Below are positions 1-64,000 of a DNA stretch of 64,000 nucleotides, piece by piece. Origin of the DNA: an uncultured Alphaproteobacteria bacterium (GTDB lineage: Bacteria; Pseudomonadota; Alphaproteobacteria; Rhizobiales; Xanthobacteraceae); contig CAWGFC010000005.1 of the NCBI GenBank assembly GCA_963821785.1, positions 27,065-91,064 of the forward strand, written 5' to 3'. How positions within the stretch are numbered: position 1 is the first letter of the stretch; each line of letters opens with the position of its first letter. Below the pieces are notes generated by a model. It was not told the DNA's origin, did no database searches, and saw only the letters and a list, made by a program, of their open reading frames with translations. Both the position numbers and the translations under genes were made by a program.

Positions 1-780
1 GGGGGGCGCGGCGGGAGGGGCGGCCTGCGTCTGCACCACCTGTAGATGCGGCGCGCCGGGAACCGGCGTCGCGCCCGGCACCACGGCCTGCGCGATCGGC
101 TTGCCGTCGGGGCCGATGATCACCGGCACCTGCATCTGTTTGGCGTCGGGACCGGCATAGGTCGCTTCGAGATCGATGATGTCGCGCAGGAAGACCTTGC
201 CGTCGTTCAATTCGTCGCGCCAGATGATGACGGCCTGGAAGGTGAGCGGGCTTTCGCAAAGCCCTGCGATCATCGCCTCGCGGCCGGCTTCGATGCGCTT
301 GGCGATGGCGATTTCGCCCTCGCGCGACAGCAGTTCGACCGAGCCCATTTCGCGCAGATACATGCGCACGGGATCGTCGGTGCGCTCGGACGGCTCTTTC
401 TTTTCGGTGGTGGCGAGCGCCTTGGTCTTGGCCTCGACCACCTCGCGGCCGGACTCGTCGTCGTCATCGTCGTCGTGCTCGTCGGCGGCCTTTTCGGTCT
501 CGCCGTCCTCGCCTTCGGCGTCTTCCGTCTCGACCACGTTGATGCCCATCTCCGAGAGCATCGCCATGATGTCCTCGATCTGCTCGGGCGAGGTCGATTC
601 GGACGGCAGCACGGCGTTGAGCGCGTCGAAGGTGACGAAGCCGCGCTTCTTGGCGGCCTTGATCATCTTCTTGACGCCGGCGTCGTTGAGATCGAGCAGC
701 GGCAGCGGCGAATCGGGCGCGCCTTCGGCGTCCTTTTCCGGGGCCTCTTCCTTGACCTGCGCCTTTGCCTTAGTCGCCAT
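1..780 (-). CDS. rpoD: RNA polymerase sigma-70 factor RpoD, 5' part (runs off the left edge; not in the ORF track)
   Basis: Reverse strand from ATG at 780 reads MATKAKAQVKEE...VKKMIKAAKKRGFVTFDALNAVLP...IEDIMAMLSEMGINVVE...RTDDPVRMYLREMGSVELLSREGEIAIAKRIEAG (regions 1.1/1.2); lies downstream of dnaG. Confidence 0.97.
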   Translation of the reverse strand, partial: MATKAKAQVKEEAPEKDAEGAPDSPLPLLDLNDAGVKKMIKAAKKRGFVTFDALNAVLPSESTSPEQIEDIMAMLSEMGINVVETEDAEGEDGETEKAADEHDDDDDDESGREVVEAKTKALATTEKKEPSERTDDPVRMYLREMGSVELLSREGEIAIAKRIEAGREAMIAGLCESPLTFQAVIIWRDELNDGKVFLRDIIDLEATYAGPDAKQMQVPVIIGPDGKPIAQAVVPGATPVPGAPHLQVVQTQAAPPAAPP

Positions 781-909
781 AATTCGTCCTCTCCTGGACC
801 GGCCCCTAGGGGAAAAACACCCCCCTATAAATAGGCAACAGCCAAGGGGCCAGGCGCCCGGCAAGGCGCTGCCCCCCCAAATCAGGTCGTCAGTGTGGTC
901 GGAACCCGC

Positions 910-925
910 TTAAGCTCCGATTAAC
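910..925 (+). promoter_or_regulatory. CtrA binding box upstream of rpoD
   Basis: TTAA-gctccga-TTAAC is a perfect TTAA-N7-TTAA(C) match in the dnaG-rpoD spacer. Confidence 0.75.
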
Positions 926-1008
926 TACATATCTACCGCGGGAATCGACCTCTTATTCCCTGCGGTCCGGCACGCGCCCCGCCCTGCTAAGGGACTTGCG
1001 GGCCCTGC

Positions 1009-3000
1009 TCATAAGCTACGAACGCCCCGACCGGAAGAGGCTCCGAACCCCTCGATCAGGGCCTCGGTCCCTTCCATCTGCGACAAGCGCCCTTTGACGT
1101 CACGCAACCGCAGATAATTGGCTTCGCTGGTGTCCTGGCCAAGCGCCTGTTCGGCGTCGTTGAGCTCCTTAGTTAGTGAATGCCACTGCCGATGCAAGGC
1201 GACAAGCTGTTGCCAGGTCACCAAAACGTCGTCCGGCGCGGCATCGGGCCGGGCGCCCCAGACCGACGCGGTGGTAATGGAGGCATCGATGCGTGCCATG
1301 GCCTCGGCAAGGCCGCGTCCCTCAAGCTCCGCCCGCACCGCCTCGGCATCCGCCGCCGCGGCATGGGCGGCGATATCGATCAGCGCACTTTTGAGCCGCT
1401 CGGCGTCGGCATGATGGAACTCGAGCGAGGCCAGTTCCTCCAGGTGATCGTGCAGCAGCCAGGGATAATTTAGCGCCGCCTGCAGGATCAGCGCCTCGCG
1501 CCGCGGCACCGCGGTGCGGTGGCCGCGATGCACCGGGCTTGAAGCGAGCTGCCGGCTGACCACCACATAGGGCGTGTTCTTGCCGCCGGTGAGCGGGCGC
1601 TGCGGCGCGCCATTGCGCGGTTGCCAATTGGCATTGCCGCGCTCGCGCGAAGTCTGCCGCCATGCCTCACCCGGCCCGCGCTGGAAATTGCCGCGCGGCG
1701 CAAATCCCTGACCTTGCGCGGGCGCAAAGAACTGCGCCAGCCGCGCGTTGAAATCCTGCCGGTAATATTTGCGCACCGCGTCGTCGCCGATGCCAGCGGT
1801 GACCTCGTTGATGCGCGCTTCCAAGGCCGCGCGCCGCTCCGGCGTCTCGAACGAATGCCCTTCGGTCTCGCGCGCCCATAACATGTCGGCGAGCGGCCGC
1901 GCCGACGCGATCACGTCGGCGACCGCCTCGCGCCCGGCCGAGCGCGCCAGATCGTCCGGGTCCTGGCCTTGCGGCAGCAACGCGAATTTCAGGCTCTTGC
2001 CCGGTTTCAACCGCGGCATGGCGAGTTCGACGGCGCGAAAGGCCGCGCGCAGGCCGGCATTGTCGCCGTCGAAGCAAAGCACCGGCTCGTCCGCCATCTT
2101 CCACAGCAGCGCCAGTTGGTCCTCGGTAAGCGCGGTGCCGAGCGGCGCGACGGAGGCAGGAAAGCCCGCCGTCACCATGGCGATGACGTCGACATAACCT
2201 TCAACCGCGACCACGGGTACGCCCTTTTGGGCGCCGTCATGCGCGGCCTGACGTGCGCTGGCGATGTTGTAGAGCGTAGCACCCTTATGAAAGAGCGGCG
2301 TCTCCGGCGAATTCAAGTATTTCGCCTGCGCGTCCTTCTCCAGCGCGCGGCCGCCAAAAGCGATGACACGTCCGCGCAGATCGCCGATCGGGAACATCAC
2401 ACGGTCGCGGAAGCGGTCGTAAGGCAGCGGGATATCGTCGCCGGCGATCAGTAGTCCTGCCTCCACCATGTCCTCGACCGGAATGCCGTGGCTGCCGAGA
2501 TGCTCCTTCAACGCGAAGCGCTCGTTGGTCGCATAGCCGAGGCGGAATTTCAGTTGCGTCGCCGGATCGAGGCCGCGGTCGGCGAGATAGCCGCGCGCCT
2601 TGGCGCCCGCGCGCGAGGCAAGCGTGGCTTCAAAGAACTTCGCCGCCAGTTCCATGACGTCGTGCAGCGTCTTGCGCCGCGCATCGCGCTGCTCGTCCTC
2701 ACGCGAGACAACCGGCAGCGGCACGCCGGCCATTTGCGCCAGCCGCTCGACCGCCTCCGGGAAGCTGACGCCTTCCGACTCCATGACGAAATCGAAAATG
2801 CTGCCGTTCTTGCCCGAGGAGAAATCGAACCAGGCCTGCTTCTGGTCGTTGACGAAGAAGGACGCGGTCTTCTCCTTGTTGAAGGGTGACAGGCCCTTGA
2901 ACTCGCGCCCCGAGCGCGTGAGCCGGACGCGCTTACCCACGACTTCCGAAACCGGCAGCCGGGCTTTCAGCTCATCGAGGAACTGGGGCGTGAAACGCAT
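1009..3000 (-). CDS. dnaG: DNA primase
   Basis: DRFRDRVMFPI, FGGR, KYLNSPET, TOPRIM EGYVD and CFDGD motifs; adjacent to rpoD. Confidence 0.97.
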   Translation of the reverse strand: MRFTPQFLDELKARLPVSEVVGKRVRLTRSGREFKGLSPFNKEKTASFFVNDQKQAWFDFSSGKNGSIFDFVMESEGVSFPEAVERLAQMAGVPLPVVSREDEQRDARRKTLHDVMELAAKFFEATLASRAGAKARGYLADRGLDPATQLKFRLGYATNERFALKEHLGSHGIPVEDMVEAGLLIAGDDIPLPYDRFRDRVMFPIGDLRGRVIAFGGRALEKDAQAKYLNSPETPLFHKGATLYNIASARQAAHDGAQKGVPVVAVEGYVDVIAMVTAGFPASVAPLGTALTEDQLALLWKMADEPVLCFDGDNAGLRAAFRAVELAMPRLKPGKSLKFALLPQGQDPDDLARSAGREAVADVIASARPLADMLWARETEGHSFETPERRAALEARINEVTAGIGDDAVRKYYRQDFNARLAQFFAPAQGQGFAPRGNFQRGPGEAWRQTSRERGNANWQPRNGAPQRPLTGGKNTPYVVVSRQLASSPVHRGHRTAVPRREALILQAALNYPWLLHDHLEELASLEFHHADAERLKSALIDIAAHAAAADAEAVRAELEGRGLAEAMARIDASITTASVWGARPDAAPDDVLVTWQQLVALHRQWHSLTKELNDAEQALGQDTSEANYLRLRDVKGRLSQMEGTEALIEGFGASSGRGVRSL

Positions 3001-3145
3001 AACATTGCCGCCACGCGCGAGACGCGGCGTCTATCTCTTCCGTTTGGGCCGAATCGGTTCGTCTATCATAGGCCCGCAAATCGAGACTTTCCGGGGCCGG
3101 TGAAGGAACCTGCATTGGACTCGGTAAATCGTGGCCTTTTCCTAG

Positions 3146-3154
3146 TTTTCCACA
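3146..3154 (+). promoter_or_regulatory. Possible DnaA box upstream of dnaG
   Basis: TTTTCCACA matches TTWTNCACA; single copy only. Confidence 0.35.
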
Positions 3155-3230
3155 GGGCCCGTGGGTTCCGGCTAACGCCGGAAAGGGCATTTGCAGCGAC
3201 AATGCGGTAACGCCGTCGCGCCCGCAAACC

Positions 3231-4019
3231 ATGCTGTTCCTGACCACGCACACGATCTGGTACGCCGCAATTCTGCTGCTGGTACCGACGACGATCGTCG
3301 CCACGGCGGGACCGCTGGTGATCCGACGCTTCGTGACGCTCGAGCGCCAGCGCAGCAACAACGAGGTCGCCGGCTTCAAGTTTGCGACCGTCGGCGTCAT
3401 TTTTGCAGTGCTGCTCGCCTTTGCGGTGATCGTCGTCTGGGAAAAGTTCAACCAGGCGGAGGGCGCCGTCGCTAAGGAAGCGACCGCGGGGGCGACAATC
3501 ATTCGCCTATCGCAGGGCATCGACCCCGAGCACGGTGCGGCGATCCGCAAAGCCACGCTCGACTACCTGACGACGGCGATCGCGCGCGACTGGCCGGACA
3601 TGGAACACGGGCGGGTGAGCGCGGGCGCCACCGAAGCGCTCGGCAAGGTCTATACCGCGCTGCTCAAATTCCACAGCATCGACGCCAGCGAAGGCCTGGT
3701 GATCGCCGAACTTCTCCGGCAGGTCGACCGCCTGAGCGAAGCGCGGCGCGAGCGGCTGGTGATGGCGGACGGCACGGTTCCCGGCATCATCTGGCTGGTG
3801 TTGTTCGTTGGCGCCTTCCTGACCGTCGGCTTCACGTTTTTCTTCGGCACCGAAAATGTTCGCGCGCAGGCGCTGATGACCGCGGCGTTGTCGTTCCTGA
3901 TTTTCACCGGGCTTCTGACGATCGTCGCCATCGATCATCCGTTCGCCGGAACCATCAAGGTCGGACCCGAGGCGATCGCCGGCGTCGTCGTGGATTTCTC
4001 CGCAGCCGCGGCGCACTGA
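3231..4019 (+). CDS. DUF4239/bestrophin-like membrane protein
   Basis: Hydrophobic N- and C-terminal helices; GVIFAVLLAFAVIVVWEKF and IDHPFAG-type motifs. Confidence 0.7.
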   Translation: MLFLTTHTIWYAAILLLVPTTIVATAGPLVIRRFVTLERQRSNNEVAGFKFATVGVIFAVLLAFAVIVVWEKFNQAEGAVAKEATAGATIIRLSQGIDPEHGAAIRKATLDYLTTAIARDWPDMEHGRVSAGATEALGKVYTALLKFHSIDASEGLVIAELLRQVDRLSEARRERLVMADGTVPGIIWLVLFVGAFLTVGFTFFFGTENVRAQALMTAALSFLIFTGLLTIVAIDHPFAGTIKVGPEAIAGVVVDFSAAAAH

Positions 4020-4022
4020 GCC

Positions 4023-4982
4023 CTACTGCGGCGGCAGACCCGACTCCAGCACGACCTCCTTGGCGGCGGCGCGGCCCTCGGTGACGGTCTTGGCGAATTC
4101 CGCCGGCGTGCCGACCGCCGGCACCTGGCCGCGACTGATCACGTATTTCTCGACGAAGTCCTTGTTCTGGAATACACGCCACACCTCGGCATTGAGCTTG
4201 TCGACGATCGCCTTTGGCGTTCCCGGCGGCGCGAACAAGCCATACCAGGTCTCCGACGGCGCGCCCTTGTAGCCGAGGTCGGCGAGCGTCGGCACGTCGG
4301 GCAGAAGCGGCGTGCGGATGTTGTTGACCAGCGCCAGCGCCGTCATCTTGTTGGCCTTGATCTGCGAAATGATGTTGCCGAGCCCGAACAGGCCGATCGG
4401 CGTAGTGCCGGAAAGGATGGCGGTGACCGCCTCGCCGCCGCCGCGGAACGGCACGCGCACCCAGTCGGCGCCTTGGTCGCGCTTGAGGCTGTCCATGTAG
4501 ACCACGCAGGGGATCGAGGCGGTGAGATAATTGAGCGTACCGGGCTTCGCCTTCGACAGCGCGACCAGCTGGTCCACCGTCTTGACGTTGAGATTGGAGT
4601 TCACCACCAGCACCTGGATGAGGTGGAACAGGTTGACGATGGGCACGAGCTTTTCCGGCTCGAAGGGAATCTTTTTGAACAGGTACTGGTTGTAGATCAT
4701 CGTATCGGCGTTAATGATGCAGATGGTGTAGCCATCCGGCGTGGCGTCCTGGCAGGCGCGTCCGGCGATGTTGCCGGCGCCGCCCGGCTTGTTCTCGATG
4801 ATCAGCGGCTGGCCGAGGCGCTTCTGCATGGCGTCGTTGAGCACGCGCATGAAGATGTCGCTGATGCCGCCGGCGCTCGAGGTGGTGAAGACGCGGATCG
4901 GGCGATTGGGATAGTCGTCGGCCGAGGCCTGCGTTGCGAACAAAGCTACGGCCATCGCGGCCGCCGCAAGAATTCGTTTCAT
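4023..4982 (-). CDS. Bug/TctC-family tripartite tricarboxylate transporter substrate-binding protein
   Basis: Signal peptide, YPNRPIR, ENKPGGAG, VPFRGGGEA and PDVPTL motifs. Confidence 0.9.
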   Translation of the reverse strand: MKRILAAAAMAVALFATQASADDYPNRPIRVFTTSSAGGISDIFMRVLNDAMQKRLGQPLIIENKPGGAGNIAGRACQDATPDGYTICIINADTMIYNQYLFKKIPFEPEKLVPIVNLFHLIQVLVVNSNLNVKTVDQLVALSKAKPGTLNYLTASIPCVVYMDSLKRDQGADWVRVPFRGGGEAVTAILSGTTPIGLFGLGNIISQIKANKMTALALVNNIRTPLLPDVPTLADLGYKGAPSETWYGLFAPPGTPKAIVDKLNAEVWRVFQNKDFVEKYVISRGQVPAVGTPAEFAKTVTEGRAAAKEVVLESGLPPQ

Positions 4983-5038
4983 GAAGTCCTCCCCTTCGGT
5001 TTTCTTTTATACCTCAATCCTCATCTTGAGGAGCAATC

Positions 5039-5491
5039 CTACTGCAGCTTCGCCTTCACCATCCCGCTAGCCTTGGCCATGTCCATCTGCCCGGCATATT
5101 TGCCGCGCAAGGCGCCGATCACTTTGCCCATGTCCTTCATGCCGGCGGCGCCTGTGTCCTTGATCGCGGCCTCGATCGCCGCCGTCATCTCGGCTTCCGA
5201 CATCTGCTTCGGCAGATAGCCGGAGATGATGGCGATCTCCTCCTGCTCCTGCTTGACCAGGTCGGCGCGGTTGCCCTTCTGGTAAAGCTCGACCAATTCC
5301 TGGCGCTGCTTGATCATCTTCTGCAGCACGGGGAGCACCTCGGCGTCGCCGAGCGGCGGCTTGCCCTGCCCACGCGCCTCAATGTCGGCGTTCTTGAGCG
5401 TGGAATTGACCATGCGCAGGGTGGAGACCGCCCGCTCGTTCTTGGCCTTCATCGCCTCGGTCAAAGCTTTGTTGATGTCGTCGCGCAGCAC
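5039..5491 (-). CDS. GatB/YqeY domain protein
   Basis: LRDDINKALTEAMKAK...KQRQE...KDMGKVIG; GTG start at 5491 with an AAGGAAAGG RBS. Confidence 0.9.
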   Translation of the reverse strand: MLRDDINKALTEAMKAKNERAVSTLRMVNSTLKNADIEARGQGKPPLGDAEVLPVLQKMIKQRQELVELYQKGNRADLVKQEQEEIAIISGYLPKQMSEAEMTAAIEAAIKDTGAAGMKDMGKVIGALRGKYAGQMDMAKASGMVKAKLQ

Positions 5492-5667
5492 GGGGAGGCC
5501 CTTTCCTTGTGGTGTTGACTCGGCGTTCAGAATAATCAAAAATTTTCATGTGCGGGTCTGTTGAGGCGCTGCATGTTGCATCCGGGAATATCCCCGGGAC
5601 GGTATATCCGTCGATCTCCCCGTCACACCGAGCCCAAATTATGGAAAGCGAAGATATCGACTTGTCC

Positions 5668-5805
5668 ATGAAGGGCAAGAAGCGTCGGCGTTCTGGCCGT
5701 GGCGGTCAGAGACCCGATATTAATCCTGCGCGTTACCGCAGGACGCGGCATGTAAGACGATCCTCACGTAGAGTAAGACGGTCCTCACGTAGAGGCAGAC
5801 GGTAA
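5668..5805 (+). CDS. Putative 45-aa Arg-rich (protamine-like) small protein
   Basis: MKGKKRRRSGRGGQRPDINPARYRRTRHVRRSSRRVRRSSRRGRR*; stop directly followed by an intrinsic terminator. The start is uncertain (5641 or 5548 are in frame). Confidence 0.4.
   Translation: MKGKKRRRSGRGGQRPDINPARYRRTRHVRRSSRRVRRSSRRGRR
5752..5805 (+). repeat. 21-bp tandem repeat (about 2.5 units)
   Basis: gtaagacgatcctcacgtaga / gtaagacggtcctcacgtaga / ggcagacggtaa. Confidence 0.9.
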
Positions 5806-5811
5806 ACGAGG

Positions 5812-5840
5812 AGCCGCCGGGTACAAGCCCGGCGGCTTTT
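5812..5840 (+). terminator. Intrinsic terminator
   Basis: agccgccggg-tacaag-cccggcggct followed by ttt. Confidence 0.8.
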
Positions 5841-5963
5841 ACAAGCCACTATCTGTTCTTTCCGATAAAGTACGGGCCTCAATCAAAATCTCTCTAATAG
5901 CTGCCTGGGGGCAGCGTGGGGCCGCCCCTTGCCTCGCCTCATATAATACGCAACTAAGAGGCC

Positions 5964-7193
5964 ATGACCCAGACGAAAGCGACCCCCGGCGCCGGGACTT
6001 CCGGCGAGGCTTGGGCTGAGCCCAAGCCGACGGCGCTTTTGGTGCTGGCCGACGGAACCGTGCTGGAAGGTTTCGGCTTAGGGGCCACCGGCACCGCTGC
6101 CGGCGAGGTCTGCTTCAACACCGCCATGACCGGCTACGAGGAGATCCTCACCGACCCTTCTTACGCAGGGCAGATCATCACCTTCACCTTCCCGCATATC
6201 GGCAATGTCGGCACCAACGAGGACGACATCGAGACCGTCAACATGGCGGCGACGCCGGGCGCGCGCGGGGTGATCCTGCAAAGCGCCATCACCGCGCCGT
6301 CGAACTACCGCGCCACGCGCAACTTGAACGACTGGCTCAAAGCCCGCGGCATCATCGGGCTTTGCGGAATCGACACCCGCGCGCTGACCGCGCTGATTCG
6401 CGTCGAGGGCATGCCCAACGCGGTGATCGCGCACGCGCCCGACGGCAAATTCGATCTCGCCGCGCTGAAGAAAGAAGCGGCAAGCTGGCCGGGTCTGGTC
6501 GGCATGGACCTGGTGCCGATGGTCACCTCCGGCCAACGCTTCACCTGGGACGAGACGCCCTGGGTGTGGGACCACGGCTTCGGCCGACAGGACAAACCGG
6601 AATTTCACGTCGTCGCCATCGACTACGGTATCAAGCGCAATATCCTGCGCCTGCTCGCCGGCACTGGCTGCAAGGTGACGGTGGTGCCGGCCAAGACGTC
6701 CGCCGAGGACATCATGGCGTTGAAACCCGACGGCGTGTTCTTGTCCAATGGGCCCGGAGATCCGGCGGCGACCGGCGAATATGCCGTGCCGGTCATCAGG
6801 AAGCTGATCGACTCAGGCACGCCGACCTTCGGCATCTGCCTTGGCCACCAGATGCTCGGCATCGCCATCGGCGGCAAGACCATGAAGATGCATCAGGGCC
6901 ATCACGGCGCCAATCATCCGGTGAAGGATTTGACCACCGGCAAGGTCGAGATCACCTCGATGAACCACGGTTTCGCGGTCGACAAGGACTCGCTGCCGAA
7001 GAACGTCGAGCAGACGCATGTTTCTCTGTTTGACGGCTCCAACTGCGGCATCGCCCTGAAGGATAAGCTGGTGTTCTCGGTGCAGTACCACCCCGAGGCC
7101 TCGCCCGGCCCGCGCGACAGTCACTATCTCTTCACGCGCTTTGTCGACATGATGCGGCAGGCCAAGAGCGCGGCCAAGCGCAAGATCGCGTAA
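5964..7193 (+). CDS. carA: Carbamoyl-phosphate synthase small subunit
   Basis: GEVCFNTAMTGY, SNGPGDP, GICLGHQ, SMNHGF and QYHPE motifs. Confidence 0.98.
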   Translation: MTQTKATPGAGTSGEAWAEPKPTALLVLADGTVLEGFGLGATGTAAGEVCFNTAMTGYEEILTDPSYAGQIITFTFPHIGNVGTNEDDIETVNMAATPGARGVILQSAITAPSNYRATRNLNDWLKARGIIGLCGIDTRALTALIRVEGMPNAVIAHAPDGKFDLAALKKEAASWPGLVGMDLVPMVTSGQRFTWDETPWVWDHGFGRQDKPEFHVVAIDYGIKRNILRLLAGTGCKVTVVPAKTSAEDIMALKPDGVFLSNGPGDPAATGEYAVPVIRKLIDSGTPTFGICLGHQMLGIAIGGKTMKMHQGHHGANHPVKDLTTGKVEITSMNHGFAVDKDSLPKNVEQTHVSLFDGSNCGIALKDKLVFSVQYHPEASPGPRDSHYLFTRFVDMMRQAKSAAKRKIA

Positions 7194-7247
7194 GCACCAA
7201 ACGGAAGCCGCTGGCGCATAAACGCTCACGCGGCTAAACAGAAGCGC

Positions 7248-7943
7248 ATGTCCGACTGGATCAGCTTCTACGATTTCAAGCATTCGGTGATCTACGTGAA
7301 TGCGCGTCACCGCGACGTGCATTACCGCACCATCGCGACCGACATCCGCGCTTACGTGCCGCGGCATTCCGCCGACGTGCTCGACTACGGCTGCGGCGAG
7401 GCGACCTCGGCCGATCTCGTCGCGGCGGCGAGCAGCCATCTGACGCTGGTCGAAGCGGCGCCCAATGTGCGCGCGGCGCTCAAGGCGCGCTACGAGTCAA
7501 ATCCGAAAATCTCGGTGCTGACGCCCGACGAAGCCGCGGCGCGGCCGGTCGGCAGTTTCGATCTCATCGTGATGCATTCGGTCGCGCAATATCTGAGCGA
7601 AGCCGAGTTCGAGCGCCAGTTGAAAGTCTTCCACGCGCTAGTCAAGCCGGATGGCCTCGTCATCGTCGGCGATATCGTACCGACCCAACTCGCCGCGCCT
7701 TACGCTGCGCTGGCGCTGCTGCGCTTTGCCATCGCCAACGGCTTCTTCTGGGCGGCGGTCGGCGGGCTGATGCGGATTTTCGTGTCGGATTATCTGCGGC
7801 TGAAGAAGACGGTCGGCCTGTCGCATTACGACGAGGCGGCCATGCTGGCCAAGCTGACGGCCGCCGATTTTACGGCCAAACGCGCGCCGCGCAATATCGG
7901 CCACAACCAGCGGCGCATGACGTTCCTGGCGCGGCCGGCCTAG
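7248..7943 (+). CDS. Class I SAM-dependent methyltransferase
   Basis: VLDYGCGE motif I; FDLIVMHSVAQY. Confidence 0.8.
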   Translation: MSDWISFYDFKHSVIYVNARHRDVHYRTIATDIRAYVPRHSADVLDYGCGEATSADLVAAASSHLTLVEAAPNVRAALKARYESNPKISVLTPDEAAARPVGSFDLIVMHSVAQYLSEAEFERQLKVFHALVKPDGLVIVGDIVPTQLAAPYAALALLRFAIANGFFWAAVGGLMRIFVSDYLRLKKTVGLSHYDEAAMLAKLTAADFTAKRAPRNIGHNQRRMTFLARPA

Positions 7944-8779
7944 TCCCAGCCGCCGGGCACGCGGCCGGCCGGATTGGCGACGCGGCCGTTGGCGCGCTTG
8001 AGCGCGGCGATCTGATTCATCTCGTCGTCATCGAGCGTGAAATCGAACACGTCGAAATTGTCGGCGATGCGCTCCGCCTTCGACGAGAACGGAATGGCGG
8101 CGACGTCTTGCTGCAGCAGCCAGCGCAGTGCGACTTGCGCGACGCTGCGGCCGCGCTTCTCGGCGATGTCGTCGAGCACCGGATCGCCGAACAGGCGGCC
8201 GCGCGCCAGCGGGCAATAGGCGATGAAGACGAGCTGGTGGCGGCGCACCGCGGCGATGAGCTTCGACTGGTCGAGATAGGGATGATACTCGGCTTGCAGG
8301 GCAACGAGCGGCTCGGGGCAGAGCGCGACCGCCTGATCGAGCAGCCCGATATTGAAGTTGGCAACGCCAATATGCCGTGCCAGTCCCTGTTGCTTGACCT
8401 TGGCCAGCGCCGGCATCGTTTCGGCAAGCGCAATGGCCCGATTGGGCCAGTGCACCATCAGCAGGTCGACGTAATCGACCTTGAGCGCGGCGAGGCTGTC
8501 GTCGACCGAGCGCACGAAATCGTCGGCGCGCAGGTTCTCGTGGCTGACTTTGGTCGTGAGGAAAATGTCTTGGCGCGGAATGCCCGACGCGCGCATCGCC
8601 TCGCCGACCGCGGGCTCGGTGCCGTATTTGCGCGCGGTGTCGATATGCCGGTAACCGACCCCGAGCGCCGTGGCCACGGCTTCAGCGGACATCCCGCCGG
8701 TCATTGCCCCGGTGCCGAAGCCGAGGGCGGGGATAGATCCGGATTCTTTAGAAAGCGCGAGGCTGGGCTGAGCGGTCAT
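7940..8779 (-). CDS. Aldo/keto reductase
   Basis: GYRHIDTARKYG, FLTTK, YVDLLMVHWP and HIGVANF motifs; ATG at 8779 preferred as start. Confidence 0.92.
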   Translation of the reverse strand: MTAQPSLALSKESGSIPALGFGTGAMTGGMSAEAVATALGVGYRHIDTARKYGTEPAVGEAMRASGIPRQDIFLTTKVSHENLRADDFVRSVDDSLAALKVDYVDLLMVHWPNRAIALAETMPALAKVKQQGLARHIGVANFNIGLLDQAVALCPEPLVALQAEYHPYLDQSKLIAAVRRHQLVFIAYCPLARGRLFGDPVLDDIAEKRGRSVAQVALRWLLQQDVAAIPFSSKAERIADNFDVFDFTLDDDEMNQIAALKRANGRVANPAGRVPGGWD

Positions 8780-8949
8780 GATTGGGTCTGTGGATGCGGG
8801 CGGGCTGGCAGGCGGCGACACTAGTATAGTTCTGCCAGCATTTGAGCCTCTTTTTCCGTCCACCGCTAATGCGCGCGCCGCCCTTCCCTGCCCGCCGATT
8901 CGGGTCTATATGAGCCCCGCGCGCGAGGCTTGAACCCTCAGCGCGATCC

Positions 8950-8981
8950 GGGGGAGCGCGCAATCCGCGCGCCCTTTTTTT
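8950..8981 (+). terminator. Intrinsic-terminator-like hairpin in the carB 5' leader (attenuator candidate)
   Basis: ggg-a-gcgcgc-aatcc-gcgcgccc followed by T8; between a CTATAT -10-like element (8906-8911) and the carB ATG. Confidence 0.6.
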
Positions 8982-9004
8982 GTGCCCAGTTCATCCGCGA
9001 GCGA

Positions 9005-12466
<3,462 letters not shown>

Positions 12467-12724
12467 GGACGGTTCCCTTAAGCCTCGCCAGCAAGAGCGG
12501 CGGTGCGAGAATGGCCGTGAAGTCCGCGGTCGCGGCGCAGGTGAAACTGCCCGCGGTCGAGGTTTTTTTGACCGGCCCTCGGTTCACATGACTCCGGTGC
12601 GCGGGAATCCGTGGCCGGAGTTGTATTGCGAGTGGATTGGACGGGTTTTTTGAGAGTGGAAGGGCTTGGCGGCGCTCCGGCGCATTCAAGACGTTTCGGG
12701 CGCCCGCCAGGAGGAGAAGGGAAG

Positions 12725-13198
12725 ATGGATAAGATTCCAATGACAGCGGCCGGCTATTCGACGCTCGAGGCCGAGCTCAAGCATTGTCAGCAGGTCGAGC
12801 GGCCGCGCATCATCCAGCAGATCACCGAGGCGCGCACGCACGGCGACCTGTCGGAGAACGCCGAATATCACGCCGCCAAGGAGCAGCAGTCGCTCAACGA
12901 AGGTCGCATCGCCGAGCTCGAGGACAAGCTCGCGCGCGCCGACGTGATCGACGTGTCGAAGCTGTCGGGCGACACCATCACCTTTGGCGCTACTGTGACG
13001 CTGGTCGACGAGGACACCGACGAGAAGAAGGTGTGGCAGATCGTCGGCGAGCCGGAGGCCAACGCCAAAGCGGGGCGGATTTCCGTCACCTCGCCGCTGG
13101 CGCGCGCGCTGATCGGCAAGACCAAGGGAGCGTCCGTCGAGGTCAACACGCCGGGCGGCGCCAAGGGCTATGAGGTGAAGAAGATCGAGTGGAAATAA
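12725..13198 (+). CDS. greA: Transcription elongation factor GreA
   Basis: [10 protein letters not shown] and [10 protein letters not shown] motifs; GGAGG RBS upstream. Confidence 0.97.
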
Positions 13199-13224
13199 GC
13201 CGCGCGGCGCGCGAGCTTGCATTC

Positions 13225-13318
13225 GTCATGGCCGGGGTCGTGATCGCAAGTCGGGTTTACCCGACTTGCGACGCTCAAACAATGCGGAAGTCGCGCAAGC
13301 CCGACTTCCGATGCCATT
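13225..13318. repeat. REP/RIME-like palindromic element
   Basis: gtcatggccggg, then cgcaagtcggg-ttta-cccgacttgcg and cggaagtcg...cgacttccg hairpins. Confidence 0.7.
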
Positions 13319-13477
13319 ATTTTTCCGGCGCCGGCGATCGATTTTAACCAAAGATTTTCCTTAACGAATCCTTTTCAAAATCCCGCAAATGCGTCGGATC
13401 GGCTTAAAGGACCGCCCATGCCTGTGGTGTAAAAGCGTTTCACCGACAATTTTCCTCGCAAGATTTCGTCAGGTTGC

Positions 13478-14596
13478 ATGATAATCGCCGCGTTGATCGA
13501 CGAGTTGAACGGCGCGGTCGCCCACGGCACCGTCGGCCAGCGCGCCAAGATCGTCCACCGCCTTACCGAGCTTTTCGCTGCCGGAGCGGCCGACTATTCC
13601 GACGATCAGATCGGATTGTTCGACGACGTACTGATGCGGGTCGCTGCGACCATCGAGCTGTCGGCGCGCGCCACGCTGGCCAAGCGCCTGGCAAAAGAGC
13701 CGCGCGCGCCAATAAAAATCAGCCGCTTCCTGGCGTCCGACGACGCGATCGACGTGGCGAGACCCGTGCTCGAACATTCCCAGCGGCTGGACAGCGATAC
13801 GCTCATGGCCACCGCCCGCACCAAAAGCCAGCAGCATTTGCTCGCCATCTCGCGGCGCAACTCGCTCGACGAAGCGTTGACCGACGTGCTGGTCGAACGC
13901 GGCGACAAGTCCGTGGTGCTGAGCACCGCCGGCAATCCGGGCGCGCGATTTTCCGACAACGGCTACGCGCGGCTGACGACGCGGTCGGAATATGACGACG
14001 AGCTTGCCGCCTGCGTCGGCCTGCGGCGCGATATTCCGCGCCATCATTTGATGCGGCTTCTGGTCAAGGCCTCGCATACGGTGCGCCAAAAACTCGAGGC
14101 GGCAAATCCGTCGATGTCAGCATTGATCGAAGACGCCGTGTCCGAAGCCGCGGCCACGGTTCTCGGCAAGGCCAGCGTGGTCGTGCGCAACTATACGGCG
14201 GCACGCGGCCATATCGGGTCGCTGCGGGCGGCCGGCCGGCTTACCGAAAATGAAGTGGCGGAGTTCGCGAGATCCAATCAATTCGAAATGACGACGGCGG
14301 CGCTCGCGGCGCTTTGTGAATTGCCCATCGAGACGGTCGAGCAGGCGATGACTCACGATATGCCGGACGCCGTATTGATCATGGCCAAGGCGCTCGGCAT
14401 GTCGCGCGATACCGTCAAAATCATCCTGCGGATGCGCGCGCGCGGACGCGGCATTTCGCCGGGCGAACTTGAGCAGTGCCTTGAAACTTTCGGGCGGCTC
14501 TCGCCGTCGATCGCACGGCAAATCATCAAATGCCGGGACAACCCGTCGCTCGCGCTCGGCGCGCGATTCAGCCGCGCGGTGGCCGCCGTCGCATGA
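13478..14596 (+). CDS. DUF2336 domain protein
   Basis: LFDDVL...LA.DDAIDVARPVLEHS.RL...HLLAISRR...NPGARFS pattern typical of the family. Confidence 0.85.
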   Translation: MIIAALIDELNGAVAHGTVGQRAKIVHRLTELFAAGAADYSDDQIGLFDDVLMRVAATIELSARATLAKRLAKEPRAPIKISRFLASDDAIDVARPVLEHSQRLDSDTLMATARTKSQQHLLAISRRNSLDEALTDVLVERGDKSVVLSTAGNPGARFSDNGYARLTTRSEYDDELAACVGLRRDIPRHHLMRLLVKASHTVRQKLEAANPSMSALIEDAVSEAAATVLGKASVVVRNYTAARGHIGSLRAAGRLTENEVAEFARSNQFEMTTAALAALCELPIETVEQAMTHDMPDAVLIMAKALGMSRDTVKIILRMRARGRGISPGELEQCLETFGRLSPSIARQIIKCRDNPSLALGARFSRAVAAVA

Positions 14597-14632
14597 TCGG
14601 GGCCCGATCGGCCGCCTTGCGTTGAGCGCCGC

Positions 14633-16302
<1,670 letters not shown>

Positions 16303-16305
16303 ATC

Positions 16306-17217
16306 ATGGCCGCAACCAACAAGTCGATGGATTGGGACAAACTGAAGGTGTTCCACGCCGCGGCGGAAGCGGGCTCCTTCACGCACGCCGGCGAGCGGCT
16401 CGGCCTGTCGCAGTCGGCGGTGTCGCGCCAGGTGTCGGCGCTGGAAGGCGAGTTGTCGGTTTCGCTGTTCCACCGTCACGCGCGCGGGCTGATTCTCACC
16501 GAACAGGGCGAACTGCTCTACCGCACGGCGCACGAAGTGTTCATGAAGCTCGAGGCGGCGCGCACCAAGCTCACCGACAGCCGCGAGCGGCCGAACGGCG
16601 AATTGAAGGTGTCGACCACGCCGGGCATCGGCGTGCATTGGCTGACGCCGCGACTCGGCGAATTCCTCGATCTTTATCCCGACATCCACATCACCTTGAT
16701 CACCACCGACGACGAGCTCGATCTCGCCATGCGCGAGGCCGACGTCGCCATCCGCCTACGCCAGCCGACCCAGCCGGACCTGATTCAGCGCAAATTGTTT
16801 TCGGTCCATTTCCATACCTATGCCTCGCCGGACTATCTCAAGCGTTTCGGTACGCCGCGCACGCACGACGACCTCGACAAGCATCGGATAATTCTGCTTG
16901 GCGGCAACGTGCCGGCGCATTTCGCCAACCGGCGCTGGCTGGTCGAAGTCGGCCGCAACGGCAAGGGTCCGCGCCAGCCGCAACTGACCATCAACAACGT
17001 GCTCGGCGTGCTGCGCGCCTGCCAGCGCGGCCTCGGCATCGCGATGCTGCCCGACTATCTGGTCGAGGAGAACGGCGGGCTGGTGCAGCTGCTCGGCGAG
17101 GCCGACACGCTCGCGCTCGATGCCTATTTTGTCTATCCGGAAGAGCTCAAAGCGGTGGCCCGTATCCAGGTATTTCGCGATTTCTTGGTCGCCAACGCAC
17201 AGCGCTGGCATTTCTAA
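16306..17217 (+). CDS. lsrB: LysR-type regulator, LsrB/VtlR ortholog
   Basis: MDWDKLKVFHAAAEAGSFTHA N-terminus; lrp/trxB-LysR synteny as in Sinorhizobium, Agrobacterium and Brucella. Confidence 0.85.
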   Translation: MAATNKSMDWDKLKVFHAAAEAGSFTHAGERLGLSQSAVSRQVSALEGELSVSLFHRHARGLILTEQGELLYRTAHEVFMKLEAARTKLTDSRERPNGELKVSTTPGIGVHWLTPRLGEFLDLYPDIHITLITTDDELDLAMREADVAIRLRQPTQPDLIQRKLFSVHFHTYASPDYLKRFGTPRTHDDLDKHRIILLGGNVPAHFANRRWLVEVGRNGKGPRQPQLTINNVLGVLRACQRGLGIAMLPDYLVEENGGLVQLLGEADTLALDAYFVYPEELKAVARIQVFRDFLVANAQRWHF

Positions 17218-17307
17218 TTTTTACGCAAAAGAAATCCCGCAGCGGCGATTCCGCATGTCCGATATGCGAACAATTCGCGACTGAGCCTCCAAACGATTTG
17301 CGATTCA

Positions 17308-17322
17308 GCATGGCTGACATGC
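17308..17322 (+). promoter_or_regulatory. LsrB/VtlR binding site
   Basis: GCAT-ggc-TG-aca-T fits GCAT-N3-TG-N3-T and lies in a GCATG-N5-CATGC dyad just upstream of -35 TTGTTT (17334) / 17 nt / -10 CATAAT (17357). Confidence 0.65.
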
Positions 17323-17368
17323 GGCGCATGGCGTTGTTTGCACGGCATGCGCGCCGCATAATGGTTTT

Positions 17369-17491
17369 TCGCTGTAACGCTGGATGTTTCCTCCCAGAGT
17401 CACTGGCGTGCAGCATGTTCCCCTCTGGAATATTGCCGGTCCCCACACCGGCAACCTTCTAAACCGGGCTCCTTACGGGGCCCGGTTTTTT
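17369..17491 (+). ncRNA. AbcR-like (alpha-r15 family) small RNA
   Basis: CUCCCA loop (17391-96), GUUCCCCUCUGG (17417-28), extra hairpin with CCCCAC loop, rho-independent terminator at 17461-91; directly downstream of lsrB. Confidence 0.8.
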
Positions 17492-18058
17492 ATCAGGCGC
17501 CACGATCGCCGCATGCGACGAGCGACGTTGAACGAAGTCGCGTGACGTCGGCGTTAACATCGAATCACGCCTACACGCGATCATCCGCGAACGCTCGCTT
17601 GAGAATAAATTGGAAGGATATGCGCCGCATTTTTGTAGGCGATGTTTTTGACGAAATCGTTTGCCGCTCGACCGCGCGCTGCTTTTTTCGAAACGATGGC
17701 ATCGGATCTGAGCGCGCGTTGCTGGACCGCTCCGGCTGGCCATCATTCCGGTGTCATTGGCCTGCCCTATCCTGGGGGTTCGGTCTGCCCGCCATCACGA
17801 AGAAGTCATCGGGGGAAAACAGGCAAAACTGGTCCGGGAACCGGCCGCATTAGCGGCCGTTGCATTAGGTTAGAGCCTGCGGCAATGCGGAAAAGCATGC
17901 GAATCCGGGATTTCGTGCCCCTGTGCAAAATAGCCACAGTTGGCGTTTGTTTGGTCCTGCCTCGTTGGGAAAAGCGTAACTAACACAGGACTATGGGATA
18001 GTATGCCCGCGAAATCGGAGGCCCTGGGCCCTCTGTTCAGCCACTAGGAGACGTTCTG

Positions 18059-20047
18059 GTGAAAAGTGCTCGATTTAACCGACTGTTGGCCACGACCGCG
18101 CTTGGCTTGGCGCTGGTTTTGGGAAGCCATGCCGGCATGGCGCAACAATCCCAACAGCAGATCAATTCGGCCGTGCCGATGCCGAATACCGACCAGTTGC
18201 CGCCGCTGACAGCCCAGGACGTTACGGGCGCGCCCGCCGCCGCCCCGAAGGCCGAAATCAAGCAAGACGCCGCGGAGCCGGTGAAGGCCGCGGCCGCGCC
18301 GGTTGCTGCCCCGGTGTCCGCCACGGCAGACAGCGTGGTCGCCGACCAGTTGCGCGACATGATCTCCGGCAAACTCGACCATATTGTCAGCCGCAAAGCC
18401 GACCGCGAGGGCGCGGAGCAGTTCTACAAGGCGCGCGACTACAAGCCTCTCTGGGTAAGCGATGGAGCAGCCCGCGCGCGTGCCAAGGCCGCGATCGCCT
18501 ATCTTGGCCAGGTCGACACCGATGGGCTTAACCCGATCGATTATCCAACTCCGGACTTCAAGACTGCGACCACCGCCAGCGCACTCGCCGAGGACGAGCT
18601 CAAGCTCACCGCTTCGGTGCTCACTTATGCGCGCCACGCTCAGATCGGGCAAATTCACTTCAGCCGCGTCGGCGCCGACATCGACTTTAAGCTGGTCGCG
18701 CCGGAGCCGGCCGAGGTGCTGGCCAAGCTTGCCAGCGCCGCCGACGTGGGCGCGGCGCTCGACGGCTACAATCCGCCACAACCGGAATTCAAGGCGCTCA
18801 AGGAAAAGCTCGCCGAACTGCGCAAGGGTGCGCTCGCGCCCAAGGCCGAGGAAGAAAAGAAGCCGGACCTCGTGCGCATCAGCGAAGGCAAGACCTTGCA
18901 CTTCGGCATGAAGGACCCGCGCGTCGTGCAACTGCGCAAGCGCCTCGACGTCGCCGGCGACAAGAACAACCCGCTCTATGACGACGCGGTGCGCGACGCA
19001 GTGAAGACGTTCCAGACCCAGTCCGACATCGACGTCGATGGCAATCTGGGACCGAACACCTTGCGCGCGCTCAACGGCGAGAAGAAGGTCGCGCACGGCC
19101 CGATCGCCGATCCGATCGATACCGTCATCGTCAATATGGAGCGTTGGCGCTGGTTCCCGCGCGATCTTGGCAATCCGCACGTGGTCGTCAACGTGCCGGA
19201 TTACACGCTCACGCTCTATAACGACGGCAAGCCTTATTGGAAGAGCAAGATCGTCGCCGGCAAGCCCGGCAAAGCGACGCCGATGACCAGCGCGGAGATG
19301 AAATTCATCACCGTCAATCCGACTTGGAACGTGCCGCCGTCGATCATCGAGAACGAATATCTGCCGGCCCTGCAGCAGGACCCAGACGCGCTCGACCGCA
19401 TCGGCCTCAAGCTGACGCAGGACGCCGACGGCACCGTCCACATTTCGCAGCCGCCGGGCGCCGGCAATGCGCTCGGCCGCATCCGCTTCAACTTCCCCAA
19501 TAAGTTCCTGGTCTACCAGCATGACACGCCGGACAAATATCTGTTCGCCAAGGACAAGCGCGCTTACAGCCACGGCTGCATGCGGGTGCAGAATCCACTG
19601 ATCTACGGCGAGAAGCTGTTGTCACTGGTCGATCCGCAAGGGCACTACACCGCCGCGAAACTTGAGAGCATGTTCGGCGGCAGCGAGATCAACATCAACT
19701 TCCCGAAGAACATCTGGGTGCACCTGACCTATCAAACCGCCTTCGTGGATGAGGACGGCAAACTTCAGTTCCGCGACGACGTCTACGGCCGCGACGCCAG
19801 GATGATCGCCATCCTCAAGGGCAGCGAGCGCAAGGTCGCCGACATCGCGATCGAGCGTAAGCCGGACGCCTCCTCGAAGCCGGTGCGCATGCCGGTCGGC
19901 ATGTATGGCGGCGGCAACAGCTACGGCAGCAACGGCGGCTTCTTCGACTTCCTGTTCGGCGGCCCGCATTCGGCGCCGCAGCCGACCTACCGGCGCCCGC
20001 CGGCCGACCAGCGCATGGGCAACAACGGACGCTACTACTTCCGCTAA
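18059..20047 (+). CDS. YcbB/LdtD-type L,D-transpeptidase with peptidoglycan-binding domain
   Basis: Signal peptide, DGNLGPNT PG-binding motif, VNVPDY, NPTWNVP and HDT...SHGCMRV catalytic motif. Confidence 0.93.
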   Translation: MKSARFNRLLATTALGLALVLGSHAGMAQQSQQQINSAVPMPNTDQLPPLTAQDVTGAPAAAPKAEIKQDAAEPVKAAAAPVAAPVSATADSVVADQLRDMISGKLDHIVSRKADREGAEQFYKARDYKPLWVSDGAARARAKAAIAYLGQVDTDGLNPIDYPTPDFKTATTASALAEDELKLTASVLTYARHAQIGQIHFSRVGADIDFKLVAPEPAEVLAKLASAADVGAALDGYNPPQPEFKALKEKLAELRKGALAPKAEEEKKPDLVRISEGKTLHFGMKDPRVVQLRKRLDVAGDKNNPLYDDAVRDAVKTFQTQSDIDVDGNLGPNTLRALNGEKKVAHGPIADPIDTVIVNMERWRWFPRDLGNPHVVVNVPDYTLTLYNDGKPYWKSKIVAGKPGKATPMTSAEMKFITVNPTWNVPPSIIENEYLPALQQDPDALDRIGLKLTQDADGTVHISQPPGAGNALGRIRFNFPNKFLVYQHDTPDKYLFAKDKRAYSHGCMRVQNPLIYGEKLLSLVDPQGHYTAAKLESMFGGSEININFPKNIWVHLTYQTAFVDEDGKLQFRDDVYGRDARMIAILKGSERKVADIAIERKPDASSKPVRMPVGMYGGGNSYGSNGGFFDFLFGGPHSAPQPTYRRPPADQRMGNNGRYYFR

Positions 20048-20068
20048 AGGATCATCGTTCGCTCACGA

Positions 20069-20099
20069 GAACGCCGGCGAGAGCATCGCCGGCGTTTTT
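20069..20099 (+). terminator. Intrinsic terminator
   Basis: acgccggcga-gagca-tcgccggcgt followed by tttt. Confidence 0.8.
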
Positions 20100-20327
20100 G
20101 CTATAGGAGGCCGATAATCGTTGGTTTTTCACAAGGCCCCTGACGCATCTGGGCGCCGGATTTCACTTGCACGCGACATTTCGTTCCAAACCATGCGCCA
20201 GCAATCGCTTTTTTTGCCATCGGTCTGGCGCTTCCAACCCTGCGGCGCGATGCGATCGAAATGGCGCACCGTTTCATTTTGGGCGTAAGACGGTCGTTAA
20301 ATGGGCCGTGAAGACTTGTGACGAGGT

Positions 20328-21104
20328 TCATGCTTCCCACACTTTCCACGGCGCCGCGTTCGATTCCCACAGTCGCGTCAATTGCTGCTTGTCGCGCAGG
20401 GTATCCATCGGCTGCCAGAAGCCGTCGTGTTGCCAGGCGAAAAGCTGATCATTGGCGGCGAGATTTTCCATCGGTTCTCGCTCCCAAACGGTCGTATCGT
20501 CCTTGACGTAGTCGAGCGCCGAGGGGTCGAGCACGAAAAAGCCGCCGTTAATTAGGCCGCTTGCGGTCTGTGCCTTCTCCTCGAAGGCGGTCACTTTGGC
20601 GCCCGAAAGCACGATGCTGCCGAAGCGCGCCGGCGGCCGCACGCAAGCAACCGTAGCTTTGCGGCCGTGTTTTTTGTGGAATGCGATCTCTGCCGCGACG
20701 TCGATATTGGCGAGGCCATCGCCATAGGTCATGCAGAACGGCGCGCCGTCATCGAGATAGGGGCGCACGCGCTTGAGCCGCCCACCGGTCATCGTCTGGT
20801 CGCCGGTATCCACCAGCGTGATCCGCCATGGCTCGTTTCGACGATGATGGTACTCGATGTTATTGCCGACCAAGTCGATCGTTACATCGGCGCTGTGCAG
20901 GTGGTAATTGGCGAAATATTCCTTGATCATGTAGCCCCTGTAGCCGAGACAGACGACGAAGTCGGTCACGCCGTGGTGCGTATAGAGCTTCATGATGTGC
21001 CAGAGGATAGGCCGCTCGCCGATCTCGATCATCGGCTTGGGACGGAGACCCGTTTCCTCCGCCAGGCGGGTGCCCATGCCGCCCGCAAGAATGACGCATT
21101 TCAT
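20328..21104 (-). CDS. rfbF: Glucose-1-phosphate cytidylyltransferase
   Basis: LAGGMGTRLAEET...PKPMIEIG, LGYRG, TGGRLKR, TYGDG, INGGFF and HDGFWQPMDTLRDK motifs. Confidence 0.95.
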   Translation of the reverse strand: MKCVILAGGMGTRLAEETGLRPKPMIEIGERPILWHIMKLYTHHGVTDFVVCLGYRGYMIKEYFANYHLHSADVTIDLVGNNIEYHHRRNEPWRITLVDTGDQTMTGGRLKRVRPYLDDGAPFCMTYGDGLANIDVAAEIAFHKKHGRKATVACVRPPARFGSIVLSGAKVTAFEEKAQTASGLINGGFFVLDPSALDYVKDDTTVWEREPMENLAANDQLFAWQHDGFWQPMDTLRDKQQLTRLWESNAAPWKVWEA

Positions 21105-21372
21105 GCATCAGCTCTCTTTGTCCCGCGCCGCCAAGAAGCGGGGCCGCTGTTCGAAGTTGCGCGGTCTCGCAGACGAATTTTTAATGAAGCGCGGCATGCT
21201 ATAACCTGTTTCCCCGGCCCCTCCAAGTGGGTGCTAAGTGGCGCGTTTGCGCCGAGCGAAAGCGCGATGCTATGCACTCCGCTGCTTTTCGCGGAGGTGG
21301 ATCCGTCCCCAAAATAAGTCATTGATGTAGAATGTTAATTATTCTGTTGTGGGCTAAGAGGAGGGCGGTTTT

Positions 21373-21384
21373 GGCGGTAGCTCA
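21373..21384 (+). promoter_or_regulatory. ops-like element upstream of rfbG
   Basis: GGCGGTAGCtca (ops consensus GGCGGTAGnnTG), preceded by a second GGGCGGT. Confidence 0.3.
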
Positions 21385-21417
21385 GGAAGAACGAGGTTTA
21401 GGCGGAAGGGATTCCGG

Positions 21418-22488
21418 ATGAATGACTTTTGGACCGGCCGACGCGTGTTGGTGACAGGACATACGGGATTCAAGGGCGCCTGGCTTTGTTTGTGGCTTGA
21501 GCGCTTGGGGGCCGAGGTCGCGGCTTTCGCTCTGCCGCCGCAAACCGAGCCGAATCTTTATCGGCTGCTGTCTCCCTGGCCCGGCCAGCATCATCGCATC
21601 GCCGACCTGCGCGATTCGGCCGCTGTTACCGAAGCTGTGCGTGACGCGGCGCCGGAAGTGATCTTCCATCTCGCGGCGCAATCGCTGGTGCGCACGTCTT
21701 ACAGCGATCCGCTTAACACCTACGCTAGCAATGTTATGGGCACGCTGCATTTGCTGCTGGCGGCTCGCGATACGCCGGGTGTGCGGGCCGTCGTGGTCAC
21801 GACCACCGACAAGGTCTATGAGAACGACTTTAGCGGCGTCGCGTTTCGCGAGCACGACCGTCTCGGTGGCAAGGACCCCTACAGCGCGTCGAAAGCCTGC
21901 GCCGAGATCCTCACCGGTTCGTTTCGCGCAAGTTTCCTGTCGGGCAAGCGCCCCGCGGTCGCTACTGTGCGCGCCGGAAATGTGGTCGGCGGCGGCGACT
22001 GGTCGGACGACCGCCTGGTGCCGGACGTCGTGCGGGCTATCGCCGCAGGCCGCAAGGTCGCATTGCGCTATCCCGATGCGGTGCGCCCCTGGCAGCATGT
22101 GCTTGAGCCGTTGCGCGGCTATCTGGACCTGGCCGAGCGGCTGGTGCGCGAGCCTGCATCGATGCCGCCGGCGCTGAACTTCGGACCCGATCCGGGCAGT
22201 TGGCTCACCGTCGCGCAGGTGGCCGACGTGCTGGGCAAGGCGCTTGGCGTCGGGCCTGGCTGGGAGCGAGCCTCAGGCATCGCGCCGCCGGAGGCCGCAA
22301 CGCTCACGCTATCCTCGGGACTGGCGCGAAAAGTGCTGGGATGGAAGCCGTTCCTGTCGATGCAGGCGACCATTGATTGGACAGCCGATTGGTACAAGGC
22401 GCATCGCGCGGGCGGCTCGATGAAGACGGTGACGCTCGAGCAGATCGCCCGTTACGAAAAGCTCTGCCTGGAAGCGTCCGCCGCATGA
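21418..22488 (+). CDS. rfbG: CDP-glucose 4,6-dehydratase
   Basis: VTGHTGFKGAWL, HLAAQSLVR, TTDKVYEN, DPYSASK and RPWQHVLEPL motifs. Confidence 0.95.
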   Translation: MNDFWTGRRVLVTGHTGFKGAWLCLWLERLGAEVAAFALPPQTEPNLYRLLSPWPGQHHRIADLRDSAAVTEAVRDAAPEVIFHLAAQSLVRTSYSDPLNTYASNVMGTLHLLLAARDTPGVRAVVVTTTDKVYENDFSGVAFREHDRLGGKDPYSASKACAEILTGSFRASFLSGKRPAVATVRAGNVVGGGDWSDDRLVPDVVRAIAAGRKVALRYPDAVRPWQHVLEPLRGYLDLAERLVREPASMPPALNFGPDPGSWLTVAQVADVLGKALGVGPGWERASGIAPPEAATLTLSSGLARKVLGWKPFLSMQATIDWTADWYKAHRAGGSMKTVTLEQIARYEKLCLEASAA

Positions 22489-23729
22489 CCGTCCTCTCGC
22501 CTCCGCGGTGCCGTTTTTGCCATGAGCCGTTACGGGCCACCCTTGTCGATCTTGGCAACACGCCACTCGCCAACAGCTACCTTACCCGCGAGCAACTCGC
22601 CGCTCCGGAGCCAAGCTTCCCGCTGCATGCCAGGGTGTGTGCGGCATGCCGGTTGGTGCAGGTCGACGATGTTGCGGCGCCTGGCGACATATTCGGGCAC
22701 TATGCCTATTTCTCTTCGTTTTCCGCCTCTTGGGTCGAGCACGCACGCCGTTTCGCGGAAATGGCTGCGAAGCGTTGGCGTCTCGGCGCCGACAGTCTCG
22801 TCGTCGAGGTGGCGAGCAATGACGGTTATCTGCTGCGCCATTTCGTCGCGATGGGCGTGCCGGTCCTGGGAATAGAGCCAGCAGAAAATGTCGCCGCATC
22901 CGCGCGCGAGGCCGGAGTGACGACCGAGGTCTGCTTTTTCGGGCGTGCGACGGCAGAGCGATTGCGTGCGCAAGGGCGCACTGCCGATCTCATCGTCGGC
23001 AACAATGTGTTCGCGCACGTTCCCGACATAAATGATTTTGTCGAAGGCTTTGCCGTCCTGCTCAAGCCCGATGGCATGGTCAGTCTCGAATTCCCGCATG
23101 TCATGAAGCTGATCGAGATGACTCAGTTCGACACCATCTACCACGAGCACTTTTCGTATCTGTCGCTCTTTACAACGGAAAAGATCTTGGCCGCCCACGG
23201 GCTCAGAGTGTTCGATGTCGCTGAATTGCCGACGCATGGCGGCAGCCTCCGGGTGATGGCCGCGCGGGCGACAAGTCAAGCGCATGCCGAAGGCGAAGGG
23301 CTTGCCATGGTGCGGCGCGATGAAGCCGTGGCCGGCGTCGACAGCGATGCTTGTTATGCTGGGTTCGAGCCGAAGGTGCGCGCCGTGCGTGATGCACTGC
23401 TGGACTTCCTGCGTGGCGCCAAAACCGCGGGTAAAACCGTCGCCGCCTATGGCGCGGCGGCCAAGGGCAATACGCTGCTCAATTATTGCGGCATCGGCAC
23501 CGATCTAATCGACTATGTGGTCGACATCAGTCCGCACAAACAGAGCCTGTTCCTGCCCGGCAGCCGCTTGCCCATCCACGCGCCGTCGCGCTTGGCGGAG
23601 ACGAAGCCGGATTATGTGCTGATCCTGCCGTGGAACCTGAAGGATGAAATCATCGCGCAGATGCAGCATATTCGCGACTGGGGCAGCTGTTTTGTGATCA
23701 CCATTCCAACTCTGACCGTTCTTCCTTGA
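22485..23729 (+). CDS. NDP-hexose C3-methyltransferase-like SAM enzyme
   Basis: N-terminal CxxC...CxxC, VEVASNDG, YHEHFSY, THGGSLR and YGAAAKGNTLLN motifs; ATGA overlap with rfbG. Confidence 0.88.
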   Translation: MTVLSPPRCRFCHEPLRATLVDLGNTPLANSYLTREQLAAPEPSFPLHARVCAACRLVQVDDVAAPGDIFGHYAYFSSFSASWVEHARRFAEMAAKRWRLGADSLVVEVASNDGYLLRHFVAMGVPVLGIEPAENVAASAREAGVTTEVCFFGRATAERLRAQGRTADLIVGNNVFAHVPDINDFVEGFAVLLKPDGMVSLEFPHVMKLIEMTQFDTIYHEHFSYLSLFTTEKILAAHGLRVFDVAELPTHGGSLRVMAARATSQAHAEGEGLAMVRRDEAVAGVDSDACYAGFEPKVRAVRDALLDFLRGAKTAGKTVAAYGAAAKGNTLLNYCGIGTDLIDYVVDISPHKQSLFLPGSRLPIHAPSRLAETKPDYVLILPWNLKDEIIAQMQHIRDWGSCFVITIPTLTVLP

Positions 23730-23745
23730 GGCGAAAGGATAGCCC

Positions 23746-24276
23746 GTGCAGTTGGAGCGCACTGCGATCGAGGGCCTGATCGAAGTCGAAGTGACGCCGC
23801 ATGAAGACGAGCGCGGCATCTTTGCGCGCACCTATGACGAAGAGGTATTCGCCCGCGCCGGCCTGCCGACACATTGGCCGCAATGCAACACGTCCTGGAA
23901 CCGGCGGCGCGGCACGCTGCGCGGCATGCATTTCCAGGCGGCGCCAAAGGAGGAGCCGAAATTGGTGCGCTGCACGGCCGGTCGCGTGTTCGACGTGGCG
24001 GTCGATCTGCGCCGCGGTTCATCGACCTATCTTGGCTGGGTCGGTATCGAACTCTCGGCTGAAAAACGTAACGCGCTGTTCATTCCGGCGGGGCTGGCGC
24101 ACGGATTCCTCACCTTGGAGGACAGCACGGAGGTCTACTACCAGATGGGCGCGGTCTACGACGGCGGCCTCCAGCCCGGCGTGCGTTGGAACGATCCGGC
24201 CTTCGCCATTGCCTGGCCGTTCGCACCGACCGTAGTCTCCGCACGCGATGCCGGCTATGCAGATTACGCGCCATGA
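23746..24276 (+). CDS. RmlC/RfbC-family NDP-4-keto-6-deoxyhexose 3,5-epimerase
   Basis: DERGIFAR, GTLRGMHFQ, DVAVDLR and AHGFLTL motifs. Confidence 0.92.
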   Translation: MQLERTAIEGLIEVEVTPHEDERGIFARTYDEEVFARAGLPTHWPQCNTSWNRRRGTLRGMHFQAAPKEEPKLVRCTAGRVFDVAVDLRRGSSTYLGWVGIELSAEKRNALFIPAGLAHGFLTLEDSTEVYYQMGAVYDGGLQPGVRWNDPAFAIAWPFAPTVVSARDAGYADYAP

Positions 24277-25163
24277 AGCGCATTCTGCTCACAGGCGTCA
24301 CCGGCTTTATCGGCGCACATTGCCTGCGCCTTATCCTGAACGGCGATTACGACGAGATTCATGTAGTTACCAGGTCCGGAAGACAACCATCCGAATCTGG
24401 CACCACATGGCACGCGGCCGATCTTCGCGTTGCCGCCGAGGCGACGCGGATCATCGAAACAGTTCGCCCGACGCACCTATTTCACGCCGCGTGGATTGCA
24501 ACACCGGGCGTCTATCTCTCGTCGCCCGAAAATGTGGACTGGATGCAGGCTGGCATCGCGCTCGTCCGCGCCTTCGCCGAGCAAGGCGGCCAACGCTTCG
24601 TCGGGGTCGGCAGCAGCGCCGAATATGCGCCATCTGGCGTGCCTTGCGATGAGGATCGAACGCCGTTGCACCCCGCGTCTATTTATGGACATTGCAAGCT
24701 AGCTCTGTGGCATGCGGTGCAAGCCCTGGCATATCGCTACAAGATGCAGGCCGCGTGGGGTCGCGTATTTCTGCCTTTTGGTCCGGGCGATCATCCGGCC
24801 CGGCTGATCCCGTTCGCCCTCGCAGCGTTGCGCGCGCGCAAGCCGCTGCCCTTGTCACAAGGAGAACAATTGCGTGATTTTGTCTATGCCCCGGACGCTG
24901 CCAAATTGTTAGTTGGGCTTTTCGGTGCACCCAAAACCGGTGCGTTCAACATCGGCAGCGGCGAAGCTCGATCGGTGCGTTCCGTCATTGAAGCCATTGC
25001 CGACCGCCTTGGAGCGCGTGACTGTCTTCGTTTTGGCGAGTTGGCCCCGCGGGCATGGGAGCCACCCGTACTTGTGGCGAACATGCAAAAGGTGCGCGAT
25101 CGTCTGGGTCTTGAAGCTCACACAACCATGTCCGAGGCGCTCGATGGATTGATCGCTTCATGA
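24273..25163 (+). CDS. NAD-dependent epimerase/4-ketoreductase
   Basis: GVTGFIG, GSSAEY and YGHCK (YxxxK) motifs. Confidence 0.85.
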   Translation: MKRILLTGVTGFIGAHCLRLILNGDYDEIHVVTRSGRQPSESGTTWHAADLRVAAEATRIIETVRPTHLFHAAWIATPGVYLSSPENVDWMQAGIALVRAFAEQGGQRFVGVGSSAEYAPSGVPCDEDRTPLHPASIYGHCKLALWHAVQALAYRYKMQAAWGRVFLPFGPGDHPARLIPFALAALRARKPLPLSQGEQLRDFVYAPDAAKLLVGLFGAPKTGAFNIGSGEARSVRSVIEAIADRLGARDCLRFGELAPRAWEPPVLVANMQKVRDRLGLEAHTTMSEALDGLIAS

Positions 25164-25185
25164 TCTCACCGTTCCCGGTTGGTTA

Positions 25186-26742
25186 ATGCTCAGTCCGCAC
25201 GAGGGAGTACATTCAATTCGTTCGCTTTCCCAAAATATCTTGTCAGCGGGGTTCTCGCGCTTTTGGCAAGCGGCGCTGCAGCTATTGATCACGCCCTTTA
25301 TTGTGCACTATCTCGGGCCAAAGTCTTACGGGCTTGTTGGCTTCTATGCGACCATCTCCCTGTTCCTGGCCTTTCTCGATCAAGCGGTTAGCCCAACGCT
25401 GACCCGCGAATTGGCGCGTTCGTCGCATCAAGCTGACGCCGGTAGGAGCCTGCGTTGTCTTTTGCGCTCGCTGGAATTGCTGTCGGGCGGTATCGCCGTC
25501 ATTCTCGGCGCAACGGTCGCGGGAGGAGCGCCGCTCATCGCGCGATATTGGCTTGTGAACAGCGGGATTCCCGAATCCGAGCTTATCGAAGCGATCCGCC
25601 TGATGGGACTAAGCCTCGCCTGTCAGTGGCCGGCCACGCTGTATAGCGGCGGCTTTGTCGGACTACGGCGGCAGGACCTTCTGGTGCCCGTGCGCGTGAC
25701 TGTCATTACAGTGCAGTCGGTCGGCGCAGTGCTGCTGCTTTCCAAAGTTTCGGCTTCGCCACTTTTGTATTTTGCTTGGATGGCCATCACATCGGCATTG
25801 CTGAGCCTCATCCTGCGAGCATTTCTTTGGCGAATGATGCCGTCCAGCAAAGAGCCCGCCCGGTTTGATCCGGACGTGCTGCGAACGATCTGGCGGTTCG
25901 CCACCGGCAACCTCATAATCGGATTGACGGTCGCCCTGTTGACGCAATCCGGCGGGCTTATCGTAGCGAAATACTGCGCGTTGGAGCAACTCGCGGCCTA
26001 CACCTTGGCGGTGAGTTTTGCCGGGCAGGTCTCGACAATCCTCGTGCAGCCGATTTCAACGACGCTGATGCCGCACTTCGCGCATCTGACATCGCAACGG
26101 GACGCCGCCCGGTTAGCCCGCGAATATCACCGCTGGAGCCAGATTTTTTCCGCGTTGGTCTTACCAATCACCGGCACTTTGATTGTATTCGGGAAGCCAC
26201 TATTACAAGTCTGGCTCGGAAGCGCGTCGCCGCTTGTAAATCCGGTTTCCGAACTGCTTCCATGGATTGCGATCGGGACGCTTCTCAATACGCTGGTGAC
26301 CCCGTCCTATTTCCTGCAGATCGCCAATGGCTGGACCAGCCTTATCGTGACCATGAATTTCATCGCGCTCGCCGTGATTCTGCCCGCCTTAGTGATCGCA
26401 GTGCCCCGTTATGGCCCCATCGCAGCGGCCGTGTGCTGGATCGGTATCAATCTTCCTTATTATGTGATCATGGTACCGTACATGCACCGGCGCCTCCTGC
26501 CGAATGATCTATGGGCATGGTGCGGCCGTGACACGCTGTTGCCGTTAGCTGTCGTCGGGATCATCTATGGCGGCGCGCGGCTATTGACGCCGTCCGACGT
26601 GCCGCAATTTGCCGGCCTCGCAGCCGCCGTTGTCGTAGCCGCGCTTGCATGGGCTGCGCTGCTCGTCGCACTACCTCAAGTCCGCGCCGATGCATTTGGC
26701 ATGCTGAATATAGTCAGGCTGAAGTTTACAAGGGCTGGCTAG
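25186..26742 (+). CDS. Wzx-type polysaccharide flippase
   Basis: Multi-TM protein; TPFIVHYLGPKSYGLVG N-terminal pattern; sugar-gene context. Confidence 0.85.
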   Translation: MLSPHEGVHSIRSLSQNILSAGFSRFWQAALQLLITPFIVHYLGPKSYGLVGFYATISLFLAFLDQAVSPTLTRELARSSHQADAGRSLRCLLRSLELLSGGIAVILGATVAGGAPLIARYWLVNSGIPESELIEAIRLMGLSLACQWPATLYSGGFVGLRRQDLLVPVRVTVITVQSVGAVLLLSKVSASPLLYFAWMAITSALLSLILRAFLWRMMPSSKEPARFDPDVLRTIWRFATGNLIIGLTVALLTQSGGLIVAKYCALEQLAAYTLAVSFAGQVSTILVQPISTTLMPHFAHLTSQRDAARLAREYHRWSQIFSALVLPITGTLIVFGKPLLQVWLGSASPLVNPVSELLPWIAIGTLLNTLVTPSYFLQIANGWTSLIVTMNFIALAVILPALVIAVPRYGPIAAAVCWIGINLPYYVIMVPYMHRRLLPNDLWAWCGRDTLLPLAVVGIIYGGARLLTPSDVPQFAGLAAAVVVAALAWAALLVALPQVRADAFGMLNIVRLKFTRAG

Positions 26743-26765
26743 CTCATGGCCTACGCGGCCGCCTT

Positions 26766-27802
26766 TTAGCCCTGCCGTTTCCAGATACGATTGAAGAAAA
26801 GTCGATGACAGATCGTTCGGTCTAGCACGAGGCTCCAGTTCGAGCCCAGCATGTAGTCGTCGGCAGTCAGATCCGTTCCGTCGGTAGGATTCTTCCATGA
26901 CTCCCACTGCCTAATGAAAATATGGCCGCGCGACAGTAGCTGGAACTCGGAGAGATACAGGTACGCCTGATTCTGGCGGTCTCGGCAGGGTGCTGATCGT
27001 AAGTACGACGTCAAAATAGGAATCGGGAGATTTCCGGAGTCGTTGGGCGTAAGCAGCGCGGCCGAAGCCTTCGCCATCTCGTCTTTGACATCTTCGATGT
27101 GATCGATGTGACGGAAGTGGAACACTGGATCTGGGCCAAGGGTTTGATCAAGGTACCACTGTGCCACACCGAGCGCAGGCGGATATCGAAGATGAAGTAT
27201 TGTCCCGGTAACATAGTTAAGGTGGTATGGGCGAGGCGACCATAGCCCGCGCCCAGCTCTGCAATGCGTGGGCTCGAAGATGCTTTCGGCAAATCTGCAA
27301 TAAGGTTGCACTCGATGATCGAGTTGGCGAGATCCTGGCTCAAAACCCGGTCGCCGACCATGACACGGAATGGGTTTCCAATTTCCGGTTCCGCGATTTT
27401 ATCATGAAGGTGATGCCGGTCATGCGCGACCATAATCGTCCAGACGAAGCTGACGTAGAGGCGGTACATGAGCCGCTGCAGCCGGCTCAGCCCGATCCGC
27501 TCGTCACTCGTGGTCAAGCGCAAGTATTCCGTATCTTGCAGCCGACTGACGAACGGTAACAGGTTCGGGTGGCGGCACCACCTAATGAATGCGTGGCGAA
27601 ATAGCGGGTGCGCCGGGCCGTCAATGAACCAGTTGAAATAATTCTGAGAGACCGTGCGTTTGAAATTGGCAAGCCCTTCGATCTCCAGCATGCGGGCGTT
27701 CTTGCTGCTGAGGTCTTGCCAGAACGCGGACGGCAGGAAAATTGGATCGTCCGCCTTGAGTTCGTCGACCATAGCATTGAAGGCATCGATCTCTGCCATC
27801 AC
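26766..27802 (-). pseudogene. Putative sugar O-methyltransferase, frameshifted (about four single-base deletions)
   Basis: PSAFW...NFKRTV...ELGAGYGRLA...FDI|PPALGVAQWYL...LLTPN|...PDSYFDVVLTISTLP|...RQNQAYLYLSEF is spread across three frames. Confidence 0.75.
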
Positions 27803-28189
27803 GGGTCTATTCCTCGACCAAACAATGACAATTCTCGATCATTGGAATGCTGCAAAACCGCTGCAGGCCACTGTGCGCACAGGTCTTGTTCTCCGTCGAA
27901 CATCGCAGCATCGCTCCGTGCATAATTCTCTTTCGGGTCGCAGCGAATTCTTCTTCAAGGTCTGCAATAGCTCGTTTCGCCCATTGGCCCAATAGCGTGT
28001 GCCGCCGCGATTGCGCCGGATCGCGGCACAATGTTATGCAGTCCACGGCTGTGGAAGCGCCCTGCTACGCGGATTCATAACTATTTGAATCGCAATGATT
28101 TATCCTCTCGCCGGCGGCAATGCTCAGGTGGGAGACGGAGAGTCGATGGACGCCCGACAAGAAGGAGAACTGGACGCGAGGTCGCTTGT

Positions 28190-29091
28190 ATGACGGGGTT
28201 TCCAGCGTCACACACTCCAGGCTGTGCCGGTCGAGAGACACCATTCTTGCGGACGACAGACCGAAATCGCCAAGCCGGCAATGAATGGTTCCAATATCTG
28301 CGATGCAATACCTGCGGTCTGATTAACTCGCTGACATCCCGGAAAATTTGGAGCAGTACTATTCATCCGATTACTATGACATTCCCACCACCGAACGGCT
28401 TGCCGAATTAGCGCGCGAGGATACTTTCAAGATTGAAACACTCACACATTATTCGCGCCCCGGGCGATTGCTGGAAATTGGCCCTGCATGGGGGACATTC
28501 GCACTGCAAGCGAAGCAGGCAGGCTACCAAGTTGACGCCATCGAAATGGACGCCAACTGTTGCGCTTTCTTGAACCAGACGGTTGGTGTGCGGGCTATAT
28601 GCAGCAATACACCGCATGAGGTGATGGAGTCGCTAGGTCCCCATGATGTCATCGCTATATGGCAGGTGATTGAGCACATTCCGGATCCCTGGACCTTGCT
28701 GGGAGCAGGCGCAAAAAACCTCACACCCGGCGGCATACTTATTCTCGCAACGCCAAACCCCGATGCTTGGCAGTTTCGTGTCATGGGTTCAGAATGGCCG
28801 CATATCGACGCGCCACGACATCTTTTCCTGATTCCATCGGATACATTGATTTCGTACGCAGCGAATCTCGGTCTTGATGTTGTACAGAAGTCGACGATCG
28901 ACCGCGATGCAAGATCGTGGAATCGTTTTGGTTGGCAGAGGTTGTTGATGAATCGCGTCAAAGGGAAATGGCTGAAGCGCGCCGCGCTCCTTGCGGGCTA
29001 TGGCATCGCGACAGTTTTTGCTCCGATTGAGAATCGCGAGCCGAACGGCAGCTCCTACACGATTGTGTTCCGCAAGGCAGCTACGCGATGA
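28190..29091 (+). pseudogene. Class I SAM methyltransferase with N-terminal Zn-ribbon, one frameshift near 28325
   Basis: FQYLRCNTCGLI|LADIPENLEQYYSSDYY...LLEIGPAWG...WQVIEH...PRHL; the 28031 and 28348 ORFs join if one base is added. Confidence 0.7.
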
Positions 29092-30233
29092 GATTTTCCG
29101 TACTTTTGCCAACCCGCAATGGGGGTGCGTTTCTCGAAAATTGTCTCCGTTCCGTACTTGAACAAGATCACAGCAATTTTGAACTTGTGGTTTCAGACAA
29201 TGCGAATTCCGACAATACGCCTGACATTCTACGCACTTTTGCCGGCGATCCTCGCCTTAGGGTGCTGCGCCAGGAGCAGCCGCTTCCAGTTCACGAGAAC
29301 TGGACAGCTGCGATCGAGAACTCTTGCGGCGACTATGTGCTGATGATGGGCGATGACGATTATCTCCTGCCAGGCGCGTTGACCCGGTTGGACGAGGCAC
29401 TTAAACGCCACGGAGATCCCGATTGCATATTGTTCAACGGCTATTCATACGTGGCGCCCGACACGATCGGCGGTTCGACACCGAGTTATTGGGCGCCATA
29501 TCACTTTACTTATGGGCCGGAACTGTCCGTCGAAGGCGTCATTAGAAACGATGAGCGGCAATCCATTGTTCGCGACATGTTTCAGTTCCGACAACGCATC
29601 CCGCTTAACATGCAGACTACCCTCTTTTCGAGAAGTGCAGCCGCCGCGGTCCCGGGCGGCATCTTTCAGCCCCCCTTTCCTGACCATTTTCTGCTCAACG
29701 CCTTGCTCATTTCGGCAAAAAAATGGGTTTTTCTTCCGGACCGCCTGGTAATCGTCGGGATGTCGCCGAAGTCTTTCGGCCACTTTTTTTATACTCAGCA
29801 ACCGGCAGATGGGTTGCGATATCTCGGAATTAACACGGATTTTTCTAATGCGCTGCCCGGCAACGAATTGCTCAACGGAATGTGCGTCTGGCTTATCCAT
29901 CTAAAAGAAGTCTATGGGCCGAAGCTCGCCGAGATAGAAATCGATCGGGCTGGATATCTCATAAGGCAGGTTTATTATTGGTTATCTCAATATATCTATG
30001 GCGTTATCCCCCGGGACCAATTATTGCGGCGCATCCGTTTGCTTTCTTTCGGTGACTGGATATCGGTCATGGGTGCAGCCGTTCGTCCCCAGACATTGCA
30101 ACGCATGTTCCGGACGTTTCGCATCCGGCGCAAGACGCACGTAGAATTGCTTTGGCAAAATCTGTTGCCGCTCCAGGGCCCGCGCGATATCCGTGAGTTT
30201 GCACAGTGGCTGGAACCGGGTCGCACGGTGTAA
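29088..30233 (+). CDS. Glycosyltransferase family 2
   Basis: FSVLLPTRNG, ELVVSDNANSD and MMGDDD motifs. Confidence 0.9.
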   Translation: MRFSVLLPTRNGGAFLENCLRSVLEQDHSNFELVVSDNANSDNTPDILRTFAGDPRLRVLRQEQPLPVHENWTAAIENSCGDYVLMMGDDDYLLPGALTRLDEALKRHGDPDCILFNGYSYVAPDTIGGSTPSYWAPYHFTYGPELSVEGVIRNDERQSIVRDMFQFRQRIPLNMQTTLFSRSAAAAVPGGIFQPPFPDHFLLNALLISAKKWVFLPDRLVIVGMSPKSFGHFFYTQQPADGLRYLGINTDFSNALPGNELLNGMCVWLIHLKEVYGPKLAEIEIDRAGYLIRQVYYWLSQYIYGVIPRDQLLRRIRLLSFGDWISVMGAAVRPQTLQRMFRTFRIRRKTHVELLWQNLLPLQGPRDIREFAQWLEPGRTV

Positions 30234-30280
30234 CTAGACTAGCTCCCCAAATTTTGGCCGGCACATATAACGTAGCGTGT

Positions 30281-31351
30281 ATGAGCAAATCGTATCCGCG
30301 AATTGGTTATTCTCCCTACACTCCCGACTTGACCCACCCGGGCGACATCCGCCGCTTTGTGGGTTATGCGCGGGCGCGACATCTGCCGTTTGAAATCGCG
30401 CGACCGGACGAGCGTTATGACGTCGTTATCCTGAGTGAACTCTCCGATATCAGCGTCTGGTCCGAATACCGGAGCGGCAAGGTCGTTTACGATCTCATCG
30501 ATTCGTATCTGGCGGTGCCCCGCACCGACATAAAGCAATTGCTGCGCGGCCTGATTTGGTATGCGAACGGGCGGCAGCGACGGCTACGGATGGATTTCAA
30601 GGGGGCTATCCAGGATATGTGCCGCCGGGCCGATGCGGTTGTGTGTACGACCGACGCGCAGAAAAGCGACATCGAGTCGTTTTGTCCGAACGTGCACATT
30701 ATTCTTGATATTCACGACTACGCCGTCCGAAATCGAAAGCATGATTACAGCGCTCATACCCCCTTCAATCTGGTGTGGGAGGGCCTCCCCTCCAATCTTC
30801 CGCAGTTGAAGGCTATCCGCTCGGTGTTGCACGAGATTTCGCAACGCAGGGAGGCCGTCCTAAATATCGTTACCGATCCCGATCGCCCGGGTGTAATCCC
30901 CTATTTGCCCAGAATTAAAAGTGTCGAAGTTGCGAAGAGAATTTTTGGCAATGTCGTATTTCATCGGTGGGACGAGGCGACCTTCTCCGAAGTCGTCACC
31001 AAATGTGACGTAGCGATTATCCCAATTTCCACCGGTGACCCGTTCACTCGAGGCAAGCCGGGCAACAAATTAGCTTTGCTATGGCGAATGGCCATGCCGG
31101 TTGTGACGTCGGCTACGCCGGCCTATCGGCGCATGCAGGATGCCGCTGGACTTGACTATCTCGCTTGCGACGACAGCTCGGATTGGTTCACGGCCTTTGA
31201 TCGATTAATGTCCGATGAAGCGGCGCGCCGCGACGCTGGCGAGCGCGGATATGCTTTTGTAACAGCGAACCTGGAAACGAACAGACTGCTGACGCTTTGG
31301 GACGGTGTGTTTTCTTCGATCGGATTTGATTTTAGCGGGAGTTGGAACTGA
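30281..31351 (+). CDS. Glycosyltransferase-like (GT-B/GT4-like) protein
   Basis: YDLIDSY, ADAVVCTT, KPGNKL...MPVVTS pattern; cluster context. Confidence 0.6.
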   Translation: MSKSYPRIGYSPYTPDLTHPGDIRRFVGYARARHLPFEIARPDERYDVVILSELSDISVWSEYRSGKVVYDLIDSYLAVPRTDIKQLLRGLIWYANGRQRRLRMDFKGAIQDMCRRADAVVCTTDAQKSDIESFCPNVHIILDIHDYAVRNRKHDYSAHTPFNLVWEGLPSNLPQLKAIRSVLHEISQRREAVLNIVTDPDRPGVIPYLPRIKSVEVAKRIFGNVVFHRWDEATFSEVVTKCDVAIIPISTGDPFTRGKPGNKLALLWRMAMPVVTSATPAYRRMQDAAGLDYLACDDSSDWFTAFDRLMSDEAARRDAGERGYAFVTANLETNRLLTLWDGVFSSIGFDFSGSWN

Positions 31352-31501
31352 TTTCGGATCAGGATCGCCGTAGATTTCGCTTGAATTGAAAAAGAGAAAC
31401 CCTTCAAGCCCTTTGTTTTTCCGTGCCAGCTCCAGCAGATTTTTGACACCTTGCACCGCGCTTTCGATCGTCTCCAGCGGATACTTCATGTAATAGACAG
31501 G
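31340..31501 (-). pseudogene. Internal fragment of an NAD-dependent epimerase/decarboxylase (UXS-like)
   Basis: PVYYMKYPLETIESAVQGVKNLLELARKNKGLEGFLFFNSSEIYGDPDPKSVPT; both ends are missing. Confidence 0.75.
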
Positions 31502-31701
31502 CCAAGCCTTATTACGCGAATTCCAGCATCGCTCAAATGGTGGGCCCAGCATCCTGTGCCCTTAAGATAGCCTATGGTAACATTATGACCCGCAGCCTTT
31601 TGATGTGCCGTCAATTCGACGAGATGATTCTCGCAACCGCCACGGTTCAAGGTCGTAGTGACATGCATGATTGCCCAGGGCGGCCGACTAAACATTTTCA
31701 T
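31486..31701 (-). pseudogene. 5' fragment of a GT4 glycosyltransferase
   Basis: MKMFSRPPWAIMHVTTTLNRGGCENHLVEL...GHNVTIGYL...LSDAGIRVIRLGL, then fused out of frame to the epimerase fragment. Confidence 0.75.
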
Positions 31702-31757
31702 ACGCCGGATCCCGCCGAAGTTGATTGAACATAGACATTTTAACTCGAGATACTCGA

Positions 31758-33692
31758 TCAGCCGAGTGCCCAGCGCTCGCGCCACGCTTCGAACATCAGC
31801 ACGTCCCACAACAAATATTGCCAATTGCGGTGCCCGCTGAGATGTTCGGCCCAATGCCGGCGCACGCAGGCGGCGTCGAAAAAGCCGGCTTCGCGCAAGC
31901 GCTTTTCCGCCAACAGCGTTTCCGCCCAGTCCCGTAGCGGTCCGCGCAGCCATTCGCCGAGCGGAACGCCGAAGCCCATCTTCGGGCGCTCCACCAATTC
32001 CGGCGGGACATGGCGGTAGAGCACCTGCCGCAGCAACCACTTGCTCTTGCCGCCGCGTATTTTCACGGACCGGGGCAACGCCCATGCGAATTCGACCACC
32101 CGGTGATCGAGCAGCGGCACGCGCGCCTCCAGCGCGACCGCCATGCTGGCGCGATCGACCTTGGTCAGAATATCGTCAGGCAGATAGGTGACGAGGTCGA
32201 GCAATTGCATGCGATCGAGCAGCGAGGGCATTTCCGCAGCAAGCGACGCGTCCCAAAGAATGCCTTTGGGTTCTGACGTTCCGGGCATCACCTCGTTGGG
32301 CTCCCAATGGGTGATCAGGCGCCGGTAGACGGAGTCGCCATCGGGTAGCGCGAGCACGGAAGCGGCCTTGTGCAGCTTGTCGCCGATCTGCGCCGGTACC
32401 CGCGAAGGCAGAAAAGCTAACAGACGCGACCAGCGATCGGGCGAGACGCTGGTCAGCGCCGCGGCCATGCCCTGCCGTATTCCGCGCGGCAGCAGCGACA
32501 TGCGGCGCCAAAATCGTTGCGTCAGATGATAGCGGTTATAGCCCGCGAACAGTTCGTCGCCGCCATCGCCGGAGAGCGCCACCGTGACGTGCTTGCGCGT
32601 CATCGCGGAGACGAGATAAGTCGGAATTTGCGAGGAATCCGCAAACGGCTCGTCGTACCATTCCGACAATCGCGGAATGACGTCGAGCGCCTGCTGCGGC
32701 GTCACGGTGAGCTCGGTGTGATCGGTACCGAGATGGCGTGCGACCGCAGCCGCATGCGGTGCCTCGTCGAAGCCCGCAATGTCGAAGCCGATCGTGAACG
32801 TCTTGACCGGTCCGGCATTGGCGGCCTTCATCAATGCGGCGACCGTCGAGGAGTCGATGCCGCCCGACAGGAACGCGCCCAGCGGCACGTCGGCCATCAT
32901 CCGCCGCCGCACCGCGTCTGTGAGCAGGGCCTCCAATTCGTCGGTCAGTTCGCGGTCGCTGCCGCGGTTCGGATTGGCAAGACCTGTGTGCACGACCTGG
33001 CGCGCGTCCCAGAAGCGCTCGAGTTTCGGCTCGCCGCCCCAGGGCAGCGTGAGCACGGTGCCGGGCTCGAGCTTGTGCACGCCTTCATAGATCGTGTGCG
33101 GCGCCATGATGTAATTGTGCCGCATGAAGCCCGCCGCGGCGTTGCGATCGATGCGCGGCGTCCAGCCCGGATGCGCGCGCAACGCCTTGAGCTCGGAGCC
33201 GAACAGGAACAGATCGCCGAACTTGGCCCAGTAGAGCGGTTTGATGCCGAGCCGATCGCGCATCAGCGTGAGCGTGCGCTCGCGGCGATCCCACAGCGCT
33301 ATGGTGAACATTCCGATCATCCGGCGCAGCGTCGCTTCGACGCCGAACGCGGCGAATGATTCCAGAATGACTTCGGTATCCGAATGACCGCGAAATGAAA
33401 TGCCGCGCGCGGTCAGCGACGGCCTTATTTCCTCGTGGCTGTAAACCTCGCCGTTGTAAATGATGACGTAGCGCCCATCGGCCGAGATCATCGGCTGATG
33501 GCCGGCCGGCGATAGATCGACGATGGACAACCGTCGATGAATCAGGCTGACGCCCGCCTCCTCGTCGCTCCATACACCGTCGTCATCCGGCCCGCGGTGC
33601 CGTAAGGTTTCGCTCATCGAGGCGGCTATATCGGCGATCGGCCGCGCCGCGCCTTGCGAACGGCCTGCAATAAAGCCCGCGATACCGCACAT
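31758..33692 (-). CDS. asnB: Glutamine-hydrolysing asparagine synthase-like amidotransferase (polysaccharide-associated)
   Basis: MCGIAG, HRGPDD, YNGEVY, LSGGIDSS, SGDGGDE and KMGFGVP motifs. Confidence 0.93.
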   Translation of the reverse strand: MCGIAGFIAGRSQGAARPIADIAASMSETLRHRGPDDDGVWSDEEAGVSLIHRRLSIVDLSPAGHQPMISADGRYVIIYNGEVYSHEEIRPSLTARGISFRGHSDTEVILESFAAFGVEATLRRMIGMFTIALWDRRERTLTLMRDRLGIKPLYWAKFGDLFLFGSELKALRAHPGWTPRIDRNAAAGFMRHNYIMAPHTIYEGVHKLEPGTVLTLPWGGEPKLERFWDARQVVHTGLANPNRGSDRELTDELEALLTDAVRRRMMADVPLGAFLSGGIDSSTVAALMKAANAGPVKTFTIGFDIAGFDEAPHAAAVARHLGTDHTELTVTPQQALDVIPRLSEWYDEPFADSSQIPTYLVSAMTRKHVTVALSGDGGDELFAGYNRYHLTQRFWRRMSLLPRGIRQGMAAALTSVSPDRWSRLLAFLPSRVPAQIGDKLHKAASVLALPDGDSVYRRLITHWEPNEVMPGTSEPKGILWDASLAAEMPSLLDRMQLLDLVTYLPDDILTKVDRASMAVALEARVPLLDHRVVEFAWALPRSVKIRGGKSKWLLRQVLYRHVPPELVERPKMGFGVPLGEWLRGPLRDWAETLLAEKRLREAGFFDAACVRRHWAEHLSGHRNWQYLLWDVLMFEAWRERWALG

Positions 33693-33857
33693 CCGTTGAA
33701 TCCGAAACTGTCGCTGATTTAGCTACGCTTAGCGTTAGACGAAAAATTCAGCAATGGTGGACGTCTCGACCGCAACGTTGACTTTAACGCGCGCGCACGG
33801 TCCTTTACTGGGAAAAGCATGACCGGCGCAACAGCGCCACCCCATCGGGGAACTGCC

Positions 33858-34637
33858 ATGACCGCGCCGGACCCTCTCCTCGTCGAACGCCCGTCGGATG
33901 CTCTCGCCGTGTTGCGGCTCAACCGGCCGCAGGTGCGCAATGCGCTCAATCTCGAGGTGCGCGCGCGGCTCGCCGACGAGGTCACCCGCCATGCTGCCGA
34001 CCCGGCGATCCGCTGCCTGATCATTACCGGCTCGGACACGGTGTTCGCGGCCGGCGCCGACATCAGCCAAATGGCGGAGGCGACCCCGGTCGAGGTGATG
34101 GCGCGCAACCAGCAGAAATACTGGCGCACCATCATGGACTGCCCGAAGCCCGTGATCGCCGCCATCGAAGGCTACGCGCTCGGCGGCGGGCTGGAATTGG
34201 CGCTCTGCGCCGACATCATCGTCGCGGGCGAAAGCGCCCGGCTCGGCCTGCCGGAAGTCAAGCTCGGCATTCTCGCCGGCGGCGGCGGCACGCAGAAGCT
34301 CACGAGGCTCATCGGCAGCAAGCGCGCGATGCTGCTGTTGCTGACCGGCCGTATGTTCGGCGCCGCCGAAGCGCTGGCCATGGGCGTGGTCAGCGACGTA
34401 GCGCCGGCGGGACAATCGCTAGCGCGCGCCATCGAGATCGCGACCGAGATCGCGGCGCAGCCGCCGATCTCCGTCATGCAGATCAAGGAAATCGTCAACG
34501 CCGGGCTGAACGCGCCGCTCGACACCGCGCTGATGCTCGAGCGCAAGGCGCTCTTGTTGCAATTCGCCACGCAGGACCAGAAGGAAGGCATGCGCGCGTT
34601 CCTGGAGAAACGCAAACCGACCTTCGAAGGAAAGTAG
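33858..34637 (+). CDS. Enoyl-CoA hydratase/isomerase
   Basis: FAAGADI, GGGLELAL and PEVKLG motifs. Confidence 0.92.
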   Translation: MTAPDPLLVERPSDALAVLRLNRPQVRNALNLEVRARLADEVTRHAADPAIRCLIITGSDTVFAAGADISQMAEATPVEVMARNQQKYWRTIMDCPKPVIAAIEGYALGGGLELALCADIIVAGESARLGLPEVKLGILAGGGGTQKLTRLIGSKRAMLLLLTGRMFGAAEALAMGVVSDVAPAGQSLARAIEIATEIAAQPPISVMQIKEIVNAGLNAPLDTALMLERKALLLQFATQDQKEGMRAFLEKRKPTFEGK

Positions 34638-34639
34638 CC

Positions 34640-36154
34640 GTGATCCGGGATCTGGAACGCGGCGACCTCACGGTTGCGGTCATCGGCAGCGGCACCATGG
34701 GGCGCGGCATCGCGCAAGTTTGCGCGCAAGCCGGCATGACCACGCTGCTGTTCGATTCGCGCGACGGCGCGGCGCGCGAGGCAGCAGCGGCGATCGACAA
34801 GGCGCTCGATGGTGTGGTCGCCAAAGGCCGCATGACGGCGGACGTCAAGCAGGGCGTGATGGGGCGCTTGCGGGCGGTCGGCTCGCTCGACGAGGTGGCG
34901 GCGGCCGGCATCGTTATCGAAGCGATCGTCGAGGACCTCGCGGCCAAGCGCGAACTGTTTCGCGCATTGGAACAGCGCATCGCGCCGGACGCGGTGCTCG
35001 CCACTAACACCTCCTCGCTGTCGGTTACCGAGATCGCCGCCGGCTGCCGCGATCCGGGCCGCGTCGGCGGCCTGCACTTCTTCAATCCGCCGCCGCTGAT
35101 GCGGCTCACCGAGGTGATCGGTGGCTTGCGCAGCGACCCCGCATTGGTACCGGCGCTTACCGGCTTCGTTCGCCGCATCGGCAAGCATCCGGTGGTGGCG
35201 ACCGACACGCCCGGTTTCGTCGTCAATCACGCCGGGCGCGCCTATGGTCCGGACGCGCTGCGCATCGTCGCGCAAGGGATTGCTTCTCCGCGCGAGGTCG
35301 ACCTGCTGATGAAGGAAGCTGCCGGCTTCCGCATGGGCCCGTTCGAATTGCTCGACCTGATCGGCGCCGACGTCACCCATGCGGTGATGGTGAGCATCTA
35401 TGAGCAATATTTCGGCGAGCCGATGTATCAGCCCTCGGCGCATCTGGCCGTGCGGGTGGCCGGCGGCTTGCTCGGCCGCAAGACCAAACAGGGTTTCTAC
35501 AACTACGACGGCCCGCCGCAAGCGAGCGCACCGACAGTCGAGATCGCCGCACAGCCCAAGCCGGCCGCGGCCTGGATCGCCGACGAGGACGGCGGACGCG
35601 AATTGGCCGAATGGCTCAAAGCCGCCGGCATCAAGACGCAAGTCGGCGGCGTACCGGGTGCGGCGTTATGTTTCGTGACGCCGCTCGGCGAGGACGCCAC
35701 CAGCGCCATTGTCCGGCTCAAGCTCGATCCCAAGCGCACGGTCGCGGTCGACATGCTGGGCGGCTTCAAGGGCCGCCGCACGGTGATGAAGACGCCGCTG
35801 ACGGCGCCCGAAACCTTGGGCGCGGCGGTCGCGGCGCTGTCGGAAGGCAGCCCGGTGACCGCGATCAACGACAGTCCTGGCTTCGTGGTGCAGCGGCTCA
35901 TCGCCATGATCGTCAATGTCGGCACGCGCATTGCCGAACTGCGCATCGCTCAGCCTGGCGACATCGATATCGCGGTCGAACTCGGGCTCAATTATCCGAA
36001 GGGTCCGCTGGCGCTTGGCGACACGCTGGGTGCGGCCCGCGTGCTAGCCGTCCTCGACGGCATGCACGCGGTCACGCGCGATCCGAAATATTGCGCGACC
36101 GCCTGGCTGCGCCGGCGCGCGCTGCTCGGCATATCGCTGCTAACACCGGATTGA
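34640..36154 (+). CDS. 3-hydroxyacyl-CoA dehydrogenase (PaaH-like)
   Basis: GSGTMGRGIA, NTSSLS, LHFFNP and GFVVN motifs; duplicated C-terminal domain. Confidence 0.92.
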   Translation: MIRDLERGDLTVAVIGSGTMGRGIAQVCAQAGMTTLLFDSRDGAAREAAAAIDKALDGVVAKGRMTADVKQGVMGRLRAVGSLDEVAAAGIVIEAIVEDLAAKRELFRALEQRIAPDAVLATNTSSLSVTEIAAGCRDPGRVGGLHFFNPPPLMRLTEVIGGLRSDPALVPALTGFVRRIGKHPVVATDTPGFVVNHAGRAYGPDALRIVAQGIASPREVDLLMKEAAGFRMGPFELLDLIGADVTHAVMVSIYEQYFGEPMYQPSAHLAVRVAGGLLGRKTKQGFYNYDGPPQASAPTVEIAAQPKPAAAWIADEDGGRELAEWLKAAGIKTQVGGVPGAALCFVTPLGEDATSAIVRLKLDPKRTVAVDMLGGFKGRRTVMKTPLTAPETLGAAVAALSEGSPVTAINDSPGFVVQRLIAMIVNVGTRIAELRIAQPGDIDIAVELGLNYPKGPLALGDTLGAARVLAVLDGMHAVTRDPKYCATAWLRRRALLGISLLTPD

Positions 36155-36168
36155 TTGCGGAATTGAGA

Positions 36169-36245
36169 TGGTACAGGCGGGTGGACTTGAACCACCGACC
36201 TCTGGTTCCACAGACCAGCGCTCTAACCAACTGAGCTACGCCTGC
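36169..36245 (-). tRNA. tRNA-His(GUG)
   Basis: GCAGGCG...CTGGT-CTGTGGA-ACCAG...GTTCAAGTC...CGCCTGT-A-CCA cloverleaf with encoded CCA. Confidence 0.97.
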
Positions 36246-36399
36246 ACAAGCTCGCCATCATGGGTGCGAGCGGCCGGAACCTAGGTTCAGGGCGCCATTT
36301 TGGCAAGCGGCTTTGGCCGGGGTATCCGTTAACGCAAAAGCCCAGGCGTTTGCACGCCCGGGCTTTCAATCCGGTCATTTGCGCGACGGATATGGACCG

Positions 36400-36939
36400 T
36401 TACGCTGCCTTGCTGACGGCGCTCGTGAAGCTTTCCTTGATCGGCTCGATCGTCTCGGTCGCAACCTTCTTGGCGTGATCGGCAAGCTCCTTGGCCTGCG
36501 CGCTCACGGTGTCGAACTGGGTGCGCACGTAGGTCGAGTAGAGCTCGACGACTTCGGCCGCCGACTTAGCCGACAGCACTTCGCCGAACAGATCGAAAGC
36601 GGCGTTGCTGTTGGCGCGGGCGGTTTCGATCAGCTTGAGGCCGTAGTCCGAGCAACCCTTGGAGGCTGTGGCATAGGTGTCCTCAAGCATTTCCGTCGCG
36701 TCCTCGGCGGCGGTCTTCATCTTCTCGTAGCCCTCTTTCGCCTGCGCGACGCCCTTCTCGGCCATTTCGCGGAAGGCGGCGGGGACTTCCATGTTCGGCA
36801 TGTCGAACTTCGGCATTTCGAACTTGGGCATTTCGAACTTCGGCATCTCAAATTTCGGCATCTCGAAGACGGACGCAGTAGTGGCAACCGGCTTCGACTT
36901 GGCTTTCGGCGTGACAGCCGCGGTCTGGGGTTCGGCCAT
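36400..36939 (-). CDS. Phasin (PHA granule protein)
   Basis: EVPAAFREMAEKGVAQAKEGYEK...EQA-like C-terminus; FEMPK repeats. Confidence 0.92.
   Translation of the reverse strand: MAEPQTAAVTPKAKSKPVATTASVFEMPKFEMPKFEMPKFEMPKFDMPNMEVPAAFREMAEKGVAQAKEGYEKMKTAAEDATEMLEDTYATASKGCSDYGLKLIETARANSNAAFDLFGEVLSAKSAAEVVELYSTYVRTQFDTVSAQAKELADHAKKVATETIEPIKESFTSAVSKAA
36793..36867 (-). repeat. 15-bp coding tandem repeat (5 units)
   Basis: FEMPK FEMPK FEMPK FEMPK FDMPN. Confidence 0.9.
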
Positions 36940-37094
36940 GATAAATATCCTTAGATCGGAGGGCTGCTTCCGGCTTAAAAGCGAGCCATCGCCCTCGGGT
37001 AAATCGGCTCGCGCTTTTTTCAGGACCCGCCGCCACATGGGGCGCCAACTGGAGCGTCTGGGCGAGTGCGACAAAACCTATATAACACCATTTT

Positions 37095-37128
37095 TGGTGC
37101 ATTGCAATAAAAATATTGCAATGCACAA
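37095..37128. promoter_or_regulatory. Two inverted PhaR-type boxes
   Basis: Perfect inverted repeat tgcattgcaata-aaaa-tattgcaatgca; each arm fits TGCRNYGCASMA; upstream of the phasin gene. Confidence 0.7.
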
Positions 37129-37202
37129 AACTGTCATAAATTCAGTCGCGTAGGCCACTGCCTGCGCCAAATTGCATCCAATCCCAGCCCTGACGGGTGA
37201 CT

Positions 37203-37571
37203 TTAGTGCTGGCCAGCCAGCTTGGTCACCTGCTTGCTCAATTCCTTGGCCTGATCGGTGAGCGCCGCAATCTGGCTCTTCACATAATCGGAATGCAGCG
37301 CCGTGAGTTCCTGGGCGTCTTTGGCGTGCACCAGTTTCTCGGCGAATTCGAACGACGAGGTTACGTTGCGCTGGGTAAACTCAATCGCCAATTCGCCGAT
37401 CTCCTTGGCGCCGGTGCGCGCGGTCGTCGCCTGAGTCTCGGCGGTATTGACCGCGTGCTGCGCGGCAGAGATGAAGCTGTCGAAGGCCTGCTTGGCCTGC
37501 TCCACGCTCTTCTCGGCGAATGCACGCATTTCAGCCGGAATCTCGAAATTCCCATTGCCATTGTTCGCCAT
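37203..37571 (-). CDS. Phasin (second paralog)
   Basis: FEIPAEMRAFAEKSVEQAKQAFD...LTDQAKEL. Confidence 0.92.
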   Translation of the reverse strand: MANNGNGNFEIPAEMRAFAEKSVEQAKQAFDSFISAAQHAVNTAETQATTARTGAKEIGELAIEFTQRNVTSSFEFAEKLVHAKDAQELTALHSDYVKSQIAALTDQAKELSKQVTKLAGQH

Positions 37572-37737
37572 GACATTCTCCTGCCTTGGGGGCCCCGGCA
37601 GTTTACCGCCGGCCTTAACCTTGTATCTAGGGCGAGGAACGGCTCGCGCCAGTGCCGCATCCGTGCCGTTAAGGTTATATCCGCGTGGCCGTGGGGAACA
37701 GCCGCCGCATCGTGGACGCCTCGCCAAACCAGCCGTA

Positions 37738-37752
37738 TTAAGGGTTCATTAG
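37738..37752 (+). promoter_or_regulatory. Degenerate CtrA box upstream of the PdhS-like kinase
   Basis: TTAA-gggttca-TTAG (one mismatch). Confidence 0.4.
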
Positions 37753-37774
37753 CCGTAACTTTTGTGACCGCGCA

Positions 37775-40588
37775 ATGAATGGGCTTGAGTTCCAGTTTGC
37801 CTTCCTGAGCGATCAGCGGCTCGCGGCCCACGCCTTGAGCCCGGCGCCGGTATGGCTCTGGAGCACGGACGCGACGCAGGTGCTGTGGGCCAATCCGGTG
37901 GCGGCCGCGATCTTCGATGTCGCCTCGTCGGGCGCGCTTGCCGCCATCCGCTTCGAACCCAAGCACGCGGCGGCCGCACAGGTCGCACGCATGGCCGGCA
38001 CCTTGCCGCAGGGTGGGGCGCCGCGGCTCGAACGTTTGCGCGGATTCGGCGCCGGCTACGGTACCAGGCTGGTTTGTCTTTGCTCGCGCATCGCGCTCGC
38101 CGACGATAGTTCCGCCGTGCTGGTGGTTGCGACCGAGCGCGCCGGCCAAGACCTCGCTTTGCCGGACCGCGCGCAGCGGCTGCTTGCGGATCTCGACCGG
38201 CCGGCGGCGGTGTTTACCGCCGATGGCGAACTGATCGAAGCCATGCCGGCGGCGCGCGAACGCTTCGGCGACAAGCGCGACCTGGTCGCGCTCGGCGCCG
38301 AGCAACTCGCTCGCGAAGCGTCGCTCAACGGCCGCGCCGACGGCGACATCGCAGCCTGGCCGGCCACCATCCTGCGCCTCGGCGCCGGCGCGACGATGAC
38401 GCTGCTCGTCGCGTTCGCGGCATCCGAGACCGCCGCCCGCGCGACGGCGCAGACAGCGCCCACCGTTCCTAACCTAGCTGCGGCGGAAGCGTTGCGGCGG
38501 CGTTTTCCGTTCCGCTTCGTCTGGCAGACCGATGCCGACAATCGTTTTACCCTCGGCACGGAAGAGTTCATCAAAGTGCTCGGCCCGAAGACCGCCGCCG
38601 TGCTCGGCCGCCCCTGGGCGGACATCGCCGCCGCGCTCAAGCTCGATCCGCAAGGCGCCGTAGCGAATGCGCTTGCCGCGCGCAGCACCTGGAGCGGCAT
38701 CGTCGTGCCCTGGCCGGTCGACGATGCGGACCAGACTTTGCCAATCGAAATGTCGGGCCTGCCGACATTCGATCGCGACCGCCAGTTTGCGGGTTATCGC
38801 GGCTTCGGTATCTGCCGCGACGCCGAACGTCTTGCCGCGCTGGAACAGCGCCGGGCGCAGGCCGAAGCCGCGCCGGCCGCGGTCAAAGAGCAAACGCCGG
38901 CCGACAATGTGTTGGCATTCCCGGCGCGAGCCGAAGAGCCGCCGGCCCTCAGTTCCGGCGAGCGCAGCGCCTTTGAGGAACTCGCGCGCGAGCTCAGCGC
39001 CCGGCTCAAGGGCAGCGCGGGCAAGAGCGCGGCCGCGCCGGCCGATCTACCGCGCGAGCCCGCTGCAGCGCTGCCGCCGGTCGGCTCGCCGCCACGCGCA
39101 CGCAACGGCGATGCCGCCCGCGATCTCCATGAGGGGCGGCCCATTTTCGACCGACTCCCGGTTGGCATCCTGGTCTATCGGCTCAACACGCTAATCTACG
39201 CTAACCGCGCCTTCCTCGACTGGACTGGTTATCCCGCGCTCGAGGCGCTGACCGAGGCCGGCGGTCTCGACAGCCTGTTCATCGATACGAAGGCCGAGCC
39301 GGCTAGCGGCGACGCCAAAAACGGCGGCAAGACGCTCACCATCACCACCGTCAACGGCCATCAGAAGCCGGTGGAAGGCCGCCTGTTCAGCGTACCCTGG
39401 AACAACGAGAACGCGATGGTGCTGATGATCAGCACGCAAGGCGTCGCCGAGGACCGCGGCAACACGGCGTCGCTGCACCGGCTGGAAAACGAAAACGACG
39501 AGCTCAAGTCGATCCTCGACACCGCCACCGACGGCGTGCTGGTGCTCGACCGCGCCGGCCGCATCCTCTCGGCTAGCCGCAGCGCCGAGGCGCTGTTCGG
39601 CTACGAGGCGGCCGACTTCGCCACGCTCAGCTTTGGCGATCTGTTCGCACCGGAAAGCCGACGTTCCATGCTCGATTATCTCGAACGGTTGGCGACGGGT
39701 TCAGGCCTGCTCGATACCGGCCGCGAGGCGATCGGACTGGTACGCCAAGGTGGCCTGGTGCCGCTCTACTTCACCATGGGGCGGATCGCCGGCGGCGAGA
39801 AGCTCTGCGCAGTGATGCGCGACGTCACCGCCTGGAAGCGCACCGAAGAAGAACTGATCAATGCCAAGCAGCAGGCCGAGAGGGCCTCAACCGCCAAGTC
39901 GGAATTTCTGGCCAAGATCAGCCACGAGATCCGTACGCCGCTCAACGCCATCATCGGCTTCTCCGAGGTAATGATGGACGAACGCTTCGGGCCGGTCGGC
40001 AACGAGCGTTACCGGCAATATCTCAGGGACATCCACAGCTCCGGCGGCCACCTGATCTCGCTGCTCAACGACCTGCTCGACCTGTCGAAGATCGAAGCCG
40101 GCAAGCTCGAACTCAGTTTTGTGACCGTCAATCTGAACGACTTGGTGCAGCAGTGCGTCGCCATCATGCAGCAGCAGGCTAATCGCGAACACGTCATCAT
40201 CCGTACCTCGCTGCCGGCGAGCCTGCCGCAGATCGTCGCGGATCCGCGTTCGGTGCGGCAGATTGCGCTCAACTTGTTGTCGAATTCGATCAAGTTCACC
40301 GGCGCCGGCGGCCAGGTGATCGTCGCCACCGCCTTGAACGACGACCACGAGATCGTGCTGCGGGTACGCGACACTGGCCCCGGCATGAACGAGAAGGAAT
40401 TGCAGACCGCGCTCGAGCCGTTCCGCCAACTGGCGACCGCGGGCCGCGCCGGCGGCAGCGGGCTCGGCTTGCCGATCAGCAAGGCGCTCGCCGAGGCCAA
40501 TCATGCGCGGTTCCACATCACCAGCGAAGTCGACAGCGGCACCCTGGTGGAGGTGGCGTTCCCGGCCACGCGGGTTCTGGCGAAATAG
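37775..40588 (+). CDS. PAS-domain histidine kinase, PdhS/DivJ/PleC family
   Basis: Several PAS segments; SHEIRTPLNAIIGF H-box; NLLSNSIKF, DTGPGM and GSGLGL boxes. Confidence 0.9.
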   Translation: MNGLEFQFAFLSDQRLAAHALSPAPVWLWSTDATQVLWANPVAAAIFDVASSGALAAIRFEPKHAAAAQVARMAGTLPQGGAPRLERLRGFGAGYGTRLVCLCSRIALADDSSAVLVVATERAGQDLALPDRAQRLLADLDRPAAVFTADGELIEAMPAARERFGDKRDLVALGAEQLAREASLNGRADGDIAAWPATILRLGAGATMTLLVAFAASETAARATAQTAPTVPNLAAAEALRRRFPFRFVWQTDADNRFTLGTEEFIKVLGPKTAAVLGRPWADIAAALKLDPQGAVANALAARSTWSGIVVPWPVDDADQTLPIEMSGLPTFDRDRQFAGYRGFGICRDAERLAALEQRRAQAEAAPAAVKEQTPADNVLAFPARAEEPPALSSGERSAFEELARELSARLKGSAGKSAAAPADLPREPAAALPPVGSPPRARNGDAARDLHEGRPIFDRLPVGILVYRLNTLIYANRAFLDWTGYPALEALTEAGGLDSLFIDTKAEPASGDAKNGGKTLTITTVNGHQKPVEGRLFSVPWNNENAMVLMISTQGVAEDRGNTASLHRLENENDELKSILDTATDGVLVLDRAGRILSASRSAEALFGYEAADFATLSFGDLFAPESRRSMLDYLERLATGSGLLDTGREAIGLVRQGGLVPLYFTMGRIAGGEKLCAVMRDVTAWKRTEEELINAKQQAERASTAKSEFLAKISHEIRTPLNAIIGFSEVMMDERFGPVGNERYRQYLRDIHSSGGHLISLLNDLLDLSKIEAGKLELSFVTVNLNDLVQQCVAIMQQQANREHVIIRTSLPASLPQIVADPRSVRQIALNLLSNSIKFTGAGGQVIVATALNDDHEIVLRVRDTGPGMNEKELQTALEPFRQLATAGRAGGSGLGLPISKALAEANHARFHITSEVDSGTLVEVAFPATRVLAK

Positions 40589-40653
40589 CCGCGAGGCTTT
40601 CCGACCCGATACGCAAAGCCTGCGAAATCGGCTAGCATCCCTCGGCCTTGGGG

Positions 40654-41397
40654 ATGAGGCGTGTCATGGCGCGTCGGCGGTGGTCTACGTTAGCGCTGTT
40701 TTGCCTGCTGCTTTACGGACAGTTCCCGGCCGCGCAGGCAACCGAGCCCGTCGATCTGCTGCTGGTGCTGGCGGCCGACGTCTCGCGCAGCGTCGATGCC
40801 CAGAAATTCCAGTTGCAGCGTGACGGCTATTCCGCGGCGATCGCCAATCCCCGCGTGCTCGACGCCATCGCCTCGGGCCGCAATGGCCGCATCGCGGTTC
40901 TGTTCGCGGAATGGTCGGGCCTCGGTAATCAGAAAGTCGTGATCGACTGGACGGTAATTGACGGACCGAAAGCCGCGCAGGCCTTCGGCGACCGGCTATT
41001 GGAATCGCCGCGCTCGTTCGCCGACCGCACCTCGATCAGCGGCGGCATCGACTTCGTGGTCGCGCAGTTTGCGCGCGCGCCGTTTGCATCCGCCCGCCGC
41101 ACCATCGACGTCTCCGGCGATGGCACCAACAATGCCGGCCGCGATGTCGGCGTGGCGCGTGACGAGGCCTTGGCGCGCGGCATCACCATCAACGGCCTGG
41201 TGATCCTGAGCGCCACGCCGTTGCCGTGGAACCCCGAGCACACCAATCCGCCCGGCGGCCTGGCGCATTACTATCGCGAAAACGTCGTTGGCGGGCCCGG
41301 CGCCTTCGTGCTGGAGGCAAAGGATTTCAGTTCGTTCGGCCAGGCTATCATCAAGAAGCTGGTTGCCGAAATCGCCGACGCAACACCGGCGCGCTAG
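40654..41397 (+). CDS. DUF1194 domain (vWA-like) secreted protein
   Basis: LLLVLAADVSRSVD, TIDVSGDG and GGPGAFV motifs. Confidence 0.85.
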   Translation: MRRVMARRRWSTLALFCLLLYGQFPAAQATEPVDLLLVLAADVSRSVDAQKFQLQRDGYSAAIANPRVLDAIASGRNGRIAVLFAEWSGLGNQKVVIDWTVIDGPKAAQAFGDRLLESPRSFADRTSISGGIDFVVAQFARAPFASARRTIDVSGDGTNNAGRDVGVARDEALARGITINGLVILSATPLPWNPEHTNPPGGLAHYYRENVVGGPGAFVLEAKDFSSFGQAIIKKLVAEIADATPAR

Positions 41398-41525
41398 ATC
41401 GCAAGGGCATCATGCACTCACCCCCGGCCATGAAAGGGTCACAGAGGCCGAGCACGGTTGGTGACGGCGCGACCGGTGGTATAGTCCGCCGGAATCCGAC
41501 GTCCAAACAACCGGAAATTCTCGCT

Positions 41526-43463
41526 TTGACTGCCGCCATCGGCTTAAAACGCATGGGATATGCCTTGCTGGCCGTGCTCGCGGTCGGCGTCGGCGTGTAT
41601 GTTGCAGCGGGCTACCTGATCTCGGCCGACGCCGTGCGCCGTCAGGTCTTAAGCGAAATTCGCGCCGTCACCGGCCTGAATCCGATCCTGGGCGGTGCCG
41701 CCACCGTCTCGCTATTTCCTACCGGCAGCGTGAGCTTCGCCGACGTGGTGCTCGGCGACGCCAAGCGGCCGGCGCTCACCGCCGAGCGGCTGACCGCCCG
41801 CCTGCGCTTCTTCCCGCTGCTCAGCGGCCGGGTGGAAATTTCGGACGTAGCCCTCGAACGACCGATCATCGCGATCGACACCGAGCCCAACGGAAAGACC
41901 AACTGGTCCGGCCTGATCGATGCGCTGAGCCGCAGCCAGACCAAGGATGCGCACCGCGTTGCGGCATTCTCCGAGATGCGTATCGACGACGGCACCGTGG
42001 TCGTTCACGACGAGGCGCATAAAGTCGACGAGATGTTGCGCGGCGTGGAATTCTCGCTGGCTTGGCCGGCCATCTCCAAGAGTTTCGGCGCCACCGGCCG
42101 CTTCGTCTGGCATGACGAGCCGCTCGACGTGACCATGACGCTCGCCGATTTTCCGGCCGCCTTGGCCGGAAACCGCAGCGGCCTGAAGCTGCGGATCGCG
42201 GGCCACCCGATCAAGGCGGCCTTCGAAGGCGGCATCAGCGTCCTGCCCACTCTCAAGATCGACGGCACGCTCGCCGCCGATGCCACGTCGATGCGTAGTG
42301 CCTTGGTCTGGGCCGGCCAGAAGCCGCTGCCGGGCGGCGGGTTCGGTCATTTTGCGATTAAGGCGCAAGCCAATGTAATGGGCGGCGCGATCGGGCTCAA
42401 CAACGTCAACGTCGAACTCGACGGCAACACCGCCGAAGGCGTGCTCACCTTCGCCACCGACGGACGCAAAACGCTGGAAGGCACGCTTGCCGCCGATACT
42501 CTCGATCTGACGCCATATGTCTCCACCGTCCGACTGCTCACCGCCAATCAGCACGACTGGAATAGCGGGCGCATCACGCTCGACGGCCTGTCCGGCATGG
42601 ACCTCGACCTGCGCCTGTCGGCGGCGAACGTCACGATGTCCAACGCCAAGCTCGGGCGCACCGCGATCGGCGCCAACCTGCGCGGCGGCCATCTGGTGGT
42701 GACCATCGGCGAAGCACAGGCCTATGGCGGCGTGATCAAGGGCTCGCTGACGCTCGCTAATATCGACGCTGGCGTCGACGTGAAATCACAGTTGCAATTC
42801 AGCGATGTGGATCTGGAAAGCTGCCTCGGCCAGTTGTTCGGGCTGCACCGGCTCGAAGGCAAGGGCAACATCTCTTTCGCGGTCGAAGGCAGCGGCGACA
42901 GCGTGCTCGCGGTGACCCGCACCCTAAATGGCGCCGCCAACCTGATCGGCGAAAAGGGTGCGCTTGCCGGCCTCAATGTCGAGCAATTGCTGCGCCGGCT
43001 GGAACGGCGGCCGCTCTCCGGCGGCGGCGAATTCCGCAGCGGACGGACCCCGTTCGATAAGATCGCGGTGGCGTTGAAAATCACCCAAGGCATGGTCACG
43101 GTCCAGGACGTGAAGATCGATGGCTCGGCGGTGCGCCTGGCGCTCGCCGGCTCGGCCTCGATTCCGGAGCGCGAGCTCGATCTCAAGGGTACGGCCAGCC
43201 TGATGGCCGCCGGTAAGCCTGAAACGGCCGCATTCGAGTTGCCCTTCATCGTGCAGGGTTCCTGGGACGATCCGATGATGCTTCCCGACCCCGAAGCCCT
43301 GATTCGCCGCTCAGGCGCGGCGGCTCCGCTGCTCAACGCCGTGCGCGATCAGCGCGCCCGCGACTCGGCCCGTTCGGTGATCGAGCGGCTCATCGGCGGC
43401 CCTACCCCCGCCATTCCGGCCGCCGAGCAGTCCGCCGCACCGGCGGCCGCGCCAAAGCCCTGA
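41526..43463 (+). CDS. AsmA family protein
   Basis: N-terminal TM anchor, SLFPTG and long beta-taco repeats; start uncertain (41526 TTG or 41553 ATG). Confidence 0.85.
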   Translation: MTAAIGLKRMGYALLAVLAVGVGVYVAAGYLISADAVRRQVLSEIRAVTGLNPILGGAATVSLFPTGSVSFADVVLGDAKRPALTAERLTARLRFFPLLSGRVEISDVALERPIIAIDTEPNGKTNWSGLIDALSRSQTKDAHRVAAFSEMRIDDGTVVVHDEAHKVDEMLRGVEFSLAWPAISKSFGATGRFVWHDEPLDVTMTLADFPAALAGNRSGLKLRIAGHPIKAAFEGGISVLPTLKIDGTLAADATSMRSALVWAGQKPLPGGGFGHFAIKAQANVMGGAIGLNNVNVELDGNTAEGVLTFATDGRKTLEGTLAADTLDLTPYVSTVRLLTANQHDWNSGRITLDGLSGMDLDLRLSAANVTMSNAKLGRTAIGANLRGGHLVVTIGEAQAYGGVIKGSLTLANIDAGVDVKSQLQFSDVDLESCLGQLFGLHRLEGKGNISFAVEGSGDSVLAVTRTLNGAANLIGEKGALAGLNVEQLLRRLERRPLSGGGEFRSGRTPFDKIAVALKITQGMVTVQDVKIDGSAVRLALAGSASIPERELDLKGTASLMAAGKPETAAFELPFIVQGSWDDPMMLPDPEALIRRSGAAAPLLNAVRDQRARDSARSVIERLIGGPTPAIPAAEQSAAPAAAPKP

Positions 43464-43493
43464 TAAACGCCCGGGTCAGGCGCTATTTTTCTT

Positions 43494-43564
43494 GCGCATG
43501 ATCTGGTCCGAAAACCGGTTTGCATCCCGATCAAGTCGAGGACAGGCTTTTCGGGACCATGCGC
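43494..43564. repeat. Rhizobial palindromic intergenic repeat
   Basis: gcgcatgatctggtccgaaaaccgg...cttttcgggaccatgcgc. Confidence 0.7.
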
Positions 43565-43639
43565 GCGGACGGCCATTTGACTATCATTGCATCTGAAACG
43601 AATCACCCGCCGGTCCGCGACCGGCGCGACGGGGCGTGG

Positions 43640-43897
43640 ATGCTGCACCCCTTTCTACGGACTTTGGTCAAGGTCGCCGTCGCCTCGCTGGTGGTGGGAA
43701 CCATTCTCGCCCATTTCGGCATGACCGCCGAGCAATTGATGCACGAATTCGGCCTCTCGGCCGACCGAATTGAGGATTATGCCCAAAAAGGCTTTGCCTG
43801 GGCTTGGCCGAACGTGCTGCTCGGCTCGCTGGTGATCGTGCCGATCTGGTTCCTGGTCTATCTGTTTCGCCCGCCGGGTCGCAGCAGCAGCGACTAG
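43640..43897 (+). CDS. Small membrane protein (DUF6460-like)
   Basis: LVKVAVASLVVG...LLGSLVIVPIWFLVYLFRPP. Confidence 0.7.
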   Translation: MLHPFLRTLVKVAVASLVVGTILAHFGMTAEQLMHEFGLSADRIEDYAQKGFAWAWPNVLLGSLVIVPIWFLVYLFRPPGRSSSD

Positions 43898-43939
43898 CTC
43901 CGGCATGTGATGGCCGGACCGCAATACCGAACTTTCCAG

Positions 43940-44092
43940 CGCATACAGGTTGCCGGGGACACCGCGTTGAATACCGATGAAGCCGTGTCATGGGGTGACC
44001 GACACAACCCGTGTGAGGTGAAGCGGATCAAGCACGAGGAAACATATTCGCCGGATGGCGCTCGCACGAATGGGGCGGAGGAATTTTTTCGG
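43940..44092 (+). mobile_element. IS1595-family transposase remnant
   Basis: GDTALNTDEAVSW...EVKRIKHEETYSPDGARTNGAEEFF resembles the ISXO2-like DDE segment (xDE...NH...TNxAExFF). Confidence 0.7.
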
Positions 44093-44281
44093 CTATTGGC
44101 GCCTATAGCTGCGCACGGACGACTGTCTTGCGAGACTGGCAATGAATCGGAAATCGTCGGTCGAATTCGGCGGGTATTGGCAATGGCCCGTTGCTGTATA
44201 AATATTCCTCCGTGAGAAGTCGGCTGGCGGTACAATTCCGGTGGAAACCGGTGCTATAATGGCAATGCAGGAGCCGAATCG

Positions 44282-44623
44282 ATGCTTGAACGCTTTGCAA
44301 TTGCGTTTACAGACGAAGCCATATTTAACAGCCTGGAAACTGCGCTGCGGTATACGGCTAATAAGCACCGCGACCTCGAAAAGGCTGCCAAAGCCGCGGC
44401 GGCTTCAGGAAATCCGCAGAAAATCGAGCGCGTGTTTGAAACGGCCGTCGGCATCATTATTGCCGAAGCGCAATCAGGCCAGATCAAGCTGGACAAAACG
44501 GTGCTGGTCGCCCTCAGAGGCATCAAATTCGACCATCAGCACGGCACCGTTACTATCGGGGGCAAGACGATTTCGGCTGAGGTGCTTGTCGTTATTCCCG
44601 ACTCGGCGGGAGCAACCGGCTAG
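44282..44623 (+). CDS. Hypothetical protein, AT-richer, probably a gene fragment
   Basis: Protein-like reading; the frame stays open upstream to a TGA at 44213. Confidence 0.45.
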   Translation: MLERFAIAFTDEAIFNSLETALRYTANKHRDLEKAAKAAAASGNPQKIERVFETAVGIIIAEAQSGQIKLDKTVLVALRGIKFDHQHGTVTIGGKTISAEVLVVIPDSAGATG

Positions 44624-45213
44624 ACCGCGATTGGCTGCTTCTTCCCCAAGCGCTCGCCGGGGTGCGAACGGGTGTCTGAGCCATAATGCCGGGCTATCCC
44701 GCGCGGGCGTCGGGCTGTCGGCGGCGCTGAGGCGGACCCGTCGAGCGCCAGAATGCGCGGCAAAGGGCCATAATATCTGCCAACCTGGATGCTCGCGCGC
44801 GGCCTGAGCACAATCGAAACCAACCGGTCGAACAACGCCTGGGCCGACACCGGCTTGCAGAGAAACTCGTTCACGCCGATCTTAAGCGATTCGAGAATGC
44901 GCCAGCGCTCGCCGTGGCCGGTGAGCATGATGATGGGAATATCCGGCGTCGGGAAGACGCCGGGGGAGCGCACGATCCGCACCAGTTCCGCCCCGTTGAG
45001 CAGCGGCATCTCCCAGTCGAGGAGAATGACGTCGGGCGCTGCCTGGCGAATTTTTTCCAGCGCCGAGATTCCGTCGACGGCTTCAGTCACATGCCTGACG
45101 CCGATTTGAACGAGCAGCCCGCGCACGATGGTGCGTATGTACGGACTATCATCGACCAGCAGGACGTGCAGATGCCGGATGAGATCCTCGGCATACTTGG
45201 TATTGTGTGGCAT
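44620..45213 (-). CDS. CheY-like response regulator, Cle-like C-terminal extension
   Basis: LLVDDS, LLDWEMP, MLTG, FLCKP and YYGPLPR motifs. Confidence 0.88.
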   Translation of the reverse strand: MPHNTKYAEDLIRHLHVLLVDDSPYIRTIVRGLLVQIGVRHVTEAVDGISALEKIRQAAPDVILLDWEMPLLNGAELVRIVRSPGVFPTPDIPIIMLTGHGERWRILESLKIGVNEFLCKPVSAQALFDRLVSIVLRPRASIQVGRYYGPLPRILALDGSASAPPTARRPRGIARHYGSDTRSHPGERLGKKQPIAV

Positions 45214-45252
45214 GACCCGGTCCCCTCGACCAGCCATATTCACCACGAAGTC

Positions 45253-46749
45253 TCACCGCGGCGTTAACGTGCGCCGTACCGCGTCCTGCCAGCCAGCATA
45301 TTTCCGTTCGCGCTGCGCTGCGTCTAGGCGCGGCTCAAACCTGCGGTCGAGTCGCCATTGCGCGGCAAAGCCGTCGAGGTCCGGGCAGAGCCCGGCCGCC
45401 CGTCCAGCGAGATAGGCGGCACCCAAGGCGGTGGTTTCCATCACCGCCGGCCGGTCGACCGGGCTCGCCAGAATGTCGGCGAGGAATTGCATGGTGACGG
45501 CGCTGGCCGCCATGCCGCCGTCGACGCGCAGGACCGTGGCGGCGCCGTCCGCAAGCGGCCAGTCGGCGGTCATGGCCGCGAGCAAGTCGCGGGTCTGGTA
45601 GCCGACCGCTTCGAGCGCCGCGCGCGATAGCTCGGCGGCCCCGCAATTGCGCGTCAGTCCGAAAATTGCGGCACGCGCCTGCGCGTCCCAATAGGGCGCG
45701 CCCAAACCGACAAAGGCGGGCACCAGGTAAACCTGCTCGGCCGGGTCGGCCTGCTCGGCCAGGCCGTCGGCCTCGGACGCCTTGGCGATGATTTTGAGGC
45801 CGTCGCGTAGCCATTGCACGGCGGCGCCGGCGATGAAGATCCCCCCTTCCAAGGCGTAGGTGCGTTTGCCCTCGAGCTGATAGGCAATGGTCGTGAGCAG
45901 CCGGTTGCGCGAGACGACGCGTTGCGTGCCGGTGTTCAGCAGGGCAAAACAGCCGGTGCCGTAAGTCGATTTCATCATGCCGGGCTTGAAGCAGCCCTGC
46001 CCAACCGTCGCCGCCTGCTGGTCGCCGGCCATGCCGAGCACGCGGATCGGTGCGCCGAACAATTCAGGCAGGGTGATGCCGAAATCGCCGGCGCTGTCGC
46101 GAACCTGTGGCAAAAGCGACCGCGGTACCCCGAACATCCGGCACAGCCCGTCATCCCATTGCCCGCGGCCGATATCAAACAGCGACGTGCGCGCGGCATT
46201 GGTGGCGTCGGTCGCGTGGACCTTGCCGCCTGTCAAACGCCACAACAAAAAACAATCGATGGTGCCGAAAGCGAGCCGGCCGGCCTCGGCCAGGCCGCGC
46301 GCGCCCGCGACGTTGTCGAGCAGCCAGGCGATCTTGCTGGCGGAAAAATATGGGTCGAGCAGCAGCCCGGTCTTGCCGGAAATCTCCGGCTCGTGGCCGC
46401 TGCCGCGCAACGCCTCGCAAAAATTGGCGGTGCGTCGGTCCTGCCAGACGATCGCGTTATAAATCGGCTTGCCGGTGGCGCGGTCCCAGATGACCGCGGT
46501 CTCGCGCTGGTTGGCGATGCCGAAGCCGGCGATGTCCTTCGCCGCCAGGCCGGCTTTCGTCATCGTCTCGCGCACCGTCGCGACCGTCGCCGTCCAGATT
46601 TCCTCCGGGTCGTGTTCGACCTCACCTGGCGCGGGGTAGATCTGGCGCAGTTCCTGCTGCGCGCTGGCGAGCGGCCGCAGCGCGGCATCGAAGGCAATGG
46701 CGCGCGTCGAGGTCGTACCCTGGTCGATGGCGATGAGAGCGGCCGGCAA
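45253..46749 (-). CDS. glpK: Glycerol kinase
   Basis: [29 protein letters not shown] and RVDGG motifs; TTG start at 46749 with GGAGA RBS. Confidence 0.96.
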
Positions 46750-46836
46750 CGAGCGTCTCCGCAAAGCGGCACCGGCACACGATCCGGCCCTGCATGAACC
46801 GGTTAGATCATGCGCCGATCGAAAAGTCTGCGGAGA

Positions 46837-47361
46837 TTAGTCGATAAGGACGAGGCTGACGATTGCGTCATCGTCGTCAGCATGGACGCCAGTGGCCAGT
46901 CGGCGCGGCAGCGGACCGTAATAGTTGCCGCTTTTGACGACCTCGCGCGGTTTGGTCAGTACGGCCAACAAGCGGTCCTGCAGCGCCTTTACCGATACCG
47001 GCTTGCGCAGGAACTCGTCGACGCCAATCTTTACCGCTTCGACGACGTGCGAACGGTCGCCATGGCCGGTCAGCATGACGATCGGCACGTCCGGATAGGG
47101 AAACGCGCCCGGCGCGCGCACCAGGCGCACGAAGGTCGGACCATCGATGCCGGGCATTTTCCAATCGAGGATGACGACATCCGGCGACATGCGGCGGATC
47201 AGATCGAGGCCGATCTGGCCATTCCGCGCCTCATAAACTTCCTGCACGCCGATACTCATGAGCATCGTACGCACGACTTTGCGCATGTTATGCTCGTCGT
47301 CCACCACCAGAATTTTGGCGGCGGCCAGACGCTCGGCGTTTTGCTTGGTCTCTGTCGACAT
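46837..47361 (-). CDS. CheY-like response regulator, Cle-like (paralog of 44620-45213)
   Basis: LVVDDE, ILDWKMP, MLTG, FLRKP and YYGPLPRR motifs. Confidence 0.88.
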   Translation of the reverse strand: MSTETKQNAERLAAAKILVVDDEHNMRKVVRTMLMSIGVQEVYEARNGQIGLDLIRRMSPDVVILDWKMPGIDGPTFVRLVRAPGAFPYPDVPIVMLTGHGDRSHVVEAVKIGVDEFLRKPVSVKALQDRLLAVLTKPREVVKSGNYYGPLPRRLATGVHADDDDAIVSLVLID

Positions 47362-47482
47362 TAGCGGTCCGCTGACCCCCCAAACGAACATGTCGACTAA
47401 AGCATAAAGACGTAGCGGCGCGCTGAAACCAGCCGATGAAATTGAGCACAGCGCAGTAAGACTTCGTAAACCATGTCTGCCC

Positions 47483-48973
47483 TCAAGACGCCGCCAGTAG
47501 CGATGCGATGAACTGGCCGAGAGCGGCGGATTGCTCCGGCATCGCCATAAGGCCGAGCTTGCTACGCCGCCACAGCACGTCGTCGGCGCTCTGCGCCCAT
47601 TCGTTCTCGACCAGGTACCGCACCTCGGCGCCGGTGAGATCGCCGGCAAAACGCGGCCCCAAATCGTCCAGGCTTTGCGCGTCATTGAGCACGCGCTCGA
47701 TGCGCCGGCCATAGGCGCGCAGCAGGCGGCGCGCATGCGGCTTGGCGAGGAACGGCCAGCGGCCAACGGTCTCCGCCATCAGGTCGTCGAAGCCGTCAGC
47801 CGGAAAATCGCCGCCGGGCAGCGTCGAGCCAGCGGTCCACGGCGGCGGCGCGCCGAAGAATGTTGCGAGCCGCGCCAGTGCCGCTTCCGCCAAGCGGCGG
47901 TAGGTGGTGATCTTGCCGCCGTAGATGGTGAGCAGCGGCGCTTCGCCATCGGCGTCGTCGAGGGTGAGCACGTAATCGCGGGTAACGTCTTCCGGCTTGT
48001 CGGCGCCGTCGTCATAGAGCGATCGCACGCCGGCGAACGACCACACCAACTCGTCGGGCGTGACCTTGGCGCGGAAGTAGTCATTGACGGTCTTGCACAG
48101 ATAAAGAATCTCGGCGATGTCGGGGGCCGGCGAATTGAGGTCGCCGACGAAATTCTCGTCGGTCGTGCCGATCAACGTGAAATCCTGCGCGAAGGGCAGC
48201 GCGAACACCACGCGCCCGTCGGCGGCCTGCAGCAGGTAGCCGCGATCGTGCTCGAAGCGCCGGCGAACCACGATATGGCTGCCTTTCACCAGGCGCACCG
48301 GCGCCGGCAATGGGCGGCGGATCACCGTATCGGCCACTTCGCCGATCCAGGGACCGGCGGCATTGACCAGCACACGAGCGCTCGTCACCTCGCGGCGGCC
48401 GCGCGCATTGAGCACCAGTTCCCACTCGCCATGCCGCTCGGCACGCACGCATCGGGTCCGGGTGCAGATAAACGCGCCCCGCTCGGCAGCGTCGACCGCG
48501 TTGAGCACAACCAGACGGGAATCGTCGGCCTGGCAATCGGAAAACTCGAAGCCGTAGCGGAACGACCGCTTGAGCGGCTGCCCGACCGGATGATGGGTGA
48601 GATCGACATTGCGTGTCGCCGGCAACAGTTTGCGGCCACCTAGCATGTCGTAGATGAGAAGTCCGAGACGCAGGACGAGCGCCGAGCGCAAGCCGGGCGC
48701 GGGCGGCAGTATGATGCGCAGCGGCCGGATGACGTGGGGCGCCATACGCAGCAACACCTCACGCTCGTGCAGCGCCTCGCGCACCAGCCGGATGGCGCCG
48801 TGCTCAAGATATCGCAATCCGCCGTGGATCAGCTTGGTGGAGGCCGAGGAGGTGCCGGAGGCGAGATCGTTCTGTTCGACCAGCAGCACGCGCAAGCCGC
48901 GGCCGGCGGCATCGCGAGCCAATCCGACCCCGTTGATACCGCCACCGATGATCGCGAGGTCGTAGTCGGCCAT
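47483..48973 (-). CDS. glpD: Aerobic glycerol-3-phosphate dehydrogenase
   Basis: GGGING, SASTKLIHGGLRYLE, KGSHIVV and GGKITTYR motifs. Confidence 0.96.
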   Translation of the reverse strand: MADYDLAIIGGGINGVGLARDAAGRGLRVLLVEQNDLASGTSSASTKLIHGGLRYLEHGAIRLVREALHEREVLLRMAPHVIRPLRIILPPAPGLRSALVLRLGLLIYDMLGGRKLLPATRNVDLTHHPVGQPLKRSFRYGFEFSDCQADDSRLVVLNAVDAAERGAFICTRTRCVRAERHGEWELVLNARGRREVTSARVLVNAAGPWIGEVADTVIRRPLPAPVRLVKGSHIVVRRRFEHDRGYLLQAADGRVVFALPFAQDFTLIGTTDENFVGDLNSPAPDIAEILYLCKTVNDYFRAKVTPDELVWSFAGVRSLYDDGADKPEDVTRDYVLTLDDADGEAPLLTIYGGKITTYRRLAEAALARLATFFGAPPPWTAGSTLPGGDFPADGFDDLMAETVGRWPFLAKPHARRLLRAYGRRIERVLNDAQSLDDLGPRFAGDLTGAEVRYLVENEWAQSADDVLWRRSKLGLMAMPEQSAALGQFIASLLAAS

Positions 48974-49167
48974 AGCCTGCTGATTCGCCTGGTTCCGGGC
49001 AGGATGGGCGGCTTAGGTGGCCGCCTCAAGAACCGCGCGCGCAAAAGGCATGTCAGGCCACAAATTTCGTCGGTAATTGCAAAATCGCCGCGCTTTGACC
49101 ATATCAAGCCTGTCTGATACGCGCCGTTCCACGCGTCCAACCCGGGACTTGGCCCGTCTCATAGCCC

Positions 49168-50034
49168 ATGCCGTCCGCCCGCCTGCTCGTCATCGAAGGC
49201 AATTCGCCACAGACCCTGTCAGAACACCTCTCGGTGGGCGGAACCCCGGCGCATCAGGGCTATTCCAATCTGCTGCGCGAATTGCTGCCGGGCGCGGTCG
49301 TCGACGCCTGCCATCCCGGCGATCCGGCCGCGACGCTGCCGGACGGCGAAGCGCTCGAGGGCTATGACGGCATCGCCATCACCGGCTCCTCGCTGCACAT
49401 TTACAATGGCGGCCCCGAAGTGATGCGGCAGATCGACCTGGTGCGTGCTGCGCTCGGGACGGGAACGCCGATTTTCGGCTCCTGCTGGGGCTTGCAGGTG
49501 ATCACCGCGGCGGCCGGCGGCAGCGTGCGCAAGAACCCGAAAGGCCGCGAGATCGGTTTCGGCCGCGGCATCCGCCTCACCGAAGCCGGCCGCAAGCATC
49601 CGATGTATGTCGGCAAACTCGACGTATTCAACGCGCCGACTGTGCATCTCGACGAGGTCGAGGCGTTGCCGGCGGGCTCGACCGTCCTCGCCACCAATGC
49701 GGTGTCGGACGTGCAAAGCGTGGAGATCCGCACCAACGGCTCGGTCGCCTGGGGCGTTCAGTATCATCCGGAATACCCGTTGCGCGAGCTGGCGGCGATC
49801 GTACGCCGCATCGGCACGCGGCTGATCGGTGAAGGATTTTTCGCCAACGAAGACGACATGCAGACTTTCGCGCAGGACCTCGATACGCTCGACAAGGACC
49901 CGCATTGCAAGCGCCTGTCCTGGCGGCACGGCATCAGCAAGAACGTGCTCGATACGACGCTGCGCGTCAGCGAGGTGGCAAACTGGATCGAGTTCCAGGT
50001 GCTGCCGACGCGGGTGAAGCGGGGAAGAGGGTAA
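49168..50034 (+). CDS. Class I glutamine amidotransferase-like protein
   Basis: ITGS, GSCWG nucleophile and QYHPE triad. Confidence 0.85.
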   Translation: MPSARLLVIEGNSPQTLSEHLSVGGTPAHQGYSNLLRELLPGAVVDACHPGDPAATLPDGEALEGYDGIAITGSSLHIYNGGPEVMRQIDLVRAALGTGTPIFGSCWGLQVITAAAGGSVRKNPKGREIGFGRGIRLTEAGRKHPMYVGKLDVFNAPTVHLDEVEALPAGSTVLATNAVSDVQSVEIRTNGSVAWGVQYHPEYPLRELAAIVRRIGTRLIGEGFFANEDDMQTFAQDLDTLDKDPHCKRLSWRHGISKNVLDTTLRVSEVANWIEFQVLPTRVKRGRG

Positions 50035-50723
50035 TGGATCTCTCCGGCAAGCATATCATGGTCACCGGCGGCACCGGCGCGCTCGGTACGGCGGTGGTCG
50101 CCGGCCTGCTAGCGGCGGGCGGGCACTGCACGGTGCCCTATGTGCACGAAGCCGAGGCGCAGCGCTTTCCGCATAGTGGTGATCCGAACGTGACGCTGAT
50201 CGCGGTCACCGATCTGGCCGACGAGGCGATAGTGGCCAAGATCTATGGCGGGCTCGCGCTATGGGCCTCGATCCACATTGCCGGCGGCTTTGCGGCCGGC
50301 AAGGTAGCGGAGACCGGCCGAGCCGCGCTGATGGCGCAACTCGATAGCAATCTCGTTTCGTGTTTCTTGTGCTGCCGCGCGGCGGTCAACGCCATGGCGG
50401 CGGGCGGGCGCATCGTCAACGTCGCGGCGCGGCCGGCGCTGGAATGGCGCTCGGGAGCCGGCATGACGGCCTATACGGTGGCGAAGGCGGGCGTTGCCGC
50501 GCTCACGGTGGCGCTGGCGGAAGAAGTCGCCAAGGACGGCATTCTGGTCAATGCGGTGGCGCCCTCGATCATGGACACGCCGGCCAATCGCGCGGCCATG
50601 CCGAAAGCCGCCTTCGACAAATGGCCGAAGGTCGAGGAGGTGGCGGCGACGATTCTGTTTCTCGCCTCGCCCGACAACAAGGTCACCCGCGGCGCCATCG
50701 TGCCGGTGTACGGGAAATCTTGA
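50034..50723 (+). CDS. Short-chain dehydrogenase/reductase
   Basis: TGGTGALG, YTVAK and VNAVAPS motifs; TAATG coupling. Confidence 0.88.
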   Translation: MDLSGKHIMVTGGTGALGTAVVAGLLAAGGHCTVPYVHEAEAQRFPHSGDPNVTLIAVTDLADEAIVAKIYGGLALWASIHIAGGFAAGKVAETGRAALMAQLDSNLVSCFLCCRAAVNAMAAGGRIVNVAARPALEWRSGAGMTAYTVAKAGVAALTVALAEEVAKDGILVNAVAPSIMDTPANRAAMPKAAFDKWPKVEEVAATILFLASPDNKVTRGAIVPVYGKS

Positions 50724-50726
50724 TTT

Positions 50727-50806
50727 CCGCTCATTCCCGCGCGAGCGGGAATCCAGCGCCAGAATTGAAGAAAGCACTGGGTCCCCGCTTTCGCGGGGAC
50801 AAGCGG
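50727..50806. repeat. REP-like doublet
   Basis: cattcccgcgcgagcgggaatccag...ctgggtccccgctttcgcggggac. Confidence 0.75.
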
Positions 50807-50816
50807 CTGCAAGTCC

Positions 50817-52175
50817 CTACCCCGCCACGGGCACCAGTTCGAGCGGCGGACGCAACAGGCGCTGCACCGCGCCGGAGGCGACGACGGTGCGGCTTTCTGC
50901 ATAGGCCTCGTGGTTAGCCTCGATATCGTCGAGATCGTAGAGGTAATTCACCATCAGCCCGTCCGCCTGCGCGATCGCCTTGTCCGAGGTGTCGGCCAGC
51001 CAATTGACACGCTCGAGCCGCGCGCCATTGCCGAGATGGAAGCGCGCCACCGCATCGACCGGCAGCCCGCGTCCATTTCGCGCGCGCAGGAAATACCAGG
51101 CCGCCGCACGCATCAGCGGCCCCTGCAGGCGCTCGGCCGCCTCCGGACTGCGGCTCCAGTTGGGGTCGTCGAGCGCAACGAACAGCGCCTTGTCGGCCTC
51201 GTTGAGCGCCGCCGAATTTTCCTGGGCGCGCTCATGCTTGAGCCAATCCGCGAAATTCGTCACCGGCGACAACGTCACGAAGGTCGAAAGCTTCGGCAGT
51301 TCGCGGCTGATCTCCTCGACCACCTGCTTGATCAGGAAACTGCCGAACGACACGCCGGCAAGCCCGCGCTGACAGTTCGAGATCGAATAGAACACGGCGG
51401 TGCGCGCCTTCTCGGTATCGGTCACCTCGCGTTCGGGGCTCAGGATCGGCATGATTGCGCCGGGAATGTCGCGGGTGAGCGCGACCTCGACGAAGATCAA
51501 AGGCTCGTCCACCAGCGCCGGATGAAAAAACGCATAGCAACGCCGGTCGGAGGGATCGATGCGGCGGCGCAGGTCGTCCCAGTCGCTGATCTCGTGCACC
51601 GCTTCATAACGGATGATCTTGTCCAGCACGATCGCCGGCGTCGACCAGTCGATGCGGCGCAGCACCAGAAAGCCGCGGTTGAACCAGGACGAGAACAGAT
51701 GGACGAAATCGTCGTCGACCGCGATGAGATCGTCGCGGTGACCCAGTACGTCGATCAATTGCTCGCGCATGCGCACCAGCGCGGCCGTGCCGCCCGGCGC
51801 CAGGTTAAGCCGGCGGAACAGCTCCTGCCGGCGCGGCTCGGAGGCAGCGTGCAGTTCCGCCGCGGCTTCGTCATTCGGCTTCGCGTGCCAAGTAGCAATC
51901 GCCGTTTCCATGCGCGCGGGATCGGAGCCAAAGCGCTGAGCCAGCGCCTCGAAGAAGGCAATGCGCGGGCCTGTGGTCAGCTCGTTATAGCGGCTGAGGA
52001 TGTCGCGCGCGCGGGCAACGCCGGAGGCTTCGCCGCGGCTCGACAAGAGATGCTCGCACAGCTCGACCAGGCTCTCAGAGCGCGCGCTCGCATCGACGCG
52101 CCGATTGCGCGCCAGCAACGCGCGGCCGCGCTCGGAAATGGTCTGCAGAAGCTCTCCGAAGAACGAGGTGTTCAT
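50817..52175 (-). CDS. matA: Malonyl-CoA decarboxylase
   Basis: LFSSWFNRGFL, YEAVHEI, FYSISN, FVTLSP and VARFHLGNGA motifs. Confidence 0.95.
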   Translation of the reverse strand: MNTSFFGELLQTISERGRALLARNRRVDASARSESLVELCEHLLSSRGEASGVARARDILSRYNELTTGPRIAFFEALAQRFGSDPARMETAIATWHAKPNDEAAAELHAASEPRRQELFRRLNLAPGGTAALVRMREQLIDVLGHRDDLIAVDDDFVHLFSSWFNRGFLVLRRIDWSTPAIVLDKIIRYEAVHEISDWDDLRRRIDPSDRRCYAFFHPALVDEPLIFVEVALTRDIPGAIMPILSPEREVTDTEKARTAVFYSISNCQRGLAGVSFGSFLIKQVVEEISRELPKLSTFVTLSPVTNFADWLKHERAQENSAALNEADKALFVALDDPNWSRSPEAAERLQGPLMRAAAWYFLRARNGRGLPVDAVARFHLGNGARLERVNWLADTSDKAIAQADGLMVNYLYDLDDIEANHEAYAESRTVVASGAVQRLLRPPLELVPVAG

Positions 52176-52204
52176 CGCGACGTCCAGGGTTGCGCTTGAA
52201 GGCC

Positions 52205-53521
52205 CTATTTAGCGCCACCCATCATATGATTCGGCAACCATGTGGCGATTTCTGGAAAGAAGCACAAGATCACGATCGCCAACATCATACATAGGACGTA
52301 GGGCGCCGTGCCCCACATCACTTTTGTGACCGGCACATCGGGCGCGATCGCATTGACGATGTAAATGTTTAGCCCTACCGGCGGGTGGATCAGACCGATT
52401 TCCATGTTGATGGTCAGGATCACGCCGAACCAGACCGGGTCGAAGCCGGCAGCGGTAATGATCGGCAATAAGATCGGCGAGGTCATCAGGATGATCGCCG
52501 CGGGCGGGATGAAGAAGCCGCTGACCAGCAGAAAGAGGTTGATCATCCCCATTAGCACCCAGCGATTGAAATGCGCATCGGCGATCGCCTGCGCCAGCAT
52601 CTGGGTGAGATAGAGCGAGGTGAGCATGTAACCGAACAGTACGGCGGCGGCGATGATCGTCAGGATCATCACCGACTCGCGCATCGTGTCGCGCAGGATG
52701 TGCCAAATCTGGTCTATCTTCCAAAGCCGGTAGATCAGGATCGCTAAAATAAGGCAGAGCGCGGCGCCGACGCCGGCCGCTTCCGACGGCGTCGCCACGC
52801 CGCCGTATAGCGAGTACATGACGCCGAAAATGATCAGAAGGAACGGCGCGATCTTCGGAATCGACTGAAATTTTTCCTTCCACGAATAACGAAAATCGAT
52901 CGCATGCGAGCGGAAGCCCCGCTTCCAGATGATAAAGATGGTCCACAGCATGAACATGCCGGTCAGCATGAGGCCGGGCACCACGCCGGCGAGGAACAGC
53001 CGGCCGATCGAAGTTTCGGTGGCAATACCGTAGAGAATGAAAGTGATCGACGGCGGAATCAGGATTCCGAGCGTGCCGCCGGCGCAAATCGAACCGGTGG
53101 CCACGTCGTCCGGATAGCCGCGCCGCCGCATTTCCGGAATGCCCATCTTGCCGATGGCGGCGCAGCAGGCGGGCGAGGATCCGGTGAGCGCGGCGAAGAT
53201 GGCGCAGGCGCCGAGATTGGAAATGACCAGGCCGCCAGGCAGCCGGTAAAGCCAGCGGTCGAGCGCCTCGTACAGGTCCTTGCCGGCCGGCGAAGAGCCG
53301 ATCGCGGCGCCCATCATCACGAACATCGGTATCGCCACGAGGGTAAAATCGTCGAGGCCGGACCAGAACGTCTCAGCGACGACGTGCATGCTGTCGATGC
53401 CGTGAAAAAACAAAAGGAAGATGATCGATATCGCACCGAGGCCGAACGCCACCGGAATTCCCGACATCAGCATCAAAAGGGTTGCAACGAGAACGACGAC
53501 ACCTTGCAAGGTCGGGCTCAC
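52205..53521 (-). CDS. TRAP transporter large permease (DctM)
   Basis: AIPMFVMMG, GTLGILIPPS and HPPVG motifs. Confidence 0.93.
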   Translation of the reverse strand: MSPTLQGVVVLVATLLMLMSGIPVAFGLGAISIIFLLFFHGIDSMHVVAETFWSGLDDFTLVAIPMFVMMGAAIGSSPAGKDLYEALDRWLYRLPGGLVISNLGACAIFAALTGSSPACCAAIGKMGIPEMRRRGYPDDVATGSICAGGTLGILIPPSITFILYGIATETSIGRLFLAGVVPGLMLTGMFMLWTIFIIWKRGFRSHAIDFRYSWKEKFQSIPKIAPFLLIIFGVMYSLYGGVATPSEAAGVGAALCLILAILIYRLWKIDQIWHILRDTMRESVMILTIIAAAVLFGYMLTSLYLTQMLAQAIADAHFNRWVLMGMINLFLLVSGFFIPPAAIILMTSPILLPIITAAGFDPVWFGVILTINMEIGLIHPPVGLNIYIVNAIAPDVPVTKVMWGTAPYVLCMMLAIVILCFFPEIATWLPNHMMGGAK

Positions 53522-54084
53522 GAGACGTCTCCCAAAGCTTGCTTGGCTTGATCCCGTCCGAACTCCTCGAAGTCTTCTTTCGGCTTAAGGCCGAAGGGAA
53601 GCGCCCGGCCCGTCACCAGGCAGAACAATTCGGCGAAGTATTGCAAGACCAGCAACCCGAGACCGAACGGCATCGACAGATAGGGAATCCACAGGCGCGC
53701 GCGCCAGACCGTGTTCGAATGCCAGCCTTCCGACCAAGCCTGAAGCCAATACTGCGTGCAGAGAATGAACAGCACCACGCAGAAACTCAGCGACAGCACT
53801 ATCGTGAACAGCGCGAGCCAATAACGGGCGCGCGGGCCGAGATAGAGCGGAAGAATCTCCACGTTCACGTGGCCGCGCGTCATCAGCACATAGGGGCTGC
53901 CGACGAAGGTCGCCGCGACGATTGAGTAGGTCACCACGTCGATCTGCCAGATCGTCGGCACGTTGAAGAAGTAGCGCACGATCACCATGTCGCAGATCAC
54001 GAAAACAGCGACGCCAATAAGGATAGCGGCGAACACACCTGCGACGCGCGACAGGAAGATGACCGTCCGAATGTAGGTATCCAT
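53518..54084 (-). CDS. TRAP transporter small permease (DctQ)
   Basis: Four TM helices; GHVNVE motif. Confidence 0.9.
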   Translation of the reverse strand: MDTYIRTVIFLSRVAGVFAAILIGVAVFVICDMVIVRYFFNVPTIWQIDVVTYSIVAATFVGSPYVLMTRGHVNVEILPLYLGPRARYWLALFTIVLSLSFCVVLFILCTQYWLQAWSEGWHSNTVWRARLWIPYLSMPFGLGLLVLQYFAELFCLVTGRALPFGLKPKEDFEEFGRDQAKQALGDVS

Positions 54085-54197
54085 GAGTCTGGCTTAAATT
54101 GGCGGCATTCGTTGCGGGGTGTCCCCGCGCAACGCTGACGGGGCGAGACGGCGTCGGCCGGCGAGATCACCCGCCGGCCGGTCTTCGATTTGTCTTG

Positions 54198-55193
54198 TTA
54201 TTTAACCGCGAGGGCCTCGTCGATTAATTTCTGGCCGTTCGGCACCGCCTTGGCGAAGGTCGCGTAAGAGCTCTTTTTCGCCACGTCGAGCCAAGCTTGA
54301 TAGTCGGCATCGCTGAGGGTCACGACCTTGACCTTGTGATCCTCGAACGCCTTGATCGCGTCTTTGTTCACCTCATCGGCCTTGGCTTCGTAATAGGCCT
54401 GCGCCGCCTTGCCGGCCTTGAGCACGGCGTCCTGCTGCGCCTTGTTGAGCTTGTCGAAGCTCTTCTTCGACATCAGCACCGGCTCATACATGAACCACAG
54501 CGCATTGTTGCCTGGCGCGGTAAGGCAATTCGTCACCTCATAGAGGCGCATGGACTGGAAGGTCCCGAGACTGGTGTCGGTCGCGTTGACAACGCCGCTT
54601 TGGAACGCGTTGTAGATTTCGTTCGACGGCGGGCTGACGATGCTGGCGCCGGCGCTTTCCCACATCGAGGCGAAGGTCGGCCCTGCGGCGCGGAATTTCA
54701 GGCCTTTCAGGTCGCTCGGGTGCGTCAGGCAGCCTTTGTTGGAGGCCATGCCGCCGGCGAACCAGGCGTCCGACAGCACGATCACGCCGTGCTTCTCGAT
54801 TTCGGCGCGAACGTCCTTCATGAACGGCGAGGCATTGATGCGCTTGGCGCGATCCTGGCTACGGATCAGACCCGGCATCAGCGTCGCGCTGAAGGCCGGC
54901 ACCTTGCCGCTGGCGTAGTCGAGCGGGAACAGCGTGATGTCGAGCTGGCCATTGACCATGGCGTTCCACTGGTCGTTCGGCTTGAACAGCGAAGCGCCGG
55001 GATAGACCTGGATGGTGAGGCCGACATTGTCGGCCGCAGCCTGTTTGGCGATCATCTGCACCATGTCGTCGCGGACGTCGCCTTTGCCGCCCGGGAACTG
55101 GTGTGATGCCTTCAACGTCACTTGTGCCTGCGCCGAGGCCGTCAGCAAGATAGCTGCAGCCGCGCCGGCAAGAATTGTCGTTAGTGTCCTCAT
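54198..55193 (-). CDS. TRAP substrate-binding protein (DctP)
   Basis: Signal peptide, ASHQF, YPGASL and DLKGLKFR motifs. Confidence 0.92.
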   Translation of the reverse strand: MRTLTTILAGAAAAILLTASAQAQVTLKASHQFPGGKGDVRDDMVQMIAKQAAADNVGLTIQVYPGASLFKPNDQWNAMVNGQLDITLFPLDYASGKVPAFSATLMPGLIRSQDRAKRINASPFMKDVRAEIEKHGVIVLSDAWFAGGMASNKGCLTHPSDLKGLKFRAAGPTFASMWESAGASIVSPPSNEIYNAFQSGVVNATDTSLGTFQSMRLYEVTNCLTAPGNNALWFMYEPVLMSKKSFDKLNKAQQDAVLKAGKAAQAYYEAKADEVNKDAIKAFEDHKVKVVTLSDADYQAWLDVAKKSSYATFAKAVPNGQKLIDEALAVK

Positions 55194-55449
55194 TTGCATC
55201 CTCCCATTAGACTTTTTTGGCGACGGGAATACCGCCACGTTTGAATGGCGCCCGGACAATAGCCAACGCCGTCCGTCGCGCCCGGTTGGACCATACCCGC
55301 AGCGGCTGCGCAGGGCCATAGGCCTGTCATGAATTTCAGCCACAAGTCCGTGGCGGCAATCAACAATTCCCGGACTGGCCAGCGCGGAACGATGGTCTTA
55401 TAACCCCGGCCATCATCGTTCCTTCCGCGCCCTTCAGGAGCTTCTCAAC

Positions 55450-56622
55450 ATGCCAAAACCGTTGGCGGGTCTCCGCGTCCTCGAACTTGCACGCATTCTG
55501 GCGGGACCCTGGGCGGGACAGATGCTGGCAGACCTGGGCGCCGACGTCATCAAGGTCGAGCGTAAAGGAGACGGCGACGACACCCGTGGCTGGGGCCCGC
55601 CTTTCGTTGAAGGCGCCGACGGCAAACATATCGGCGCGGCCTATTTCCATTCCGCCAACCGCGGCAAGCGCTCGATCGAAGCCGACTTCGAGGACGAAGA
55701 AGGCCGGCGCATCGTGCACAAACTGGTCAAGCGCTCGGACGTGCTGATCGAGAATTTCAAGGTCGGCGGGCTCGCCAAGTTCGCCCTCGACTACAAGAGC
55801 CTCGCGCCGGAGAACCCGCGGCTGATCTATTGCTCTGTGACTGGCTTCGGCCAGGACGGCCCCTATGCCGCGCGCGCCGGCTACGACCTCATGGCACAAG
55901 GCATGGGCGGCTTTATGAGCCTGACGGGTTATGCGGACGGCCCGCCGACCCGCGTCGGCGTCGCCATCTCGGACGTGTTCACCGGCTGCTATTCGGTGAT
56001 CGGCATCCTGGCCGCGCTGGCGCAGCGCGAGAAGACCGGCAAGGGCTGCTACGTTGATACCGCGCTGGTCGATTCGACTGTCGGCGTGCTGGCCAACCAG
56101 GGCCTTAATTATCTTGTTTCCGGCGAGATTCCCAAACGTATAGGTAATTCTCATCCCAATATCGTGCCCTATCAGGAATTCCCCGTCGCCGACGGTCACA
56201 TCATCATCGCCACCGGCAACGACAACCAGTTCGTCAAGCTATGTCATGTGCTGGGCGCGCCCGAACTCGCGGAAGTGCCCGAGTACAAGAACAATGTCGG
56301 ACGTCTCGCGCATCGCAATGAACTGGTGGCCAAGCTTACCGTGCTGACCAAACGCATGCCGCGCGCGGAACTGCTCGGCAAGCTCGAAGAGCAGAAGGTG
56401 CCGGCCGGCCCGATCAACGATCTCGATCAGGTGTTCAACGATCCGCAGGTCGTCTATCGCGGCATGAAGCTCGATCTGCCGAGCGACGCCGCCAAAAGCG
56501 GCCACATCCCCGGCGTGCGCACGCCGATCGTCATGGACGGCTGGCGCGCGGCATCGGAACGTCCCGCGCCGCGACTTGGCGAGCACACGGCGGAAATCCT
56601 GAAAGAGATCGGCGAGGGATGA
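55450..56622 (+). CDS. Family III (CaiB/BaiF/Frc) CoA-transferase
   Basis: LAGPW, KVER, NRGKRS, ENFK and GYDLMAQ motifs. Confidence 0.93.
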   Translation: MPKPLAGLRVLELARILAGPWAGQMLADLGADVIKVERKGDGDDTRGWGPPFVEGADGKHIGAAYFHSANRGKRSIEADFEDEEGRRIVHKLVKRSDVLIENFKVGGLAKFALDYKSLAPENPRLIYCSVTGFGQDGPYAARAGYDLMAQGMGGFMSLTGYADGPPTRVGVAISDVFTGCYSVIGILAALAQREKTGKGCYVDTALVDSTVGVLANQGLNYLVSGEIPKRIGNSHPNIVPYQEFPVADGHIIIATGNDNQFVKLCHVLGAPELAEVPEYKNNVGRLAHRNELVAKLTVLTKRMPRAELLGKLEEQKVPAGPINDLDQVFNDPQVVYRGMKLDLPSDAAKSGHIPGVRTPIVMDGWRAASERPAPRLGEHTAEILKEIGEG

Positions 56623-56628
56623 CCGCGA

Positions 56629-58323
56629 TCAGGAGACCGCGGTCGGCGCCAGTTCCTCAATGTCACTGACGACATCGATCACCACCGGACGGTCGGCGGC
56701 CAGCGCGCGCTCGAACGCCGGCGCGATGTCGCTGGCGCGTTCGACGCGAATGCCGAGCGCGCCCATGTCCTCGGCGAGCTTGGCGAAATTCATTGGATTG
56801 TAGGTCCACAATTCGCGCGATTTGGCGGTCGGTTCGCCGCCATAGGCGCGGTCGAAGCCGCGCTTCGACTGATTGCCGCCGCCGTTGTTGTTGACGACGG
56901 TGATGCTGTTGAGCTTCCAGCGCACTGCCGTCTCCACTTCGGCAATGTGATACCAGAAGCCGGCATCGCCGGTGAAAACCATCACCGGCCGGTCGGGGCA
57001 CGCCGCCTTGGCGCCGATGCCCGCCGGAAACGCCCAGCCGAGATGGCCGGCGCTGCGGATGTAGCTTTGGGTCGGCACGCGCAGATCGTACATGCCGCCC
57101 ATCCACATGCCAGCATGGCCGGTGTCGACCACCACGATGCCATCGTCGGGCACGTGCTTGGTGAACTCAGCGCAGAGGCGCGCCGGATGGATCGGCACAC
57201 CGTCCAATTCCAGCACCGGCTTGTATTTGGCGTACCATTCGCCGCGTAGCGCGGAAATTTCCTTGACCCAGGCTTCGCGTTTCTTCGCGCTTGCCTTGTC
57301 GGCCTGTTTGAGCATGGCGGAAAGCACCGCCTTGGCGTCGCCCAAGACGCTCGCGGCAAGCGGATAATTGCGGCCGAGCAATTCCGGCTCGATGTCGATC
57401 TGGATTGCCGGCGTGCCGATTTTCGGCACCGCCCAGAAATGCGTGGTCATGCCGCCGCTCTCGGTGCCGACGAAACAGACGAGATCGGCGCGGTTGACGG
57501 CGCGGTTGGCGCTCTCGCGCGAGTAGCTGCCGACCACGCCGATCGACAGCGGATGGATGCCAGGAATGCAGTCCTTGCCGTTGAGCGAGGTGGCGACCGG
57601 GATCTGCAAGGCTTCCGCCAAGGCAATCAGCTCGCGGCCGGCGCCAGAGGCACGCACGCCGCCACCGACGACAAAGATTGGCCGCGTCGCGCTCTGCAAC
57701 AGATCGAGCGCGGCCTTCACATGCGCGGCTTCCGGCTCGGGCCGGAACGGCGGCACATGGGCGAATTGCGCCTCGACGATCGCCTCCATCTCGGCTTCTT
57801 CGAGGTCCACCTGCCCCTCATTGCCGCGGAATTGTAAGTGAACAGGTCCCGGCGCGCCGGACGTCGCGACGCGGAACGCCTGGCGCACCATGTCGGGAAT
57901 GCGCGCCACCTCGTCGACCGTGGCGTTGAACTTGGTCACCGGCTCGAACGCCGGCACGTCGTCGACCTCTTGATAGACCTTGCGGAACTTGGTTTTCGGA
58001 TCGCGCCCGCCGGTCATGGCGATCACCGGTACATGCGCCAGGTAAGCGTCGCGCAGGCCTGCGGCGAGATTGAGGGCGCCGATCACCTGCGCCATGCAGA
58101 TGCCGGGCTTGCCCGACGCGCGCGCGTAGCCGTCGGCCATGTAGGCGGCGGATTTCTCGCCATGACAATGCACGCGCGCGATCTTGGTGCGCCGCTCCAT
58201 CTCGGCGAAAGTGCGCCGCAGTACAGCCGGCACCATGAAGACGTGGGTGACGCCATAGTCCGCCAGCATTTCGGCGAGCACTTCGGCCCCGGTGCGCTTG
58301 GTGTTATGTCCGATGTTGGTCAT
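56629..58323 (-). CDS. Thiamine-diphosphate-dependent enzyme (acetolactate synthase-like)
   Basis: HGEKSAAYMADGYAR and GDAGF...NNNG ThDP motif. Confidence 0.9.
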   Translation of the reverse strand: MTNIGHNTKRTGAEVLAEMLADYGVTHVFMVPAVLRRTFAEMERRTKIARVHCHGEKSAAYMADGYARASGKPGICMAQVIGALNLAAGLRDAYLAHVPVIAMTGGRDPKTKFRKVYQEVDDVPAFEPVTKFNATVDEVARIPDMVRQAFRVATSGAPGPVHLQFRGNEGQVDLEEAEMEAIVEAQFAHVPPFRPEPEAAHVKAALDLLQSATRPIFVVGGGVRASGAGRELIALAEALQIPVATSLNGKDCIPGIHPLSIGVVGSYSRESANRAVNRADLVCFVGTESGGMTTHFWAVPKIGTPAIQIDIEPELLGRNYPLAASVLGDAKAVLSAMLKQADKASAKKREAWVKEISALRGEWYAKYKPVLELDGVPIHPARLCAEFTKHVPDDGIVVVDTGHAGMWMGGMYDLRVPTQSYIRSAGHLGWAFPAGIGAKAACPDRPVMVFTGDAGFWYHIAEVETAVRWKLNSITVVNNNGGGNQSKRGFDRAYGGEPTAKSRELWTYNPMNFAKLAEDMGALGIRVERASDIAPAFERALAADRPVVIDVVSDIEELAPTAVS

Positions 58324-58361
58324 GCGTATCTACCCCTCGACCTTTCCTGGGCGTTTCGCGA

Positions 58362-59339
58362 TCACTTGATCGCCAGCGGGTTGGCCGGTGAGCCGACCGC
58401 GCCGGTGATCGGAATCGCCGGCGCCACGAACAGGAATTCGTAGGTCTTGTCGGCTGCGCAATCGTCGGCCAATTCCTTGAGCTCGAAGATCTCGCCCATG
58501 GTCATGCCCATGATCGGGATGGTGATCCAGTGCCAGGGCTGGTTGATGTTCTCGCCCTCGGCGACCGGGTTCGGTCGCACCTCGCAGCCCCAGGTGTCGG
58601 AGGCGAGCGCGGCGAGCTCGGTGTCCTTGACGAAGTCGAGCGTCTCGAACGAAAAGCCCGGCGCGTCGCCGCCCGGATAGCCGTCCCAACTGCCCGCCTT
58701 CTGGCAGCGCTCCATCATGCCGGTGCGCACGATCACGTAGTCGCCGCGCTTAAGCGCGACGTTCTGCTTCTTCGCCGTGCCGTAGAGATCCTCGTTGGTG
58801 ATGCCGTAGCCGTCGTCGAGCAATTCGACGCCCTTGTAGCGCGCGACGTCGAGCAGCACGCCGCGGCCGACCATCTTGTTCTTGGTTTTCTCGATGCCGC
58901 ATTTCTGCGCGCCGGCGCTGGTCACCTCGCGGCAGTCGTAACCGTTCCACATGTAGTTCTCATAAAAGACGTGGCCGAGGCCATCCCACTGCGTGCCGCA
59001 TTGCAGCGGCATGGTGACGATGTCGTCAGCGGCGCGGATGCCGCGCTTGTCGAGCACGCCGGAATAGGCGTCGGTGCCGGTGCGGATCATAGTGTGGATC
59101 GGATTGGTGCGGCCCATCGCCGGATATTTGCTCTTGGCGCCCTGCGGCCCGGTGTAATCGAAATTGAGCGCGAGCGAGATCACCTTGCCCTTCTTCACTA
59201 GCCGGGTGGCGGCGACGATGTCTTCGGCGCTGGTGTAGTTGAGCGTGCCGATTTCGTCGGCCGGCCCCCATTTGCCCCAGTTTTTGTACTTCTCGGCGGC
59301 GGCGGACATGTCTTTGCGGGTGAGTTTGCGGACCGTCAT
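58362..59339 (-). CDS. Cyclase-family (kynurenine formamidase-like) metal hydrolase
   Basis: NWGKWG, GTQWDGLGH, GRGVLLD and GSPANPLA motifs. Confidence 0.88.
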   Translation of the reverse strand: MTVRKLTRKDMSAAAEKYKNWGKWGPADEIGTLNYTSAEDIVAATRLVKKGKVISLALNFDYTGPQGAKSKYPAMGRTNPIHTMIRTGTDAYSGVLDKRGIRAADDIVTMPLQCGTQWDGLGHVFYENYMWNGYDCREVTSAGAQKCGIEKTKNKMVGRGVLLDVARYKGVELLDDGYGITNEDLYGTAKKQNVALKRGDYVIVRTGMMERCQKAGSWDGYPGGDAPGFSFETLDFVKDTELAALASDTWGCEVRPNPVAEGENINQPWHWITIPIMGMTMGEIFELKELADDCAADKTYEFLFVAPAIPITGAVGSPANPLAIK

Positions 59340-59364
59340 GGTCGTTCCTCTTGGTTTGTAAGGT

Positions 59365-60084
59365 TCAAGACACTGGCGCACAGCGAAAGCCAGCCGCCAG
59401 AAATGGAATCATGTGGTGCAGCGCGAGCTTGACGTCGCCCGGATCGCAACGGCTGTCGGTCAGCGATTGAATGCGCCCGCTATTGGCCATGGTGTAGAAC
59501 ATGGCGCCGAGCATGAAGTGATAGCGCCACTCGATCTCCTCGCGCGGCTGCCCGGGCAGCACTTGCGCGATGGCGTCGATGAATTGGCGGCTTGATTGAT
59601 CGAAAGCCTTCGCCAGAATTTTCCGCGACGTTTTTTCCGGCTCGGTGCCAAGCCGCGCCCGCAGCTTGACGAAGGCGGGACCGCCGAACTGCGGTTCGAC
59701 GCCCAGCGTCAGCGCCGGTCGCAGGAACGCGTCGAGAATCTGCTCCAGCGTCGGAGTCTTGTTGTGCTCGAAGCACAGCGCCAGCAGACGCAGGCGCTCC
59801 TGCGCAATCGGCGCCGCGCGCTGCGCGAACAGCGCCTCCAGCAAGCCATCCTTGGAGCCGAAGTGATAGGCGATGGAAGCGAGATTGACGCGCGCCGCCG
59901 ACGTGATTGCGCGTAAACCCACGCCTTCCATGCCGTGCTCGGCGAACATGCGCTCGGCCACCGTAAGGATGCGCTCGCGCACCGACGGTCCACCCGCGGT
60001 TACCGCCGGCTCGCGCCCGCGGCGTTTGGCCGCCTTCGGCTTGTTCGCTTGTCGTGCGGAGGATCGGCGCAACGCTTGACTCAA
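59365..60084 (-). CDS. TetR family regulator
   Basis: RERILTVAERMFAEHG...ITSAARVNLASIAYHFGSK HTH. Confidence 0.92.
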   Translation of the reverse strand: MSQALRRSSARQANKPKAAKRRGREPAVTAGGPSVRERILTVAERMFAEHGMEGVGLRAITSAARVNLASIAYHFGSKDGLLEALFAQRAAPIAQERLRLLALCFEHNKTPTLEQILDAFLRPALTLGVEPQFGGPAFVKLRARLGTEPEKTSRKILAKAFDQSSRQFIDAIAQVLPGQPREEIEWRYHFMLGAMFYTMANSGRIQSLTDSRCDPGDVKLALHHMIPFLAAGFRCAPVS

Positions 60085-60111
60085 GCTGGACGATTTGGGA
60101 GAAGCGCAAAG

Positions 60112-60129
60112 TAAACAGTCGTTTGTTTA
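60112..60129. promoter_or_regulatory. Candidate TetR operator
   Basis: TAAACA-gtcgtt-TGTTTA inverted repeat in the divergent promoter. Confidence 0.6.
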
Positions 60130-60166
60130 AAGTCAATCGACGGCGCAAATACGGGACAAGACGCAC

Positions 60167-61051
60167 ATGGCCGGGCAAGCCAAGAAGACGATCCTCACGG
60201 TCGCAGTGACCGGCAACCTCACCACGGTGCAGCAGAACCCCGCGCTGCCGTGCACGCCGGAGCAGATCGCCAATGCCGCACTCGAATCGGCCAAGATCGG
60301 CGCTTCGGTCGCGCATATCCATGTCCGCCATCCGGACGGACGGCCGAGCATGGAGCTTGCGCACTATCGCGAAGTGGTCGAGCGCATCCGCGACAAGAAC
60401 TCCGAGCTGATCATCAACCTCACCACCGGCCCGGGCGGCCGCTTCGTGCCGGGCAAGGATGACCCGCGCGTCGCCGGGCCGGGCTCGACCCTCATTCATC
60501 CGCTCAAGCGCGTCGAGCACATCGTCGCGCTCAAGCCGGACATCGCCACGCTCGACCTCAACACCATGTGGTCGGGCTCAGCCGCGGTGATCAACCCGCC
60601 CGACAACGTGACGATCATGGCCAAGGCCATCCAGGAGGCCGGCTCGAAGCCCGAGCTGGAGGTGTTCGACTCCGGCGACATCCAGCTCGCCAACGTCCTG
60701 CTCGAGCAAGGCGTGCTCAAGCGTCCGCCGCTGTTTCAGATCGTGATGGGCGTGCGCTACGGCTTCATCTCGACGCCGCAGACACTGATCTATGCGCACT
60801 CGCTCCTGCCGCAGGACGCAATGTGGGCGGCCTTCGCCATCGGCCGCTGGGAATTTCCCATGCTGGCGACGGCATGGTTTCTCGGCGGTCACGTGCGCGT
60901 CGGCATGGAAGACAATGTCTACATCGGCAAAGGCAAATTGACGCCGAGCAATGCGGCGCTGTGCGAGAAGGCCGTGCGCATTCTCGACGACATGGGCGCC
61001 GAGCTCGCCACCGCAAAGGAAGCGCGCGCCATTCTCGGCCTGCGCGCGTGA
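60167..61051 (+). CDS. BKACE/Kce (DUF849) beta-keto acid cleavage enzyme
   Basis: AVTG, AHIHVR, INLTTG, PELEVFD and HVRVGMED motifs. Confidence 0.92.
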   Translation: MAGQAKKTILTVAVTGNLTTVQQNPALPCTPEQIANAALESAKIGASVAHIHVRHPDGRPSMELAHYREVVERIRDKNSELIINLTTGPGGRFVPGKDDPRVAGPGSTLIHPLKRVEHIVALKPDIATLDLNTMWSGSAAVINPPDNVTIMAKAIQEAGSKPELEVFDSGDIQLANVLLEQGVLKRPPLFQIVMGVRYGFISTPQTLIYAHSLLPQDAMWAAFAIGRWEFPMLATAWFLGGHVRVGMEDNVYIGKGKLTPSNAALCEKAVRILDDMGAELATAKEARAILGLRA

Positions 61052-61080
61052 CGCTCGCTGACATCATGGAGGACCATCAC

Positions 61081-62058
61081 ATGACACTGTCCCGCCGCTT
61101 CGCAATGCTGCTCGCGATCACGATCGCTGGCGCCGGTCTCATGCCGGCGCAGGCGCAAAACTATCCGGCCCGCCAGGTCAAGGTAGTCGTGCCGTTCGCG
61201 GCTGGAGGTCCGACCGACGTAATGGCGCGGTTGATCGCGCAGAAGCTGTCGGAGAGCCTGAAGCAACAGTTTTACGTAGAGAATCATCCCGGCGCCGGCG
61301 GTAACATCGGCATGACCCTCGTCGCACGCGCCAACCCCGACGGTTACACCCTGCTGGTGGCGAGTTCGAGCTTCGTGGTCAACCCGAGCCTCTATGCTAA
61401 AAATCCCTACGACGCCTTCAAGGATTTCGCGCCGGTCACGCTCGCCGCCGCCTCGCCGAACATCCTGGTGGTCAACCCCGAGTTGCCGGTCAAGACGGTG
61501 AAGGAGCTGGTCGATCTGCTCAAGGCCAATCCTTACAAATACGCCATCGCCAATCCCGGCATCGGCACGACGCCGCAGCTCGCCGCCGAATTGTTCAAGT
61601 TGTCGCTCAAGCTCGACGCCACGAGTGTGCCGTTCGGCGGCGCCGCGCCCGCGATCCAGTCGACGGTTGCCAACCAGACGCCGATCGCCTTCGCCGCCAT
61701 GCCGCCGGCCGCGCCGCAGGTGAACGGCGGCAAGCTGCGCGCGCTCGCCGTCACCTCGGCCAAGCGCTCGGCCGCGCTGCCCAACGTGCCGACGCTCGGC
61801 GAAGCCGGCATCGCCGAGCAAGAATCGGAGACCATGCAGGGCGTGCTGCTGCCGGCCAAAACACCCAAGGCCATCGTCGACCTGCTCAACGCCGAGATCA
61901 AGAAGGCGATGGCGCTGCCCGACGTGAAGGCAAAATGCGCCCAGCTCGGCTTCGACCCGGTGGCGGATTCGCCGGAGGAATTCTCCGCCTACATCAAGAA
62001 AGAGGTCGAGAAGTGGGGCAAGGTGATCAAGGAAGCAAAGATTCCGCAGATCAAGTAG
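61081..62058 (+). CDS. Bug/TctC-family substrate-binding protein
   Basis: VVPFAAGGPTD, ENHPGAGG and PNVPTL motifs; GGAGG RBS. Confidence 0.92.
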   Translation: MTLSRRFAMLLAITIAGAGLMPAQAQNYPARQVKVVVPFAAGGPTDVMARLIAQKLSESLKQQFYVENHPGAGGNIGMTLVARANPDGYTLLVASSSFVVNPSLYAKNPYDAFKDFAPVTLAAASPNILVVNPELPVKTVKELVDLLKANPYKYAIANPGIGTTPQLAAELFKLSLKLDATSVPFGGAAPAIQSTVANQTPIAFAAMPPAAPQVNGGKLRALAVTSAKRSAALPNVPTLGEAGIAEQESETMQGVLLPAKTPKAIVDLLNAEIKKAMALPDVKAKCAQLGFDPVADSPEEFSAYIKKEVEKWGKVIKEAKIPQIK

Positions 62059-62107
62059 GCTGACTTCTCTCGCCCCGTACTTACGCGGCGAGGGAAAAAG
62101 GCAACCC

Positions 62108-63274
62108 ATGCGCATCGTCGATATCCGCGAGACGGCGATCCCGCTCAACTCGACGCTCGCTAATTCGAGCTTCAATTTCAGCGAAATGACGACGTCGGTG
62201 GTCGCCGTGATCACCGACGTTAAGCGTAATGGCAAACCGGTGTGCGGCTTTGCCTTCAATTCCACCGGCCGCTACGCTTGCGGCGCGCAGATGCGTGCGC
62301 GTTTCATTCCCCGCGTTCTGAAAGCAAAGCCCGAGAGCCTCATCGACGACTCAGGCCTGATCGCGCCGGACAGGTGCCTCTCGGTCATGATGCAGAACGA
62401 GAAATCGGGCGGTCATTCCGAGCGATCGGTCGGCATCGGCACCATCGAGGTCGCCATCTGGGACGCGCTCGCCAAGATCGCCGACAAGCCGCTGCATGTG
62501 CTGCTCGCCGAACGCTTCAACGGCGGCAAGCGCGCCGAGAAAGTCTTCTGCTACGTCGGCGGCGGCTGGTACGCGCCGGGCAAGACGACTAAGGATCTGC
62601 AGGACGAGATGCGCGGGCATCTCGATGCTGGCTATACCATGGTGAAGATGAAGGTCGGCGGCATGGCGCTCGCCGACGATCTGGCGCGCGTCGAGGCGGT
62701 CAAATCGATCCTGCCGAAGGGCGCACAGCTTGCGGTCGACGCCAATTCCAAATTCGATCGCACGGATGCCCTCGCCTATGCGCGCGGACTAGCGCCGTTT
62801 CAATTGCGCTGGTTCGAGGAGCCGTGCGATCCGCTCGACTACGCGCTGCTGGCGGAGATCGCCGCGACCTACGCGCCGCCGCTATCGACCGGCGAGAATT
62901 TGTTCTCGACGCAGGACGTTGAAAACCTCGTCCGCTTCGGCGGCCTCAGACCCGAGCGCAACGATGTGATTCAAATCGATCCGCCGCAGGCCTACGGTAT
63001 CGTGCAATATGCGCGCACGCTCGACATGCTCAAGCGGCACGGCTGGCCGCGCGGCTGCATGTTCCCGCACGGCGGTAACCAGATGTCGCTCGCCATTGCC
63101 GCCGGCTTTGGGCTCGGCGGCGCGGAATCCTATCCCGGCGTGTTCGGCGACTTCGGCGGCTTTGCCGACGATGCGCGCGTCGAGAACGGTTTCATCTCGC
63201 TCTCCGACCGCCCCGGCATCGGCTTTGAGGGCCAGGCGCGACTCTACAAGATCATACGTGAACTGGCCGCTTGA
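62108..63274 (+). CDS. Enolase-superfamily (MR subgroup) enzyme related to D-tartrate dehydratase TarD
   Basis: NEKSGGH.ERSV, KMK, VDAN, FEEP, TGEN and PHGG motifs. Confidence 0.85.
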   Translation: MRIVDIRETAIPLNSTLANSSFNFSEMTTSVVAVITDVKRNGKPVCGFAFNSTGRYACGAQMRARFIPRVLKAKPESLIDDSGLIAPDRCLSVMMQNEKSGGHSERSVGIGTIEVAIWDALAKIADKPLHVLLAERFNGGKRAEKVFCYVGGGWYAPGKTTKDLQDEMRGHLDAGYTMVKMKVGGMALADDLARVEAVKSILPKGAQLAVDANSKFDRTDALAYARGLAPFQLRWFEEPCDPLDYALLAEIAATYAPPLSTGENLFSTQDVENLVRFGGLRPERNDVIQIDPPQAYGIVQYARTLDMLKRHGWPRGCMFPHGGNQMSLAIAAGFGLGGAESYPGVFGDFGGFADDARVENGFISLSDRPGIGFEGQARLYKIIRELAA

Positions 63275-63303
63275 GCGGTCCGCGTGAAGAAGGAGCCTGG
63301 ACA

Positions 63304-63663
63304 ATGCTCGGACATGCCCGGATCGCAACAATGGCCGCAGCGGCTGCGCTTTTCGGCCTAATGCTTTGTCCCCGCGCGCAGGCGCAGAGCGTGACGCTGG
63401 GACAATTTCAACATCCCAAGACCCCGAAGGATCTGGAAATCAACAAGGCTTATATGTTCGGCGCCATCGACGGAGTGGTCGCCTACAACATAAGCTTGGA
63501 CGACAAACTGTTTTGTCTGCCGGGCCCCGTCGCGAAATTAACCTTCGACCAGGCGGCCGAAGTTGTCATGCGTTGGGCGCGCAAGACGAGCGGCTCGACC
63601 GATATTTCGTTGGGACATGCGTTATTGTTTGCGCTCAGGGACGCCTATGCTTGCCGCCGCTAG
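63304..63663 (+). CDS. Small secreted protein, Rap1a-like
   Basis: Signal peptide ending AQA; FCLP...VVMRW...ALRDAYAC two-cysteine pattern. Confidence 0.55.
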   Translation: MLGHARIATMAAAAALFGLMLCPRAQAQSVTLGQFQHPKTPKDLEINKAYMFGAIDGVVAYNISLDDKLFCLPGPVAKLTFDQAAEVVMRWARKTSGSTDISLGHALLFALRDAYACRR

Positions 63664-63677
63664 CCGCTTGATGCCGT

Positions 63678-64000
63678 TCAATCGATATCGATAAACGTCA
63701 GCGGCCTCGCCACCATTTCCAGGGGCTTGCGCTCGGCGGCGACGCCCCAGCGCCAGGCCACCAGCCCGCCGATGATCATTAGCGCGGCGCCGAGCAGATA
63801 GCCGCCGAATACGCTGACGCGGGAGCCGGTGTCGATCAAGATGCCGAATAGCCAGGGACCAACAATGCCGCCGACGCCGGTGCCGACCGCGTAGAAGAAG
63901 GCAATGGCAAGCGCGCGGATTTCCAGCGGAAAGGTTTCGCTCACCGTGAGATAGGCTGAGCTCGCCGCAGCGGAGGCGAAAAAGAAGGTCGTCATCCAGC
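63678..64000 (-). CDS. MFS transporter, 3' end (runs off the right edge)
   Basis: SSAYLTVSETFPLEIRA...GPWLFG MFS C-terminal motif. Confidence 0.85.
   Translation of the reverse strand, partial: WMTTFFFASAAASSAYLTVSETFPLEIRALAIAFFYAVGTGVGGIVGPWLFGILIDTGSRVSVFGGYLLGAALMIIGGLVAWRWGVAAERKPLEMVARPLTFIDID

Follow-up and report, generated by a model that had tools for sequence, protein, structure and literature searches.

The window, by which we mean the whole stretch of 64,000 nucleotides analysed here, comes from a soil bacterium (Pseudolabrys) and carries two housekeeping genes that diverge from a common intergenic gap. To the right lies carA, which encodes the small chain of carbamoyl-phosphate synthase (5964..7193, + strand; Pfam PF00988 and PF00117), and to the left lies yqeY, which encodes a GatB/YqeY-domain protein (5039..5493, - strand; Pfam PF09424, E 2.8e-48). 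The longest ORF of yqeY occupies 5039-5539 (-) and begins with a TTG at 5539; since the alignment with its relatives begins only at about residue 13-17 of this long form, the real start of the gene is the GTG at 5493. The GTG start is also favoured by a Shine-Dalgarno sequence, GGAAAGGG, and the form starting at TTG 5539 would wrongly swallow the promoter region of the cassette described below. Among contigs sampled as one genome per species, the locus has its nearest relatives in MAGs of Pseudolabrys and other Xanthobacteraceae, where YqeY identity reaches 93%.

The gap between the two genes (5494-5963) measures 470 nt in the window and ~88-90 nt in most of 80 related loci, and only its last ~60 nt, from ~5898-5903 to 5963, align with the gaps of relatives. 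The proposal of the first-pass annotation that the element is inserted between yqeY and carA thus agrees with gap length and alignment alike, which together delimit a species-specific insert of ~390 nt at 5510..5897. In metagenome contigs of close relatives, the positions ~5493-5506 are joined to ~5941-5943 through different sequence, and from these comparisons the yqeY-carA gap is a hypervariable, recombination-prone spot. In other Pseudolabrys and Xanthobacteraceae species, the same gap serves as a hot spot in which small, unrelated cargo genes reside (loci L006, L017, L024-L028, L057, L064, L071 and L072), among them genes for secreted proteins of 88-94 aa, for membrane proteins or lipoproteins of 78-122 aa that have no Pfam match, for a CMD-family decarboxylase (PF02627) and for a YnfA/UPF0060 protein. 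The ORF carried by the insert has a GC content of 55% against 63-64% in the flanking genes; this difference and the rare codons presented below give the element the foreign look noticed at the outset, and the insert is probably an accessory mini-cassette acquired horizontally. An imperfect inverted repeat of 14 nt (5495-5508 / 5867-5880, 79%), whose left arm is the Shine-Dalgarno region of yqeY, brackets the insert in the window and was not seen in the related locus L025.

The insert holds the predicted signals of a complete transcription unit on the + strand. A sigma-70-type promoter, TTGACT-17 nt-AAAAAT (5515..5543, +), is the sole promoter-like site in the interval 5300-6200 and places the predicted transcript start at ~5550. 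It is followed by a 5' leader of 91 nt (5550..5640, +), by an ORF of 54 aa plus its TAA stop (5641..5805, +) and by an intrinsic terminator (5808..5840, +) that was detected by inverted-repeat search and RNAfold and consists of a GC-rich stem of 10-14 bp, a short loop and UUUU. The perfect 10-bp inverted repeat formed by 5812-5821 with 5828-5837 precedes TTTT, the stem computed by RNAfold counts 14 bp, and the TAA at 5803-5805 lies 3-6 nt before the stem. The initial reading had described a strong terminator within 7 nt of the stop and had deduced from it a dedicated + strand transcript; the terminator is as described, and the predicted promoter and leader complete a candidate unit of that kind.

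A second copy of this arrangement occurs in L025, a MAG whose CarA is 87% identical to that of the window. A stretch of 350 nt in the same gap aligns there to 5506-5854 (nhmmer E 1e-105 to 1e-114) and possesses the promoter hexamers, the leader, the ATG, the TAA and a terminator, the product being 43 aa long. The L025 promoter, TTGATC-17-AATAAT, keeps both hexamers and the 17-nt spacing around a spacer of diverged sequence. Three further alleles, rebuilt from tables of metagenome contig differences and not read as sequences, were added to the comparison: varA, from peat and lake, carries 11 substitutions relative to the window and encodes 54 aa; varB, from soil, carries 16 listed substitutions and a 21-nt deletion and encodes 47 aa; varC, from soil and L025-like, carries 22 differences and 3 inserted leader bases and encodes 43 aa. 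The five products (54, 54, 47, 43 and 43 aa) have a net charge of +13 to +17 and contain ~33% Arg. In the terminator, a C>T change at 5818 yields a G-U pair and an A>G change at 5823 falls in the loop in strain alleles, and different GC hairpins occupy the same place after the stop in L025 and varC.

Of the 79 related loci in which the yqeY-carA gap could be inspected, 78 lack the element, and a combined nhmmer and motif scan of the window and 80 related loci found no copy beyond that of L025. Its distribution is patchy, because ~29 species whose CarA is closer than that of L025 do not carry it, and it is known from two Pseudolabrys species, that of the window and that of L025. At ~1310-1700 of L025, between the terminator of the element and carA, lies an opposite-strand ORF of ~60-105 aa with a weak match to DUF6010 (E 0.0012, below the Pfam cutoff), which represents further unrelated cargo.

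The leader is 74% identical between the window and L025 and includes blocks with 10/10 nt identity. Its folded part corresponds to the first 77 nt (5550-5626), for which the RNAalifold consensus gives four helices on the + strand: P1 (5550-5556/5619-5626), which starts at the first base predicted to be transcribed, P2 (5570-5572/5578-5580), P3 (5582-5587/5592-5597) and P4 (5598-5602/5608-5612). Across the five alleles, 99% of the pair cells are paired, and three pairs show compensatory changes, one each in P1, P3 and P4. Strain substitutions sit in loops or restore pairs, as does the A>G change at 5587, which closes an A-C mismatch of P3. The covariation score was matched by 7 of 500 column shuffles, a figure obtained from five related sequences with a structure derived from these same sequences. 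These observations suggest that the leader structure is conserved across the five alleles, although the covariation signal is thin, the family having only two species-level members.

Conservation of this kind invites the idea that the transcript acts as a non-coding structured sRNA of ~290 nt, of which the 5' domain and the terminator would be functional and the open frame incidental. The leader is indeed at least as conserved as the ORF, with 74% against 67% identity to L025 and with 3.3% against 6.4% of substituted positions in varB; besides the compensatory changes in the helices, the whole transcript folds better than its shuffled versions (z = -5.0), the codon usage of the ORF is non-genic and its ribosome-binding site is weak, being a Shine-Dalgarno-like GAG at 5630-5632 in the window and GGAG in L025. 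Against such an RNA, cmscan of the interval 5300-6100, run at E up to 10, found no Rfam match: the top hit scored 17 bits where the gathering score is 52, and every hit was noise. The 7-bp hairpin tcctgcg/cgcagga inside the ORF, which had been advanced in support of an RNA alternative, does exist on the + strand at 5724-5730 / 5737-5743 but belongs to the window lineage only: varB keeps it with one G-U pair, and neither L025 nor varC has a counterpart. The conserved structure is that of the leader at 5550-5626. The remaining arguments bearing on a non-coding RNA come from the reading frame itself.

The ORF encodes MESEDIDLSMKGKKRRRSGRGGQRPDINPARYRRTRHVRRSSRRVRRSSRRGRR, a peptide with a net charge of +17 and 35% Arg. 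The first-pass annotation had started it at the internal ATG 5668..5670 (+), and the composition that it gave for the resulting 45 aa is correct (19 Arg, 3 Lys, 1 Asp and 0 Glu). The start itself has to be moved, since this codon is not conserved (GTG in varB, ATC in L025), whereas ATG 5641 and the TAA are conserved in all five alleles. A longer ORF of 85 aa from ATG 5548 was considered and rejected, as it overlaps the predicted transcript start and promoter and as the extension is closed in L025 by an in-frame TAA located 6 nt upstream of the ATG. This stop codon and the conserved promoter upstream also exclude that the ORF is the tail of a degraded larger gene, an outcome against which the original proposal had been hedged. 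Richness in Arg by itself is not beyond chance, as ~11 other places of this 64% GC window, in off-frames of genes, reach 19 or more Arg within 45 aa. It is the conserved package of promoter, leader, ORF and terminator that goes beyond chance. In the window, a further imperfect inverted repeat of 23 nt (5643-5665 / 5841-5863, 74%) matches the opening codons of the ORF to a stretch located just after the terminator; it was not seen in L025 and could matter only in read-through transcripts.

At the protein level, the alleles share an N-terminus of acidic or hydrophobic character, M-x-x-[DE]-D-[IV]-D-L-[SP], a centre of the form RRRR...GG (RGG-like) and a C-terminus SRRGRR, which is kept between the window and L025 although four of its six codons have changed. 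AlphaFold2 predicted no fold for the peptide apart from one short helix (pLDDT 62, pTM 0.20), and these low scores fit an intrinsically disordered polycation. The nucleoid-condensing or antimicrobial roles that the first-pass annotation had envisaged are therefore guesswork, as neither an export signal nor a partner gene is present. The tail is built from VRRSSRR units encoded by a 21-nt tandem repeat (5752..5803, +), for which TRF reports 2.4 copies with 89% matches over 5754-5803, as the duplication described at first sight had implied. The two full copies (5752-5772 and 5773-5793) are 95% identical. Repeat number differs between strains (2.4 against 1.4 copies), varB having lost one unit through its 21-nt deletion at 5761, and L025 has no repeat.

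The codons of the ORF had been called atypical for this genome, and they prove to be so. In 26 host genes, AGA, CGA, GTA and TCA account for 0.7%, 4%, 4.2% and 4.3% of their synonymous sets, and AGA encodes 6 of the 19 Arg of the ORF; its codon score of -0.53 lies below those of all 413 host-gene windows of 54 codons. Codon usage this atypical fits a foreign origin, and it fits non-coding DNA as well.

Several lines of evidence bear on translation. The frame of the ORF (+0) is the sole frame free of stops in all alleles; each of the other frames, on either strand, is interrupted by a stop in two or more of the four alleles checked, one minus-strand frame being open in L025 and varC. Antisense ORFs, which were considered as candidates, are broken in the window alleles. 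All indels in the ORF (3, 6, 24 and 21 nt) are multiples of three, whereas none of those in the leader is (2, 2, 19, 1, 2 and 1 nt), and this contrast, as read from the alignments, is the classical pattern of coding as opposed to non-coding DNA. The products of the window and L025 align over 43 residues, of which 23 are identical, and 10 of these 23 are specified by different codons; the number of synonymously changed codons is 10 in frame 0 and falls to 5 and 2 in the other frames. When the 42 differences are placed at random, at least 10 synonymous codons arise with P=0.026 (pN/pS 0.53), and omega is estimated at about 0.4-0.5 with P about 0.03. Comparisons inside the two allele groups yielded 11 synonymous and 11 non-synonymous events, for an expected synonymous share of 0.27-0.31 (P ~0.01-0.04). 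These selection tests involve few events and reach nominal significance only. Frame kept across indels, synonymous excess and conserved start and stop are the generic marks of a coding gene, here at nominal significance and with small numbers.

These same marks weigh against the transcript being a pure structural RNA: an incidental frame would hardly be expected to take up indels in multiples of three while the leader never does, to show a synonymous excess in frame 0 only, and to conserve its ATG and TAA as the sole frame open in all alleles. We therefore regard a purely non-coding sRNA as improbable; an RNA with a dual function is possible. Counting on the opposite side, against a coding function, are the atypical codons, the weak Shine-Dalgarno sequence, the small number of events and the closest pair of alleles, window and varA, which differ by 3 non-synonymous changes and 1 synonymous change. 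On balance, we consider it likely from these sequence comparisons that the ORF is translated.

The ratio found in the closest pair is also what one would cite for a functionless remnant, that is, foreign DNA that became trapped at a recombination hot spot and has since drifted neutrally, with a frame open by chance. The patchy and very narrow distribution of the element, the unrelated inserts occupying the same gap in other species and the atypical codon usage and GC content would all accord with such an origin. Neutral drift accounts poorly for other features: at ~30% DNA divergence between the two species, the promoter hexamers and their spacing, the leader helices, the start, the stop, the frame and the terminator all persist; the indels of the ORF are all in frame; and in varB third positions have changed (10.6%) at ~2.5 times the rate of first and second positions (4.3%) or of the leader (3.3%). 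A functionless remnant consequently appears improbable to us, to about the same degree as the non-coding sRNA. The comparison with relatives that the first-pass annotation had suggested, bearing on frame conservation and on variation in repeat number, comes out on both counts in favour of a translated microprotein, with in-frame indels and with 2.4 against 1.4 repeat copies.

Database searches gave the peptide no relatives. Hmmscan with the 45-aa ORF and with the 85-aa ORF that contains the 54-aa protein matched 0 families of Pfam-A at E up to 1; NCBIfam yielded only L23 at E 3.7, which is noise; PHROGs and PADLOC yielded 0 families at E up to 1, and a profile search of the PDB no match. A word-indexed search of 5.8 billion protein clusters found no match, an exact look-up of 8 versions of the ORF among 15 billion proteins found none present, and a HMMER profile scan of 1.84 billion representatives returned one spurious match to a repetitive protein of 2694 aa. 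The ORF was never predicted by gene callers. At the DNA level, blastn against plasmid and phage collections found no match; a pattern made of two leader blocks matched viral contigs 9 times, in every case by chance and inside unrelated genes. A degenerate pattern of the N-terminus at the protein level had no match in viral contigs, and its 8 matches in metagenome contigs were all due to chance, for instance in transposase-like ORFs.

The position of the unit raises the question of its relation to carA. CarA belongs to arginine and pyrimidine synthesis, and the ORF, upstream of carA and co-oriented with it in both species, contains 19 Arg codons, many of them rare, and stops 3-6 nt before a terminator. 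It could accordingly be imagined as an arginine-sensing leader peptide, in which slowing of the ribosome on rare Arg codons when charged tRNA-Arg is scarce would alter termination, so that expression of CPSase would track arginine. A precedent for regulation through Arg codons of a short upstream ORF is Salmonella speF orf34, in which two consecutive Arg codons lie in a conserved regulatory domain physically coupled to speF (PMC6386406). Like orf34, the ORF of the window is short, contains Arg codons and precedes, in the same orientation, a gene of arginine-linked metabolism. The comparison ends there, as 14-19 Arg are spread over the peptides of the element, the element is not consistently linked to carA, and an alternative structure was sought without success: when the nascent RNA was folded without the 3' arm of the terminator, the 5' arm had no strong or conserved antiterminator partner in either the window or L025. 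The run of Arg codons ending by a terminator is thus in place, and the antiterminator helix and a conserved linkage to carA are not.

Further observations point away from such an attenuator. A conserved block lies immediately upstream of carA, outside the insert and downstream of the terminator (5898..5963, +; CTGGGGGCNGC...CCCCTTGCCTC...TATAATACGCAACTAAGAGGCC), and is 77-93% identical in ~47 related loci. It is also present in loci without the insert: most related species are devoid of the element yet keep this ~60-nt block; therefore, carA has its own signals. In L025, the terminator and carA are ~450 nt apart, a distance that includes the opposite-strand ORF. The pattern of rare codons is not conserved either, the L025 ORF having 1 AGA and 5 CGC, and the conservation of both ends of the peptide, like its length of 54 aa, is atypical for attenuator peptides. 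An attenuator of carA is in our opinion very improbable, the least likely of the readings considered, and both this reading and that of a pure sRNA are less likely than a translated microprotein.

We favour, with a moderate degree of confidence, the interpretation that 5510-5897 is an accessory, probably horizontally acquired and self-contained unit in which a disordered polycation is translated behind a conserved leader. It builds on the observed anatomy of the unit, on the fact that all its parts are conserved in the five alleles, which represent two species, and on the signs of selection acting on its frame. According to this translated-unit model, the sigma-70-type promoter would start an mRNA of ~290 nt at ~5550, the first 77 nt of which would fold into the conserved four-helix leader at the 5' end. 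The weakly Shine-Dalgarno-led ATG 5641 would then open the frame of 54 codons, and transcription would end at the strong intrinsic terminator after the stop. The product would be a disordered polycation whose tail lengthens or shortens by seven-residue VRRSSRR units. Judged by composition alone, it would bind polyanions, with RNA or the ribosome as the most likely targets and DNA as a possible one, and nucleic-acid binding in general is probable. The leader, for its part, may control the stability or the translation of its own mRNA, perhaps by binding the peptide; structured mRNA leaders are a common autoregulatory device of RNA-binding proteins. A bolder version, which we put forward as a speculation with rather little chance of holding in full, would see the peptide as founding a new family of bacterial, polycationic RGG/RS-like RNA-binding microproteins: it would bind its own leader in an autoregulatory fashion, its free form would coat or remodel RNA or ribosomes, the module would move between strains through the hot spot by carA, and the tail would be tuned by the 21-nt repeats.

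Known systems offer partial parallels to the proposed microprotein. The Tpr ORF of E. coli is encoded in tandem DNA repeats that close the tyrT transcript. Tpr (b1229) has been presented as a 'small protamine-like protein' (PMC3141248), and it resembles the peptide of the window as a tiny, Arg-rich, protamine-like ORF located on tandem repeats, without an established function and easily missed by annotation. The two share no sequence similarity in any search, and Tpr is borne on the transcript of a tRNA operon, whereas the ORF of the window has its own promoter, structured leader and terminator within an accessory insert. A second comparison is provided by the Arg-rich DUF1127 proteins of Alphaproteobacteria, which include the RNA-binding CcaF1 of Rhodobacter and the SDPs of Agrobacterium (PMC8034643, PMC12501420, PMC10117765). 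They are likewise small (<50-70 aa), Arg-rich, alphaproteobacterial and often overlooked. The peptide of the window has no match to PF06568 at E up to 1 and thus falls outside this family; moreover, DUF1127 is a widespread conserved domain, whereas the element occurs in no more than two Pseudolabrys species and its product differs in composition, being RGG/RS-like, with 33% Arg and a repeat tail.

With ribosomal proteins of the bL34, bL36 and bS22 type, the candidate shares its size class, its extreme pI and its coding by a stand-alone small gene. It differs from bL34, bL36, bS21 and bS22 in having no ribosomal match in NCBIfam or Pfam, the L23 hit being noise, and in a gene that is not universal among relatives. 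The histone-H1-like or Hc2 polycations (PF07382) form another class of highly basic proteins; here again Pfam and NCBIfam give no match, and the peptide is rich in Arg, Ser and Gly, with only 3-4 Lys, instead of being made of Lys/Ala repeats.

Ultra-basic microproteins are thus already known as a kind, and what is new in the putative member described here is that it is a sequence orphan, rich in Arg, Ser and Gly, and accessory instead of core. If translated, it would add an Arg-rich peptide to the ultra-basic bacterial microproteins that are missed by gene finders and by trypsin-based proteomics. It would also indicate that genes of this sort can be accessory cargo and not core components, residing as a foreign self-contained module in an intergenic hot spot. 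The association of a conserved leader with an Arg-rich peptide would furthermore constitute a compact and testable case of possible peptide-RNA autoregulation, of an importance limited by the narrow distribution of the element in two Pseudolabrys species.

The element leaves the knowledge of carA regulation unchanged. The conserved block upstream of that gene, which reads CTGGGGGCNGC..GGCGGCCCCTTGCCTC..TATAATACGCAACTAAGAGGCC-ATG and hence ends with TATAATACGCAACTAAGAGGCC directly before the start codon, could serve as a regulator site or represent an unusually short leader. A GC-rich palindrome occurs within it, as does a TATAAT just 15 nt upstream of the start codon, and a sigma-70-like -35 box is missing at a distance of 17 nt from this hexamer.

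What the first reader, a model, noticed from the sequence alone, without database searches (positions are those of the whole stretch)
17300..17491. Unannotated AbcR-like sRNA with its LsrB/VtlR activator site and a third anti-SD loop
Directly after lsrB, where AbcR1/2 lie in Agrobacterium and Sinorhizobium, are an LsrB-type box (GCAT-N3-TG-N3-T), a -35/-10 pair, and then four hairpins. Hairpin 1 exposes CUCCCA (AbcR motif M1), hairpin 2 carries GUUCCCCUCUGG (M2), hairpin 3 (perfect 8-bp stem) exposes CCCCAC, and hairpin 4 is a terminator. AbcR sRNAs silence ABC-transporter mRNAs through these anti-SD motifs. Here there is a single copy with an apparent extra seed, in an organism rich in Bug and TRAP binding proteins that are plausible targets. 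This may extend the family's range and target repertoire.
Basis: partly seen in the sequence, partly recalled or inferred. Interest (0 to 1): 0.72.

Follow-up and report, generated by a model that had tools for sequence, protein, structure and literature searches.

The report
Divergent AbcR1 small RNA beside lsrB
Just downstream of the redox regulator gene lsrB, this soil bacterium (Pseudolabrys) carries a conserved ~122-nt regulatory RNA gene that is a divergent, database-invisible relative of the AbcR1 RNAs that silence nutrient-uptake genes in rhizobia and Brucella; it is a real gene of a known kind with one lineage-specific twist.

Summary
At 17308-17491 (+), directly after a trxB-lsrB operon, lie a 15-bp palindromic LsrB/VtlR box, a -35/-10 pair and a ~122-nt RNA ending in a terminator.

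The block is conserved after lsrB in 80 of 81 Pseudolabrys-type sequences. 16 of 29 base pairs show compensatory changes.

It is an AbcR1 (alpha-r15) ortholog:
- M1 (CUCCCA) lies in the SL1 loop and M2 (GUUCCCCUCUGG) is an exact match in the linker.
- It has the family's three-hairpin plan.
- Box, 12 nt, -35, 17 nt, -10 is the same layout as in Sinorhizobium AbcR1.
- Its position downstream of lsrB is shared by 227 of 231 copies across Hyphomicrobiales.

Rfam's ar15 model scores only 16.2 bits (threshold 40) and finds none of 20 related loci, so the RNA goes unannotated.

- "Hairpin 2" has no comparative support.
- "Hairpin 3" is the family's SL2, not an extra hairpin. What is new is its nearly invariant C-rich loop, CCCCAC. 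Other Xanthobacteraceae also have C-rich loops, while classical AbcRs have A/U-rich ones. Nothing shows this loop is a third anti-SD seed.

No usable transcript data exist. Target evidence is suggestive only.

The parts
15193..16302 (+). trxB (thioredoxin-disulfide reductase). The likely true start is near 15337. First gene of the trxB-lsrB operon.
   Evidence: TIGR01292, 417 bits against a cut-off of 343. ORF list. A trxB-lsrB operon is described as the constant context of lsrB in Rhizobiales (PMC11975290).
16306..17217 (+). lsrB/vtlR ortholog, a LysR-type redox-responsive regulator. Inferred activator of the sRNA promoter.
   Evidence: Full-length match to A. tumefaciens LsrB structure 9HH1, 380.8 bits, E = 5e-113, against 139.8 bits for the next LysR chain. 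It starts 4 nt after the trxB stop.
17308..17322 (+). LsrB/VtlR-type box GCATGGCTGACATGC, a palindrome of form GCATG-N5-CATGC that contains the published GCAT-N3-TG-N3-T.
   Evidence: Unique exact match in the window. A box of this type is present in 79 of 80 Pseudolabrys-type copies, and the box-to--35 gap is exactly 12 nt in 67 of 70. The same box and spacing occur in Sinorhizobium and Rhizobium AbcR1 promoters. Published consensus: PMC7486931. Binding itself was not tested.
17334..17362 (+). Promoter: -35 TTGTTT (17334-17339), 17-nt spacer, -10 CATAAT (17357-17362).
   Evidence: TTGNNN-N16-18-CATANT is present in 71 of 80 copies, 64 of them with a 17-nt spacer. The generic scanner did not call it (8 of 12 consensus matches).
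17370..17491 (+). AbcR1-type sRNA, about 122 nt. The 5' end is inferred (7 nt after the -10, and position 1 of the ar15 model). The 3' end is in the T-run.
   Evidence: ar15 aligns over its full length, 1-112, at 17370-17491. Model R1 scores 131.6 bits here and at most 10.6 bits elsewhere in the window. Covariation.
17371..17414 (+). SL1. Helices 17371-17374/17411-17414 and 17377-17383/17403-17409. The 19-nt loop 17384-17402 carries aSD1/M1 (CCUCCCAG 17390-17397, CUCCCA 17391-17396).
   Evidence: RNAalifold consensus. 5 of the 11 SL1 pairs have double changes. CCUCCCAG is nearly invariant. M1 as defined in PMC5461406.
17417..17428 (+). aSD2/M2 GUUCCCCUCUGG, a single-stranded linker between SL1 and SL2.
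   Evidence: Identical to the ar15 consensus GUUCCCCUCUG. Nearly invariant in 79 copies. Unpaired in the consensus structure. The alternative hairpin is unsupported.
17433..17454 (+). SL2. 8-bp stem here (7 bp in the consensus), with the lineage-specific C-rich loop CCCCAC at 17441-17446.
   Evidence: 6 of 7 pairs have double changes, and the closing pair is C-G in 47 and U-A in 19 sequences. Nearly all of the 80 Pseudolabrys-like copies have a loop built on CCCCAC. Xanthobacteraceae-like copies are also C-rich, and other Hyphomicrobiales have A/U-rich loops. It sits where canonical AbcR SL2 sits.
17461..17491 (+). Rho-independent terminator: stem 17461-17472/17477-17488, loop UUAC, T-run to 17491.
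   Evidence: Fold. 11 consensus pairs, 99.2% paired, 5 with double changes. Conservation ends here. The simple terminator scan did not list it.
55194..55223 (-). Candidate target (inferred): translation-initiation region of the TRAP dctP gene. UGGGAGGA is an 8-nt perfect complement of aSD1.
   Evidence: Pfam DctP, 157 bits. Best aSD1 duplex of 42 genes, -19.7 kcal/mol. Not tested experimentally.
4983..5012 (-). Candidate target (inferred): translation-initiation region of a TctC/Bug receptor gene. The RBS is AAGGGGAGGA.
   Evidence: Pfam TctC, 174 bits. aSD1 rank 6, aSD2 rank 2 and SL2-loop rank 2 of 42.
61051..61080 (+). Candidate target (inferred): translation-initiation region of a second TctC/Bug receptor gene.
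   Evidence: Pfam TctC, 226.6 bits. aSD1 rank 4 of 42.

Best explanation
This is the Pseudolabrys ortholog of AbcR1 (alpha-r15 family): a stand-alone gene for a trans-acting small RNA of about 122 nt.

Inferred mechanism:
1. LsrB is encoded immediately upstream in the trxB-lsrB operon. It binds the palindromic box centred about 55 bp upstream of the start site and activates a sigma-70-type promoter.
2. The transcript folds into SL1, a single-stranded linker, SL2 and a terminator.
3. The two anti-Shine-Dalgarno seeds are CCUCCCAG in the SL1 loop and GUUCCCCUCUGG in the linker. They pair with ribosome-binding regions of mRNAs for periplasmic solute-binding proteins and other transport or metabolic genes. 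This blocks translation and promotes decay, probably with Hfq.
4. In this organism the likely targets include TTT (TctC/Bug) and TRAP (DctP) binding proteins.

SL2 has been remodelled in this lineage and carries a nearly invariant C-rich loop, CCCCAC, whose role is unknown.

Shown here: conservation, structure, motifs, promoter layout, synteny and LsrB orthology.
Inferred: transcription, LsrB dependence, Hfq involvement and the targets.
For: Orthology of the regulator:
- 9HH1 (A. tumefaciens LsrB), 380.8 bits, full length.
- trxB sits directly upstream, matching PMC11975290.

Conservation:
- 80 of 81 related sequences carry the block from box to T-run.
- It ends at the terminator.

Structure:
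- Three consensus helices. 97% of cells are paired. 16 of 29 pairs have double changes against 5.7 +/- 1.4 in shuffles (0 of 500) and 2-8 when partners are slid.

Family signatures:
- ar15 aligns end to end, with UUCCUCCCAG and GUUCCCCUCUG matching exactly.
- M1 and M2 are as defined experimentally in Brucella and Agrobacterium.
- The reciprocal model R1 finds canonical AbcR1/2 over their full length: Brucella 46.6 bits, Sinorhizobium 31.5 and 26.9, Agrobacterium 30.4. It finds none of 9 non-alphaproteobacterial loci that carry the motifs by chance.
- ar15 scores fall in a gradient: 112, 64, 44, 31, then no hit, then 16 bits.

Synteny:
- 227 of 231 copies that have lsrB in the held locus lie on the same strand, 0-1.5 kb downstream.

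Promoter:
- Box, 12 nt, TTGNNN, 17 nt, CATANT is shared with Sinorhizobium AbcR1.
- Loci chosen by this promoter pattern alone have an R1 hit starting about 5-9 nt after it.
- LsrB/VtlR dependence of AbcR1 is established in S. meliloti and A. tumefaciens.

Autonomy:
- In L066 an EamA gene lies between lsrB and the sRNA, and the sRNA keeps its box.

Targets:
- The three binding-protein genes in the window rank 1, 4 and 6 of 42 for aSD1 pairing (p = 0.0014). For the 16S anti-SD control they rank 6, 15 and 16 (p = 0.10).
Against: - Rfam's ar15 model scores 16.2 bits, far below its gathering score of 40, with E = 1.6 even in a 951-nt search.
- No transcript evidence. Only low-depth metatranscriptome contigs from related strains hold the sequence, and they run past both ends.
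- The generic promoter scan does not call the promoter, and the short box alone is not above chance.
- The loci used for the reciprocal model search were picked because they contain both motifs, so that test is not independent. partly remedies this.
- The target signal rests on three genes. After subtracting general SD strength it falls to p = 0.056.
Confidence: 0.85

Rival explanations
1. One reading: a three-seed AbcR variant in which the SL2 loop CCCCAC is a third functional targeting module (a C-rich seed) that pairs with G-rich ribosome-binding regions and widens the regulon.
For: - The loop is nearly invariant while its stem covaries. Nearly all of the 80 copies have a CCCCAC core, and 6 of 7 stem pairs have double changes.
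- The C-rich loop is lineage-specific. It is also C-rich in other Xanthobacteraceae and A/U-rich in classical AbcRs.
- M1 and M2 were themselves characterised by a shared UCCC motif, and the window reads UCCCCAC.
- In Devosia an LsrB-type promoter drives an sRNA with three CCUCCUCC stretches, so seed number does vary between lineages.
- The TctC gene at 4982 has GGGGA in its RBS and ranks 2 of 42 for this loop.
Against: - The complement GUGGGG lacks the GGAG core of an SD.
- Pairing with RBS regions in the window is no better than for shuffled seeds: 23 of 30 shuffles do as well or better.
- The binding-protein genes rank 2, 12 and 17 (p = 0.056).
- A 6-nt loop closed by a GC-rich stem is a small seed.
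- There is no experimental precedent for SL2 acting as an independent AbcR seed. Hairpin 2 is only implicated in an extended M2 interaction with atpH.
Confidence: 0.25
2. The SL2 loop is conserved for a reason other than mRNA pairing, for example as a protein contact (Hfq rim, ProQ-like or RNase-related), or for folding or stability. The RNA then works as a classical two-seed AbcR1.
For: - Loop invariance shows selection on the sequence but does not say for what.
- No RBS preference was detected.
- The SL2 position and the three-hairpin plan are conserved across the family, while the loop sequence is free to vary elsewhere.
Against: - No protein-binding data of any kind.
- C-rich single-stranded loops are typical pairing seeds in other sRNAs (general knowledge, not tested here).
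Confidence: 0.4
3. It is not an independent gene but the 3' UTR or terminator region of the trxB-lsrB operon, or a cis-acting leader of the downstream L,D-transpeptidase gene.
For: - Same strand as lsrB, starting 150 nt after its stop codon.
- No clear lsrB terminator was found in between.
- One metatranscriptome contig joins the lsrB end to the sRNA of a related strain.
Against: - A conserved box, -35 and -10 with fixed spacing lie between lsrB and the RNA.
- The unit, with its box, stays intact when an EamA gene separates it from lsrB.
- A strong terminator ends it 567 nt before the transpeptidase gene, and the DNA just after it is not conserved.
- The ldt homolog is seen downstream in only 41 of 80 held loci, whereas the RNA follows lsrB across families that have different downstream genes.
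Confidence: 0.04
4. The region encodes a small protein (ORF 17384..17545, 53 aa) rather than a non-coding RNA.
For: An ATG-initiated ORF overlaps the element.
Against: - The ATG is present in only 17 of 79 aligned copies.
- The spacing between the conserved motifs is spread over all three residues modulo 3 (33, 26 and 18 copies).
- Conservation follows base pairs and loops, not codons.
Confidence: 0.01

Closest known systems
AbcR1 (SmrC16/SmelC412 in S. meliloti; AbcR1 in A. tumefaciens; AbcR sRNAs of Brucella abortus); Rfam RF02345 ar15
   Same: - Position just downstream of lsrB on the same strand.
- LsrB/VtlR box with the same box, 12 nt, -35, 17 nt, -10 layout.
- About 120 nt, with three hairpins.
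- M1 CUCCCA in the SL1 loop, and M2 GUUCCC(CUCUG) unpaired between SL1 and SL2.
- Rho-independent terminator.

   Different: - Fails the Rfam threshold (16.2 bits against 40).
- The SL1 stems have different sequence.
- The linker after M2 is longer and stays unpaired: GGAAUAU here, and GGAAGAU in most other Pseudolabrys-type copies. In classical AbcR1 the GGAGGUU forms the SL2 stem.
- SL2 is a GC-rich hairpin with an invariant CCCCAC loop instead of an A/U-rich loop.
- One copy at the locus instead of the AbcR1/AbcR2 tandem.

AbcR-like sRNAs of Stappiaceae, Kaistia, Pleomorphomonas, Pseudoxanthobacter and other Xanthobacteraceae (found here; I found no description of them in the searchable literature)
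   Same: - Same lsrB synteny and box.
- Linker GUUCCCCUCUGGAAGGUG followed by a separate SL2.
- In Xanthobacteraceae-like MAGs the SL2 loop is also C-rich: CCCCCA, CCCCGC, CCCGC or UCCCGC.

   Different: - The Pseudolabrys copies have GGAAGAU or GGAAUAU instead of GGAAGGUG, and a fixed CCCCAC loop.
- The marine genera have non-C-rich loops.

NfeR1 / alpha-r14-type sRNAs with several CCUCCUCCC loops, and the Devosia sRNA seen here
   Same: Multi-seed anti-SD sRNAs of Hyphomicrobiales that repress binding-protein mRNAs. In Devosia an LsrB-type promoter of identical layout drives an RNA with three CCUCCUCC stretches.
   Different: Those seeds are true anti-SD repeats (CCUCC). CCCCAC is not. There is no sequence homology to the window RNA beyond the promoter.
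GcvB of enterobacteria (functional analogue only)
   Same: A trans-acting sRNA that represses many periplasmic binding-protein mRNAs. The comparison is drawn in PMC7143759.
   Different: Unrelated sequence, a G/U-rich seed and a different regulator. No homology is claimed.

Membership tests
AbcR / alpha-r15 sRNA family (Rfam RF02345 ar15) | Scores at or above the Rfam ar15 gathering threshold (40 bits) | tested here: not met
   16.2 bits, E = 1.6, although the alignment spans model positions 1-112. None of 20 related loci pass. Control gradient: Sinorhizobium 112 and 107, Brucella 63.9, Pleomorphomonas 44.3, Roseibium 30.9, other Xanthobacteraceae no hit. This is an operational cut-off of one seed alignment, not a biological property.
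AbcR / alpha-r15 sRNA family (Rfam RF02345 ar15) | [quoted passage not shown] | tested here: met
   CUCCCA at 17391-17396 lies in the 19-nt SL1 loop. The stem is supported by covariation and the loop motif is nearly invariant. Definition.
AbcR / alpha-r15 sRNA family (Rfam RF02345 ar15) | M2/aSD2 (GUUCCC / UUCCCCUC) single-stranded between hairpins 1 and 2 | tested here: met
   GUUCCCCUCUGG at 17417-17428 is identical to the family consensus. It is unpaired in the consensus structure, and the competing hairpin is unsupported.
AbcR / alpha-r15 sRNA family (Rfam RF02345 ar15) | Three-hairpin architecture of about 115-125 nt ending in a Rho-independent terminator | tested here: met
   SL1, SL2 and terminator in the RNAalifold consensus, about 122 nt. 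Same plan as the canonical copies folded and described in PMC4152367.
AbcR / alpha-r15 sRNA family (Rfam RF02345 ar15) | Encoded next to lsrB/vtlR | tested here: met
   The RNA starts 153 nt after the lsrB stop, on the same strand. 227 of 231 family copies that have lsrB in the held locus share this arrangement.
AbcR / alpha-r15 sRNA family (Rfam RF02345 ar15) | Detectable homology to canonical members by a reciprocal structure-aware search | tested here: met
   Model R1, built from 79 Pseudolabrys-type copies, finds canonical AbcR1/2 over their full length with E from 1e-8 to 5e-3, and none of 9 chance-motif loci. It also finds them in loci picked by promoter pattern only. E-values are rough because calibration was shortened.
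AbcR / alpha-r15 sRNA family (Rfam RF02345 ar15) | Expressed as a discrete Hfq-associated transcript that represses binding-protein mRNAs | tested here: inconclusive
   Only low-depth metatranscriptome contigs from related strains were found, and they extend beyond both ends. Hfq binding and regulation cannot be tested with these tools. In-window target ranks are only suggestive.
LsrB/VtlR-activated promoters | VtlR/LsrB box GCAT-N3-TG-N3-T upstream of the -35 | tested here: met
   GCATGGCTGACAT at 17308-17320. Extended palindrome conserved in 79 of 80 copies, at a fixed 12 nt from the -35. Same box in Sinorhizobium and Rhizobium AbcR1 promoters. Consensus from PMC7486931.
LsrB/VtlR-activated promoters | LsrB binds the box and is required for transcription | not testable with these tools
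   Needs EMSA or footprinting and an lsrB mutant. It has been shown for AbcR1 in S. meliloti and A. tumefaciens.
LsrB/VtlR (LysR-type regulator of Rhizobiales) | Closest to characterised LsrB rather than to other LysR regulators, and in an operon after trxB | tested here: met
   9HH1, 380.8 bits, against 139.8 for the next LysR structure. trxB ends 4 nt upstream. Operon rule: PMC11975290. NCBIfam has no LsrB-specific model, and all its hits are below their cut-offs.

The most novel reading that the evidence does not exclude
In Pseudolabrys and related Xanthobacteraceae, which are abundant free-living soil bacteria, the ancestral LsrB-AbcR1 module has acquired a third targeting element, the invariant C-rich SL2 loop. 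Its regulon has shifted from ABC-type to TTT/Bug and TRAP binding proteins. That would link redox sensing by LsrB to organic-acid uptake in oligotrophic soil bacteria.
Probability: 0.2. Interest if true: 0.6.

Novelty: new variant of a known kind. Interest (0 to 1): 0.45.

Why it matters
- It shows the lsrB-AbcR1 module is not confined to the plant- and animal-associated Rhizobiaceae, Brucellaceae and Phyllobacteriaceae where it was studied. The module appears ancestral across Hyphomicrobiales. It is present in Stappiaceae, Kaistia, Pleomorphomonas, Chelatococcus, Pseudoxanthobacter, Pseudorhodoplanes, Rhodoplanes and Pseudolabrys.
- The current Rfam model misses whole lineages of it, which is an annotation gap that can be fixed.
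- Comparative data sharpen the LsrB operator to a 15-bp palindrome at a fixed 12 nt from the -35.
- The lineage-specific invariant C-rich SL2 loop, and the good aSD1 matches to TRAP and TTT binding-protein RBSs, give concrete hypotheses about how an sRNA regulon is rewired in soil oligotrophs.
- It is not a new kind of system.

Tried and rejected
- **Rfam at the gathering threshold** on the window and on 20 related loci gave nothing for this element. The permissive scan gave ar15 below threshold, plus chance hits (sX11 on the terminator, mir-586 on the promoter inverted repeat, PVX_3, SorX, Atu_C8), all rejected.
- **Generic promoter and terminator scanner** called neither the promoter nor the sRNA terminator. 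I relied on comparative evidence instead.
- **Transcript evidence.** Two run searches and two read-laying runs found only DNA metagenomes and low-depth metatranscriptome contigs from divergent strains that extend beyond both ends. No boundaries could be drawn.
- **Coding potential of ORF 17384..17545** was rejected.
- **BjrC1505** as a possible Bradyrhizobium-lineage name for this RNA gave only a weak sub-threshold overlap in Pleomorphomonas, and nothing in the window or in the other Xanthobacteraceae loci tested.
- **Global seed-versus-shuffled-seed test** on RBS regions did not discriminate in a 64-kb sample.
- **Literature.** The AbcR review (PMC5752129) and the VtlR conservation paper (PMC5846693) are not held, so the published statement of the family's range could not be read. 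One broad literature query returned nothing relevant.
- **Bradyrhizobium clade.** This suggests that clade lacks the exact motifs, but does not prove it.
Full report
**What is there.** The window comes from a Pseudolabrys-type bacterium. The LysR protein found 80 related loci, almost all Pseudolabrys or unnamed Hyphomicrobiales MAGs, with 88-99% protein identity.

ORF 15193-16302 is thioredoxin reductase trxB (TIGR01292, 417 bits). ORF 16306-17217 starts 4 nt later and is a LysR regulator. It matches the solved A. tumefaciens LsrB structure 9HH1 end to end (380.8 bits, E = 5e-113), against 139.8 bits for the next LysR chain. A trxB-lsrB operon is described as the constant context of lsrB in Rhizobiales (PMC11975290). 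The gene is therefore an lsrB/vtlR ortholog.

Downstream of it the sequence shows:
- GCATGGCTGACATGC at 17308-17322
- TTGTTT at 17334-17339
- CATAAT at 17357-17362
- CUCCCA at 17391-17396
- GUUCCCCUCUGG at 17417-17428
- a hairpin at 17433-17454 with loop CCCCAC
- a GC-rich hairpin plus T-run at 17461-17491

The single-sequence fold has four hairpins (-57.9 kcal/mol, z = -5.54).

**Is it more than chance?** The short published box GCAT-N3-TG-N3-T is not significant alone: 12 matches in the window against 8.45 expected. The generic sigma-70 and terminator scanner called neither the promoter nor this terminator. Conservation is the decisive evidence.
- The block is present in 80 of 81 Pseudolabrys-type sequences. 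The exception is a contig that ends just after lsrB.
- Similarity begins at the box and ends at the T-run. The next ~280 nt match only 1-2 of 80 loci.
- A palindrome-like box is present in 79 of 80 copies, and 61 match GCATG-N5-CATGC exactly.
- TTGNNN-N16-18-CATANT is present in 71 of 80 copies, 64 of them with a 17-nt spacer.
- The gap from box to -35 is exactly 12 nt in 67 of 70.

**Structure.** On 79 aligned copies (A1) RNAalifold predicts three helices:
- SL1, whose large loop holds CCUCCCAG
- a 7-bp hairpin with loop CCCCAC
- the terminator

97% of cells pair. 16 of 29 pairs show changes on both sides, against 5.7 +/- 1.4 in column shuffles (0 of 500 reach it) and 2-8 when partners are slid by 1-3 columns. 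The CCCCAC hairpin has 6 of 7 pairs with double changes. Its closing pair is C-G in 47 sequences and U-A in 19.

None of its 5 core pairs has a double change, and one pair is broken in 52 sequences. GUUCCCCUCUGG is therefore best read as a single-stranded linker.

The overlapping 53-aa ORF is not conserved. Its ATG is present in 17 of 79 copies, and the spacing between motifs is spread over all residues modulo 3.

**What it is.** Rfam's ar15 (AbcR) model aligns over its full length at 17370-17491, with UUCCUCCCAG and GUUCCCCUCUG matching exactly. It scores only 16.2 bits against a gathering score of 40. The whole-window scan at the curated threshold finds only a tRNA, and none of 20 related loci pass.

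This failure reflects the reach of the model, as a control shows:

| Source | ar15 score (gathering score 40) |
|---|---|
| Sinorhizobium | 112 and 107 bits |
| Brucella | 63.9 bits |
| Pleomorphomonas | 44.3 bits |
| Roseibium | 30.9 bits |
| Kaistia, Pseudoxanthobacter, Pseudorhodoplanes, a Xanthobacteraceae MAG | no hit at E <= 1 |

All of these loci nevertheless carry the two motifs after lsrB.

Model R1, built from the Pseudolabrys copies, gives the reciprocal result:
- It finds one copy in the window (131.6 bits). The next full-length match scores 10.6 bits.
- It finds canonical AbcR1/2 over their full length: Brucella 46.6, Sinorhizobium 31.5 and 26.9, Agrobacterium 30.4 bits.
- It finds none of nine non-alphaproteobacterial loci that have the motif pair by chance.

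Those loci were chosen by motif, so I also scanned for the promoter layout alone. In the loci found that way, R1 hits begin a few nucleotides after the pattern. In S. fredii the pattern ends at 1580 and the hit starts at 1585. Chelatococcus, Ensifer, Allorhizobium and Mycoplana behave the same way.

Synteny is nearly universal. 227 of 231 copies that have an lsrB homolog in the held locus lie on the same strand, 0-1.5 kb downstream of it.

The Sinorhizobium terangae AbcR1 promoter reads GCATGGCTGTCATG, 12 nt, TTGCTG, 17 nt, CATACC. This is the same layout as the window. The tandem AbcR2 copy lacks the box.

M1 (CUCCCA, first hairpin loop) and M2 (GUUCCC, between hairpins 1 and 2) are the experimentally defined AbcR seeds (PMC5461406; PMC4152367; PMC8844928). 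LsrB/VtlR directly activates AbcR1 in S. meliloti and A. tumefaciens.

I conclude that this is the AbcR1 ortholog of Pseudolabrys.

**What differs.** Canonical AbcR1 has three hairpins, and its SL2 is formed by GGAGGUU...AACCUUC with an A/U-rich loop. The window's 'hairpin 3' sits in that same place, so it is SL2 and not an extra hairpin. In this lineage the linker after M2 stays unpaired. SL2 is a separate GC-rich hairpin whose loop is fixed.

| Group (by LsrB identity to the window) | SL2 loop |
|---|---|
| Pseudolabrys-like (>= 88%) | CCCCAC core in nearly all of 80 copies |
| Xanthobacteraceae-like (75-88%) | mostly C-rich: CCCCCA 19, CCCCGC 6, CCCGC 5, UCCCGC 3 of 53 |
| Other Hyphomicrobiales (< 75%) | A/U-rich tetraloops |

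A loop that stays invariant while its stem covaries is under selection for sequence. What for is unknown.

**How it most likely works.** Inferred from the family:
1. LsrB binds the palindrome, centred about 55 bp upstream of the inferred start at about 17370, and activates transcription.
2. The ~122-nt RNA exposes aSD1 and aSD2.
3. These pair with ribosome-binding regions of mRNAs for periplasmic binding proteins and lower their translation and stability, probably with Hfq.

Within the window I annotated the likely genes with Pfam. Exactly three are periplasmic binding proteins: TctC at 4982 (-), DctP at 55193 (-) and TctC at 61081 (+).

| Seed | Ranks of the three genes (of 42) | Rank-sum p |
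|---|---|---|
| aSD1 (SL1 loop) | 1, 4, 6 | 0.0014 |
| 16S anti-SD (control) | 6, 15, 16 | 0.10 |
| aSD1 minus 16S anti-SD | 2, 7, 22 | 0.056 |
| CCCCAC loop | 2, 12, 17 | 0.056 |

The DctP RBS UGGGAGGA is an 8-nt perfect complement of aSD1. For the CCCCAC loop, shuffled seeds pair as well. The target inference is therefore plausible for aSD1 and open for the loop.

**Autonomy and rivals.** In L066, and likewise in L053, L062 and L076, lsrB and the sRNA lie about 1.2 kb apart. In L066 the gap holds a 351-aa EamA-family gene, and the sRNA still carries its box. This argues against a mere lsrB 3' UTR. The strong terminator and the non-conserved DNA after it argue against a leader for the L,D-transpeptidase gene at 18059.

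**Expression.** No isolate RNA-seq exists for this organism in the indexed runs. Soil and root metatranscriptome assemblies contain the sRNA of related strains at depth 2-4. Those contigs continue beyond both ends, so they neither confirm nor refute a discrete transcript.

**Novelty.** The searchable literature describes AbcR sRNAs in Rhizobiaceae, Brucellaceae and Phyllobacteriaceae. I found nothing on Pseudolabrys or the Xanthobacteraceae-type variant. The main review could not be read. I rate this a new variant of a known kind: a true ortholog that fails the curated model and has a remodelled SL2 with a lineage-specific invariant loop. Interest is moderate.

Noticed in passing
L316:4728-4950 (Devosia albogilva); also other Devosia loci L309-L359: An LsrB-type promoter of identical layout (GCATGGCTGACATG, 12 nt, TTG, 20 nt, CATA) drives a different sRNA in Devosia, with three CCUCCUCC-type anti-SD stretches and a terminator. 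Model R1 does not recognise it, apart from one weak hit. LsrB-driven sRNAs seem to differ in seed number between families.
   Followed up: partly
L311:5360-5800 (Chelatococcus sambhunathii): Two tandem AbcR-like copies, each preceded by its own GCAT..CATG box. In Sinorhizobium and Rhizobium only the first copy has the box. The SL2 loops are CUUG and UUCG, not C-rich.
   Followed up: partly
window 17308-17322 and the promoters: The published VtlR/LsrB consensus GCAT-N3-TG-N3-T is one reading of a 15-bp palindrome, GCATG-N5-CATGC. Many Pseudolabrys copies carry the CAG form, which matches the published consensus only on the opposite strand. The box sits at a fixed 12 nt from the -35.
   Followed up: yes
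L066:3458-4513 (gap of the same size in L053, L062, L076; larger gap in L056): In some Pseudolabrys genomes lsrB and the sRNA lie 1.2 kb or more apart. In L066 the gap holds an EamA-family transporter gene with a histidine-rich C-terminal tail.
   Followed up: partly
window 26000-32000 (wider region 20000-32000): A lower-GC stretch (0.53-0.56 against about 0.64 elsewhere) with low GC3. It lies next to a sugar-nucleotidyltransferase-like ORF at 20328-21104. It may be an acquired polysaccharide gene cluster.
   Followed up: no
window 17900-18000: A stretch upstream of the L,D-transpeptidase gene (18059-20047) is conserved in about 12-17 of 80 loci, while the DNA between it and the sRNA terminator is not. 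It may be the ldt promoter or 5' UTR.
   Followed up: no
window 36169-36245 (-): tRNA-His (GUG). It is the only Rfam match in the window at the curated threshold.
   Followed up: yes
window 15344-15356 (-): A match to the short box (GCATGTGTGGTCT) lies at the probable trxB start. A. tumefaciens LsrB autoregulates trxB-lsrB, but about 8 such matches are expected by chance in the window.
   Followed up: no
window 50817-55193 (-): A dctP-dctQ-dctM TRAP transporter operon (55193-52205) is followed by a malonyl-CoA decarboxylase gene (51776-50817). The dctM start also ranks high for aSD1 pairing (-17.3 to -20.7 kcal/mol).
   Followed up: partly
The best-studied clade of this family may lack the element or carry a more divergent form.
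   Followed up: no
window 17303-17377: An imperfect inverted repeat spans the promoter (CATGCGGCGCATG ... CATGCGCGCCGCATAATG) and produced a spurious mir-586 match. CATGCG after the box and CGCAT at the -10 are conserved, so a second LsrB contact near the -10 is conceivable.
   Followed up: no
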